Below, piece after piece: positions 1 to 59,600 of a DNA stretch of 59,600 bases. The translations under genes were made by a program, and so were the position numbers. Positions within the stretch are counted from its first letter, which is position 1, and every line of letters starts with the position of its first letter. The stretch is from an uncultured archaeon (GTDB lineage: Archaea > Asgardarchaeota > Lokiarchaeia > Sigyniarchaeales > SOKP01). Where the stretch lies: NCBI GenBank assembly GCA_964388035.1, contig CAYLZE010000021.1, forward strand, positions 1-59,600, given 5' to 3'. Under the pieces are notes generated by a model. The model worked only from the letters and a program-made list of their open reading frames with translations. It was not told the DNA's origin and did not search any database.

Positions 1-116
1 TCGATTTTGAATTTAGTAGGTACTTCATTTGCAAGTTGAATTTCTTTTGCAACATTTTTGATTGATATACTTTTCTCTTGAGCTCTAAGATTTATTTTTT
101 TTAAAAAGTCTCTCAT
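1..116 (-). CDS. 5' fragment of a gene running off the window, possibly a UbiD-family (prFMN-dependent) decarboxylase
   Basis: ATG at 116 gives MRDFLKKINLRAQEKSISIKNVAKEIQLANEVPTKFKI..., 15 nt downstream of ubiX on the same strand. An MRDFL-type start and ubiX linkage fit UbiD, but only 38 codons are visible. Confidence 0.45.
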   Translation of the reverse strand, partial: MRDFLKKINLRAQEKSISIKNVAKEIQLANEVPTKFKI

Positions 117-131
117 GATGAATCAAACACT

Positions 132-707
132 CTATTTTTTAGAATTTTCATAAATTGAATTCCATCTTTTAATATTGACTTCAATCCCTAACTGATCCAA
201 TATTCTACCAATCATATGTTCGATTAATTCATCGAGAGAAGTAGGATGGTAATAAAAGGATGGTATGGGGGGAGCAATGACTACTCCTAGTTTTGCTAAA
301 AAAAGCATGTTCTTTAGATGGATGACACTTAAAGGACTTTCTCTCGGAACTAAAACTAGCTTTCCACCTTCTTTTATTATGACATCAGCTGCCCTTGAGA
401 TCAAGGTATTTGCATATCCCTGAGATATAGCGGATAACGTTTTCATAGAACATGGAATGATTACCATTGTATCAAATTTGGATGATCCGCTTGCTGGAGG
501 GGCCGTTAGATCGTTGTTATTATAAACATGTGTAGCCAACTTTTTTAAATCAGATATTTCTTCCTTTGTTTCAAGCCTAATAATTTCTTGTGCCATTTCT
601 GATATTATTAATTCAAAATTAACACCCAATTCATAAAGTTTCTTCAAGAAATGGGTACCGATTTGAACGCCTGTAGTTCCCGAAATTCCTACTAACATTT
701 CTTTCAT
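132..707 (-). CDS. ubiX: Flavin prenyltransferase UbiX
   Basis: VGISGTTG, APPASGS, PCSMKTL, RAADV, LVPRESPL and PSFY motifs of the UbiX/Pad1 family. Confidence 0.95.
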   Translation of the reverse strand: MKEMLVGISGTTGVQIGTHFLKKLYELGVNFELIISEMAQEIIRLETKEEISDLKKLATHVYNNNDLTAPPASGSSKFDTMVIIPCSMKTLSAISQGYANTLISRAADVIIKEGGKLVLVPRESPLSVIHLKNMLFLAKLGVVIAPPIPSFYYHPTSLDELIEHMIGRILDQLGIEVNIKRWNSIYENSKK

Positions 708-850
708 CCAATCGCTCCTATTTGAACGTATTTGATAAATTCAAGTTATATTTTGGAATGTCTAGAATTTAAAAAAATAAAATTAATAATCTTAATTAAT
801 TATAATAATTTTAAAACTCAATTGAAAATAACTTTTATCGGTGAAAAACG

Positions 851-1672
851 ATTAGTATCGATTGGCCTAAAATAGAGGAGAAACCTGATTCAAAAATAAA
901 AATTGATGGAACTTTTTTATTGGATCTTCGATCCGAGAAGATAGATTTGGAAAAGAAATTAACGGAAGCAGAAAAAAAAGTTTCTGAATTAGAGAAGAAA
1001 CTCTCTGATAATCAAAAAAATTTGGATCAAGTTATTAAAGAAAAAAAGGATTTAATGAATAATCTTTCAACCTCGGAGGATAAGATAAATAGTTTAGAGG
1101 AAAAATCCAACAATTTAACCAAAGAAATCAATAATTTAAAGTCTGATATAGATGTTAAGGCAAAAGAAATAGAAGGATTAAAAAATAATGTCAATGAAAT
1201 CCAGAAGAAAATATCAGAAAAAGATGTTGAGATTAATACCATTAAAGGGCAATTAGTTGATAAAACTAATGAGATTAACCAAGTAAAGAGTCAAATCTCA
1301 GAGAAAGAGAATGCTGTCAATCATATGAAAAGCCAAGTTTCAGAAAAAGAAAATGAAATCAAGGCAATTAAAGAAGAATATGAAAAAGCCACTGCAGATT
1401 ATAATGGTGAAACAGAAAGGCTTAGAAATTCTCTCGATAAAATAACAAATGAAAAAGATCAAGAGATCGAATCTCTTAAAGAAAAATTGCTTAAAAACGT
1501 GGATGAAATTGAGGAATTAAGAGGGAAAGTTCAAAAGTTGGAAGCCTCTCAAACTGAAGAAAAACCTAGTTTAATGGATGTTATTAATGAAGCTCGCTCT
1601 TTAATGTCTGTAAAAGGATTTTTATCTGATAAAGAATTGGATTCTCTCCTCCAACAAGCGGGATTGGAATAA
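851..1672 (+). CDS. Long coiled-coil protein; start probably ATT at 851 rather than TTG at 920
   Basis: E/K-rich heptad pattern. SD GGTGA (840-844) + 6 nt + ATT opens an in-frame N-terminus (M)SIDWPKIEEKPDSKIKIDGTFLLDLR. Confidence 0.75.
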   Translation: MSIDWPKIEEKPDSKIKIDGTFLLDLRSEKIDLEKKLTEAEKKVSELEKKLSDNQKNLDQVIKEKKDLMNNLSTSEDKINSLEEKSNNLTKEINNLKSDIDVKAKEIEGLKNNVNEIQKKISEKDVEINTIKGQLVDKTNEINQVKSQISEKENAVNHMKSQVSEKENEIKAIKEEYEKATADYNGETERLRNSLDKITNEKDQEIESLKEKLLKNVDEIEELRGKVQKLEASQTEEKPSLMDVINEARSLMSVKGFLSDKELDSLLQQAGLE

Positions 1673-1889
1673 TCTTTATTATTTTTTATAAAAAATTTCT
1701 ATCATTTTCTATTTATTTTTACTTTTGAAAATAATACTCTGATTTTTTTTTAATTTAAAGAAAGGAAATTGACTATATTATCGTTTAAAACTATTGAAAA
1801 GTAAAAAATAAAGAATGTCAAGAAACTTATTACCGTATAATTCAATTACAAATAAAGTGAAAAACTAAAATGAATTATCTTCATTTTCT

Positions 1890-2960
1890 TTAGAATTTTC
1901 TGTTTTTTACAAAAGCAAGAAGATCCTTAAAAAATTCTGTTTCTGAACTGTTCATTTCTTTTTCCATCGACTCTAACTCATCTAATGATAGATCATAATA
2001 ATATTGTGCTTTTTCTTGACAAGCATTCACTACATTAGCGTCCTTAAACAATTCCTTAACTTGATTGACATCTTCAATTGAAATTTCTTTTTTCTCGGTT
2101 AATTCCTTTAATAATCTCTTCTTTGATCCCGCTAATCTTTCCCATGCTGAGAGTAATAGGCAGGTTTTTTTACCTTCTCTTATATCTCCATCCGTGGGTT
2201 TTCCTGTGACTTTCTCATCTCCGAAGGTGCCTAAGATATCATCTATAATTTGAAAAATAATACCCAAATTTAATGCAAATTGGGATATTGCCTCTTTTTG
2301 ATGCTTTTCTGCTCTTGCATAGGTCGCTCCTATTAACACGGAATTTTTCAATAAGGCACCAGTTTTTAAGGATATCATGGTGATATAATCATCCATTAAA
2401 GGGAAGTCCTTATTTACCATATCCATTTCAATGAGAACCCCATTACTTACTTCTAAAAATGCATTTTTATAAATTCTTATGGCTTCATTATTAAGAGCTG
2501 GTTCAAAATCATTATTTAGAAAGGCCTCAAGACCTAAAAAAAAAGCAGAATCTCCCCCAATTATCCCAATACAATTACCATAATCGTCTTTTTCCATTTT
2601 TTTTATATTATATTTATCGTGATATATTTTGTATCTATAATGAAAGGAGGGTTCTCCCCTTCTGAAATCGTCCTTATCAATTATATCATCATGAATTAAA
2701 GAAGCATTATGAAGAAATTCTACTCCTATACTTGGAAAAACAATTTTATCTTTTTCTCCATTCTTCAGCAGGGAATTATAAGCTGCAATACAGATAAGAG
2801 GACGAATTCTCTTTCCTCCTGAAAGAAAATAATTTTTTAATTCGAGATAATAACGTTTTAAAAATTCATTTTTTACTTCACTCAATTTATGATCGAAAAT
2901 TGCTCCGATCGCGTTATTGATACCCGGTACATAGGATTGAACATATTTTGCTAATTTCAT
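1890..2960 (-). CDS. trans-polyprenyl diphosphate synthase (IdsA/GGPPS family)
   Basis: GGKRIRP, first Asp-rich motif HDDIIDKDDFRRG, KTG, FQIIDDILG, GKPTDGDIREGKKT. Confidence 0.93.
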   Translation of the reverse strand: MKLAKYVQSYVPGINNAIGAIFDHKLSEVKNEFLKRYYLELKNYFLSGGKRIRPLICIAAYNSLLKNGEKDKIVFPSIGVEFLHNASLIHDDIIDKDDFRRGEPSFHYRYKIYHDKYNIKKMEKDDYGNCIGIIGGDSAFFLGLEAFLNNDFEPALNNEAIRIYKNAFLEVSNGVLIEMDMVNKDFPLMDDYITMISLKTGALLKNSVLIGATYARAEKHQKEAISQFALNLGIIFQIIDDILGTFGDEKVTGKPTDGDIREGKKTCLLLSAWERLAGSKKRLLKELTEKKEISIEDVNQVKELFKDANVVNACQEKAQYYYDLSLDELESMEKEMNSSETEFFKDLLAFVKNRKF

Positions 2961-3285
2961 TTTTCTGGCTAATTTACTCTTACAATAAAATCTTTAAAGA
3001 TATCAAGTTAATTCTCCTTGAATATCAGTATACTGATCGAATTATTAAGTTTGAAAGGGTTTTCAATTTTACTTCCGAAAAGTGATTAAATTATAAAAAG
3101 GTGTTCAAATAATTTATATTCTTAAATGTTACAAATATTAGATATTATTGGAGATAGTATAATTATAATAAAATTAATAAAGAATTCAGAAATTTCCTTC
3201 ACGTATTTTTATAGTAAAAAATTTACTTTCTATTGATGGATCTTAATTAAACCATTAAGCTTGAAAAAAGATTCTTATTAAAATC

Positions 3286-3879
3286 ATGGAAAAAAAAAAG
3301 AAGAAAATTTTATTCATATTTCTTATTTTGGTGGGTCTATTAATTGTTTTTGATGTTACCTTTATTTGGCTTTTTACTTATAAAGTAAATAGTAATGACT
3401 CTACTGAGTTACCCTCATTAAATTCTTCCTATTCTCCGTTAAATATCGGTATGGAATCTTTTTATTTAATTTTAATCAACATAATAATTGTCTTATTCAT
3501 ATCCTTATCAATCTTAAAAATTGTACATCAAGATTATAATTCTTTTCAATCTCGCGAATTTAACTTGAATAACCTTCAAGTTAATATGAAAAAAATTTTA
3601 AACTCTCATGAAATAATTGATGATTTGATTTATACAAGTCAATTAATGAATTCATTAACTGGAGATGCTGCAAAATCAAAATTGAAAAATTTAAATCAAT
3701 TTAAATTAACAATAATATCAAAAGAGTTCATGAGGAGAGCAGACGCTTTAGGGTGGCAAGATAATGAAGAAAAAAAGCTTTTTATAAAAGAAATGGTTGT
3801 TCTCACACCCCAAGAGAGAAACGATTTATTAACGAAAATGGAAATGCAATCCCAGGAAATTAAAAGAGAAAAACCGTAA
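3286..3879 (+). CDS. Hypothetical membrane protein (2 TM + helical C-terminal domain)
   Basis: Two hydrophobic segments; 21 nt upstream of the wHTH gene on the same strand. Confidence 0.7.
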   Translation: MEKKKKKILFIFLILVGLLIVFDVTFIWLFTYKVNSNDSTELPSLNSSYSPLNIGMESFYLILINIIIVLFISLSILKIVHQDYNSFQSREFNLNNLQVNMKKILNSHEIIDDLIYTSQLMNSLTGDAAKSKLKNLNQFKLTIISKEFMRRADALGWQDNEEKKLFIKEMVVLTPQERNDLLTKMEMQSQEIKREKP

Positions 3880-3900
3880 TAAAAAAAGGGGAATTTAAAA

Positions 3901-4578
3901 GTGAGAGAAGATTTAACGCCAGAAGAAACTCTTATCTTATCGATTATTGAAACTTATGTTAATGAGAATAGATGTTTTCAATTGACAAAAATTATTCCCT
4001 TTATACGCGTGAGATTAAGGGAACATTCCGTATATCTCAATCATGGTGGCATAAAAAAGATCCTTATCTCCCTTATTGAAAAAAAACATATTATTGAAGG
4101 ATCGAAACTTTTAAAAGAAGATTTATTGGAAAATTCTAATCGTGAGAGAATTTATCATTTTATTTATGATCATCCAGGATGCTATTTTAATCTGATTTCT
4201 AAAGAACTACAACTAAGTAATTACATTCTCACGTGGCATTTAGATATGCTACTTAGATTTGAATTCATCAGGAGTAGAAAAATTGATAATCATGATGTAT
4301 ATTTTTGCACGAATGTTCCTATTGATGATCAACAAGATACAATATATTATTATCTCTCCAGAAAAAAAGTTATTAAAGTATTGAATTATATAAAAAAAAA
4401 TCCAAATGGCGTTTCTAAATCTGCGATTTCAAGAGATTTAGGTATCCATTTCACAACAATTACTAAATATCTGGATGTTCTTGTTAAATTAAACCTCTTA
4501 ATTGTCAAAAGTTATCTAAATAAACGGCTCTACTCGTTAAATGAGAGATATTTTTATACTTTCATACCATCTTTGTAA
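3901..4578 (+). CDS. Multi-winged-helix transcriptional regulator (ArsR-like tandem wHTH)
   Basis: NRERIYHFIYDHPGCYFNLISKELQLS..LTWHLDML and a second HTH, KSAISRDLGIHFTTITKYLDVL. Confidence 0.85.
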   Translation: MREDLTPEETLILSIIETYVNENRCFQLTKIIPFIRVRLREHSVYLNHGGIKKILISLIEKKHIIEGSKLLKEDLLENSNRERIYHFIYDHPGCYFNLISKELQLSNYILTWHLDMLLRFEFIRSRKIDNHDVYFCTNVPIDDQQDTIYYYLSRKKVIKVLNYIKKNPNGVSKSAISRDLGIHFTTITKYLDVLVKLNLLIVKSYLNKRLYSLNERYFYTFIPSL

Positions 4579-5223
4579 TCATTTTCCTTCAGAAGTAATC
4601 TTTCTTAAACTATTTCCACACTTTTGGCAATATTTAGCATTATTTTTCACATTACTCCCACAGTAAGAACAATATCTTATCATAGTGTTTTTAGGTGTCC
4701 CACAATTATGACAAAATAAAGATTTATTTTCCAATTCTCTACCACATTCTGAACACGTAGATGGGATATATTCCCCTGTTGTTCTTAGATTGATTTCAGG
4801 GGGTAGCAAGAAAAAGGCGTCGTTTTCATCTTGTTGATTATCAGCATGCTCCTTAAATTGCTTGAAGTAAATAAATAGTACGATAAACACAAAAAAAGGA
4901 ACTATGTTCCAATCAGAATAAAATAAATTATAAAGAATCATCGAAGACCACCATGGATAAAAGAAAGAAATAAAATATCCTCCTATTAAAATGATTATAA
5001 AAGCACGCATATAAGAAATTTCTCCGATTCTCTTCCTATTCCGGGAATTTAACGTATTGGATAACATAAAGAGAAAATAAATCATTATAAAAACTAATAA
5101 CCCTACAATAATGGGAATAAAATATGTACTTAATGGTGGTGAATAAATCATCATAGTATGGTTATCGGATGTGTTGGATACTTTTAAGCCGAATGAGTTC
5201 ATTTTTATTTTTTGATTTGACAA
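4579..5223 (-). CDS. Membrane protein with C-terminal double zinc ribbons
   Basis: About 3 TM segments followed by four CxxCG motifs (CSECG, CHNCG, CSYCG, CQKCG). Confidence 0.8.
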   Translation of the reverse strand: MSNQKIKMNSFGLKVSNTSDNHTMMIYSPPLSTYFIPIIVGLLVFIMIYFLFMLSNTLNSRNRKRIGEISYMRAFIIILIGGYFISFFYPWWSSMILYNLFYSDWNIVPFFVFIVLFIYFKQFKEHADNQQDENDAFFLLPPEINLRTTGEYIPSTCSECGRELENKSLFCHNCGTPKNTMIRYCSYCGSNVKNNAKYCQKCGNSLRKITSEGK

Positions 5224-5354
5224 ATACTATTATCTTATTAATAAAAGCGTTATGCAAGTATTTGAATCATTGATGGAATTTATTGAAGTATATCAAAGTA
5301 TCAATTATGAGAAACGAATAAAGAAAATGAGAAGGATAAAGTAAATAAAAGAAA

Positions 5355-8159
5355 TTACTTAAGAGAACAACCAAATTTAAATGTTGCCACCACATGAGGA
5401 TGTAATTGAATATTAACGGTATGATTGTCTAATAGCTCATAATTAGCTTTTATTGGATTCATGGGTTTTTGTTCTAAATAATTCACTAACTCTACAGATT
5501 GAATCTCCAGTAAATCATTAAATTGGATATTGCTGGTTTCAAGAGTATCGGATATATTATAGAATCGTATTATTAGGCTATCATCATTCTCTGATTTTTT
5601 CAAAGCACTTAGAAGAATCTTTTTATTTTTAATTTCAATAAAACTAAATTCATCATTTAAATAAGGTTCGATTTGACTTACTTTAGGTTTTATGAAGTAT
5701 GACAACAATCCAAGAGAACCAAAGAAGATTTTATCGGGGACTCTTATGGGAGTGTCTATCATAGTAGGAAAAAATGGTTTTAAAGGAACATTGAACTCTT
5801 TTGCCTTACTCGGAATTTCCGACGATAGCCAATTTCCATCATCAGCAATTATAAGGGATAATTCGAATTCATGCGAGCCGATACACTGTGCTCCGGGCGT
5901 TTTTAAATCGGGACCCGCATTAGACTTTCTCGTTTCAAAATCCCCCCGGGATAACCAACCAATGCATCTTAATAACGTGACTGCCAAAGTTATGGTATCA
6001 TCCTCATTTTGAATCGCTTCATATTCGGGCAAGCCTTTATTCAATACGGCGTGACAAGAAGTAGAATCATCTACTGCAAGAAAATCTTTCTGATGATTAG
6101 TTGGAAAGGGATCTTGAACCCATTTACTCTCTTTGGTTATTTCAACCTCTCGTTCATTCACGTAAAAATGGCCATCCGCGTGCACCTTATTTGCTTTAAT
6201 CAAGGTAGGAAATAAAACCCTTAAGCGATGATCCATGCTTCTATTTATCAATTTTATTCTGAAATCTATACGTTTGATATTTTCATACAAGCTTATGAAT
6301 AATTCAATTTCATTTTCAATAAGAATTAAGGAACGATTGTACCTATCTTCAGAAAGAGAAACGGGTAATCTTAACATCATTTTAATTTGCATGGTCTTTT
6401 GAGAAAGTCCATCTATATATGGGATGATTTCTTTTACAATTGCATCCCTGCTGGAGTACTTCATATCTGTTTGATTCTCCTTTGGACCCGAGAAATCGTA
6501 CTCATCCCCCCAATCCCCAACATCTTCAAACTCAATAATACTCTCATGAAACTTTCCCCCCATTTTATCCTTTAATGAAATAATCCCATCATTTTGAATT
6601 TCAATACGGTAAAATTGATTTTCTATAGAATTTAAGGTCATGCCAAAAGAATTTGATTCGGATTTGAATTTCTCGGGAGACACTTTTGAATCCAAATAAT
6701 AAATGCGATATCCACAAGGTGGAATGTCCGCGATAAAGCTTACTTCATTACTACAATTTGGTTCTTGAGTGTATCTAGGTTCTTCTTCTACGCGATGCCC
6801 CTGAAATTCTATTTCTTTTCCCGAGTTATCAATGATCCGGAATGGTTGGGGAAATTCACCGCTTCCCCCTTTATTTACCGCAATCATGTTAAACTTGACG
6901 ATATCTTTCCTTTTCCAGGGTAGAGGATTAATGATGAGCAATGGAGTATGGTTTTTTTCCGTATAAGTCATCTTAACAAATTCTATAAAAAATAATATTG
7001 AGTTTTTTAATATTTCCATGCCAATTTGTTCAGCCCAATCAAACCGCGTTTTCATTTCATCATGAACTTGGTCTATACTACATCCGCAAATTGAATCGTG
7101 GGGATGATTCTTAATTAACCATTTCAATCCAGTTAGAAGGTAGGAGGAGGGATATTCAAACGATTTTGATTTATCTAATGCCCATACCATCGTGGAGAAT
7201 GGTTCGGAATATTTCTCATATAGGTATTCAATCCATGTATTTCTCTGCTTTATCCACATGCGTGCTGAAAATACCCCTGAAAGGAGATGGGCGTATTTTC
7301 CTCCCCGTAATTCACCCATGAATTCTTTTAATTTAGGATTTGTCTTCAGTACTTCATTGACATAATATTCAAAATCATTTTGTACTAACTCCTTGTCTGG
7401 AAATTGTTCATTCCATTCTCTCACGATTTCGGGAATTTCAGCAACTGCCTCGTGATGGTCAGAACCATTATTTAATACTACTAAAGGGGTTGCAGTATAT
7501 TTTTCCAACGTGGATACCACATTTTTTATCCTTCTTATCGCTGATTTATATTTCCCCTTAACTGTACTAGTATTCAAATCTGCAACAGAACCATAACTCA
7601 TTATTAAATGGATTGCCAAGATAGAAGCTGCCTTTCCTGGAGAATTCCACTTAAATTCCATGTTTAAATTCAGTTTTTCAAATTCATCTCCAAACCCCCT
7701 CCAAAAAATCACGGAAGGAATTTCAAACCCACTCAATATTTGAGGGAGTTGAGCAATATGACCAAAAGGATCCGGAATATATCCTGTTTTCATGACTCTT
7801 CCAAATTCTCGGGCTATTTTATGGCCGATTATCAGATTTCTTATCAGTGATTCCCCAGAGATCAAAAACTCATCGGGGAGAACGTAAAATGGCCCGATGG
7901 ATAATCGATGCTCTTGGACAAAACGCTTTATTAATTCTTTCTTTTCCGGTTTTACTTCGAGATAATCTTCAATAGGAATTGTTTGTCCATCAAATGTGAA
8001 ATTTGCATAATTTGGGTCCTTATTCAAGATGGAAAGTAATTTATCCATCATTAAAACCAACCTTGCTCGATATTCTTGAAAGGGTATGTACCATTCGCGA
8101 TCCCAGTGCGTTTCGGGAACTATTATTATTCGATTTGCTTTCACTTTTAATCTTATCAC
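5355..8159 (-). CDS. Glycoside hydrolase family 38 alpha-mannosidase (MngB-like)
   Basis: THWDREWY, FDGQT, PDPFGH, NGSDH and HPHDSICGCS motifs. True start may be the GTG at 8144, since AGGTGAT looks like the SD. Confidence 0.95.
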   Translation of the reverse strand: MIRLKVKANRIIIVPETHWDREWYIPFQEYRARLVLMMDKLLSILNKDPNYANFTFDGQTIPIEDYLEVKPEKKELIKRFVQEHRLSIGPFYVLPDEFLISGESLIRNLIIGHKIAREFGRVMKTGYIPDPFGHIAQLPQILSGFEIPSVIFWRGFGDEFEKLNLNMEFKWNSPGKAASILAIHLIMSYGSVADLNTSTVKGKYKSAIRRIKNVVSTLEKYTATPLVVLNNGSDHHEAVAEIPEIVREWNEQFPDKELVQNDFEYYVNEVLKTNPKLKEFMGELRGGKYAHLLSGVFSARMWIKQRNTWIEYLYEKYSEPFSTMVWALDKSKSFEYPSSYLLTGLKWLIKNHPHDSICGCSIDQVHDEMKTRFDWAEQIGMEILKNSILFFIEFVKMTYTEKNHTPLLIINPLPWKRKDIVKFNMIAVNKGGSGEFPQPFRIIDNSGKEIEFQGHRVEEEPRYTQEPNCSNEVSFIADIPPCGYRIYYLDSKVSPEKFKSESNSFGMTLNSIENQFYRIEIQNDGIISLKDKMGGKFHESIIEFEDVGDWGDEYDFSGPKENQTDMKYSSRDAIVKEIIPYIDGLSQKTMQIKMMLRLPVSLSEDRYNRSLILIENEIELFISLYENIKRIDFRIKLINRSMDHRLRVLFPTLIKANKVHADGHFYVNEREVEITKESKWVQDPFPTNHQKDFLAVDDSTSCHAVLNKGLPEYEAIQNEDDTITLAVTLLRCIGWLSRGDFETRKSNAGPDLKTPGAQCIGSHEFELSLIIADDGNWLSSEIPSKAKEFNVPLKPFFPTMIDTPIRVPDKIFFGSLGLLSYFIKPKVSQIEPYLNDEFSFIEIKNKKILLSALKKSENDDSLIIRFYNISDTLETSNIQFNDLLEIQSVELVNYLEQKPMNPIKANYELLDNHTVNIQLHPHVVATFKFGCSLK

Positions 8160-8545
8160 CTATAATTAAATAATATTTAGAAGAAGTTGATAATAAAAAT
8201 ATCGTAAACCTTGAAGAATTATGAAACTATCTATAGTCTATCCTAAACAATGAGACGGAAGATAGATCGAAACGTTCTAAAAATTTGAACAATCTTGGTG
8301 AAGTTAGATGGAAAGGAATTCAAGTTATTTCTTTAATTAATTCCTTTGCAAGCTATTTTCCTTTCATAAAAATAATTTTTTCATTAGACAACAACATTGT
8401 TGCAAGTTCATTTAAACCTTACAAAAATCATTCAAATGATTGTATCGATCCTTGTTAACATTTTTCGGTAAAACCTTAATCCACCCATTTTTTTAACACT
8501 TAAAATTTGAATTTAATTAGCTTTCATTAAATATTTGATGTAATA

Positions 8546-9235
8546 ATGACACCATCCGACAGAGGGGAAAATTCTTTTAAAAGACTTCCCAAGTTTGCGG
8601 CAAAGATGTATGAAAAAATGACCAATTTTCCTTCCATTCAACTCCAGCATTCTCAAATTGCCGACGATCTTTTAAAGAAAATTCAAGAGGGAAAATTATT
8701 AGATGTGGGTACCGGACACGGAATATTATTAAAAATAATACATCAAAAAAACCCTCGAATAGAATTATACGGATTAGATATTTCGGAAGAAATGATTAAT
8801 AGAGCTCGTGATAATTTAAAAGAAATTGACGTTCATCTTTCCTCGGGTACTATACACAAAACTACGTATAGCGATAATTTCTTTGATTTGATTACGTGCA
8901 CGGGCAGTTTTTATATTTGGAATTATCCGGTAGAATCTATTAATGAAGTTTTTCGAATTTTACAGCCAAGACGTTCTGCTATCCTTTACGAGTCGTATCG
9001 AGATCATGATAAACAAGCATTTCTGGAAATGTTATCCAAAAACCTTGAAAATATTTCTTATTTCAAAAAAAAAATTAGTGCACATTTCTTAAAAAGGCAG
9101 CTTAGCATGACTTATAGCGTGCAAGAATTTGAAGACCTCTTCACGCAAACCAAATTTGCTCGGAATTATACCCTTGAAAAAGTTTCACGGGGAAATCTTC
9201 CCGTTTGGTTGAAGATTGAACTAAAGAAGACCTAA
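8546..9235 (+). CDS. Class I SAM-dependent methyltransferase
   Basis: LLDVGTGHG motif I, GLDISEEM, FDLIT, EVFRILQP. Confidence 0.9.
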   Translation: MTPSDRGENSFKRLPKFAAKMYEKMTNFPSIQLQHSQIADDLLKKIQEGKLLDVGTGHGILLKIIHQKNPRIELYGLDISEEMINRARDNLKEIDVHLSSGTIHKTTYSDNFFDLITCTGSFYIWNYPVESINEVFRILQPRRSAILYESYRDHDKQAFLEMLSKNLENISYFKKKISAHFLKRQLSMTYSVQEFEDLFTQTKFARNYTLEKVSRGNLPVWLKIELKKT

Positions 9236-9377
9236 AGAAAGGAATCAATGTTTTCAAGCTCCCTTGAGAGGAAGAATCTTTTAAAAAAATTAATTATTAT
9301 ATTAATAATTATAATTAGATAGCTTTTAAATTTCCAAAGATTATTTACTAATAAGAAAGGTTGGTAATGTCAGTTCC

Positions 9378-9794
9378 ATGAATGAGAAAAAATGTACCTT
9401 TTGCGGCAAATATTTTAATTCCCACGGGCTTACTCTATTGGATGAAAAAAAATATATCTGTCCATCCTGTTGGGAACTACTTCCTTTAAAGCAATGCATT
9501 GATAATATAAAAATTAAATTCATGGATGACGGAATCCCCGCCGTAGTGGTTGCTTCTGATACTTTTTTTGTGAAAAACCCCATCAATACCCTTCAAACAA
9601 TTAAACTAAACGCAGATCTCGATTCTTATTATATCCAATTAACTAAAAAAACCGGTATGACACGAAAAAAATTATCTGAGATGGTGCATGAGAAAATAGA
9701 TGAATTTAGTGGTTTGGTTTCTGAAGAGACTGCTCTATTAATGATAGCTCAAGATTTGGGAATAAAATTAGAATCGAATAACCAGGATATCTAA
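9378..9794 (+). CDS. Zn-finger protein with a C-terminal helical domain resembling archaeal RPA N-terminal/DUF2240-like domains
   Basis: CTFC...CPSC; C-terminal FSGLVSEETALLMIAQDLGI. Confidence 0.6.
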   Translation: MNEKKCTFCGKYFNSHGLTLLDEKKYICPSCWELLPLKQCIDNIKIKFMDDGIPAVVVASDTFFVKNPINTLQTIKLNADLDSYYIQLTKKTGMTRKKLSEMVHEKIDEFSGLVSEETALLMIAQDLGIKLESNNQDI

Positions 9795-9916
9795 ATTGTA
9801 TCCATTGATTGTTTTTCCATTAAATTCCAAAAGATAAAGCAAACATTATAGAAACCTTAGATCGATTATTGAAAAATTAATGTGATGTGAATTGATCTAT
9901 TATACTAAACCGCCTT

Positions 9917-10372
9917 TTAATCCTCGTCATCGAAATCTATAATCATTCTTTTTTTATCCTCCCGTTCAGCCACAAATGTTCCATGCTTTTCTAATTGATC
10001 TTCTTTAGGTATCTCAACGTTGGAAAATATTGCCTTCATCATATCCATCTCCATTTCAGGACCGCCAGCCATGGAATCTCCAAATAATTCATCCAAAGCT
10101 TGTTGATCCATGTTCATGCGTTTTGCCATGAATTTTTGGAAAATTTTCTCAATTCTCCCTCTAAAGTTTTCAATTAGGTTTTGGAAGAAGGAGCTTTCTC
10201 CTTTTGATCTATCCTTTCTTGCTTGCTTTTTTCTTAACATTAACTCTTGTTGAATATGATAGCTCCATTCACTACGCGGAATTCCCGCATTTGATAATTG
10301 CTTTTTTACTTCGTGAATTGTCTCTCTCTCTTCATCTGTTAACTTGTATTTATTTCGCTTTCGCACTCCCAT
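9917..10372 (-). CDS. Hypothetical protein
   Basis: 151-aa ORF with protein-like composition; no recognised motif. Confidence 0.7.
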   Translation of the reverse strand: MGVRKRNKYKLTDEERETIHEVKKQLSNAGIPRSEWSYHIQQELMLRKKQARKDRSKGESSFFQNLIENFRGRIEKIFQKFMAKRMNMDQQALDELFGDSMAGGPEMEMDMMKAIFSNVEIPKEDQLEKHGTFVAEREDKKRMIIDFDDED

Positions 10373-10882
10373 TCTATTCTATCCCTTTTTAAACATTTAA
10401 TCTTATTATGAAAATCTATAACGGCTATATTTCACAATAATTTAATATTTAGTAAGAAAAATATTTAATTAAAGCAGTTATAAAAAAAGTTTATCCCACA
10501 GAGTTTCACCCCTCTTTTGTTCTCTCTTAAATCTCTCTTAAATTCTCATTCCAATAAGTAAATTTAAAGATCTTTTAAGATATGCTAATTCAAAAATGGG
10601 CTAAAACAGTCGTGAGCGTATTCTTAATATTAGTTGAGAAAGATATGAAATGTCAGACAAATCTCTATTAGATCCATGCACTAATTTTATTTAAAAACTT
10701 GGTTTTGCATGATCTTGATATTATATAAAAAAAACTCGTAATAAAATAATGACAAAAAAAGATTTAAAAAAAGAATATACCTTGTATATTCACTTTTTTC
10801 CATTTTAAAACAATGCGTTATTGGAGAAATTTTCCCTTTTGAAAATGATGGGTGAAATAAGCTTATAACCGGATAAAAGAAT

Positions 10883-11521
10883 TTATATAAACGTTAAATC
10901 TTGATATTCCTCATCGTAGCCACTTTTCTTCGTAAGGTTCAATTCCCTTATCTGTTTGTGCAATTTGAGTACGGCCTTCTTCGCAGTCTCTTCGTCCTTT
11001 ACTCCGGTGCACACAATCTTTCCTGTGGAAAAAATTAGGAATACAGATTTGGGGTCTTGGATACGATATATTAAGCCCGGAAATACTTCTGGTTCATACA
11101 TTGCATATTCCATCAAAATGGTTGCTGCATTTAAATCCACATTAACATGAAGATCTCCAGAGGCAACAATGTTTACTATTTTTACTTGTGGATTAGCAAT
11201 CTTTATCCCTGCTCCTCGAATCTTTTTCACAGCTTTGGCAACGGCTTTTTCTGCTTCAATAGCTTTTCTAAGACCCGTAATTACCATTTTTCCAGTAGAA
11301 AAGATTAAAAAAGTTGCTTTTGGTTTATCAATTCTTAAGATAATACCGGGAAATCGTTCTGGATTGTACTCTACATCGGGTAAATTTTTGGCAATTTTAA
11401 CTAGATCTAATCTCCCTTCAATATCTACCGAAACCGTTCCTACCACGTTTTCTATTTTGAAATCCAAGTCGAAATTTTCATCATCCTTTTCGTTTTCCTT
11501 TTCGTTTTCGTTTTCTGACAT
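10883..11521 (-). CDS. tbp: TATA-box-binding protein
   Basis: Two TBP repeats (YNPERFPG...LIFSTGKMVITG; YEPEVFPGLIYR...LIFSTGKIVCTG) with an acidic N-terminal tail. Confidence 0.98.
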   Translation of the reverse strand: MSENENEKENEKDDENFDLDFKIENVVGTVSVDIEGRLDLVKIAKNLPDVEYNPERFPGIILRIDKPKATFLIFSTGKMVITGLRKAIEAEKAVAKAVKKIRGAGIKIANPQVKIVNIVASGDLHVNVDLNAATILMEYAMYEPEVFPGLIYRIQDPKSVFLIFSTGKIVCTGVKDEETAKKAVLKLHKQIRELNLTKKSGYDEEYQDLTFI

Positions 11522-12145
11522 TTTAACTCTTTAACTCTTCAAAGAATTAATTCATTTAAAAATAAATAAATATATTTTAATTAATAATTATTTTTATAAT
11601 TTTTTATAATACTTAATAATATGAAGATGGTTTTTTGAACACTTTGCTCTTCTTTTAAAAAACACGTGTGATCAAATAAAAATCATCATTTAAATAAGGT
11701 ATTGAAAATTTTTTAATTTTTACTTTTTCTTATAAATAATAAATTTTGAAAAAATATGAATTGGTATTAAATTCTTTTAGAAATTTCTTTTAAAAAAAAA
11801 CCATTTTTCCTCATGTTATTTAAATAGATTTCTGATCAAATATAGGTTAATTTTGAGAGAGTAATTAAATTATTAGGTTTGTCATTAAATTCTAATTGGT
11901 TGGTTAATAACAATAATAAAAGATTGAAGGTAGATATTTCGATTGCTCTCTCTAATGGGCTCCTTTTAGAGGAATCAACCATGAAAGAAGCTTTCAAAAT
12001 TTCATAAAAAAGCATACCTTGCAAAGGAAGGATTAGGAAAAAATTAAAATAATCCCAGATCCTAACTTAGATTACATAATAAGGATTTTAAAAATGTAGA
12101 ATATTTATCTACAATTATAATTAAAAATATGGAAATTATATCATA

Positions 12146-13732
12146 ATGAAAAGAGTTTTTGATTGGAAATTTCCTTATCCTTCCCAGCGCATGCCCATCT
12201 TAGCCAAGAATGTGGTGTGTACTTCTCAAGCATTAGCGTCGCAAGCAGGTCTTAGGATGCTTTTAAAGGGTGGAAATGCAATTGATGCGATTCTCGCCTC
12301 GGCAATTGCTCTCACGGTAGTAGAGCCTACTAGTAATGGCATTGGATCTGATGCGTTTGCATTATTTTGGGACGGTTCAAAACTAGTTGGGTTAAATGCT
12401 TCGGGAAGATCCCCTGCCGCTTGGACTCCTGAATACTTCTCCAAATATAAAAGGATGCCCGTGATGGGGTGGGATGCATCTACCGTGCCCGGAGCTGTCT
12501 CAGCATGGGTAACTTTATGGAAAAAGCATGGTACTTTGGAGTTTAAGGAACTTTTTGAACCTGCCATTAAATATGCTCGAGAAGGGTATTTAGTATCTCC
12601 CATAACCGGATGGGGGTGGAAAATGGTGTCATATCAATATAAAAAATATCCGGAATGGAAAAATACATTTACAATAAATGGAAAAGCACCCAAACCCGGA
12701 GACTTTATAAAACTCCCCTATCATGCAAATACTCTTGAATTAATTGCTGAAACGGAAGGGGAAGCATTTTATAAAGGAGAATTGGCAGAAAAAATTGAGG
12801 ATCATGCGAAAAACACGGGTGGAAGCATGACTCATGAAGATCTGAGGAATAATGAAGCCACTTGGGTAGAACCTTTAGAAATGGAATATAATGGCGTGAA
12901 ATTACATGAAATTCCTCCAAATGGGCAAGGAATTGCTGCCTTAATGATGCTTGGTATCCTTAAAAATTTCGAGATTAGCTCATTTGAGCCGGATTCAAGT
13001 GAAAGCATACATCTACAACTTGAAGCAATGAAATTAGCTTTTGCCGATGCGTATCGATACGTATCTGATCCAAAAACACTAGAATTTGATCCCTCCCTTC
13101 TTCTTAAACCCGATTATTTGAAGGAAAGGGCTGAGTTGATCGATGTAAACAAAGCGAAACACTATGAATTTGGGATGCCAAAAGGAAGCGACACGGTCTA
13201 TTTAACCGCAGCTGACGAAAACGGAATGATGGTGTCATACATTCAATCTAATTTTTTTAGTTTCGGCTCTGGAATTGTAATTCCTAATACGGGGATTAGT
13301 TTTCAGAATCGAGGAGCAGGTTTCACTCTCGAAGAAGGGCATCCTAATCAGGTGGGACCAAATAAACGTCCTTACCATACAATTATCCCAGCTTTTGTCA
13401 CGATGGATGATGAACCTTTAATGAGCTTTGGCGTGATGGGTGGTCCCATGCAGCCTCAAGGACATTCTCAAATGATGATTCGGATGTTTCAATATCATCA
13501 AAATCCACAAGCCGCGTCAGATGCACCCCGGTGGAGAGTTCTTGAGGGCATTAAATCAATCCTGGAAACGGGATTCGATGAGAAAACATATAATGAATTG
13601 CTAAAACGAGGGCACGACCTTTCCGTTTCTCAATCCTTTGAGTTTGGAGGAGCGCAATTAATTTATAAGTTAGATAAGGGATATTGCGCTGCTTCAGACC
13701 ACAGAAAGGATGGTCAAGCCGTGGGATTTTAA
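12146..13732 (+). CDS. ggt: Gamma-glutamyltransferase family protein
   Basis: GGNAIDA, EPTSNGIGSD, nucleophile Thr in SDTVY, PNKRPYHTIIP, GGPMQPQG, SDHRKDG. Confidence 0.95.
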   Translation: MKRVFDWKFPYPSQRMPILAKNVVCTSQALASQAGLRMLLKGGNAIDAILASAIALTVVEPTSNGIGSDAFALFWDGSKLVGLNASGRSPAAWTPEYFSKYKRMPVMGWDASTVPGAVSAWVTLWKKHGTLEFKELFEPAIKYAREGYLVSPITGWGWKMVSYQYKKYPEWKNTFTINGKAPKPGDFIKLPYHANTLELIAETEGEAFYKGELAEKIEDHAKNTGGSMTHEDLRNNEATWVEPLEMEYNGVKLHEIPPNGQGIAALMMLGILKNFEISSFEPDSSESIHLQLEAMKLAFADAYRYVSDPKTLEFDPSLLLKPDYLKERAELIDVNKAKHYEFGMPKGSDTVYLTAADENGMMVSYIQSNFFSFGSGIVIPNTGISFQNRGAGFTLEEGHPNQVGPNKRPYHTIIPAFVTMDDEPLMSFGVMGGPMQPQGHSQMMIRMFQYHQNPQAASDAPRWRVLEGIKSILETGFDEKTYNELLKRGHDLSVSQSFEFGGAQLIYKLDKGYCAASDHRKDGQAVGF

Positions 13733-13775
13733 AGTTTTCTTTACTTAAATCAAGAAACGAGCGAATAATGAAAAT

Positions 13776-14213
13776 ATGAAATTGAAGGAATTTGATGAGT
13801 TTAAGAATAGCCCTACTCCTGAAAATGCTGTCAATTTGGGAAAAGCTATAACTTTATTGAACATCTCAATTAATGGTAAAAGATCCTTGTATGTGGAAGC
13901 ATTTAAAATGTCAAATTACCAAGAACCCGTGGAATCCCTTCTCTCCATGTGGGCAACTGCTTCGATGCTTGAAGATGAAATCTCTATCACGGAAAAAGTT
14001 CTAGCTGTGAGAGACTTTTTAAACAATCCAAATATTGATCCTCAATATATTGAAGAATGGACCAAAACGGTATATAATTTAGATCGCATTTCAAAGGATA
14101 TGCTAGAATTTATTGCAATTGACATTAGAAACCATCAAGGGATTTCAGAAGAATTAAGCCGAAGTTTAGGGCATCCTAGCCCTAAAAAACCATACAAAAA
14201 AGATAGCGAGTAG
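13776..14213 (+). CDS. Hypothetical helical protein
   Basis: 145-aa ORF, 43 nt after ggt. Confidence 0.7.
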   Translation: MKLKEFDEFKNSPTPENAVNLGKAITLLNISINGKRSLYVEAFKMSNYQEPVESLLSMWATASMLEDEISITEKVLAVRDFLNNPNIDPQYIEEWTKTVYNLDRISKDMLEFIAIDIRNHQGISEELSRSLGHPSPKKPYKKDSE

Positions 14214-14662
14214 AGCACTTCTTTCCTTTAAGAATTAAATTCTTTTAAATTAAAAATCTAGTAAAAAAGGTTCAACCTGTTCCTTTTTTTTTAGAGAAAA
14301 AAGTGAAAAAAAATAAATACTAGTATTTTCATTAAAAAGACAAAAACGCATCAAGACAATTTTAAAACATCTGTGAATATCTTTTAATTCTTTTTAAATA
14401 CATGGATATCTATTTATCTTTTCGATTTTATCAATATATTAAGGTAAGCCATGGATTCTATAAAATGGAGATTCTTTATCAACCGTAAATATAAAATTTA
14501 GTAATGTCAAGAATTTATAAAAACTCTATATATTTCCGATTATAAGTTTAGGAGACTGTAGTGCTAAGAACGAAAGAAATTTAAGGGCTCAAGATTGATT
14601 TAAAATTCCTTGTCGAGTAATGCGTTATGGAGTTTGCTTAAAATCAATTGAGGTGATTAAAT

Positions 14663-15670
14663 ATATCCACTGGTTCAAGCATTCTAAATGATCTTAATAA
14701 AATATTCATTCCATGTAGATCTGTATTGGAAATGGAAGTGTTAACTTCATTATTTTTAATAAAGTCCACGTATGATGAAATTAAAGAACTTCCGGAAACA
14801 AGACCCTCCAGTGAGAAGCTTATAAACGTTCTGGGGGTTAACGGAAAAGAATCTTTTAAAAATGCAGTAAAATACTTTAATAGTTATGTAATTCCCAAGA
14901 TAAAACCAATTGTCATGTATCAAAGAATGCATCACGATACTCAACGAATGGGAAATGTAATACCAAATGCTAAAACCCGCGTGTGTCTTTATTTTGCTCT
15001 ACATCGGCTAAAATTAAGATTTTTACTCATTAAAAATTTCGTAGATGAGTTCAAATCCAATAAATTTCAATTAAAAAGCAAGAATATAGGGGAAACAGAA
15101 ATAGAATCGGAATTAGATGAAAAGGAAACCTTTTTATCGGCTTTCTCTGAATTTTACTTTAATAAAAATGAATTGATGCTAAAATCAATGATTCCTAAAA
15201 ATAAAGCATCCAAAAGAGTTAAAAAACTATTGAATAATGAGGATTCAATTACTAGCGAGCAACTATTAATCATGGCCACTTTTCAAGCGGATCCTGAAAA
15301 ACCTAATGTTATTAAATTCCTGATGCGAGATATTAAAGCCTCAATATTTGTATGTAAATTGATATTTGCCAAGATGGATCTTCTTAATCCTTTCTCTCAC
15401 TTGGAGGAGATATTAGATATTGAAGAACTAATGATTAGTAATGATTTTATCCCGGAGTTAATTCCAGCTATTTCCAAGAATTTACAAATTGGTAATGAAA
15501 TTCAAGTTAAGGAATGCGTCAAAGCCTTTGATTTTTTAATGGACGCTGTTTTAAATAGTATCAATAAAGTTATAGAGATTTCTTCAGGTGGGCAAATACA
15601 AATTGGTATTTATGATACGATCTATAATTCTGGAGATCTCCTTAATTCTAATTCAATCGAAATCATGTAG
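14663..15670 (+). CDS. Hypothetical protein; start probably ATA at 14663 rather than TTG at 14726
   Basis: SD GAGGTGA (14650-14656) + 6 nt + ATA, in frame with the 314-aa ORF. Confidence 0.65.
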   Translation: MSTGSSILNDLNKIFIPCRSVLEMEVLTSLFLIKSTYDEIKELPETRPSSEKLINVLGVNGKESFKNAVKYFNSYVIPKIKPIVMYQRMHHDTQRMGNVIPNAKTRVCLYFALHRLKLRFLLIKNFVDEFKSNKFQLKSKNIGETEIESELDEKETFLSAFSEFYFNKNELMLKSMIPKNKASKRVKKLLNNEDSITSEQLLIMATFQADPEKPNVIKFLMRDIKASIFVCKLIFAKMDLLNPFSHLEEILDIEELMISNDFIPELIPAISKNLQIGNEIQVKECVKAFDFLMDAVLNSINKVIEISSGGQIQIGIYDTIYNSGDLLNSNSIEIM

Positions 15671-15943
15671 GCAAAACTTTTTTCAGAATAGAAATTTAGT
15701 CGTTATCTATTAAATAGAGTGGTAAAATTTGGTCTTTTCATACCTTTTTCATTTCTTTTTAATAATATCACCTCAATAGAGTATAACGAGTTCTGTATTA
15801 ATTACGGGATTGAGATTTATTTACCAGAATTAGTGAAATAAACACATGATATTTCAATATTTTTCCAGCTTTGTCTATTTAGCTTACAATTTTTGTTTTC
15901 AGTTATAATCTAATTACAATTTGAAAGGTATAAAAAAAAGAGG

Positions 15944-17476
15944 TTATTTTTTATTCCATTTTTTTAAGAGAGATGTTCCTACAACACTTTTATGTGACTT
16001 GACACCAAGTAGGCTCAGTAAAGTTGGAACGATATCCGTGCTTTTACAATAAGGAATGGTTAGAGCAGGAATATTAGGTGATCCGCCTATTATAAGAGGA
16101 ACGGTCATTGATATTTTTAAAGCAATATCGTGAGAATAGGCATGGGGCTCGACACTTTTCCCGTGCTCATAACTAAAACCATACTCCCCACACGTGGATA
16201 TCATAATATCGGAAGAACGTGGATTTTTAAACGTCCGTGGTAATTGATCAATAACCATGGGGAAATCTATTTGATTAGTTGCCGATAACCATTCTTCAAT
16301 ATCATGAAATTTATTGTCCAGTGGTTGACTTGCATCTTCATTGTTTGCATAACCATATAACTCTTCTCCCTCGTAGGAGTATTTAGTTACTTGATTCTTT
16401 CCATGCCCTTCATATTCGATTTTTCCATGAAAAATATGTTTGGAATTTCCTCCTTTATGATGAATGTGAATGATTCCTTTATCCGGAGTGTTATTATCAT
16501 CTCTATAATACATGTATTTGACTCCAGGAATGTTCCATAATGTTTCAAATAAATCGATTTCTTTTTTACTTGAATTGCTCAAGTGAAATTTTTTTAATTG
16601 GTCGTAAGTTGGATGTTCGTGCCAGGTATCTCCTCTAAAATTAAAGGTTCCTACCGAACCGATAGCTGCATCGAAATCTCCAGTGCCGTTTTTAGGATTG
16701 TATTGCTGCAATCCTACTTCATTGAAATAAGGTTCCAAATCATACATTGACTCAGCTTTATAATTACCATGATCCGAAGTTATACATATAGCCGTTGAGT
16801 CATAATATCCCAATTCCTTAAGCGATTGAATTAAAGTCCCAAGAGACTTATCAATTAGCTTAATTTCATTTATATAATCGGGATGGTCAAAACCCTTTTC
16901 ATGCATTAGACTATCTGTAGCCGGGATGTAGCCAACAGTGACCCGAGGGACTTCATTTGATTCAAAAAACTTTTTGGGATCCTTATATGCTTCTCGAATC
17001 GTATAAAAAACCCCCTCTGTATTATATTGAGGGGGCACGGCAAAACTGGAACCCCTATGAATAATGTTTATGGCGCTTAAATGATTGCCATCTCCTGCCT
17101 GTTCAAATATTGTTTGAACATTCTGACCTAAGTCATCTCCTATGCTCCATATTCCTTTTCTTTCGTTGTAATTCCGAATAAAAGGGAATTTCTTACCCTT
17201 TTGAGGAGAATCAATTCGATTAACCCAGTGATATGCTGGAATGCCGCTTCCTTCTATAGGGTAATATCCCGAATAGGCTCCCGTAATAATGTTTGGATAG
17301 CAGGGAAAAGTAACGGCTGGAAAGGAAGCAATGCAATTTTTTGAATGCATCCCTTCAGATACTAAATATTTCATATTAGGAAGGGTTCCCTTATCGATCA
17401 TTTCATAAGCATGAGAAGATCGAACATCATCCATTATTATTAGGATGATTTGATTAACTTTTGAATCTTGAACCAT
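15944..17476 (-). CDS. Alkaline phosphatase superfamily (nucleotide pyrophosphatase/phosphodiesterase-type)
   Basis: IIMDD, FPAVTFP (Thr nucleophile), TDSLMH, TSDHG, C-terminal SH...TDIVPTL. Confidence 0.9.
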   Translation of the reverse strand: MVQDSKVNQIILIIMDDVRSSHAYEMIDKGTLPNMKYLVSEGMHSKNCIASFPAVTFPCYPNIITGAYSGYYPIEGSGIPAYHWVNRIDSPQKGKKFPFIRNYNERKGIWSIGDDLGQNVQTIFEQAGDGNHLSAINIIHRGSSFAVPPQYNTEGVFYTIREAYKDPKKFFESNEVPRVTVGYIPATDSLMHEKGFDHPDYINEIKLIDKSLGTLIQSLKELGYYDSTAICITSDHGNYKAESMYDLEPYFNEVGLQQYNPKNGTGDFDAAIGSVGTFNFRGDTWHEHPTYDQLKKFHLSNSSKKEIDLFETLWNIPGVKYMYYRDDNNTPDKGIIHIHHKGGNSKHIFHGKIEYEGHGKNQVTKYSYEGEELYGYANNEDASQPLDNKFHDIEEWLSATNQIDFPMVIDQLPRTFKNPRSSDIMISTCGEYGFSYEHGKSVEPHAYSHDIALKISMTVPLIIGGSPNIPALTIPYCKSTDIVPTLLSLLGVKSHKSVVGTSLLKKWNKK

Positions 17477-17569
17477 TAAATATTTGACGCCTTGTAATGA
17501 ATAATAAATATTAATTGAAAAAATACATGTAGCTATTTAATCTTGTGGTAAAATAAAATAAATCGCATA

Positions 17570-20242
17570 TTATTCCTTTCTTAGAATATCTCTTAAAACT
17601 GCTTGCAAAATACCCTTATTTTTATAATAATCCACTTCTACGGGAGTATCTAAGCGTGAAATGACATCAAAAGATCTATTATCACCATTTTGAGATGCAA
17701 TTTGCACTTTTAATTCTTTCCCGGGAAAAATGTCTATTATGCCTTGAATTTTAAAAATCTCTGTTCCCTCAAGGTTAAGAGTATTTGCATTTTCTCCGTG
17801 TTTGAATTGAAGGGGTAAAATACCCATTCCGATTAAATTACTTCTATGAATTCTTTCGTATGATTCTGCAATGATTGCCTCAACCCCTAATAATTTGGGG
17901 CCTTTAGCTGCCCAATCCCTAGAGCTTCCCATCCCATAATCCTTACCCGCGATTATAATGAGTGGGACTCCTTGTTTTTGGTAATACATCGCAGCATTAT
18001 AAATTGATACAATCTCTCCAGTTATATGATTGATCGTCCAGCCACCTTCTTTGGTGACCAATTTATTACGAATTCTAGGATTGGAAAAAGTTCCTCTCAT
18101 CAACACTTCATGATTTCCTCGTCTTGATCCGTATGTATTGAAATCCTCGATAGAAATTCCTTTCGAAATGAGATATTTCCCCGCGGGAGAGCTTTTTGAT
18201 ATTGTCCCCGCAGGGGAAATATGATCTGTAGTGACACTATCTCCTAAGAAAGCTAATACTCTTGCATTTTCAAGATTTTCTAATGGAGGACGTTCAAGTG
18301 AAAAGTCTGTGAAGAACGGCGGTTCTTGAATATAAGTAGAATTCTCATCCCAAGGATAAATATCGCTCTCTGGTGGCATTAATTCATTCCAAAGTTTCCA
18401 GCCTTTAAAGATTTCATCATATTCTTTTTTAAATAAGTTAGAAGTAACGTATTTTGAAATATATTCATTAATTTCTCCTTTACTAGGCCAAATATCCTTT
18501 AAGTACACGGGATTATCATTCTTGTCTCTTCCAAGGGGTTCCTTTTCCAAATTGATCGCAATAGTACCAGCTAGAGCAAACGCAATTACTAAAGAAGGCG
18601 AAACAAGATAATTAGCTTTCACGTGAGGACTAATTCGTCCTTCAAAATTTCTATTTCCACTGAGAATAGATACCCCAATTATCTGTCGCTCGTTGATTTG
18701 CTGAACTAATGAATCATCTATAGGACCACTATTGCCAATACAAGTAGTACAACCATAAGCAACCAAAGAAAATCCCAGTTTTTCTAAATATTCCATTAAT
18801 CCTGCCTTTTTCAAATAATCGGTGACCACTCGAGAACCAGGAGCAAAGCTGGTTTTCACGTGATTTTTTACCTTCATTCCACGTTCTACCGCTTTTTTCG
18901 CAAGCAATCCCGCTGCTATCATGGTTGAGGGATTTGAAGTATTTGTGCAAGACGTGATTGCGGCAATAATAATTGCCCCATTCTCAAAATTATTTCCATC
19001 GGAAATTTTAATATTCTCCTTAGATACTTTAAAAACAGAATTCAATTGTTCCATGAAAGCATCTTTCATATTGTTTAAAGGAATTCTATCTTGGGGACGT
19101 TTCGGTCCTGCTAAATTAGGGTCAATCGTATTTAAATTTATTTCTATCTCTTCGCTATAATCCGGAATGGACTCCTCTGAGGAATAGTATAAACCTACTT
19201 TTAATAAATAATCCTTGACAAAATGAACGTATTTGGTTTCTCGTCCGCTCCTTTTCAAATATTCAATCGTTTCATCATCGACGGGAAAGAAGCCCATTGT
19301 AGCACCATATTCGGGGCACATGTTTGCAATGGTTGCTCGGTCTTCCAAGGATAAGTTTTTCAATCCTGGACCAAAAAATTCTACAAATTTTCCTACCACG
19401 CCATGCTTTCTAAGAATTTGGGTTATATGAAGTACGATGTCAGTCGCGCTTATTCCATCTTTTGGCATGCCTGTTAATCTAACTCCCACTACTTCAGGAA
19501 CGAGCATGTAATAAGGTTTATCCAATAAAACTGCTTCCGCTTCAATTCCACCTACCCCCCAACCAAGAACACCCAATCCATTTATCATTGTAGTATGGGA
19601 ATCTGTACCTATTAATGTATCGGGGAATATAAATAACTCTTGATTAATTTTCTTTATAATTGCTACCTTTGCGAGATATTCCAAGTTAATTTGATGACAA
19701 ATACCTCGGCTCGTGGGAATGATGCGGAAATTGTCAAATACATTTTGGGACCATTTTAAAAACGTGTATCTTTCTCTATTTCTTTCCATTTCTAACTTTT
19801 CATTTTTATCAATGGCGTCTTTTGTTCCATAATAATCTACTTGAATGGAGTGATCTATGATTAAATCCGCAGAAATCATGGGATTTATAAGGGAAGGATC
19901 TCCTCCTGCTCTTACCATTGCTGAGCGTAAAGCAGCAAGATCCACCATCGCTGGTACTCCCGTAAAGTCTTGTAATAAAACCCTTGCTGGAATAAAAGGA
20001 ATTTCTTTATTATCTCCCACTTCTGGAGCCCATTTAGATAACGAAATAACATGATCCATAGTTATTAGATTTCCCTCATAATTTCTAATGACATTCTCCA
20101 ATAAGATTCGTATTGAATAAGGTAATCGTTCAAAATTACCAAGACCTATTTTTGAAATTTTCCGAATATTATAAAAAAATGTTATTCCATCCTCGGACTC
20201 GAGAGTATCTTTTAATTGCTCTTGAAGATTAGTATTCGACAT
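17570..20242 (-). CDS. acnA: Aconitate hydratase AcnA (IRP-like long form)
   Basis: RVLLQDFTGVPA, DHS, GTDSHT, AITSCTNTSNP, GCTTCIGNSG, NRNFEGR, TTDHISPAG, GSSRDWAAKG. Confidence 0.97.
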   Translation of the reverse strand: MSNTNLQEQLKDTLESEDGITFFYNIRKISKIGLGNFERLPYSIRILLENVIRNYEGNLITMDHVISLSKWAPEVGDNKEIPFIPARVLLQDFTGVPAMVDLAALRSAMVRAGGDPSLINPMISADLIIDHSIQVDYYGTKDAIDKNEKLEMERNRERYTFLKWSQNVFDNFRIIPTSRGICHQINLEYLAKVAIIKKINQELFIFPDTLIGTDSHTTMINGLGVLGWGVGGIEAEAVLLDKPYYMLVPEVVGVRLTGMPKDGISATDIVLHITQILRKHGVVGKFVEFFGPGLKNLSLEDRATIANMCPEYGATMGFFPVDDETIEYLKRSGRETKYVHFVKDYLLKVGLYYSSEESIPDYSEEIEINLNTIDPNLAGPKRPQDRIPLNNMKDAFMEQLNSVFKVSKENIKISDGNNFENGAIIIAAITSCTNTSNPSTMIAAGLLAKKAVERGMKVKNHVKTSFAPGSRVVTDYLKKAGLMEYLEKLGFSLVAYGCTTCIGNSGPIDDSLVQQINERQIIGVSILSGNRNFEGRISPHVKANYLVSPSLVIAFALAGTIAINLEKEPLGRDKNDNPVYLKDIWPSKGEINEYISKYVTSNLFKKEYDEIFKGWKLWNELMPPESDIYPWDENSTYIQEPPFFTDFSLERPPLENLENARVLAFLGDSVTTDHISPAGTISKSSPAGKYLISKGISIEDFNTYGSRRGNHEVLMRGTFSNPRIRNKLVTKEGGWTINHITGEIVSIYNAAMYYQKQGVPLIIIAGKDYGMGSSRDWAAKGPKLLGVEAIIAESYERIHRSNLIGMGILPLQFKHGENANTLNLEGTEIFKIQGIIDIFPGKELKVQIASQNGDNRSFDVISRLDTPVEVDYYKNKGILQAVLRDILRKE

Positions 20243-20389
20243 GACTCTAAACCACTAAGCAAATTAATTATTCATTGCAATAATGATTAATGAATTCATA
20301 GTTAAGATTATTTGAATTTATAAATATTAGAACCCTGCTCCTAATATAATTAAAATCGGAACTTGTTAGAAAATATTAATAATTATGTT

Positions 20390-21175
20390 TTAAAATCTCA
20401 AGTATTTTCTCGATCCTGTTTCAGGGATTGTAGAATAATTTTGAAAAACAACTTTAATGCGTTCTGGATTCATGCCAAATCTCCATAAAAAATAGATCAT
20501 AAACCAAAGAAACACTGTTTTAAAAAATCCATATTTTTCCATCCTCCGCGTTGAAGTTAATACAGAAAAACCGATGCATGCTAATTTATACGAATTTTTC
20601 TTGGAATATTTTTTCAGTCTTAACATAAGATCGAAATCCTCACAAATCCATAAGGTCCGATAGCCATTTAATTGTTTGAAAATTGAATTTCGAATGAAAA
20701 TCGCATTGTCTCCAGGAAAAGTGTAAAAAACTCTAACAAGCCAATTTCCCATACTTTGCCAAAACCACGTAGAAAATTTAATGAAGCTGGATACTTGAAT
20801 ATTCGAATTCCAAGACCAATCCTTTTCAAAACCACCGCCTGAATATCTCGGATTTTGCATTTTTTTTACTATCCGTATTATTGCGCCATCAGGAAGAATG
20901 GTATCCGCATGTAAGAATAATAACACATCTCCTTCCGAAATTCTTGCTCCTTGGTTTAATTGGGAACATCTACTAGGATTTTTAGATACTATGATTTTAT
21001 TAGCGAGTCTATTAGCAATAGGAAGCGTGTTATCTTTTGACCCACCATCGCTTACAATAATCTCGATAGGAATACTCCGTCCATTTTTTAATTTGGCACC
21101 ATTCTTTATAGAATCTATGGTTCTTGCGATGCTTGCTTCTTCATTTAATGTAATAATAATGACGCTAATGAGCAT
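20390..21175 (-). CDS. GT2 glycosyltransferase (TIGR04283-like)
   Basis: SVIIITLNEE, SDGGSKD, LFLHAD, PGDNAIF, CEDFDL, TSTRR. Confidence 0.88.
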   Translation of the reverse strand: MLISVIIITLNEEASIARTIDSIKNGAKLKNGRSIPIEIIVSDGGSKDNTLPIANRLANKIIVSKNPSRCSQLNQGARISEGDVLLFLHADTILPDGAIIRIVKKMQNPRYSGGGFEKDWSWNSNIQVSSFIKFSTWFWQSMGNWLVRVFYTFPGDNAIFIRNSIFKQLNGYRTLWICEDFDLMLRLKKYSKKNSYKLACIGFSVLTSTRRMEKYGFFKTVFLWFMIYFLWRFGMNPERIKVVFQNYSTIPETGSRKYLRF

Positions 21176-21207
21176 GGATTTTATAGTTAGTTATAAGTTT
21201 TGATAAT

Positions 21208-21600
21208 TTAAATCCAGAGAGATAAGATAAAACCAGAGACAAGGAAAGAAACGAGATATACACCATATTCGATTAAAAATAATTTAATATTAACCCTATC
21301 CAAGAATAAATTTTGATTAATTGCTATGGGAATTATAAATCCACAATAGACCAAAATGCTTATTAAAAGCCCCAATCCTAATCCTGGATTTCCCAGAACA
21401 TCAAAAATCCATGCTAAAATAAGATTTGTTACGAAAGATGTCGGAACCATTAAAATAGATTCACGAATTATGTTTTTTTTTGGAATCTCGGTTTTTCCTG
21501 TTAATTTGAGCCACGTGTTGCCGAACAATGTTGGCCAATACCAAAAAAATACAATTAAATAATAAGTAGCTGAAGCAACTATAATTGCTAAAAAGTTCAT
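21208..21600 (-). CDS. DUF1761-like 4-TM membrane protein
   Basis: NFLAIIVA..WYWPTLFGNTW pattern; four hydrophobic helices. Confidence 0.75.
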   Translation of the reverse strand: MNFLAIIVASATYYLIVFFWYWPTLFGNTWLKLTGKTEIPKKNIIRESILMVPTSFVTNLILAWIFDVLGNPGLGLGLLISILVYCGFIIPIAINQNLFLDRVNIKLFLIEYGVYLVSFLVSGFILSLWI

Positions 21601-21924
21601 TAAATTCCCTTCTTGTAGTATATTTAATTAATCAGTTTTAATAAGTAAAAAAAACAGTCACAAAATTTAAAATGTTATTCTATAATTTATAAAAAGGATG
21701 TAGAGAATCCTAATTTAGTTAACTGTGAAGTACTCTTTAGTTAAAAATTTAAGAGATTTGGAGCATTACATCTATTATAATTTTTTTAGCATGCTTCATT
21801 GAATTTGAAGTAAGTACTTCATTTCTCTTTATTATGTCGTAGCGAATTATATCTAATAAAAGGTAGGTTTATGAAAGAAATGGTTTATTAATATATATCC
21901 ATGTAATTTGAAAGGTTTTTTTAC

Positions 21925-22620
21925 ATGACAAAAAATGATCAAGCTAGCTATAAACAAATCACGCAAAGTATTGAATATAAATGGATCTATGATGCAATTC
22001 TCTAGCAGTTATATGATATAGGTTTAAAAGTTGGACTTACTCCTATTAGTGAAAAAATTTTAAGATTAAGTGTATATCAAGTACTTGCTCCCCTAGTAAA
22101 ACACGAAAATAAGATATTAGATTTGTGTTGTGGAACAGGAACATTAACCACTCAATTAGCGAAGTTATTGTATTCCGACTGCCTGATTTATGGGGCTGAT
22201 ATATCTGAAGAACAGATCGAAAAAGCCAAAAAAAAAAATATTCATGCTAACCTCCAATTCATGACTATGGATGCTAATTCATTACTTTTTGAGGATAATT
22301 TCTTTAATTTTGTAATAATTTCAGCAGCATTGCATGAAATGGATAAAACTCAAAGACTAAATGTTTTAAAAGAAATTTATCGCGTATTAAAAAAGGGAGG
22401 ATATTTAATAGTATTTGATCATCATGAACCTAAAGAAACATTAATGCGAGTTTTATATAATTTTTATTTAGGATTTCCAGAAAAGTTGCTTTCAAATTCC
22501 GCCGAAATGCAAAGAAATATTTTGATAGAGCTCACCCAATCGAAATTTAATATTTTAGCTCAATACCCCGTGAAGCGATTTTTAAATTTTTTTCAAAATA
22601 TTGTGACGATGAAAAGTTAA
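21925..22620 (+). pseudogene. UbiE-like SAM methyltransferase interrupted by one in-frame TAG (22003-22005)
   Basis: ATG 21925 gives MTKNDQASYKQITQSIEYKWIYDAIL*QLYDIGLK...ILDLCCGTG in one frame; the track ORF starts inside motif I. Confidence 0.8.
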
Positions 22621-22743
22621 AAAAGTAGTTTAAAAAAACACTTGAGTAAAAGCACATCTATTCTAAAATGAATTCATCCACTCTTTCTAAATCCTGAAGA
22701 AATTTAAAATAAAATATAAAAATTAAAAAATGTTTGATTTAAA

Positions 22744-24705
22744 TTAAAAATCTTCACATATCGATTCCATTTTGGGGATTGTATAAATAAGACCTCCAGA
22801 TATAACAGCTTTAATTTGTCTTTCACTCATTGCATGCATTGTCTGATATTCTTCTTTTTTGGTTTCATTTTTCACGCTAACTGCAGAACCTTTTTGAATT
22901 TCGTTTTTCATATTAGATAATTGTAAAACATCTCCTTGTTCAATTTGCTCCCAATCTTGTTTATTTTTAAAGGTAAGTGGGAGTACACCAAAATTAATTA
23001 GATTTTGCCAATGGATACGCGAAAAACTTTTAGCAATTACCACTCTTAATCCTAAATAACGAGGAGCAAGAGCAGCATGCTCCCGACTAGAACCTTGCCC
23101 GTAATTTTCTCCCCCAATTATAGCAAACCCTTTTGATTGCAGTTTTATGGCTCTCTCATAAAAACTCTCGTCTATGATATTATAAACAAATCTACTTATT
23201 TCGGGGATATTACTTCTGAAGGGTAATACTCTTGCCCCGGCAGGCATGATCTCATCTGTTGATATATTGTCGCTAACTTTTAGAATTACTGGTAATTGAA
23301 TGCTATTTGGTAAAGGTTTAAAGGCAGGAAGTGACTTGATATTGGGACCCTTTCTAAGATTCACATCTAAACACTTCTCTGGAGGAGGAATGATCATTGC
23401 TTTATTGATGATGGGTTTATCAGGTTCGATGTATTTTGGATATTTAATTTTCCAAGTTCTGGGATCTGTTATGACACCTGTTATTGCTGAAATGGTGGCG
23501 GTTTCGGGACTGCATAAGTATACTTGATCATTTTTTGTACCTGAACGACCAGGAAAGTTTCTGGGTGTTGTTCTCAGGCTTATTCCACCTGTGGGAGGTG
23601 CCTGTCCCATTCCTATACATCCGTTACAACCTGGTTCATGAATGCGAGCACCTGATTTAATTAATTGATTTAATATTTCCATATCCGCTAGATTTTCTAA
23701 GATTTCTCTGGTGGTTGGATTAACATCGTAAGAAACTTTAGGAGCAATCACTTGATCTCTTAGAATTAAAGCACAAATTGCAAAGTCTCTTAACCCGGGA
23801 TTGGCAGATGATCCGATATAACTCTGTAGAATCTCCTTTCCTGCAACTTCTGTAACGGGCACTACATTTCCTGGACTACTGGGTAATGCGATTAAGGGTT
23901 CTATTTCTGAAAGATTTATTTCGTCAGTAACATCGTATTCACATCCCTCATCTGCCATTAACTCAACATATTCATTTCCTCGATTTTCTTTTTCCATGTA
24001 ATGTTTTACTAGAAAATCAGAAGGAAAAATGCTTGTAGTTGCTCCGAGTTCGGCTCCCATATTACAAATAACGTGACGATCCATGGCAGTAAGATTTTTA
24101 AGACCAGGTCCATAATATTCAACTATTCGTCCAACTCCTCCCTTCACGTCATGTCTTCTTAGCATCTCAAGGATGATATCTTTTGCACTCGTCCAGTCAG
24201 GAAGCTCACCTACGAGTTTTATCCCCCAAATTTCAGGCATTTTAACGTAATATGGCTGTCCTGATATTGCCATTGCTACTTCCAACCCGCCTGTTCCAAT
24301 GGCTAACATCCCTAATCCTCCTGCTGCAGGAGTATGGCTGTCAGATCCTAATAAAGTTTTTCCAGGAATACCGAATCTTTCCATATGAAGGGGATGACTC
24401 ACACCATTTCCGGGACGGCTATACCAAAGTCCAAATTTTTGGCAAGCTGTATATAAAAAGAGATGATCATCTGGATTTTTAAAATCTGCTTGAATCAAGT
24501 TATGATCTACATATTGGACAGAAACTTCTGTCTTGGCCCTTCCCATTTCCATTGCTTCTAATTCTAACATTACCATGGTTCCAGTAGCATCTTGACATAA
24601 TGTTTGGTCAATTCTTATTCCAATCTCCTCACCCACCTCCATCTTACCTTCAAGGAGATGAGCCTTAATTAATTTTTGTGCAAGGGTTAATTTTTCATTA
24701 CTCAT
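22744..24705 (-). CDS. Aconitate hydratase, short (mitochondrial/Aquifex-like) form
   Basis: DQTLCQDATG, VDHN, GSDSHT, GSSAN, GCNGCIGMG, PRNFPGR, STDEIMPAG, GQGSSREHAA. Confidence 0.9.
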   Translation of the reverse strand: MSNEKLTLAQKLIKAHLLEGKMEVGEEIGIRIDQTLCQDATGTMVMLELEAMEMGRAKTEVSVQYVDHNLIQADFKNPDDHLFLYTACQKFGLWYSRPGNGVSHPLHMERFGIPGKTLLGSDSHTPAAGGLGMLAIGTGGLEVAMAISGQPYYVKMPEIWGIKLVGELPDWTSAKDIILEMLRRHDVKGGVGRIVEYYGPGLKNLTAMDRHVICNMGAELGATTSIFPSDFLVKHYMEKENRGNEYVELMADEGCEYDVTDEINLSEIEPLIALPSSPGNVVPVTEVAGKEILQSYIGSSANPGLRDFAICALILRDQVIAPKVSYDVNPTTREILENLADMEILNQLIKSGARIHEPGCNGCIGMGQAPPTGGISLRTTPRNFPGRSGTKNDQVYLCSPETATISAITGVITDPRTWKIKYPKYIEPDKPIINKAMIIPPPEKCLDVNLRKGPNIKSLPAFKPLPNSIQLPVILKVSDNISTDEIMPAGARVLPFRSNIPEISRFVYNIIDESFYERAIKLQSKGFAIIGGENYGQGSSREHAALAPRYLGLRVVIAKSFSRIHWQNLINFGVLPLTFKNKQDWEQIEQGDVLQLSNMKNEIQKGSAVSVKNETKKEEYQTMHAMSERQIKAVISGGLIYTIPKMESICEDF

Positions 24706-24756
24706 TTTTTTACCTCACATTTTTTTTGTACCAAGCTGATTTAAATTATTACTAAA

Positions 24757-26028
24757 TTATCGCTCCTCCATAGGAACATATTTTTTGTTTAACTCGCCTA
24801 TATATCTTAATCTAGGACGAATAAGTTTGTTATCAGATAGCTGTTCTATCGCATGAGCCACCCATCCTACACTTCTTGAGGCTGCAAAGAGGGGAGTAAA
24901 TGAAAGCGTGGGAATTCCAAGTATATGAAGTAGTCCTGCAGAATATAAATCTACGTTTGGATAGATATGCTTATTTTTTATCATATAATCAGTTAAAACT
25001 TCCGTCATTTCGTAGATATTGTCAATTTTACCGTGTTCATCTTTATGAGTGGGATTCGGAATGGCTCCTTCGACTTCTCCTCTTTCCCATTGATCCCAAA
25101 ATTTCTTTGATAATTCACGCAAGATTTTTGCCCTTGGATCCCAAGTTTTATATATCCTATGACCAAATCCCATTATTTTCTCTTTATTTTTCAGCTTCTC
25201 TTCAACCCATGGAATGACGTTATCTTTTTTCTTGATCTCTTCAAGCATGGCTCGAATAACACGCTCATTAGCTCCTCCATGCAGAGGACCCCTTAAAGTG
25301 CCAATTGCACTAGTTACACCACTATATAAATCCGATAAAGTAGATACTGTGACTCTACAAGCAAAGGTGGATGCATTTATTGAATGATCAGCATGACATA
25401 TTAGAATATCATCAAAAGCTTCTACAAATTCTTGACTCGGTTCATTTCCGGTCATCATGTAGTAGTAATTCGCCGCGTGGGAATCATTATCAGATGGTTC
25501 GACCAATGGCTCATTAGATTGGATTCTATGGGAAAAAGCTAAGATTGTGGGAAGTTTTGCTATAATCCTCACCCCTTTTCTAACATTGGCTTCTTGTGAA
25601 TAATCATAATTATCATAATCATATAGCGATAAAGCGGATATTGCAGTTCTTAATAATTCGATTCTTGTGGTATTTCGGGGAAAGCTTTTAAGGATGGCTA
25701 AAATGTTATCGGGGATGCCTCTCTCCTTAATTAATTCATCTTTAAATTCACTATATTGAGATTTCGTAGGTAATTTTCCATTTATCAGTAAGTATGCCAC
25801 CTCTTCGAAATTGGAATGTTCAACTAAAGTTTCCACGGGATATCCACGATAATATAACTCGCCTTGCACGCCATCAATCATGGTAATTGTACTCTCATCC
25901 ACGTAGATGCCGACGAGTCCTTTATATGTTTTAGATTGATCTAATTCACATAATTTGGGTTCTTCTTCTTCATAATCTTCACAGATAAAAGAAAGGGATG
26001 TTTCGCACGCTTCTTTACCAACATTCAT
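24757..26028 (-). CDS. gltA: Citrate synthase
   Basis: LYYRGY, HADHSINAST, GPLHGGANE, GFGHRIYK..DPR, YPNVD, LIRPR. Confidence 0.93.
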   Translation of the reverse strand: MNVGKEACETSLSFICEDYEEEEPKLCELDQSKTYKGLVGIYVDESTITMIDGVQGELYYRGYPVETLVEHSNFEEVAYLLINGKLPTKSQYSEFKDELIKERGIPDNILAILKSFPRNTTRIELLRTAISALSLYDYDNYDYSQEANVRKGVRIIAKLPTILAFSHRIQSNEPLVEPSDNDSHAANYYYMMTGNEPSQEFVEAFDDILICHADHSINASTFACRVTVSTLSDLYSGVTSAIGTLRGPLHGGANERVIRAMLEEIKKKDNVIPWVEEKLKNKEKIMGFGHRIYKTWDPRAKILRELSKKFWDQWERGEVEGAIPNPTHKDEHGKIDNIYEMTEVLTDYMIKNKHIYPNVDLYSAGLLHILGIPTLSFTPLFAASRSVGWVAHAIEQLSDNKLIRPRLRYIGELNKKYVPMEER

Positions 26029-26136
26029 ATTTTTGTTTCATCTTTTTAATAAATTCTTGGATTTTTAACAATCTGAGAAATATTTAATACTACTTGTTAT
26101 AATTAATTAATAAAATAAAAATGAGAATCAGAAAGT

Positions 26137-27192
26137 TTAATAAAGGATATCATTTGAAATTTCTTTTAAGGATTTGCAGTTGGTCATTAACATGGCTTTT
26201 TGAAGTGTTTTTTGAAGGTATTCCATATTTACCCGTACACCCTCAATCCCAGCTCCCACGGCAGCCCTGATTAAGTCCCTTCCAATCAAAACCGCCTCAG
26301 CACCCAATGCCAGCATCTTTAATGCATCATATCCCGTTCTAACTCCTCCATCAGCAAAGATCTTAATTTTTCCTTTAACTTTTTTCACGATAAATGGTAA
26401 AACTTCTGCAGTTCCAGGTGTATGATCCAAAACGCGTCCGCCATGATTTGATACTACAATCGCAGCTGCCCCGACTTCCACAGCCTTAACAGCATCTTCA
26501 ACACACATTACTCCTTTTATTATAAATGGAAGGTTGGTAGATCTTTTAAGTTCCTTAAGGTCCTCCACGCTTTTCCTAAATACTGGTTTACCATGTTTTG
26601 CCATCATGTATGATCCACATCCATCTATATCAACTCCAACAGCTAAGGTACCCACACCTTCCGCTTTTTTGAATAACTTTATTATTTCTTCTTGTTCTCG
26701 TGGTTTTACAATTTTAACTCCAACTCCTCCTGCTTCTGCTATTGCATCAATCCCGTAGGAATTATCAATGGAATAATTATGGCTATCTCCCCGCCATCCA
26801 ATGGAGCCCGCTTCTTTGCATCCTAATACAATATCTCGACAGAACTCTCGTTCAGTAATGATTTCATCTCCACCAAAACTGTCCACACCTGCCACGCTTG
26901 CTCCCATAATCGGCATTTGTATTTCTTTATTAAAAAATACATACTCTGTATTTGGTGTGAAATGGTCTCCAATCAAGCTTGTCTTTAACTTAATTTGTTT
27001 TAAAGCTAAAAAATTGTTATGAAAGCTTGCTCCTGATCCAATTGCTCCAATACCTAAGGGTCTTCCATAGCTTTGTCCTTGGCATAGTCGTGTATCTAAA
27101 CCATCACAAATCCGATATACGCCACATATTCCCTTTAACTTATTTCTAGCACTTTCACGTGCATCTTCTAATGTCAAATTTTGTTGAGTAAT
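26137..27192 (-). CDS. FMN-dependent alpha-hydroxy acid dehydrogenase with N-terminal Cys cluster; start probably ATT at 27192
   Basis: IIKG, SNHGGR, DGGVRTG.DALKMLALGA motifs; N-terminal CGVYRICDGLDTRLC; SD GAGGTGA 27205-27199 + 6 nt + ATT. Confidence 0.88.
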   Translation of the reverse strand: MTQQNLTLEDARESARNKLKGICGVYRICDGLDTRLCQGQSYGRPLGIGAIGSGASFHNNFLALKQIKLKTSLIGDHFTPNTEYVFFNKEIQMPIMGASVAGVDSFGGDEIITEREFCRDIVLGCKEAGSIGWRGDSHNYSIDNSYGIDAIAEAGGVGVKIVKPREQEEIIKLFKKAEGVGTLAVGVDIDGCGSYMMAKHGKPVFRKSVEDLKELKRSTNLPFIIKGVMCVEDAVKAVEVGAAAIVVSNHGGRVLDHTPGTAEVLPFIVKKVKGKIKIFADGGVRTGYDALKMLALGAEAVLIGRDLIRAAVGAGIEGVRVNMEYLQKTLQKAMLMTNCKSLKEISNDILY

Positions 27193-27208
27193 TTTCTTTC
27201 ACCTCAAT

Positions 27209-28600
27209 TTAAACCATATTCTTTGGATCTAGAATCTCATCCAGATTTTTTTCAAGTGGTATATTCATTTCTAAAATTACTTCCTTTATTGTTTTTCCTT
27301 CTTTATATGCTCTTTGAGCAATTTCTGAGCATTTATCATAACCAATATATGGGCTAAGATTAGTTACTATCATTAACATGCGATCTAATTGGGATTGAAT
27401 CTGCTCTTTATTTGCCTTTAGCTCTATCAAGCAATGCTTAACAAATGAATTAATACATCCACTAAGGATCTGAATTGATTCTAATAGATTGGTAATCATG
27501 AGAGGATTACCTACACATAAATCTAAAATACTAAGATAAGCTTCGCAAAAGTTTATAGTAGTATCATTTCCCATTACTTGCAAGCACACTTGTATCATGG
27601 CTTCTGACTGGGTGGGATTGATTTTACCCGGCATTATGGAGGATCCTGGTTCGTTTGCGGGTAGGATCAATTCTCCTAATCCTGCTCTTGGACCACTCCC
27701 CATCCATCTGATATCGTTTGCCATTTTCATTAAAGAGAGGGCAAATAGACGCATATTACTGCTAACATGGACAAGAGTATTATGAGATGCTATCCCTTCA
27801 GCTTTTACCGGATTATTCATAATGGGAAATTTGGTGAGTTGTGATAATTCTTGCGCAAATAATTTTGGGAAATCTTCATGACAATTAAGCCCCGTTCCGA
27901 CGGCAGTACCTCCTTGAGGAATAAAACACAATTCGTCAAAAGAATCTTTTAGTCTTTTCTTGTTTACTTTAATCTGCCGTAAATATACTTCAAACTCCAT
28001 AGAAAGTGGAATGGGCACAGCATCTTGCAAATGGGTCCTTCCAACCTTGACTATATTTTTAAATTCATTTACTTTTTTTTCTAAAGCTTCAATTAGCCGT
28101 TTGATTGAGGGAAATAAGATTTCGTCAAGCAAGTGAAGAGTTGAGAGATGCATGGCAGTTGGAATAACATCATTTGACGATTGCCCCATGTTGACATGGT
28201 CATTAGGATGAACAGGAAATTTTTTACCTTTCTCATGACCTAATATTTCACTTGCCCTATTGGCGAGTACTTCATTCATGTTCATGTTCGTTTGAGTTCC
28301 AGATCCTGTTTGAAATACATCGATTTGAAACTGATCCATGTATTTACCTTCCTGTAATAATTCGTCAACTGCTTTTAAAATGGCATTTCCCTTTTCTTTA
28401 TCCATCAACTCTAATTTCATATTGGTTAGTAGACTTGCCTTTTTAACTTCTGCTAACGACTTGATAAAAATTGGAGGCAATTTCTTATTACTTATCTGAA
28501 AATTATCTAATGCCCGTTGGGTATTTATACCATAATAAGCACTTTTAGGAACAGGTAATTCTCCCAATACATCCTTTTCCATTCGAAATTCTTCATTCAT
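27209..28600 (-). CDS. fumC: Class II fumarate hydratase
   Basis: FQTGSGTQTNMN, HPNDHVN, SSND, GRTHLQDA, GSSIMPGKINP. Confidence 0.95.
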   Translation of the reverse strand: MNEEFRMEKDVLGELPVPKSAYYGINTQRALDNFQISNKKLPPIFIKSLAEVKKASLLTNMKLELMDKEKGNAILKAVDELLQEGKYMDQFQIDVFQTGSGTQTNMNMNEVLANRASEILGHEKGKKFPVHPNDHVNMGQSSNDVIPTAMHLSTLHLLDEILFPSIKRLIEALEKKVNEFKNIVKVGRTHLQDAVPIPLSMEFEVYLRQIKVNKKRLKDSFDELCFIPQGGTAVGTGLNCHEDFPKLFAQELSQLTKFPIMNNPVKAEGIASHNTLVHVSSNMRLFALSLMKMANDIRWMGSGPRAGLGELILPANEPGSSIMPGKINPTQSEAMIQVCLQVMGNDTTINFCEAYLSILDLCVGNPLMITNLLESIQILSGCINSFVKHCLIELKANKEQIQSQLDRMLMIVTNLSPYIGYDKCSEIAQRAYKEGKTIKEVILEMNIPLEKNLDEILDPKNMV

Positions 28601-28678
28601 TTAACTTCCACAACCTTAAGTTTTCTTGTTATTTATAAAATAAAAAAACAATAAAGATAAGTTTGAAATAAAATTAGA

Positions 28679-29428
28679 TTAACGTTCTCTCAGTTCATTA
28701 ATCGCCGTACCTGGCATGACTCCTTTAGGGCATACGCGATTGCATACGAAAAACTTTTCACATGAAGGAACTCCGTCCTTTTCCATGACGCGAGAAAAGA
28801 TAGTCTCTTTACGCTGGTCAGATGTGCGTGAATCTCTAACAAATCTATTTGCTTTAGCTAATTGAGCGGGTCCTAAATAGTTAGGATCCTTTTTATTAAC
28901 AGGACAAGCCCAGCATAGCCCACACAAAATACAATATACATATCTTTCTATCGTTTTCATTTGACTCGGTGACTGCTGGGATTCAGGAGCAACATCGTTC
29001 CACTCTCTGGTAAAATACGGTTCGACTTCCCTATAGAAGGCCCAAAATGGTTCCATGTCCACGACAAGATCTTTTATCACTTCCATGTTAGGTAAAGGTT
29101 CAATTAAAATCTCGTTCTCTTTATCCCAATCTGAGATATCTCCAAAGACGTATTCCGGTAAATTGATTGGTTTTTTCTCCTTTTTAAATGTTAGGACTTG
29201 TGATCGACATGCTAAGGATGGGACTTGGTCAATGCTCATGCCACATGATCCACATATAGCCCCTCTACAAGCATAGCGAAAAGCAAATGAAGAATCGAAA
29301 TGATCTTGTATATAAAACAGGGCTTCCAAGACATTCATGCCCTTCTTAACTGGAACTTCAAATCGATCATACTTGACCTTTCCATCTCCCTTATTTCGAT
29401 AAACTAAAAATTTTTGTATCGTGCTCAT
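28679..29428 (-). CDS. sdhB: Succinate dehydrogenase/fumarate reductase iron-sulfur subunit
   Basis: CRGAICGSC...C (2Fe-2S), CILCGLCWACP, CEKFFVCNRVCP, DLVVDM. Confidence 0.93.
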   Translation of the reverse strand: MSTIQKFLVYRNKGDGKVKYDRFEVPVKKGMNVLEALFYIQDHFDSSFAFRYACRGAICGSCGMSIDQVPSLACRSQVLTFKKEKKPINLPEYVFGDISDWDKENEILIEPLPNMEVIKDLVVDMEPFWAFYREVEPYFTREWNDVAPESQQSPSQMKTIERYVYCILCGLCWACPVNKKDPNYLGPAQLAKANRFVRDSRTSDQRKETIFSRVMEKDGVPSCEKFFVCNRVCPKGVMPGTAINELRER

Positions 29429-29429
29429 T

Positions 29430-31142
29430 TTAATACTCCCGTTTTTTTATTTCAAATATTCCTAATTTCACAGGTTTAGTTTTTATTTCCAAATCATCTT
29501 TTTTCTTATAAACTAATGAATGTACTAGATAATTATCATCATCTTGATCTGGAAAATCCAGTCGAGAGTGAGCTCCCCTACTTTCTTTCCTCCATAATGC
29601 TACATTCGCAGTTACTCTGGCAATTTGCAGCATGTTTCTAAGTTCAAGGGTGCGAATTAAACCATAATTAAATTTCCGATCTGTAGTTTCCATGTGAACA
29701 TCAAGGAAATCTTTTTGTAATTGTTCAAGTACATCACAAGCTTTTTCAAGATCTTCTTTGTTTCTATATATTCCCACATTAGAATTCATGATTTCACCCA
29801 TTTTTTCTCTAATAACCACGGGCATTACTCTTGAATTCTTTTCCCATTGATCAAACATCATTTCAATAGAAGCTATCATTTTATCTTCTGCTTCCTTAAT
29901 AACATCAGAGGGCTTCTTTTTAGGTAACCCTCTCTTTAGCAAAGTCCTTCCTATTGCTCTTCCAAAGACAGAAGTTTCTAAGAGCGAATTTCCCCCTAAT
30001 CGGTTAGCACCATGGACCGAAAGACATGAACATTCTCCTAACACCCATAATCCTGATAGATCCGTTTCTCCATGATCTCCTTGATACTTTGTGGCAATTC
30101 CGCCCATGCTATAATGCTGTCCTGGCTGAACTGGGATCGGCTCATCAATGGGATCGATACCAGCAAAATACATGCTAATTTCCCTAATACCAGGGAGACG
30201 CTCTTTTATTTTCTTTTCTCCGAGATGAGTAAGATCTAGATTAACATACGCATCCTCGATAGCGGTACCCTCATTTACTTCATCTTGGATTGCGCGAGCT
30301 ACGAGGTCTCGAGGGGCAAGTTCCATTGCTTCAGGAGCAGTTTTACTCATAAAACGTTCACCTTTAGCATTAAGTAAAGTCCCTCCCTCTCCACGAGCTC
30401 CTTCTGTAATCAAAATATTAGTACCATATAATGTAGTTGGATGAAATTGAACGAACTCACAATCCTCTAAGGGAAGACCTGCTCGGAATGATGCTCCCAC
30501 TCCATCTCCCGTGTTGATTATGGAATTAGTTGATCGTTTAAACATGCGCCCAAATCCTCCCGTTGCCAATATCACGTAATTAGAACGGAAAATAACTAAT
30601 TCCCCTTTACCTATATCTAAAAATATTCCCCCAGTTATCGCATCATCAACTCTAATGAGATCTATTAGATAATATTCATTAAAGAAGGTGACTTGATTTC
30701 GATTACATTGTTCAAACAACGTATGTAATAAAGCATGTCCAGTCCTATCACCTGCATAACAAGTTCTTGGAAAACCTGCTCCTCCAAAAGGGCGCTGGGC
30801 GATTAAACCTGTTTCTAATCGAGAAAAGGGAGCACCCATACTTTCAAATTCAATGACTATTTTTGGAGCCTCTTCGCACATGAACATTACTACATCTTGG
30901 TCAGCAAGATAGGCTGCTCCTTTAACAGTATCAAATGCATGGCGTTTTGGAGTGTCATCTTTACCTTCTTCTAAATTACGCAATGCTGCATTGATACCAC
31001 CTTGAGCAGCACATGAATGACTTCGAACTGGATATACTTTGCTAATGACTGCTACATTCCACTTGCGAGAAAGTTCCAATCCCGCCCTTAATCCACTTAA
31101 CCCAGCTCCTACAATAATCGCGTCAAATTCTTCTATTCTCAT
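29430..31142 (-). CDS. sdhA: Succinate dehydrogenase/fumarate reductase flavoprotein subunit
   Basis: [16 protein letters not shown] (covalent FAD His), [39 protein letters not shown] at 31142 avoids overlap with icd. Confidence 0.95.
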
Positions 31143-31164
31143 GATTTTAGAATTTTTATTTTTT

Positions 31165-32349
31165 TTAAGCTTTAATTTCAATCCTTTTTTTTTCGGGATT
31201 TCTCATGACTTCCATGACATATTTTGTAAATTCTTCACCCGTTGCTCCATTTTTATCTCCAGTAACAGCCACTTTTCTTTCATATATTCCGCATATATCT
31301 AAAGCATTTTCCAATTTATTTGCGTGATCTTTATATCCTATATGATTTAATAGCATGACCACTGCTCTTAGCAAGCTAGAAGGATCTGCATACATTGCCC
31401 TTCCTTGTTCTACCATTCTGGGTGCGGAACCATGAATTGCTTCAAACATTGCATATCGTTTTCCAATGTTTGCACTCCCCGCAGTGCCTACTCCTCCTTG
31501 CATCTGTGCAGCCTCATCGGTTAAAATATCACCGTAAAGATTGGGTGTTACAATCACCTTAAAGTTACTCTGTTTTTCAGGAATTAATAATTCCGCAGTC
31601 ATTATATCAATATACCAATCATCCCATTCTACTTCAGGAAAATCTTTTGCCACTTCTCTGGCAATTGCTAAAAATTTTCCATCTGTAGTCTTCACCACAT
31701 TGGCTTTCGTCACAACTGTAAGCCTATTTAGACCATTTTTCTTAGCATAATCAAAAGCATATCTGATTATCCTTTCAGCACCTTGAGTGGTAATAACCTT
31801 AAAATCAATAGCTAAGTCCTCAGTCACGTTCAACCCTTCTGAGCCTAAAATATAAGCTCCCTCCGTATTTTCTCTGAAAAAGGTCCAATGAATATTTTTT
31901 TCAGGGACTTTTACAGGGCGGATATTCGCAAATAAATCTAACTCCCTGCGAATCGCAACATTTGCACTTTCGATATTTGGCCACTTATCTCCCTTCCTAG
32001 GAGTAGTAGTGGGTCCTTTTAATAGAACGTGGCATTTCTTAATTTCATTTAAAACGTCTTCGGGTATAGCTTTCATCTTTTTCGCTCGATTTTCGATCGT
32101 CAAGCCTTCTATTACCTTAAATTCAACTTTTCCGCTTTTTAATTCCTCTTCTAAAAGGAATGTAAGAACAGTTCGCGCATGTTCCGAAATATAGGGTCCA
32201 ATTCCATCTCCTGGTGCGAATCCAATAATTATAGGATCTAGTTTTGAATGGTCGATCCAATCTCCTTCATTTTTGATATATTCTACACGTTCTAATTGCT
32301 TTTCAACTATCTTGCCGAATTTTTCTTTTGCTTTTTCAATTTCTTCCAT
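31165..32349 (-). CDS. icd: Isocitrate dehydrogenase (IDH/IMDH family)
   Basis: [15 protein letters not shown] (isocitrate-type Ser/Asn), [23 protein letters not shown]; TCA context; SD GGAGGT precedes ATG 32349. Confidence 0.85.
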
Positions 32350-32371
32350 ACTTTGATTAACCTCCTTCATT

Positions 32372-33229
32372 TTAACGAAATGTATTTAGCAATTCGTTAA
32401 ACTTCTCTCTCTTAAATTCCCTTTGAAAAAGTGGTGTATCATCTTCTTTATAAATTCCCACATTTTCTTCAAAGGTGTTTTTATAAGGATTAATGTAAAA
32501 AATCCCTAAAGGATATCGATCTGTTTGCAATGCAAGTTTCATGGCTGCAAGTTGGTCTTGAGGATTATGTTCATCCTCAATATAATATGTATTTTCCTTG
32601 TACCACTGATACGTGTTAAGTGTATTAAAAGTTACACAAGGACAAAATAAATCGATAAGAGCATAACCTTTATGTTTTATTGCTTTTTTAAGAATTTCCT
32701 TGGTCTTTTCTTTATCTCCTACAAACGCACGTGCCACGAAAGATGCATCTAATGAAATGGCAATTGCGGTAGCATTAAAGGGATGATTATATACTCCATT
32801 GACTTGTACTTTTGTCACAAAACCAATCAAACTCGTTGGGGATGCTTGCCCTTTCGTCAATCCATATATTTGATTATTATGAACAATATTAACGATATTA
32901 GGATTATAGCGAATTGTATGGATGAAATGATTACCTCCTTCACTAAAGGTGCATCCATCTCCACTGACTGCTATGACTGTTAATTGCGGATTTGCCGCTT
33001 TAATCCCTATCGCATTGGATAAGTATCTTCCGTGCAATCCATTAAAACTTTGAGCTTTCATGAAATGAGGTAACTTTCCCGCTTGGCCAATTCCTGAAAC
33101 TACCACTAAGTTCTGTGGTCTTATCTCTAGTTCAATTAGGCTTTCTTTTAAAATATCAAGAGCGGGATAATTACCGCAACCTGGACACCAATGCTTTTCA
33201 ATATCTAAATCATACTTACTGGCTTCCAA
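32372..33229 (-). CDS. korB: 2-oxoacid:ferredoxin oxidoreductase beta subunit (KorB-like)
   Basis: [39 protein letters not shown]. Confidence 0.9.
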
Positions 33230-42923: not shown

Positions 42924-43073
42924 ATGGAAAATATCGAATTTAACCACGAAAAGAATATTGCTAAGATTTTAGGTAATATGATTGAAGTTGTTAAAAAAAA
43001 TGAAATGCATGAATTAGCAGATAAATGGGCTCATATCTTAAAAAAATATAATAGAAGTTCCCAAAAGAAATGA
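42924..43073 (+). CDS. Possible 49-aa small protein or gene remnant
   Basis: MENIEFNHEKNIAKILGNMIEVVKKNEMHELADKWAHILKKYNRSSQKK; below the track cutoff. Confidence 0.35.
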   Translation: MENIEFNHEKNIAKILGNMIEVVKKNEMHELADKWAHILKKYNRSSQKK

Positions 43074-43185
43074 TTTTCTTTCATCAAAGTATATTTATCA
43101 CATAGATATTTCATGGATTCTTCTTTCCACACTTTAATAATTCTAACATGATAATTTTTTATTTATAATTTCTTTCTTTCTTTCA

Positions 43186-43773
43186 ATGCAAATGGATTTA
43201 AAGAACTTAATTATACTTCTTCAACCATTTGAAGGAGTAGACTTTTCAATTCTTAAAATGTTAGAAGATAATTTAGAAGAAGCAATGTTGCCATTTAATG
43301 TAATAGTCTACTCAAGTGAAAATATTATATTTTTTAATAACGAGAGTTATAATGAGAGAAGATCACAATTCAATGCTTCTCTGCTTTTAAATCGTTTAAA
43401 TAATCATTTTCTTAAAAATAATATTAAAATATTTCGAACGCTTGGTATTTTAGATAAAGATATTTATATGAAAGGTAAGAACTTCATTTATGGGATTTCC
43501 CAAGAACCCATAAATCATTACTTTTATAATGAACCTAAATTTGCACTTATTTCAATTTTTCGTTTGAGAAATCATTCAAAAGATAATACTAGTAATAACA
43601 TTCTTTTTCATTCAAGAATTCTCAAGCAAGTAATGCATGAATTGGGACATACATTAGGACTGGAACATTGCCAAAAATTTTGCGTGATGAGATTTTCCAT
43701 TTCTTTATTAGAAATTGATAATAAACCTGCTAAATTTTGTGATAAATGTTCAAATGTCCTAAAAATGCTTTAA
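43186..43773 (+). CDS. Archaemetzincin (peptidase M54)
   Basis: RSQFNA, HELGHTLGLEHC...CVMRFS...FCDKC. Confidence 0.92.
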   Translation: MQMDLKNLIILLQPFEGVDFSILKMLEDNLEEAMLPFNVIVYSSENIIFFNNESYNERRSQFNASLLLNRLNNHFLKNNIKIFRTLGILDKDIYMKGKNFIYGISQEPINHYFYNEPKFALISIFRLRNHSKDNTSNNILFHSRILKQVMHELGHTLGLEHCQKFCVMRFSISLLEIDNKPAKFCDKCSNVLKML

Positions 43774-43790
43774 ATTCTTTTTTTAAAAAT

Positions 43791-44753
43791 TTAGTCCTCT
43801 TCTAATTTCATTGCCATTATATATTCTTCATTAGTCACGAAACGATATATTGCTTTTAAGACAGCATTAAAAGCCGTGGGATTTTCGAGATTTGGGGGAT
43901 TTCCTAAATTTTCAGGAATGTCTAAAATATTTGGTGGTTTTCTGAACTGAAAATTTAATTCTGTTATATTTTTCATTTGTCGTTTTTGGGATGAAATTTC
44001 TTCAAAACCTATTTTAGGCACGTTAAATCCTTGCTTAATCTTCTTCTTGATTTTTTTGCTCTCTTCCTCCATGGATCTGCTCTCAATATCATTTTCTGAA
44101 AGATGTAATTCTCTTAAAAGTTCTCCTTTAGTTTTTCCTCTCAATTTTAATAAGATAAAGGGATCATAATCAAGAACTCGAGCAATATATAAAATTGTAG
44201 CGGCTATATGCTTACAAGGAACTTCTTTATCAGGACAAGAACAGGTGGCATTTAACCCATCTTTGGTTATATCTGGAAAGAGAGGATGTCCATATTTTTT
44301 AAAAGTCTCAGCAATTTCTTCAGGTAATATGCCTTCAAGTAGTTCAATCAAATATAAAGGTGATTTAGCAATTTCCTCAATTATCTTCTTCCATTCCTCT
44401 TCCGGGATCACGTGAAAATGAATGTTAATTCTGTAGGGTGTGGGAGCTGTTCCTTGAACAGTAGAAAAAATATGCCCCTTGTTGATACTTAATGCATCAA
44501 TTTTCCCATTTAAAGCATAATCTATTCCCCTCTGCATTCTAAATGGACGTCCTAATTGTAGAATAGAATTAACCCATTGTTTACTCCATATTGATTTAGA
44601 GAAATTGCTCAAATTCTTTTTAATCTGTTGTACTTCCTCCTGGGTTTTTTTTCTTTCATGTTCTGTTTTTGGAAACTTTTTATATGGTTTATTTCTTCGA
44701 TCTTCATTGAAAAAATCTCTTTCACGCAACTTTATCCCTCCTGTAAATTTCAT
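43791..44753 (-). CDS. SWIM zinc-finger protein (SNF2-associated)
   Basis: RMQRG..YA, VQGT..PY, CSCPD..VPCKH, DPFILLKLRG; 4-nt overlap with the SNF2 gene. Confidence 0.9.
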   Translation of the reverse strand: MKFTGGIKLRERDFFNEDRRNKPYKKFPKTEHERKKTQEEVQQIKKNLSNFSKSIWSKQWVNSILQLGRPFRMQRGIDYALNGKIDALSINKGHIFSTVQGTAPTPYRINIHFHVIPEEEWKKIIEEIAKSPLYLIELLEGILPEEIAETFKKYGHPLFPDITKDGLNATCSCPDKEVPCKHIAATILYIARVLDYDPFILLKLRGKTKGELLRELHLSENDIESRSMEEESKKIKKKIKQGFNVPKIGFEEISSQKRQMKNITELNFQFRKPPNILDIPENLGNPPNLENPTAFNAVLKAIYRFVTNEEYIMAMKLEED

Positions 44754-47700
44754 TCATTTAGAGTTATAATTTCTTTTATTTTTTCGATATTCAAGTCTGT
44801 AATCCAATTTTCTCCACTCGATGTTATAATAGCATCTGCCAATTCTTTCTTTTCACTCAATAAAATTTCTATTTTTTCTTCAATTGTGCCAAGTGTTATA
44901 AATTTGTACACATTTACTGTATGGGTCTGCCCTATTCGATAAGCTCTATCAGTTGCTTGAGCTTCCACACTCGGATTCCACCACCTGTCAAAGTGGATAA
45001 CTGTGGTCGCACGAGTCAGGTTTAAACCCGTCCCTCCCGCCTTTAAAGAAAGAATTAAGATGGGAGCACTATCTATCGCATTGGATTGGAATTCATCTAT
45101 GATCTCTTTTCTTTTTTTCTCGGGTACACTTCCATGAAAAAATAACGTCTTGAAAGCGTAGCTTTCTTGTAGCACCCTTAAAAGTAAATCTCCCATTTTT
45201 TTAAATTGAGTAAAAATTATAACCTTTTCTTCATTAGATATAATTTCCTCTATCATTTCAACAAGACGTTCTAATTTATTTGAATATGAAATCACTTCTT
45301 CGAATGGTTGCTCGAAATTCTCTTTCTTTAAATATTGATAAGGATGATTACATATCTGCTTTAATTTGACTAATAATCGTAAAATTAAGCCAGCACTCTT
45401 AAACTTATCCGCTTTCATGAGTTCCATTTGTTTTAACGTTTCTGATACCTCTTTTTTATACAAAATTGCTTGTTGATCTGTTAATTTTATGTAAATCTTG
45501 ATTTCATTCTTTTCAGGTAAATCCTTAATAATGGATTTATCCGATTTCACGCGACGTAAAATGAAGGGATTAATTATTTCTTTCAAATTATCAATTATAT
45601 CCTTATCTTGATATCTTTCAATCGGAATAACATAGCTTTTTAAAAATTGAGTTCTATTTCCTAATAAACCCGGATTTAAAAACTCAAATAAACTCCATAA
45701 TTCTAAAAGTCGATTCTCGATAGGAGTACCGCTCAAGCAAATTCTATAACTACTTTTTAAGCGATGTAATGCCTTGGTTTGTTTTGCATCAAAGTTTTTT
45801 ATATTCTGTGATTCATCCACAATTACGCCTTGATAATTAATTTTTTCGAGTAATTCTATATCGTTTCTTATCGTTCCATAAGTCGATAATATGATAATAT
45901 TTGGTAAGGTATATTCATTTAATTTTTTTAAATTTGAAATCCTGTTAGGACCATGATGTACAATAAATTTTAGACTTGGTCCGAATTTTTCCATTTCTCT
46001 CTGCCAATTAAATAGAACGGAAGTAGGACAAATAATTAAAATTCCCCCGGCAAGTTGAGGAAAATGCTGTTTACGGTAAAGCAGATATGCTATTACTTGT
46101 ATGGTCTTTCCTAAGCCCATATCGTCGGCCAAACATACTCCGAAATTTAAATCACACATGTTTGCCAGCCAAGTCAGCCCTACTTTTTGATACTCCCTTA
46201 AGGTTCCATTAAAGGAATTCGGAACAGTAATTTCTCTAACTTTTTCGGTGAATTGCAACCTTTCAATAATATCATTGAGATAACCTTCCACCACCACTTC
46301 ATACGTATTTTCTCCTTCTTGCAATTCCGCCTGTCCAGATAATCCTAATTTTAATGCTGGCAAGAAATTAATAGTTCCATCTGGTTTCAACCCCAAATTC
46401 TGTGATCCCTGAGGAGTTAATAGGTTGTTTAAATTCTGGAAATCTTCTTTCTCAATTAAGACCCATTTTCCATCAACATTAATTAATGGTTCCTGGGTAG
46501 ATATAATCATTTGTTTTTGAGCATCCGTGAGTCCTTTTCCCTCTAAAGAAACTTGCCATTTGTATTGTAATAACGTGTTTATATCAAACAATGATGGCAA
46601 CCCATCGGATGTTCCTTTGACACTTTTTTTTCTTTTAGGTGAAAATATAATTAATTTTGTAGATAATCTCTGGTTTCCTCCTTTTGTAAAGACTTCGGGG
46701 ACGATTACATTGAATCCGCTTTGAATTAATAAATCTTTGGGATATTTTAAAAAATCCATAACTTCTGAAGGACTTAAAAGCATTTTTTCGGGTAAACGTA
46801 GTCTAAGTTCTTTTTTAATGGGAGGAAATATGTTCGAAATCATCCCGAATGCTCTCAAAATGAATTCTATAAATGCTTCTCTATCTTTAAAAATCTCGGA
46901 AAAATAGTTATTATAATAGGTTTCGTTCTCCCACGCTTCCATTATCCCAAATTCCTTATTATTATTCCGTAGTTTAATAGAGAATGCTAAAGGCCAGTCA
47001 GTATTACTATTTTCGGGAAGATTCAATTTTATGTTAAATAGCACCTGCCTATTTGCTTGAAATATCTGTGAGATATTAACCCAATTTCTTATAATTTTTG
47101 GAATTATGGTATCATGAAACGTGCTAATAGGGAAATCAGAATTTTTTCCTACTAAAGAATTCAGAAATTTAAAATCCCAATCAAATGGTTTACTTTCTTC
47201 AGGAGTTTTTATTTTATCCATTCCATAATAGTCTTCAAAAGCTCTAAATTCACTCTTATTCAAAAAATATCGGATTAAGTAATTCCCCACTTGATCTAAG
47301 AATAGAGTATATAGATATAAAGGATGCCATAGACCACTTGTCATGAAGGGAATGTCCTTCTCCCTCCCTTTTGAGGTAACTTCGATAAAGTCTGCGGGTA
47401 AATTATATGTCAACCAGTGACTCTCATTTATAATTGCATTAAATCTCTCATTATCAGAAGCAGTTTTTAATATTAATTGCCACTTGCCTTCATATAATTT
47501 TGGCTCTTCTTGTTCAAGTATAGGGATGAAATTCCCTCTGGTGATGAGTTCAAAAATTAATTTGGTTAAGTAGGACCAAGTTTTTATACTCTCACTAAGA
47601 TTTCCTTCTCCTAAGTTGCTCTCCTTTATTATTTTTAACTTGTATAAGATTTTAATTGCAGGCAAAATGGGTATGATTTTCCCAACATGAGGGTTAACAT

Positions 47701-48001
47701 AGAAAACATCCTTATCGTTGAGGCTTAATGTTTCAATTTCTTCTGTTTTTTTATAGTGTTCAGGAGTCACTGCTAGATTGATACGACAAGTTAGTAGTTT
47801 TTGAACGGGAATTTCAGGAAAAGTAAAATTTAATAATTTAGAAAGTTGGGTTTCAGTTGAAAGCTGGTCACTCCAAAAAATAAAAAAATCTGCATTCTCG
47901 GGAAGTTTTGTGTCTTTATTTAATAGTTCAAACCCGCTTAGCGGATTAGTCCAATATTTTGAGGGAATATAACTTAATTGAAGGGTCATGTTTTGATTCA
48001 C
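44750..48001 (-). CDS. SNF2-family ATPase (SSO1653/DUF3670-like)
   Basis: LADDMGLGKT, CPTS, DESQNIKN, SGTPIENRL, LRRVK, LSLKAGGTGLNLT, DRWWNP, QATDRAYRIGQ. Confidence 0.95.
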   Translation of the reverse strand: MNQNMTLQLSYIPSKYWTNPLSGFELLNKDTKLPENADFFIFWSDQLSTETQLSKLLNFTFPEIPVQKLLTCRINLAVTPEHYKKTEEIETLSLNDKDVFYVNPHVGKIIPILPAIKILYKLKIIKESNLGEGNLSESIKTWSYLTKLIFELITRGNFIPILEQEEPKLYEGKWQLILKTASDNERFNAIINESHWLTYNLPADFIEVTSKGREKDIPFMTSGLWHPLYLYTLFLDQVGNYLIRYFLNKSEFRAFEDYYGMDKIKTPEESKPFDWDFKFLNSLVGKNSDFPISTFHDTIIPKIIRNWVNISQIFQANRQVLFNIKLNLPENSNTDWPLAFSIKLRNNNKEFGIMEAWENETYYNNYFSEIFKDREAFIEFILRAFGMISNIFPPIKKELRLRLPEKMLLSPSEVMDFLKYPKDLLIQSGFNVIVPEVFTKGGNQRLSTKLIIFSPKRKKSVKGTSDGLPSLFDINTLLQYKWQVSLEGKGLTDAQKQMIISTQEPLINVDGKWVLIEKEDFQNLNNLLTPQGSQNLGLKPDGTINFLPALKLGLSGQAELQEGENTYEVVVEGYLNDIIERLQFTEKVREITVPNSFNGTLREYQKVGLTWLANMCDLNFGVCLADDMGLGKTIQVIAYLLYRKQHFPQLAGGILIICPTSVLFNWQREMEKFGPSLKFIVHHGPNRISNLKKLNEYTLPNIIILSTYGTIRNDIELLEKINYQGVIVDESQNIKNFDAKQTKALHRLKSSYRICLSGTPIENRLLELWSLFEFLNPGLLGNRTQFLKSYVIPIERYQDKDIIDNLKEIINPFILRRVKSDKSIIKDLPEKNEIKIYIKLTDQQAILYKKEVSETLKQMELMKADKFKSAGLILRLLVKLKQICNHPYQYLKKENFEQPFEEVISYSNKLERLVEMIEEIISNEEKVIIFTQFKKMGDLLLRVLQESYAFKTLFFHGSVPEKKRKEIIDEFQSNAIDSAPILILSLKAGGTGLNLTRATTVIHFDRWWNPSVEAQATDRAYRIGQTHTVNVYKFITLGTIEEKIEILLSEKKELADAIITSSGENWITDLNIEKIKEIITLNE

Positions 48002-48036
48002 TCTATGAAAACCAAGTCTGAAACATCATTGATAAT

Positions 48037-48618
48037 TTACATTAACATTCCTTTAGAACTGGGGATTTCCTCTGAAACCACTTTAATCGCATCTTTTACA
48101 GCACGAGCCAATGCTTTGAAAGCAGCTTCTACCTTGTGATGCTGATCTTGCCCATATAACACGTGCAAATGTAAATTCATTTTTGCATTTTCACAAAATG
48201 AATTCAAGAAATGATAAACGTCCTCTACCGCTACATCCTCGATATTACATTCATTTAAATCTAATTCCAAAACTAACGCTTTACGTCCAGAAAAATCTAT
48301 CACGCATCTTGCTAAAGCATCATCCATGGGAATGAATGCCATGCCATACCTATTTATTCCTTTTTTATCTCCTAATGCTTCATTTAGACAACTTCCCAAA
48401 ACGATTCCTATATCTTCAACTACGTGATGAGTTAAATCTCCAGAGGACTCAATTTCCAAATCAATTAGGGAATGTTTTGAAAATAGAGTTAGCATGTGAT
48501 CCATGAATTTAAAACTGGTGTTAATTTTACTATTTCCCGTGCCATCCAGTTTGATTTTAATAGTAATCTGCGTCTCTTTTGTTTTTCTTGAAAGTTCCGC
48601 AGCCCTTTTATTGGTCAT
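48037..48618 (-). CDS. hisB: Imidazoleglycerol-phosphate dehydratase
   Basis: RKTKETQI, DHML, HHVVED, PMDD, HHKVEAAFKA, PSSKG. Confidence 0.97.
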   Translation of the reverse strand: MTNKRAAELSRKTKETQITIKIKLDGTGNSKINTSFKFMDHMLTLFSKHSLIDLEIESSGDLTHHVVEDIGIVLGSCLNEALGDKKGINRYGMAFIPMDDALARCVIDFSGRKALVLELDLNECNIEDVAVEDVYHFLNSFCENAKMNLHLHVLYGQDQHHKVEAAFKALARAVKDAIKVVSEEIPSSKGMLM

Positions 48619-48683
48619 TTTATTTCGTTTTAAAAGTTTAAAACTTAATTAATAGAAGGAGTTCCCTTATTAAAAGTTTAGAG

Positions 48684-50606
48684 TTAAGAAGTGAAAGATA
48701 GAGATCGTTTCATGTTTTCTTGATCTTCTGGTGAAATATCATAAAGGCAAAACACAAATTTATCAACTTCCTTCTGAACTTTTTCGAAATTTTCTCCCTT
48801 AGCCGCCAATATGATAATTTCTTTGACGTTTTCTCTGATTTTTATGCAATATTCTTTTTCAATTTCATTTTCTGGTAACTTAATTGGAAGAGAAAAGATC
48901 TTTTCAATTAATATGCGGGGAAATAACTTTTTATAGGATCCGAAAGATTTAATGAAATAATAAGACAAGAGTATCGAATTCAGCAAGCCTAACAGGTAAA
49001 AATGGTCAAATTCCTTAAGGGGACTATTCTTAATTTTTAGATTATAAAAGGATTGAGAACACAATGAAAAATTCTCGTCATAGGTTGCACATATGAAATT
49101 ATTTTCGTTCAGTTGCCGTATTATGATTCTTTTATCATATATATCAAGACTTTTATAATCAATATCACTTTTTGTAATATCAATATATTTATACTTCATT
49201 ATCTTGTACCTGCTCATCCTGTAAATGAATCGTTCAAAACTTTGTTCATTTTTTTCATTCACCTTATTCGTTATTATCTTTTCCATTAAATTTCGACTTA
49301 ACGGTTGATTACAATATTTACAAATTAGCTTCCTCTTAGGCATGGGCATGTATTTTTGGCACTTTTTACAATAGATGACCTTACCCTCTTTAGTTAGTTC
49401 CACCCCTCGAGTTAAAATAATATCATGATTAAATTTCCTAATTAAATCCTTTAAATTAGGAAAATTGCTATTAAGATAATCTAAAATTCTAATATCACGC
49501 CCATCCAAATTTATGAGAAATTTATAATTCCATTTTTCAACCAACCCCTGTTTGATCTTTTTTCTATTTACCCTCTCTTTTTGTTTCCATAAGACAGAAA
49601 TCTCATTATTTTCACGTATATTAGCACGTCCCTCTCGTTGTAGAATAATAATGATATTTGAGACTATAGGATCTTCAAATTCAGGTCCCGTATAATAGAT
49701 TTCTATTATTTTTGTTGTATTATATATAAATTTTCTTAATATCTTGCGATTCGATAAGGCTAACAGAGAATCCGGTACGATATAACCTAAATAACCTCCC
49801 TCTTTTAAAAGATTTATTCCTAATTCCATGAAAATTTGATAATAATCATATTGTCCCCGATTAGTGTTTAAATTTTGTTGTTTAACTATTTTTTTTTGAT
49901 AATTCGAGAGGTCTCTAATGAAAATATAGGGAGGATTCCCTATCACAAAATCATATTTTTCCTCAAAATTAAAGCTAATAGCATCTTCATTTATGATTTG
50001 GAAAACCGGAATCTTTAATTCCTCATTCTTATTTAGTTGGTGATGAAAGTGATAAAATAATAGATGTTGAAAATTCATTTGACATAATATACATGCGATT
50101 GGGTTAATATCAACCCCAAATATTAGTTTTTGAACAAAATTGAAAATAGTGGAAATCTGTTCTATCGTAAATTCAGAAGAATTTTTTTTGTTATAGATTT
50201 TCATAAATCTTTGAATTAACCGGTCCACAGCTTCAAGTAAAAAGCTTCCTGTACCGCAACTTATATCAATAACTTTTTTTGTTTCGATAGAATCCTTCAC
50301 AGTGTAATTCATGCTATTTAAAATGTGTTCCACTATTATAGAAGGTGTATAAAAAGTACCAGACTCTTTCCTCTCTTCATTTAGCATCTTTTTTTCATGA
50401 AAATTACCGAAAATGTCCTTTTTAAAACTGTGATCGTTTAATGAAGAATTGTTATTAGATATTGGATTGAAATTAGATGGGAATTTCAATTCTTCATGAA
50501 TTTCTTTCAGAATTGAGATTTGATATGGTAAATTCACATTTTTACCGTAAATTTCCTCTAATTGTTGGAATATGTTTCTGTTAGTTAAATATTCCCTAAA
50601 ATCCAA
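48684..50606 (-). CDS. N6-adenine DNA methyltransferase (gamma class, TaqI/Eco57I-like); no restriction partner visible
   Basis: GTFYTP, DISCGTGSF (motif I), GVDIN, GNPPY (motif IV), TaqI_C-like LLGLLNS...LPI. Confidence 0.9.
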   Translation of the reverse strand: MDFREYLTNRNIFQQLEEIYGKNVNLPYQISILKEIHEELKFPSNFNPISNNNSSLNDHSFKKDIFGNFHEKKMLNEERKESGTFYTPSIIVEHILNSMNYTVKDSIETKKVIDISCGTGSFLLEAVDRLIQRFMKIYNKKNSSEFTIEQISTIFNFVQKLIFGVDINPIACILCQMNFQHLLFYHFHHQLNKNEELKIPVFQIINEDAISFNFEEKYDFVIGNPPYIFIRDLSNYQKKIVKQQNLNTNRGQYDYYQIFMELGINLLKEGGYLGYIVPDSLLALSNRKILRKFIYNTTKIIEIYYTGPEFEDPIVSNIIIILQREGRANIRENNEISVLWKQKERVNRKKIKQGLVEKWNYKFLINLDGRDIRILDYLNSNFPNLKDLIRKFNHDIILTRGVELTKEGKVIYCKKCQKYMPMPKRKLICKYCNQPLSRNLMEKIITNKVNEKNEQSFERFIYRMSRYKIMKYKYIDITKSDIDYKSLDIYDKRIIIRQLNENNFICATYDENFSLCSQSFYNLKIKNSPLKEFDHFYLLGLLNSILLSYYFIKSFGSYKKLFPRILIEKIFSLPIKLPENEIEKEYCIKIRENVKEIIILAAKGENFEKVQKEVDKFVFCLYDISPEDQENMKRSLSFTS

Positions 50607-50705
50607 GATTCAGTCCATTCCGAATGTATTATTTTAAAGTCATTATATTTAAAAAATAAACCTTTTGATAATAAGTGTTTTTTTATCTGAAGAATTTATT
50701 TCTTC

Positions 50706-51212
50706 ATGGAAATCACTAATTGCGAGATTAAAAATTTAGAAGAAAGAACACTTCCGGAATCAATTTGCTTTAAATCAATTGGAATAATCCATTCTCCTTT
50801 TAAGGATTTAAAGGGCATTCCGATACAATCATCAATGTCGAATACTGAAGGTATTATTGAAGTTTTCAAGCAATATCAACCCGCTTTGAAAGATTTAGAT
50901 GGTTTTTCTTATCTTTTCTGTCTTTATTTATTCGATATGGTGAAACTCCCTGTACCTCTACAATCTAAATCTTTCTTAGATAATGAATAAAGAGGAGTAT
51001 TTTCGACCCGAACGCCTTTTCGCCCTAATCCAATTGGTTTTTCCGCGGTTAAATTACTATCCTTGAGAGAAAATGAAATCAAAGTAGGAAACATCGATAT
51101 TTTAGACGCTACACCTCTAATTGATATCAAGCCATTCATCCCCGAATTTGATAATAGAAAAACCTCAAGAATTGGTTGGCTGACTAATAAAATAAGACCT
51201 AAATTAAGTTAG
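50706..51212 (+). pseudogene. trmO: tRNA m6t6A37 methyltransferase TrmO/TsaA interrupted by an in-frame TAA (50988-50990)
   Basis: IGIIHSPF..LKDLDGFS...FLDNE*RGVFSTRTPFRPNPIGFS...IDILDATPLIDIKPFIPEFD in one frame to TAG 51210-51212. Confidence 0.88.
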
Positions 51213-51281
51213 TTATTGTAATTCTTAAACCTTAAATACGTATAAAATATAATATTTTTATAGATTATCATTGAAGTTCAA

Positions 51282-52412
51282 TTGAATATAACCATGTCCA
51301 TTATTTTTTGGCTAATTGTGAGTTTAATTCTTATAACTCTATTAGAACTTACTTACGTCATTATAACAAGTAAAAATGACGGTCCATTTCCATACATGTT
51401 TATATTAAAAATTATTGTATTGCTTATCGGTATAATCTATCCTATTTTGATTTTGTTTTCCAATCTAATGATATTCACTGAATCTTATGCTATTTTTTTT
51501 TGGAAAATGTCGATAATTACCGAAATAGTGTCAGCTTATCTCATAAATCTCATTTTTTGTTTTCTTACAGAAAGTAAAAAAGTCAATTTTTTATCGATTT
51601 TAATTTTAAGCATAATTGGGAGTTTGATTCTCAGTAATCAATTTGATAGTTTAAGTGTTTCTATTGCCCAAATTGGAGATTACTACTATTATTTGCATGA
51701 TAATTACTCCAAAAGCTTAATTATTCTCTTTCATGCAATATTTATAGGATTATTAATTTATTATTTAATTCAGTTTTGGAGAAAACCTCTTTCTATATCT
51801 CTTTCCCTTTTATTATCTTTTCTCTCCTTAAGCATGATCTCATTCTTAGTTTCCTACTTTTTGTTAATAATTACCATGAATAAGTCTTATTTAGTTGCAA
51901 ATCTTCTTAGTATAATAATCGCAGTAATCATCGCATTAATCGTTTATATTAAAAAACCCAACCTATATATTCGTTTTTCCATGAAATTGGAATATATAAC
52001 CATTTTTCATAAATCGGGAATCTTATTATATTCCTATAATTTTGAACAAGGCAAAGAAATTGAAGAATCGTTTCTAAAAGGATCGATCTTAATTGGGATA
52101 AATTCGACCTTGAATAGTTTTTTAGATAAAAAAAACCAGTTAGATTACATACAAATTCGAGATAAATTTGCGTATTTTGACTTTAATAAACAATATGGGT
52201 ATGCCCTCCTATTAATTGCTAATAAAACGAATAAAATGATAAAAAAATCTATTAAAGAATTCATTGATCTCTTTACCCAACAAAATAAGGATTATTTGGA
52301 AGAAATTAATCAGAACATGGCATTAATTGACTTATCCCATTTTAAAAATACGAATCAACTGATAAAGAAAGTATTTCATACCTATTTCATAAATAATAAG
52401 GATTCCAAATGA
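51282..52412 (+). CDS. 7-TM membrane protein with C-terminal longin-like domain
   Basis: Seven hydrophobic segments, then YITIFHKSGILLYSYNF...GSILIGINS...YGYALLLIA. Confidence 0.75.
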   Translation: MNITMSIIFWLIVSLILITLLELTYVIITSKNDGPFPYMFILKIIVLLIGIIYPILILFSNLMIFTESYAIFFWKMSIITEIVSAYLINLIFCFLTESKKVNFLSILILSIIGSLILSNQFDSLSVSIAQIGDYYYYLHDNYSKSLIILFHAIFIGLLIYYLIQFWRKPLSISLSLLLSFLSLSMISFLVSYFLLIITMNKSYLVANLLSIIIAVIIALIVYIKKPNLYIRFSMKLEYITIFHKSGILLYSYNFEQGKEIEESFLKGSILIGINSTLNSFLDKKNQLDYIQIRDKFAYFDFNKQYGYALLLIANKTNKMIKKSIKEFIDLFTQQNKDYLEEINQNMALIDLSHFKNTNQLIKKVFHTYFINNKDSK

Positions 52413-52572
52413 TTCTCTCGTCTTATAATATAATTTCTTCCAAAGTTTCTTATTGGAAACGATATATCCAAAAATTTAATAAAGCAAATTATTTTATTTT
52501 TATAAGCAGGTTATTTTGAGAAATCTTTGTAAATGTATATTCTCCTCATACATTTAAGGTAATTCCATTTAT

Positions 52573-53685
52573 ATGAACATTATAGATATTATTTTATTAA
52601 TTGGCCTATGTATATCTATTATTTTTAGTTTAGGATTAATATACCAAGTTTACAAGAATAAAAGAAATTTTCCTACCACTTCTCTTTTTATTCTTACCAT
52701 CATGATCGCTATTCTTTTAGGTATTTTATATTCTTCTCTTTACGTTCTCTCGATTACTTTCTTCTTTTCGCAATCTATTAACTTGTTCTTATGGAAATTA
52801 GCTAATATAATTCATTTCATATTTTTGGGAAATGGTCTTTTAATCATTAAATTTAGCCAGAAAAATGAGATTCCCACTCCAACAATTATTTTCTTGACAA
52901 TTCTAATTGGATTTTTAATTGGGACCTTGCATATTTCTAATTCCATATCTTTTTCTTTTTCTTCTTCAGGTATTAATTACCAATATTCTTTTTTTAGTCA
53001 ATTGATAAATGTATTTATTTGCATTTCATATATTGGGTTATTTTTGTATCAAACTTTAATTAACTTCTATTTTAAAAGAAGAAGGATTCCAAAACAAATG
53101 GTAGTGTTTTACATCTTTTTTTTGGGACCAATGATTGCCTACATTTTATATATTACTTATTTTATTCCAATTTTAAAATATATTCATATTATTTTTGCAT
53201 GGAGTATTTATATTGTTTTAAATACAATCATGCTGAAAATGCCTTATCCTTTCTTAAACGTATCAAATAAAGTATATTTTATAAATATCTATCATAAAAG
53301 TGGAATTCTTTTATTTTCATATCATTTTGATAAAGTAAATAATATTGACAATTCAACTATCTGGGGGCAAATTTTAATCGGTATAAATCATATTCTCTCG
53401 GAATTCATTGAAAAAGAAGATAAAATCGATATGCTTAAGATAAAGGATTCCGAAATTGCTGTAAAATATGTGGATGCTTATGGATTTGCAATTTTAGTTT
53501 TTACGGATGATAAAAATTTAATATTGGAAAAAATCATAAATGAATTTACAGAAGAGTTCATAAAAAAATATAAAAATGAGTTAATTGAATTATCCGATTT
53601 AAATAAATTAATCAATGTTTCAGAATTTAGCGAAACGTTAACTTTAGTGAGGAAATACTTTAATCTCTATTTAAATCATCATTAA
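52573..53685 (+). CDS. 7-TM membrane protein with C-terminal longin-like domain (tandem paralog)
   Basis: Seven hydrophobic segments, then FINIYHKSGILLFSYHF...GQILIGINH...YGFAILVFT. Confidence 0.75.
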   Translation: MNIIDIILLIGLCISIIFSLGLIYQVYKNKRNFPTTSLFILTIMIAILLGILYSSLYVLSITFFFSQSINLFLWKLANIIHFIFLGNGLLIIKFSQKNEIPTPTIIFLTILIGFLIGTLHISNSISFSFSSSGINYQYSFFSQLINVFICISYIGLFLYQTLINFYFKRRRIPKQMVVFYIFFLGPMIAYILYITYFIPILKYIHIIFAWSIYIVLNTIMLKMPYPFLNVSNKVYFINIYHKSGILLFSYHFDKVNNIDNSTIWGQILIGINHILSEFIEKEDKIDMLKIKDSEIAVKYVDAYGFAILVFTDDKNLILEKIINEFTEEFIKKYKNELIELSDLNKLINVSEFSETLTLVRKYFNLYLNHH

Positions 53686-53702
53686 TACGCGTTAAATTAG
53701 AA

Positions 53703-54224
53703 TTATCTTGGAAGAAATTTCCTTCTTTCAATTCTACGCGAAAGATTTAATAAAATTAGGTATTTGAAAATTTTATCTACATCTTTAATCTCAAAGGAAC
53801 ACACTTTTCCCACGATTCTTCCAAAATCATGAAATAAATTCATTTCCATTAGTTCATGTAACACGTTAAATAATTTAGTATCTTTTGAAATCAAAAAAGC
53901 TAAATCCTTGAGGGTATTGGGGATTAAATCATTAACTTGCTCATAATGTTGGCTTTCTTGTTCAATAAAACTCAAAATTTTATCAAGTTGTTGATCAATA
54001 ATCTCTTTAATATTCCTTCCTATTTCTCCCGTATTTAATTGACCCAGCATGGTGGATGAGCATCTATTAGCCTCGGCCTGCAGATTTATACTGATAAATT
54101 CCAAAACTTTATCCAAATACACAATGGCTCCATCTATATTATCTTTTTCAATATCTTTTGCAAACTTATTCCCTTTTTCGGCACTTATTCTCATAAAGAT
54201 GGAATTTAGATTATCCTTCATCAT
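53703..54224 (-). CDS. Hypothetical helical protein
   Basis: 173-aa ORF with SD GAGGA upstream. Confidence 0.7.
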   Translation of the reverse strand: MMKDNLNSIFMRISAEKGNKFAKDIEKDNIDGAIVYLDKVLEFISINLQAEANRCSSTMLGQLNTGEIGRNIKEIIDQQLDKILSFIEQESQHYEQVNDLIPNTLKDLAFLISKDTKLFNVLHELMEMNLFHDFGRIVGKVCSFEIKDVDKIFKYLILLNLSRRIERRKFLPR

Positions 54225-54473
54225 ATATCCTCAACTTTACTTACAATACCCCATAACAATAGAAAAAATATTCTTAACCATATTAAACTAATAAGAAATG
54301 TAATTTAAACTTTGACTATCGTGAATTGTTTTAATGTTACTATTTAGATTTAGAACTTATATAACGTAATTCATCTTATTTAAATTTAAGTAAATAGAAA
54401 AATTAGTTTTGAATTATTCCTTCTTACTATTGCCTTTTAAGAGAGTTATATTTAAATTTCAAAAATTATAATA

Positions 54474-56072
54474 TTACCAATTTTTCTTATTCTTGAGTAA
54501 TTTAAAAATATAAGAGTCAACCAAAGCGTCCCAGCTTGCGACTATAATATTCTCATTAGCTCCAATGGTGCCCCATTTCCCTTCCTTATCGTGAGTTTCT
54601 GCTAAAACTCTCACTTTCGAGGCAGTTCCTTCTTGATTGATGATTCTTACTTTAAAATCAGATAATTGAATTTCTCCAATACTCGGATAGAAGTAAACTA
54701 ATGCTTTTTTAAGCGCATTATCAAGGGCATTGACTGGGCCATTCCCCTCCGCCGCGGTATGAAATAATTCCTCTCCCACTTTAACTTTTATGGTGGCTTC
54801 TGAAATCAAATTTTCCTTGTACTTTTCAGTTAAAACTCTAAACCCCTCTAATTGAAAGAATTTCTTCCGATAATAATTCGGATCTTCAATATTCATATCC
54901 ATGCTCCGCATTATGATTTCCAAGGATCCTTCGGCACCCTCATAAGAATAACCATTGTTTTCCTTTTCTTTAACCACGTCTAAAATTGCCTTTACCTTAG
55001 GATTATCTTTATTCAATGGAACATTCAATTTTTGCGCAGTATGAAGGATAGTACTTTTTCCCGCTAATTCAGAAATCTTTATGTTCCGATTATTTCCCAC
55101 AATTTCAGGGTCCATGTGCTCATACGTTTTTACATCTTTTTGCATCGCAGAAACGTGTACCCCTCCCTTATGAGAGAACGCGTTTTTACCTACAAAGGGC
55201 TGATCATCCATGTGGGGGAGATTAGATTCTTCATAGACAAATCGAGAAACTTCTGTTAGATTTTTTAGATGTTCTTCAGCAATACAATTGACACCCATTT
55301 TAATTTTTAAGATAGGTAAAATAGTAGTTAGATCTGTATTCCCACAGCGTTCTCCAAACCCATTAATGGTTCCCTGTATCATTCGCGCGCCTTGACGGAA
55401 CGCTTCTATTGCAACGGCATTAGCCATTCCCGAATCATTATGGGCATGAATCCCTAAGGGAATTTTCCCAATATAGTCATATACTTCTTGAAAAATTGGT
55501 TGAATCTCGTGAGGAAGCAAGCCACCATTCGTATCACACAATACAATCCACGATGCTCCTGCATTAACGGCACAAGAAACAGTTTCTAATGCGTAAGCTT
55601 TATTATTTTTAAATCCATCAAAAAAATGTTCCGCATCATAGATGACATCAATACTATTTTTAGTTAAGTAAAAAATAGTATCTTCAATCATTTTGAGATT
55701 CTCTTCCAAGGTTGTTTCTAACGCGGTTGTCACGTGGAGATCCCAGCTCTTTCCAAAAATGGTTGCATGCTTTATTCCTAACGCAATTAATGCTTGAAGA
55801 TTTCTATCTTCTTTCACATCGATCTCTTTTCTTCGCGTGCTTCCAAAAGTGTATATTTTTGAATCTCTAAGATCTGTTTGGACAATCTTCTTATATAAAC
55901 TGATATCTTTAGGATTCGATCCGGGCCATCCCAATTCAATCATGGGTACATGTAAATCGTTTATTAATCGTTCTAAAATTCTTAATTTATCCTCGACTGA
56001 AAATGCGATTCCGGATTTTTGACACCCTTCCCGAAGGGTGGAATCATATATTACCACGTTTTCTTCCATCAT
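54474..56072 (-). CDS. cimA: Citramalate synthase (bacterial-type CimA, DRE-TIM family)
   Basis: DSTLREG, GWPGSNPKD, IFGKSWDLHV, YDAEHFFDG, HAHND, GERCGN, HKGGVH, ISELAG, regulatory domain GNGPVNAL. Confidence 0.92.
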   Translation of the reverse strand: MMEENVVIYDSTLREGCQKSGIAFSVEDKLRILERLINDLHVPMIELGWPGSNPKDISLYKKIVQTDLRDSKIYTFGSTRRKEIDVKEDRNLQALIALGIKHATIFGKSWDLHVTTALETTLEENLKMIEDTIFYLTKNSIDVIYDAEHFFDGFKNNKAYALETVSCAVNAGASWIVLCDTNGGLLPHEIQPIFQEVYDYIGKIPLGIHAHNDSGMANAVAIEAFRQGARMIQGTINGFGERCGNTDLTTILPILKIKMGVNCIAEEHLKNLTEVSRFVYEESNLPHMDDQPFVGKNAFSHKGGVHVSAMQKDVKTYEHMDPEIVGNNRNIKISELAGKSTILHTAQKLNVPLNKDNPKVKAILDVVKEKENNGYSYEGAEGSLEIIMRSMDMNIEDPNYYRKKFFQLEGFRVLTEKYKENLISEATIKVKVGEELFHTAAEGNGPVNALDNALKKALVYFYPSIGEIQLSDFKVRIINQEGTASKVRVLAETHDKEGKWGTIGANENIIVASWDALVDSYIFKLLKNKKNW

Positions 56073-56132
56073 TCCATTCTACCTCATTCTTTACTCGTTT
56101 TCTTGTTTGAAATAAATTCCAAATCTAATAGG

Positions 56133-56181
56133 ATAAAGAAAAATTAAAAGATCATAAAAAAAGTTTAAAATTTTTCTTTAT
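56133..56181 (-). terminator. Hairpin with internal U7 tract between leader peptide and cimA (candidate attenuator)
   Basis: Perfect 13-bp inverted repeat, ATAAAGAAAAATT (56133-56145) / AATTTTTCTTTAT (56169-56181); the 23-nt spacer carries a U7 run on the minus strand. Confidence 0.55.
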
Positions 56182-56185
56182 GAAT

Positions 56186-56245
56186 TTAAATAATCCCAAT
56201 AATATCTATAATAATTATTCCGATCTTTGGAATTATTCGATTCAT
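56186..56245 (-). CDS. Ile-rich leader peptide of cimA: MNRIIPKIGIIIIDIIGII
   Basis: 19 codons, 11 of them Ile (ATT x7, ATA x3, ATC x1); stop 113 nt upstream of cimA. Confidence 0.75.
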   Translation of the reverse strand: MNRIIPKIGIIIIDIIGII

Positions 56246-56272
56246 AATTATATAGGACAAAAAAAAATGATG

Positions 56273-56288
56273 ATTTATATTTTTTTTT
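56273..56288 (-). promoter_or_regulatory. Putative BRE/TATA promoter of the cimA leader
   Basis: A-run followed by ATATAAAT, 28-35 nt upstream of the leader ATG; spacing fits a leaderless or near-leaderless archaeal transcript. Confidence 0.5.
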
Positions 56289-56450
56289 GATTTAAAGTAT
56301 TTGCATCATGAAAAAAAACATGATTCGATTTTTTAGATAATCTTTAAGCTTCCGTTCTAAGGCATGTATCTCCGAATTAAAAGAATTTATATCAAAAAAA
56401 GGTATGAGCTCATGTAAGCATTAAAATCTAATTTTTGCTACTTTTCCATG

Positions 56451-56525
56451 AGAATTGGTCTATAAAATAAGAATTGGTCTATAAAATAAGAATTGGTCTA
56501 TAAAATAAGAATTGGTCTATAAATA
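56451..56525. repeat. 19-bp tandem repeat AGAATTGGTCTATAAAATA x4
   Basis: Three perfect copies (56451-56469, 56470-56488, 56489-56507) and a fourth lacking one A; no spacers. Confidence 0.95.
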
Positions 56526-56599
56526 ATTTAATTTATTGATTTTATTTTTGCTAGTTAAGAAATAAATAATAATTAAAAACAGAAGTGAAAAAAATAAAA

Positions 56600-57211
56600 A
56601 TGGCAAAATTTTGTCCTAATTGTGGAAATGAAGTCGATCCAGACGCAAAATTCTGTAATTATTGTGGGGCAGAATTGAGTAAATATCAACCTAAAGCTCC
56701 AGAAAGTTCATATAGTCCAGCAATATCTCAAGTTAGTTCGCAAACTCAGAGTCAAGCTTATCAACAAGTTCAAGTCACTGCACCTCAGGGAATGCAATAT
56801 GTGAAGTACGCAGACTTTGGAGAGAGATTTGTTGCTTTTCTTGTGGATATTATCATTATAGGATTGATCGGAGGGGGGATTTCGGTCATGGCAGGATATG
56901 GATTCCCTTTTTTGGGGCCTTCATTCTTTATCAACTGGCTGATTGGATTTGTATATTTCTTTGGTTTGGAAGCAGGAAATCATGGGCAAACTCTTGGAAA
57001 AGTTCTCATGAAAATTAGAACTGTAGATGAAAATACATTAAAGCCAACCGACGCTGGAAAATATGCATTAAATAATCTGCTAAAACCTTCGGTCTTTTTT
57101 ATACTTGACTTGATAATTGGCTTAATACTCAATTCGAATGATCCTCAAGGTAGGAATAGATACAGACTCCTACAAAAAGCGTCTGGAACGGTTGTAATTA
57201 AAGAGAGATAA
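56600..57211 (+). CDS. Zinc-ribbon + RDD family membrane protein
   Basis: FCPNCG..FCNYCG, Q/S-rich linker, ERFVAFLVD, GQTLGK..MKIR; ATG 56600 preferred. Confidence 0.9.
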   Translation: MAKFCPNCGNEVDPDAKFCNYCGAELSKYQPKAPESSYSPAISQVSSQTQSQAYQQVQVTAPQGMQYVKYADFGERFVAFLVDIIIIGLIGGGISVMAGYGFPFLGPSFFINWLIGFVYFFGLEAGNHGQTLGKVLMKIRTVDENTLKPTDAGKYALNNLLKPSVFFILDLIIGLILNSNDPQGRNRYRLLQKASGTVVIKER

Positions 57212-57363
57212 AAATTGTTTTTTTCTTTTATACTCTCCTTTTTCTCTACTTTTCTTTTTTTATTTTTTCTATTTTTCAGAAAACCATTATAATCTAAAGA
57301 TTTATTAAGAATATTCGATATTTAATAAATCGAACATTGATTAAAAGTTAATAACCCTTAGAT

Positions 57364-57585
57364 GTGATGAAAATGCAAGTAGTTGAAACTCAAGATAAGG
57401 AATGGTCAGAAGATTGGAATGCAATCGTGGAGATATTTAATCTGATAGATGAATTGAAAGAGCAGTTCAATAAATTAGACGTGACATATTTGAGAGAATT
57501 ACAGCAGAATATTCTTATTCTAAATTTAGAGAAATATGCTTGGACTCTGCAAAATTACATTATAGAAAAATATTCAAAAGCTTAG
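57364..57585 (+). CDS. Small hypothetical helical protein
   Basis: 73-aa amphipathic ORF followed by a U-rich tract. Confidence 0.65.
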   Translation: MMKMQVVETQDKEWSEDWNAIVEIFNLIDELKEQFNKLDVTYLRELQQNILILNLEKYAWTLQNYIIEKYSKA

Positions 57586-57791
57586 AATTTTCTACTATAT
57601 TTCTTCTATTTTTCTCCATTCTCCTAACTACTCAGTTAATAGAAATATAAGGAGTGTACCTCCAATAAGGCTGAAGATTATTATAAAAATGATGAGAAGC
57701 CCTAATCTTTGACTTTTTCTTTTCCTTTTTTTTCTAGATTCCCTGATCTTTTTCTTTGATTTAGAAGACATCGAATTTAAGTAATGGAAGT

Positions 57792-58556
57792 TTATTGCGT
57801 GTCCAATTTATTATTTGCTTCTTGTTCTATTTTTTTTAAAAGTTGAGTTAGCACTACTTTATTATAGGAGAACAGCATGCGAGGAGTCAAGTTTTTGGTC
57901 AAATATGCTCCATCCTCTACCTTTTCCTTTAACTCAAATAATTGCTTTTCTTTTATTAATTCTCCCATATATGGTCTATCATATTCTCGATAACGAAATA
58001 GCTTATTTTTAACAATAACCATGTTTAATTCGTATCCTTCTGGGATTCCCATATTTTCCAAGATTAAGAGGATTTTTTCTCGAGATAATTCTTCCAATAA
58101 TGCTAAATCTTCCTCACTTTCTTTATAGGAAGGACCAGTTTGCATGTCTTCATAATCAATTTCTTTTTCTAGTCCAACTGCCACTTTATAACCAAATGTC
58201 TCGTCGCCCTCATCAACCGTGGTTATTTTATAAGCAATTCCAAATCGGTCCCGTATATTTGGAGCAATTTTTGCTGCGACAAATTTTGCTCTTGTAGTCG
58301 TATTACTCCCATGCCAAATCCAAACCCTATAGCTTCTAGGATCCACAAAAAGAAGAATAAATTCGGGATCTAAAAGTTCGTAAAGAGGAACCTCTTCCTT
58401 GAATTCTAATTCTTGAAATTCATCCAATTGTTCATTAAATTGAAATACAAGTATCTTTTCCACTTTCTTTTCAGGAGTGATTAAACCTGTAGTTTTATCC
58501 TTTTCATTTTCTTCTGAATTATTATCATTATTTGAAGGATTCTGATTTTTTGACAT
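57792..58556 (-). CDS. Gelsolin-like domain protein with C-terminal extension (Asgard ESP)
   Basis: LLDPEFILLFVD...RVWIWHGSNTTTRAKFVAAKIA..IRD...VDEGDET matches the gelsolin segment pattern. Confidence 0.75.
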   Translation of the reverse strand: MSKNQNPSNNDNNSEENEKDKTTGLITPEKKVEKILVFQFNEQLDEFQELEFKEEVPLYELLDPEFILLFVDPRSYRVWIWHGSNTTTRAKFVAAKIAPNIRDRFGIAYKITTVDEGDETFGYKVAVGLEKEIDYEDMQTGPSYKESEEDLALLEELSREKILLILENMGIPEGYELNMVIVKNKLFRYREYDRPYMGELIKEKQLFELKEKVEDGAYLTKNLTPRMLFSYNKVVLTQLLKKIEQEANNKLDTQ

Positions 58557-58767
58557 GTCTTACTACGCCCTTTTTAAATTAAATTATATTATCTCTCATG
58601 AATAATCTGAGTGTAAATTATATGAAATGGAAATCTAAAATAATCTTAGTAAAAATGCTATGAAACTGTATTGTATAAAATAAATCCTTACACGGATTTA
58701 AATCTTCTTGATACTAACCAATTGCTACATATTTTAAAAATATTCACGTGTCAACTTCTATTTATAA

Positions 58768-58852
58768 TGCGGGAAGGGAGATTTGAACTCCCGAACTCCT
58801 TCGAGACTGGATTCTGAGTCCAGCGCCTTTAACCAAACTTGGCAATTCCCGC
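58768..58852 (-). tRNA. tRNA-Leu(CAG), 85 nt, no intron, CCA not encoded
   Basis: Acceptor GCGGGAA/TTCCCGC + A73, anticodon arm CTGGA-CTCAGAA-TCCAG, long variable arm CTC-GAAG-GAG, T arm GGGAG-TTCAAAT-CTCCC. Confidence 0.95.
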
Positions 58853-59026
58853 AGGTGAGACCTCCCATGTATCGCAATACCTAAATACATATTGAAGTGA
58901 ACAGAAGCAAAATAAAATGAAAACGAATATAGAAAGTAAAAATCGTTCAAGACATTAAAATCATGCAAATCTAATAAAATCAATTACAAGAAATCATTCA
59001 ATGGGATAGATTTTTTAAACTCAAAG

Positions 59027-59428
59027 TTACATGTAGAGATGATCGTGAGAATCCAAAAAATAGTTGGTAAGTAATTGAACAAGGTTTTGAAATTCATTAA
59101 TTATGAAAGAGAAATTCCCATTATTTGGGAAAATTGATAACAAAATAGCTTGCTTGGTGATTGCTTTAATCAAGACACCATAGGAAATTTGGCTCGAATC
59201 TAAATCAAAATGCAAAAACTCAATATCATTATAAAAATTAAAATTATTTTTGGTATCTTTTGCCAATTTATTAATAACCTTCCACGCTTGAGCAATTCCT
59301 TGGGAATACGCCTTTTGATCGATTTCATTGTCATTTTCGGATGCAACTATCATTCCTTGGTGATTTAACAGTGTTGCCGTTGAGACATGGGTTTTTTCTT
59401 TAAATTTACCTAAAAGGACATTAATCAT
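59027..59428 (-). CDS. Roadblock/LAMTOR-like protein
   Basis: VSTATLLNHQGMIVAS...VLIKAITKQAILLSIF roadblock pattern. Confidence 0.7.
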   Translation of the reverse strand: MINVLLGKFKEKTHVSTATLLNHQGMIVASENDNEIDQKAYSQGIAQAWKVINKLAKDTKNNFNFYNDIEFLHFDLDSSQISYGVLIKAITKQAILLSIFPNNGNFSFIINEFQNLVQLLTNYFLDSHDHLYM

Positions 59429-59600
59429 TGATTTAAAATCTCTCTAAGTAATAATTCTTTTTTTATAGGAACTATTGTTAATAGAACTGACAACTATTTA
59501 AATATTTCTCTTATATAATTAATTTAATCAATGATTTCACACAAAGATAATAGGAGCGTAATTATTTACCACAAAAAAGAATGAATTAACTATTTTTATA

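What the first reader, a model, noticed from the sequence alone, without database searches (positions are those of the whole stretch)
26137..27192. FMN alpha-hydroxy acid dehydrogenase in the malate dehydrogenase slot of a TCA cluster
Seen: gene order sdhA-sdhB-fumC-[FMN dehydrogenase]-gltA-acn follows pathway order succinate>fumarate>malate>oxaloacetate>citrate>isocitrate. The gene starts 16 nt after fumC, and no NAD-dependent mdh or mqo is in the window. It has the SNHGGR catalytic motif and three N-terminal cysteines. Established: this family oxidises L-2-hydroxy acids (lactate, glycolate, mandelate) to 2-oxo acids, and L-malate is an L-2-hydroxy acid. Inference: a non-orthologous, possibly Fe-S-linked, FMN-dependent malate dehydrogenase.
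Basis: inference. Interest (0 to 1): 0.72.

Follow-up and report, generated by a model that had tools for sequence, protein, structure and literature searches.

The report
Candidate flavin/iron-sulfur malate dehydrogenase
An Asgard archaeon keeps an unusual cysteine-bearing flavin enzyme exactly where malate dehydrogenase belongs among its citric-acid-cycle genes, and cultured Desulfobacter species that run this cycle without any recognisable malate dehydrogenase gene carry the same enzyme, so it is probably an undescribed, NAD-independent kind of malate dehydrogenase, although nobody has assayed it.

Summary
Observation confirmed. The gene (minus strand, probable ATT start at 27192) is a PF01070 FMN barrel in a Lokiarchaeia cluster: korAB-idh-sdhAB-fumC-[X]-gltA-acn. 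The genome has no Arg102 MDH (its one Ldh_1 protein is a Gln102 LDH) and no Mqo, but it does have a type-2 (Ldh_2) MDH candidate elsewhere.

The protein belongs to a three-cysteine subfamily. In metagenomes 23/31 of its loci lie within 3 kb of a TCA gene, against 0/39 for the four-cysteine sister subfamily. Among 81 Desulfobacter-related genomes, Arg102 MDH occurs in 3/40 that have the enzyme and 31/41 that lack it. D. postgatei and D. hydrogenophilus carry it (51-53% identical, behind korAB), and no Mdh, Mqo or Ldh_2 was found in them. From memory, D. postgatei has an O2-labile, NAD(P)-independent malate dehydrogenase.

Best reading (~0.75): L-malate:acceptor oxidoreductase, electrons passing FMN to Fe-S to a rubredoxin-type or other carrier. 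Against: no assay; several canonical substrate residues are changed; one Asgard family keeps an Arg102 LDH-like protein as well.

The scan found this idea before on other Asgard genomes. The Desulfobacter link and the exclusion tally were not in the notes I retrieved.

The parts
26137..27192 (-). Three-Cys subfamily FMN 2-hydroxy-acid dehydrogenase, candidate NAD-independent malate dehydrogenase (351 aa from ATT 27192; 346 aa from TTG 27177)
27199..27205 (-). Shine-Dalgarno-like GAGGTGA, 6 nt before the ATT start
   Evidence: similar sites precede ATG/ATA/TTG starts in homologues
27082..27126 (-). Codons of the Cys loop C-x2-Y-x2-C-D-G-x5-C (Cys18, Cys24, Cys32, TTG numbering), putative Fe-S site
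   Evidence: Cys present in all 81 subfamily rows, which were classed by this motif, and in 43/43 sister rows; the sister subfamily has a fourth Cys where this one mostly has Tyr
27209..28600 (-). Class II fumarase fumC (makes L-malate)
   Evidence: TIGR00979 574 bits, best family but below its 665 cut-off
24757..26028 (-). Citrate synthase gltA (uses oxaloacetate); the only copy in the genome
   Evidence: TIGR01800 above cut-off
22744..24705 (-). Short aconitase (653 aa)
   Evidence: NF005558 above cut-off
17570..20242 (-). AcnA-type aconitase (890 aa)
   Evidence: sequence; syntenic with gltA in relatives
28679..31181 (-). sdhA-sdhB, no membrane anchor subunits adjacent
31165..32370 (-). Isocitrate/isopropylmalate dehydrogenase family (probable idh)
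   Evidence: PF00180 E=5e-68
32372..34970 (-). korA-korB 2-oxoacid:ferredoxin oxidoreductase
   Evidence: TIGR03710 above cut-off; sequence

Best explanation
The gene encodes an NAD-independent L-malate:acceptor oxidoreductase that fills the malate/oxaloacetate step of the TCA cycle. SHOWN: it is an intact FMN barrel of the lactate/glycolate oxidase fold, with the catalytic His245, Arg248, Lys221 and Asp185 kept and an N-terminal three-Cys loop; it travels with TCA genes; it largely replaces canonical MDH in genomes. INFERRED: L-malate from the adjacent fumarase is oxidised at C2 by His/FMN chemistry, and oxaloacetate goes to the adjacent citrate synthase. FMNH2 is reoxidised in one-electron steps through an Fe-S cluster on the Cys loop ([3Fe-4S], or [4Fe-4S] with one non-Cys ligand) to a rubredoxin-type or other carrier. 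Relatives carry a fused rubredoxin(-like) domain; this genome encodes free rubredoxins. A higher-potential acceptor would avoid the +30 kJ/mol cost of malate oxidation by NAD+. The NAD(P)-linked Ldh_2 enzyme would serve the reductive direction, as MDH and Mqo often coexist in bacteria.
For: (1) Directly after fumC in 8/9 relatives (ninth: korAB>X>gltA>acnA>sdhAB) and in 29/29 top Lokiarchaeia loci. Other Asgard families show other orders: X>gltA>acnA, X>gltA>idh, korAB>X>sdhAB>fumC>acnA, X>korAB>fumC>sdhA. (2) Malate is the only step lacking a canonical enzyme in this genome; sucCD is on C9. (3) In 61 relatives: 7/8 genomes with both fumC and gltA have it, and the eighth has a decayed remnant between the two genes; 3/11 with fumC only; 0/12 with gltA only; 0/30 with neither. 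(4) Metagenome sample: TCA gene within 3 kb in 23/31 three-Cys loci versus 0/39 four-Cys loci; the three-Cys group is one side of a branch, SH-aLRT 88. (5) Desulfobacter relatives: Arg102 MDH in 3/40 genomes with the enzyme versus 31/41 without. 30/40 have none of Arg102 MDH, Mqo or Ldh_2. (6) D. postgatei (EIM64526.1) and D. hydrogenophilus (QBH13639.1) carry it as korA-korB-X, 51-53% identical to the query. Both are reported to run a TCA cycle (PMC9768450, PMC4374699, PMC7699770), yet no Ldh_1, Mqo or Ldh_2 was found in them. From memory, not retrievable here: Brandis-Heep et al. 1983 described the D. postgatei malate dehydrogenase as membrane-bound, O2-labile and not NAD(P)-coupled. (7) The 14 Asgard genomes with a strong-scoring bacterial-type Arg102 MDH belong to families with 0/17 carriers. 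(8) Rubredoxin fusions in relatives. Subfamily-enriched basic residues R/K30, R/K201, R304 could bind a second carboxylate (positions not located in 3D).
Against: No enzyme assay exists, and no held paper names an FMN-dependent malate dehydrogenase. This genome, like 51/61 relatives, has an Ldh_2 protein whose best PDB match is annotated malate dehydrogenase (3i0p, E=8e-98), so the step is not strictly orphan here. In Asgard family f16, at least 5 carriers (G118, G121, G132-G134) also have an LDH-like protein with Arg102. By alignment, the canonical Tyr146 (lactate oxidase numbering) is replaced by Arg160, the lid with Arg181 is deleted, and the Tyr40 region is replaced by the Cys loop; loss of such residues often went with inactivity in a screen (PMC8491902). 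One Asgard family (f13) and several other members are not TCA-linked. korAB adjacency also fits 2-hydroxyglutarate. Kin are not independent, so the tallies reflect a few evolutionary events. The protein has no transmembrane segment, whereas the remembered Desulfobacter activity was membrane-bound.
Confidence: 0.75

Rival explanations
1. It is an L-2-hydroxyglutarate dehydrogenase (repair or feed-in) that makes 2-oxoglutarate for KorAB.
For: Directly behind or before korAB in Desulfobacter and in several Asgard families. It is also a dicarboxylic 2-hydroxy acid, so extra basic residues would fit.
Against: The most persistent neighbour in Lokiarchaeia is fumC, then gltA. L-2-hydroxyglutarate is largely a side product of MDH/LDH (established knowledge), so a repair enzyme should co-occur with MDH rather than exclude it (3/40 versus 31/41). 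It would leave Desulfobacter without a malate step.
Confidence: 0.08
2. It is an anaerobic L-lactate or glycolate dehydrogenase feeding pyruvate or glyoxylate into central metabolism.
For: These are the family's usual substrates (PMC9670274), and the best PDB and NCBIfam matches are lactate/glycolate enzymes. A lone LUD-domain gene lies 10 kb upstream. One four-Cys locus sits with lactate-utilisation-like genes (L032, read by eye).
Against: All LldD, lactate oxidase and MftD models are far below cut-off. The four-Cys sister loci are never TCA-linked and the three-Cys loci mostly are. No isocitrate lyase match in this genome. It does not explain the exclusion of MDH.
Confidence: 0.07
3. It acts on the malate/oxaloacetate couple or another TCA-related metabolite in a different way: mainly as a reductant-driven oxaloacetate reductase, on D-malate or isocitrate-like acids, or by non-canonical chemistry, since the substrate site is remodelled.
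For: Tyr146, Arg181 and Tyr40 equivalents are altered across both Cys subfamilies. D. hydrogenophilus runs the cycle reductively (PMC4374699). Earlier notes report it beside ATP-citrate lyase genes (e1-5528535, unchecked).
Against: His, Arg, Lys and Asp of the 2-hydroxy-acid site are almost invariant, and the fold is closest to hydroxy-acid oxidases (Z 37 versus 28 for IDI-2). Here it sits before citrate synthase, which needs oxaloacetate.
Confidence: 0.1

Closest known systems
FMN-dependent (S)-2-hydroxy-acid oxidases/dehydrogenases (Pfam PF01070): glycolate oxidase/HAO1, L-lactate oxidase, LldD, mandelate dehydrogenase/oxidase, flavocytochrome b2
   Same: Same beta8/alpha8 FMN barrel (model pLDDT 96; Z 37.4, rmsd 2.4 A over 313 residues to 5zzp); SNHGGR, FMN-binding Lys and Asp kept.
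   Different: Only 23-29% identity; N-terminal Cys loop; lid and second carboxylate-binding Arg deleted; QxY strand replaced by KPR; below every curated family cut-off; malate was not among the substrates in the papers read; TCA-cluster context.
Malate:quinone oxidoreductase (Mqo, EC 1.1.5.4)
   Same: Proposed reaction: NAD-independent, flavin-mediated malate oxidation that often coexists with NAD-MDH (PMC8100219).
   Different: Mqo is an FAD protein of another fold (PF06039). This one is an FMN barrel with a putative Fe-S or rubredoxin relay. Not homologous.
NAD(P)-dependent malate dehydrogenases (Ldh_1 Arg102 type; Ldh_2 type such as PDB 3i0p)
   Same: Same pathway position.
   Different: Different fold and cofactor. 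The Arg102 type is nearly mutually exclusive with this enzyme in Desulfobacter relatives; the Ldh_2 type is distributed independently of it.
Four-Cys (CxxCxxCxGxxC) FMN dehydrogenases of anaerobic bacteria, annotated 'alpha-hydroxy-acid oxidizing protein'; Desulfovibrio DVU2784 is probably of this kind (from memory)
   Same: Sister subfamily, 40-47% identical, same remodelled active site and Cys loop.
   Different: Fourth Cys where the query has Tyr21; lacks the short insertions; 0/39 loci TCA-linked. DVU2784 was called LldD from sequence and expression only (PMC4481167).
NAD(P)-independent malate dehydrogenase activity of Desulfobacter postgatei (Brandis-Heep et al. 1983; properties from memory, paper not held)
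   Same: An O2-labile, non-NAD activity would fit an Fe-S flavoprotein; the organism encodes this subfamily and no other MDH type was found.
   Different: Reported as membrane-bound with menaquinone as likely acceptor; the protein has no transmembrane helix. I found no paper assigning a gene.

Membership tests
FMN 2-hydroxy-acid oxidase/dehydrogenase family (PF01070) | beta8/alpha8 FMN-binding barrel, Pfam above cut-off | tested here: met
   197 bits versus 24.9; top Foldseek and VIA-align matches are all family members
FMN 2-hydroxy-acid oxidase/dehydrogenase family (PF01070) | Catalytic His and Arg (SNHGGR), FMN Lys, and Asp174 equivalent | tested here: met
   H245, R248, K221 invariant and D185 96% in 81 subfamily rows
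FMN 2-hydroxy-acid oxidase/dehydrogenase family (PF01070) | Substrate-binding Tyr146 and Tyr40 (lactate oxidase numbering) | tested here: inconclusive
   MAFFT places Arg160 at Tyr146, while HMMER shifts the register; no Tyr either way. The Tyr40 region is replaced by the Cys loop, where Tyr21 or Tyr37 might substitute. Model coordinates could not be inspected.
FMN 2-hydroxy-acid oxidase/dehydrogenase family (PF01070) | Active-site lid loop with the second carboxylate-binding Arg (Arg181) | tested here: not met
   About 30-37 residues after Asp185 are missing relative to canonical members
LldD / L-lactate oxidase / MftD | NCBIfam score above curated cut-off | tested here: not met
   128/550, 94/645.5, 118/471 bits
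Type 2 IPP isomerase (IDI-2) | TIGR02151 above cut-off; closest fold | tested here: not met
   59/281 bits; Z 28 versus 37; the genome has an IDI-2-like fusion on C159 (read by eye)
Canonical MDH (PF00056) or Mqo (PF06039) | Match to the NAD-binding Ldh_1 or FAD-binding Mqo family | tested here: not met
   No such Pfam or NCBIfam match for the protein
Malate dehydrogenase (acceptor), as an activity | Oxidises L-malate to oxaloacetate without NAD(P) | not testable with these tools
   Only genomic context and distribution
Fe-S flavoprotein | Bound iron-sulfur cluster on the Cys loop | not testable with these tools
   Three Cys conserved in both subfamilies, a fourth in the sister group; needs Fe/S analysis and EPR

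The most novel reading that the evidence does not exclude
The three-Cys subfamily is a further, unrelated class of malate dehydrogenase (FMN plus Fe-S, rubredoxin-linked), used by about a quarter of the Asgard genomes searched and by Desulfobacteraceae, and it is the gene for the NAD-independent malate dehydrogenase measured in Desulfobacter in the 1980s.
Probability: 0.6. Interest if true: 0.85.

Novelty: new variant of a known kind. Interest (0 to 1): 0.76.

Why it matters
If true, it adds an unrecognised enzyme class to a core step of the TCA cycle. It would close the apparent malate gap in metabolic reconstructions of Lokiarchaeia and other Asgard archaea (108/400 genomes have a homologue), which bears on models of the eukaryotic host's metabolism. 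It would also assign a gene to an old, apparently orphan activity in cultured sulfate reducers that oxidise acetate or fix CO2 through the cycle. The Desulfobacter homologues make the claim testable in culturable organisms.

Tried and rejected
RNA evidence: no RNA holder was listed; not evidence either way. Paper searches for an FMN-dependent or NAD-independent malate dehydrogenase, and for a characterised member of the Cys subfamily, found nothing. The Brandis-Heep 1983 paper is not held, and no held paper that I read stated the cofactor of the Desulfobacter enzyme. The pattern search of genome contigs returned only four four-Cys loci, none TCA-linked. The ESM Atlas returned only unnamed 'alpha-hydroxy-acid oxidizing protein' clusters. 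Rejected: that the C52 Ldh_1 protein is the MDH (Gln102; LDH models above cut-off). Rejected: IDI-2. Checked for a divergent Mqo with the G461 Mqo-like protein: only weak generic FAD hits in G000 and D. hydrogenophilus, none in D. postgatei. The futalosine menaquinone marker PF02621 was not found in G000; other quinone routes were not tested. No complex prediction was run, since enzyme-carrier pairs are poorly resolved by that tool. Fisher tests are descriptive only, because kin are not independent.

Full report
OBSERVATION. The finding lies on the minus strand of contig C21, in a 5.47-Mb genome (96.7% complete, 7.3% contaminated). Its closest named homologues are from Promethearchaeota/Lokiarchaeota. 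The co-directional run is korA-korB-idh-sdhA-sdhB-fumC-X-gltA-aconitase, with a second aconitase 2.5 kb further on. X is PF01070 (E=5e-58) but far below the cut-off of every named family: LldD, lactate oxidase, MftD, IDI-2. It gives the N-terminal length seen in most homologues (first motif Cys at residue 23 in 79/119), and homologues have ATG, TTG, GTG or ATA at or next to this position. I accept it as the likely start. Residue numbers below count from the TTG start (346 aa).

THE PROTEIN. The AlphaFold model (pLDDT 96) is a 2-hydroxy-acid oxidase barrel: Z 37.4 to mandelate oxidase and 35.8 to lactate oxidase, against 28 to IDI-2. His245, Arg248, Lys221 and Asp185 are conserved. The site is otherwise remodelled: the QxY strand reads KPR, the lid loop with the second carboxylate-binding Arg is deleted, and the Tyr40 region is replaced by a Cys loop. 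Homologues fall into two subfamilies. One has four Cys (CxxCxxCxGxxC) and occurs in anaerobic bacteria. The other has three Cys (Cxx[Y/N]xxCDG-x5-C) and holds the query; it forms one side of a branch (SH-aLRT 88, quick tree) and is enriched in Tyr37, Ser189, R/K201 and Arg304. Many three-Cys members carry an N-terminal rubredoxin or rubredoxin-like domain. The query does not, but its genome has two free rubredoxins. Fe-S binding is inferred.

OTHER MALATE ENZYMES IN THE GENOME. Mqo was not found. The only Ldh_1 protein has Gln102 and passes LDH cut-offs; Gln102 is the published criterion for LDH (PMC13147460). Every Ldh_1 protein read in the 61 relatives was also Gln102. All other cycle steps are present, sucCD on C9. 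A malic enzyme and an Ldh_2 protein most like the PDB malate dehydrogenase 3i0p are present. Ldh_2 occurs in 51/61 relatives regardless of the TCA cluster. It is a real alternative for this step, but it does not track the cycle.

CONTEXT IN ASGARD. Homologues occur in 108/400 phylum genomes. X follows fumC directly in 8/9 relatives and 29/29 top Lokiarchaeia loci, and fumC-X survives when the other genes scatter. Other families keep it among TCA genes in different orders, including a distant rubredoxin-fused form before korAB-fumC-sdhA; family f13 is unlinked. Among 61 relatives it is present in 7/8 genomes with both fumC and gltA (one, G012, matches only residues 79-345), 3/11 with fumC only, 0/12 with gltA only and 0/30 with neither. 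The eighth 'both' genome (G021) has a 30-codon remnant with a stop between fumC and gltA. The same-genus genome G001 has idh-fumC-acnA, with X, gltA, the short aconitase and sdhAB gone from the locus. Fourteen Asgard genomes have a strong bacterial-type Arg102 MDH; their three families have 0/17 carriers of X. Counter-example: family f16 carriers also have an LDH-like protein with Arg102 (5 read).

CONTEXT OUTSIDE ASGARD. In 80 metagenome loci, 23/31 three-Cys loci have gltA, aconitase, korAB, sdhAB, fumC or idh within 3 kb, against 0/39 four-Cys loci. Bacterial three-Cys members include Desulfobacter, Desulfamplus and a Myxococcota genome where the gene is divergent from aconitase. Of 81 genomes around Desulfobacter latus, 40 have the subfamily. 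Arg102 MDH is in 3 of these 40 (one a fragment) and in 31 of the other 41; Mqo-like hits occur only in 2 non-carriers; Ldh_2 is in 7 carriers. Among the nearest 49 genomes, 6 of the 9 non-carriers have MDH, probably one lineage. Exact look-up names G408 as D. postgatei and G413 as D. hydrogenophilus. Both have korA-korB-X, 51-53% identical to the query, and no Ldh_1, Mqo or Ldh_2 was found in either. Both are reported to run a citric acid cycle (PMC9768450, PMC4374699, PMC7699770), so they need a malate/oxaloacetate enzyme. From memory (paper not held), the D. postgatei enzyme was described in 1983 as O2-labile, membrane-bound and not NAD(P)-coupled. These genomes are kin, so the counts stand for a few events.

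MECHANISM. Most likely (0.75): fumarase gives L-malate; His245 and FMN oxidise C2; oxaloacetate goes to citrate synthase; electrons leave through the Cys-loop cluster to a rubredoxin-type or other carrier. Malate oxidation by NAD+ costs +30 kJ/mol and is exergonic with quinones, and MDH and Mqo often coexist (PMC8100219), so an acceptor-linked enzyme beside an NAD(P)-linked Ldh_2 has precedent. The acceptor in Lokiarchaeia is unknown. Fold, residues, linkage and distribution are shown; substrate, cluster and acceptor are inferred. Rivals: 2-hydroxyglutarate dehydrogenase (0.08), lactate or glycolate dehydrogenase (0.07), another reaction or mainly the reverse direction (0.10).

COMPARISON AND NOVELTY. 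It is a divergent member of the FMN 2-hydroxy-acid dehydrogenase fold family, and it fails the lid/Arg181 feature and every named subfamily. It would work like Mqo without being related to it. The PPO-node review lists only NAD(P)-MDH and FAD-Mqo for this step, and no held paper names an FMN-dependent malate dehydrogenase. Class: new variant of a known kind. Earlier agents of this scan reached the same idea on other Asgard genomes; that is not independent evidence. The Desulfobacter assignment and the exclusion tally did not appear in the follow-up notes retrieved. Interest 0.76.

Noticed in passing
window 27190-27192 (-); L136, L147: Probable non-standard ATT start; two homologues appear to start at ATA after a good Shine-Dalgarno site, so AT(T/A) starts may be used in Lokiarchaeia.
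   Followed up: partly
window 28679-31181: sdhAB has no adjacent membrane-anchor genes here or in the relatives' loci examined; its electron acceptor is unclear.
   Followed up: no
window 17570-20242 and 22744-24705: Two different aconitases (AcnA 890 aa and a short 653-aa type) flank the end of the cluster; many relatives also keep both.
   Followed up: partly
window 35420-38596: Upstream of korA: a 210-aa ORF with no family match, a CitMHS/ArsB-type transporter (36059-37366) and a lone LUD-domain gene (37916-38596).
   Followed up: no
window 44750-50606: SNF2 helicase (DUF3670 type) next to an Eco57I/TaqI-like DNA methyltransferase; possible defence module.
   Followed up: no
L003 (G000:C159): ORF of over 630 aa that looks like an isopentenyl phosphate kinase fused to type 2 IPP isomerase (read by eye).
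   Followed up: no
proteins P0134, P0147 and others of 720-930 aa: Four-Cys FMN dehydrogenases fused behind an ATP-grasp (L-amino acid ligase-like) domain, a recurring unexplained architecture.
   Followed up: no
L335-L337, L345-L347: Six Desulfobacter relatives that lack the FMN enzyme carry a tandem pair of Arg102 mdh genes.
   Followed up: partly
L198, L202-L207, L352-L359: In Desulfobacteraceae-like loci the gene sits in a block with a citrate synthase-family gene, small proteins resembling ferredoxin-thioredoxin reductase and glutaredoxin, and a downstream flavodoxin-like gene (read by eye); the last may be the electron carrier.
   Followed up: no
L376, L378, L383-L385: Asgard family f16 has LDH-like proteins with Arg102, candidate LDH-to-MDH switches.
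   Followed up: partly
L189:6168-6257; L044: Decayed copies: a 30-codon remnant between fumC and gltA in G021, and broken fragments in G055, in which fumC and gltA were not found.
   Followed up: yes
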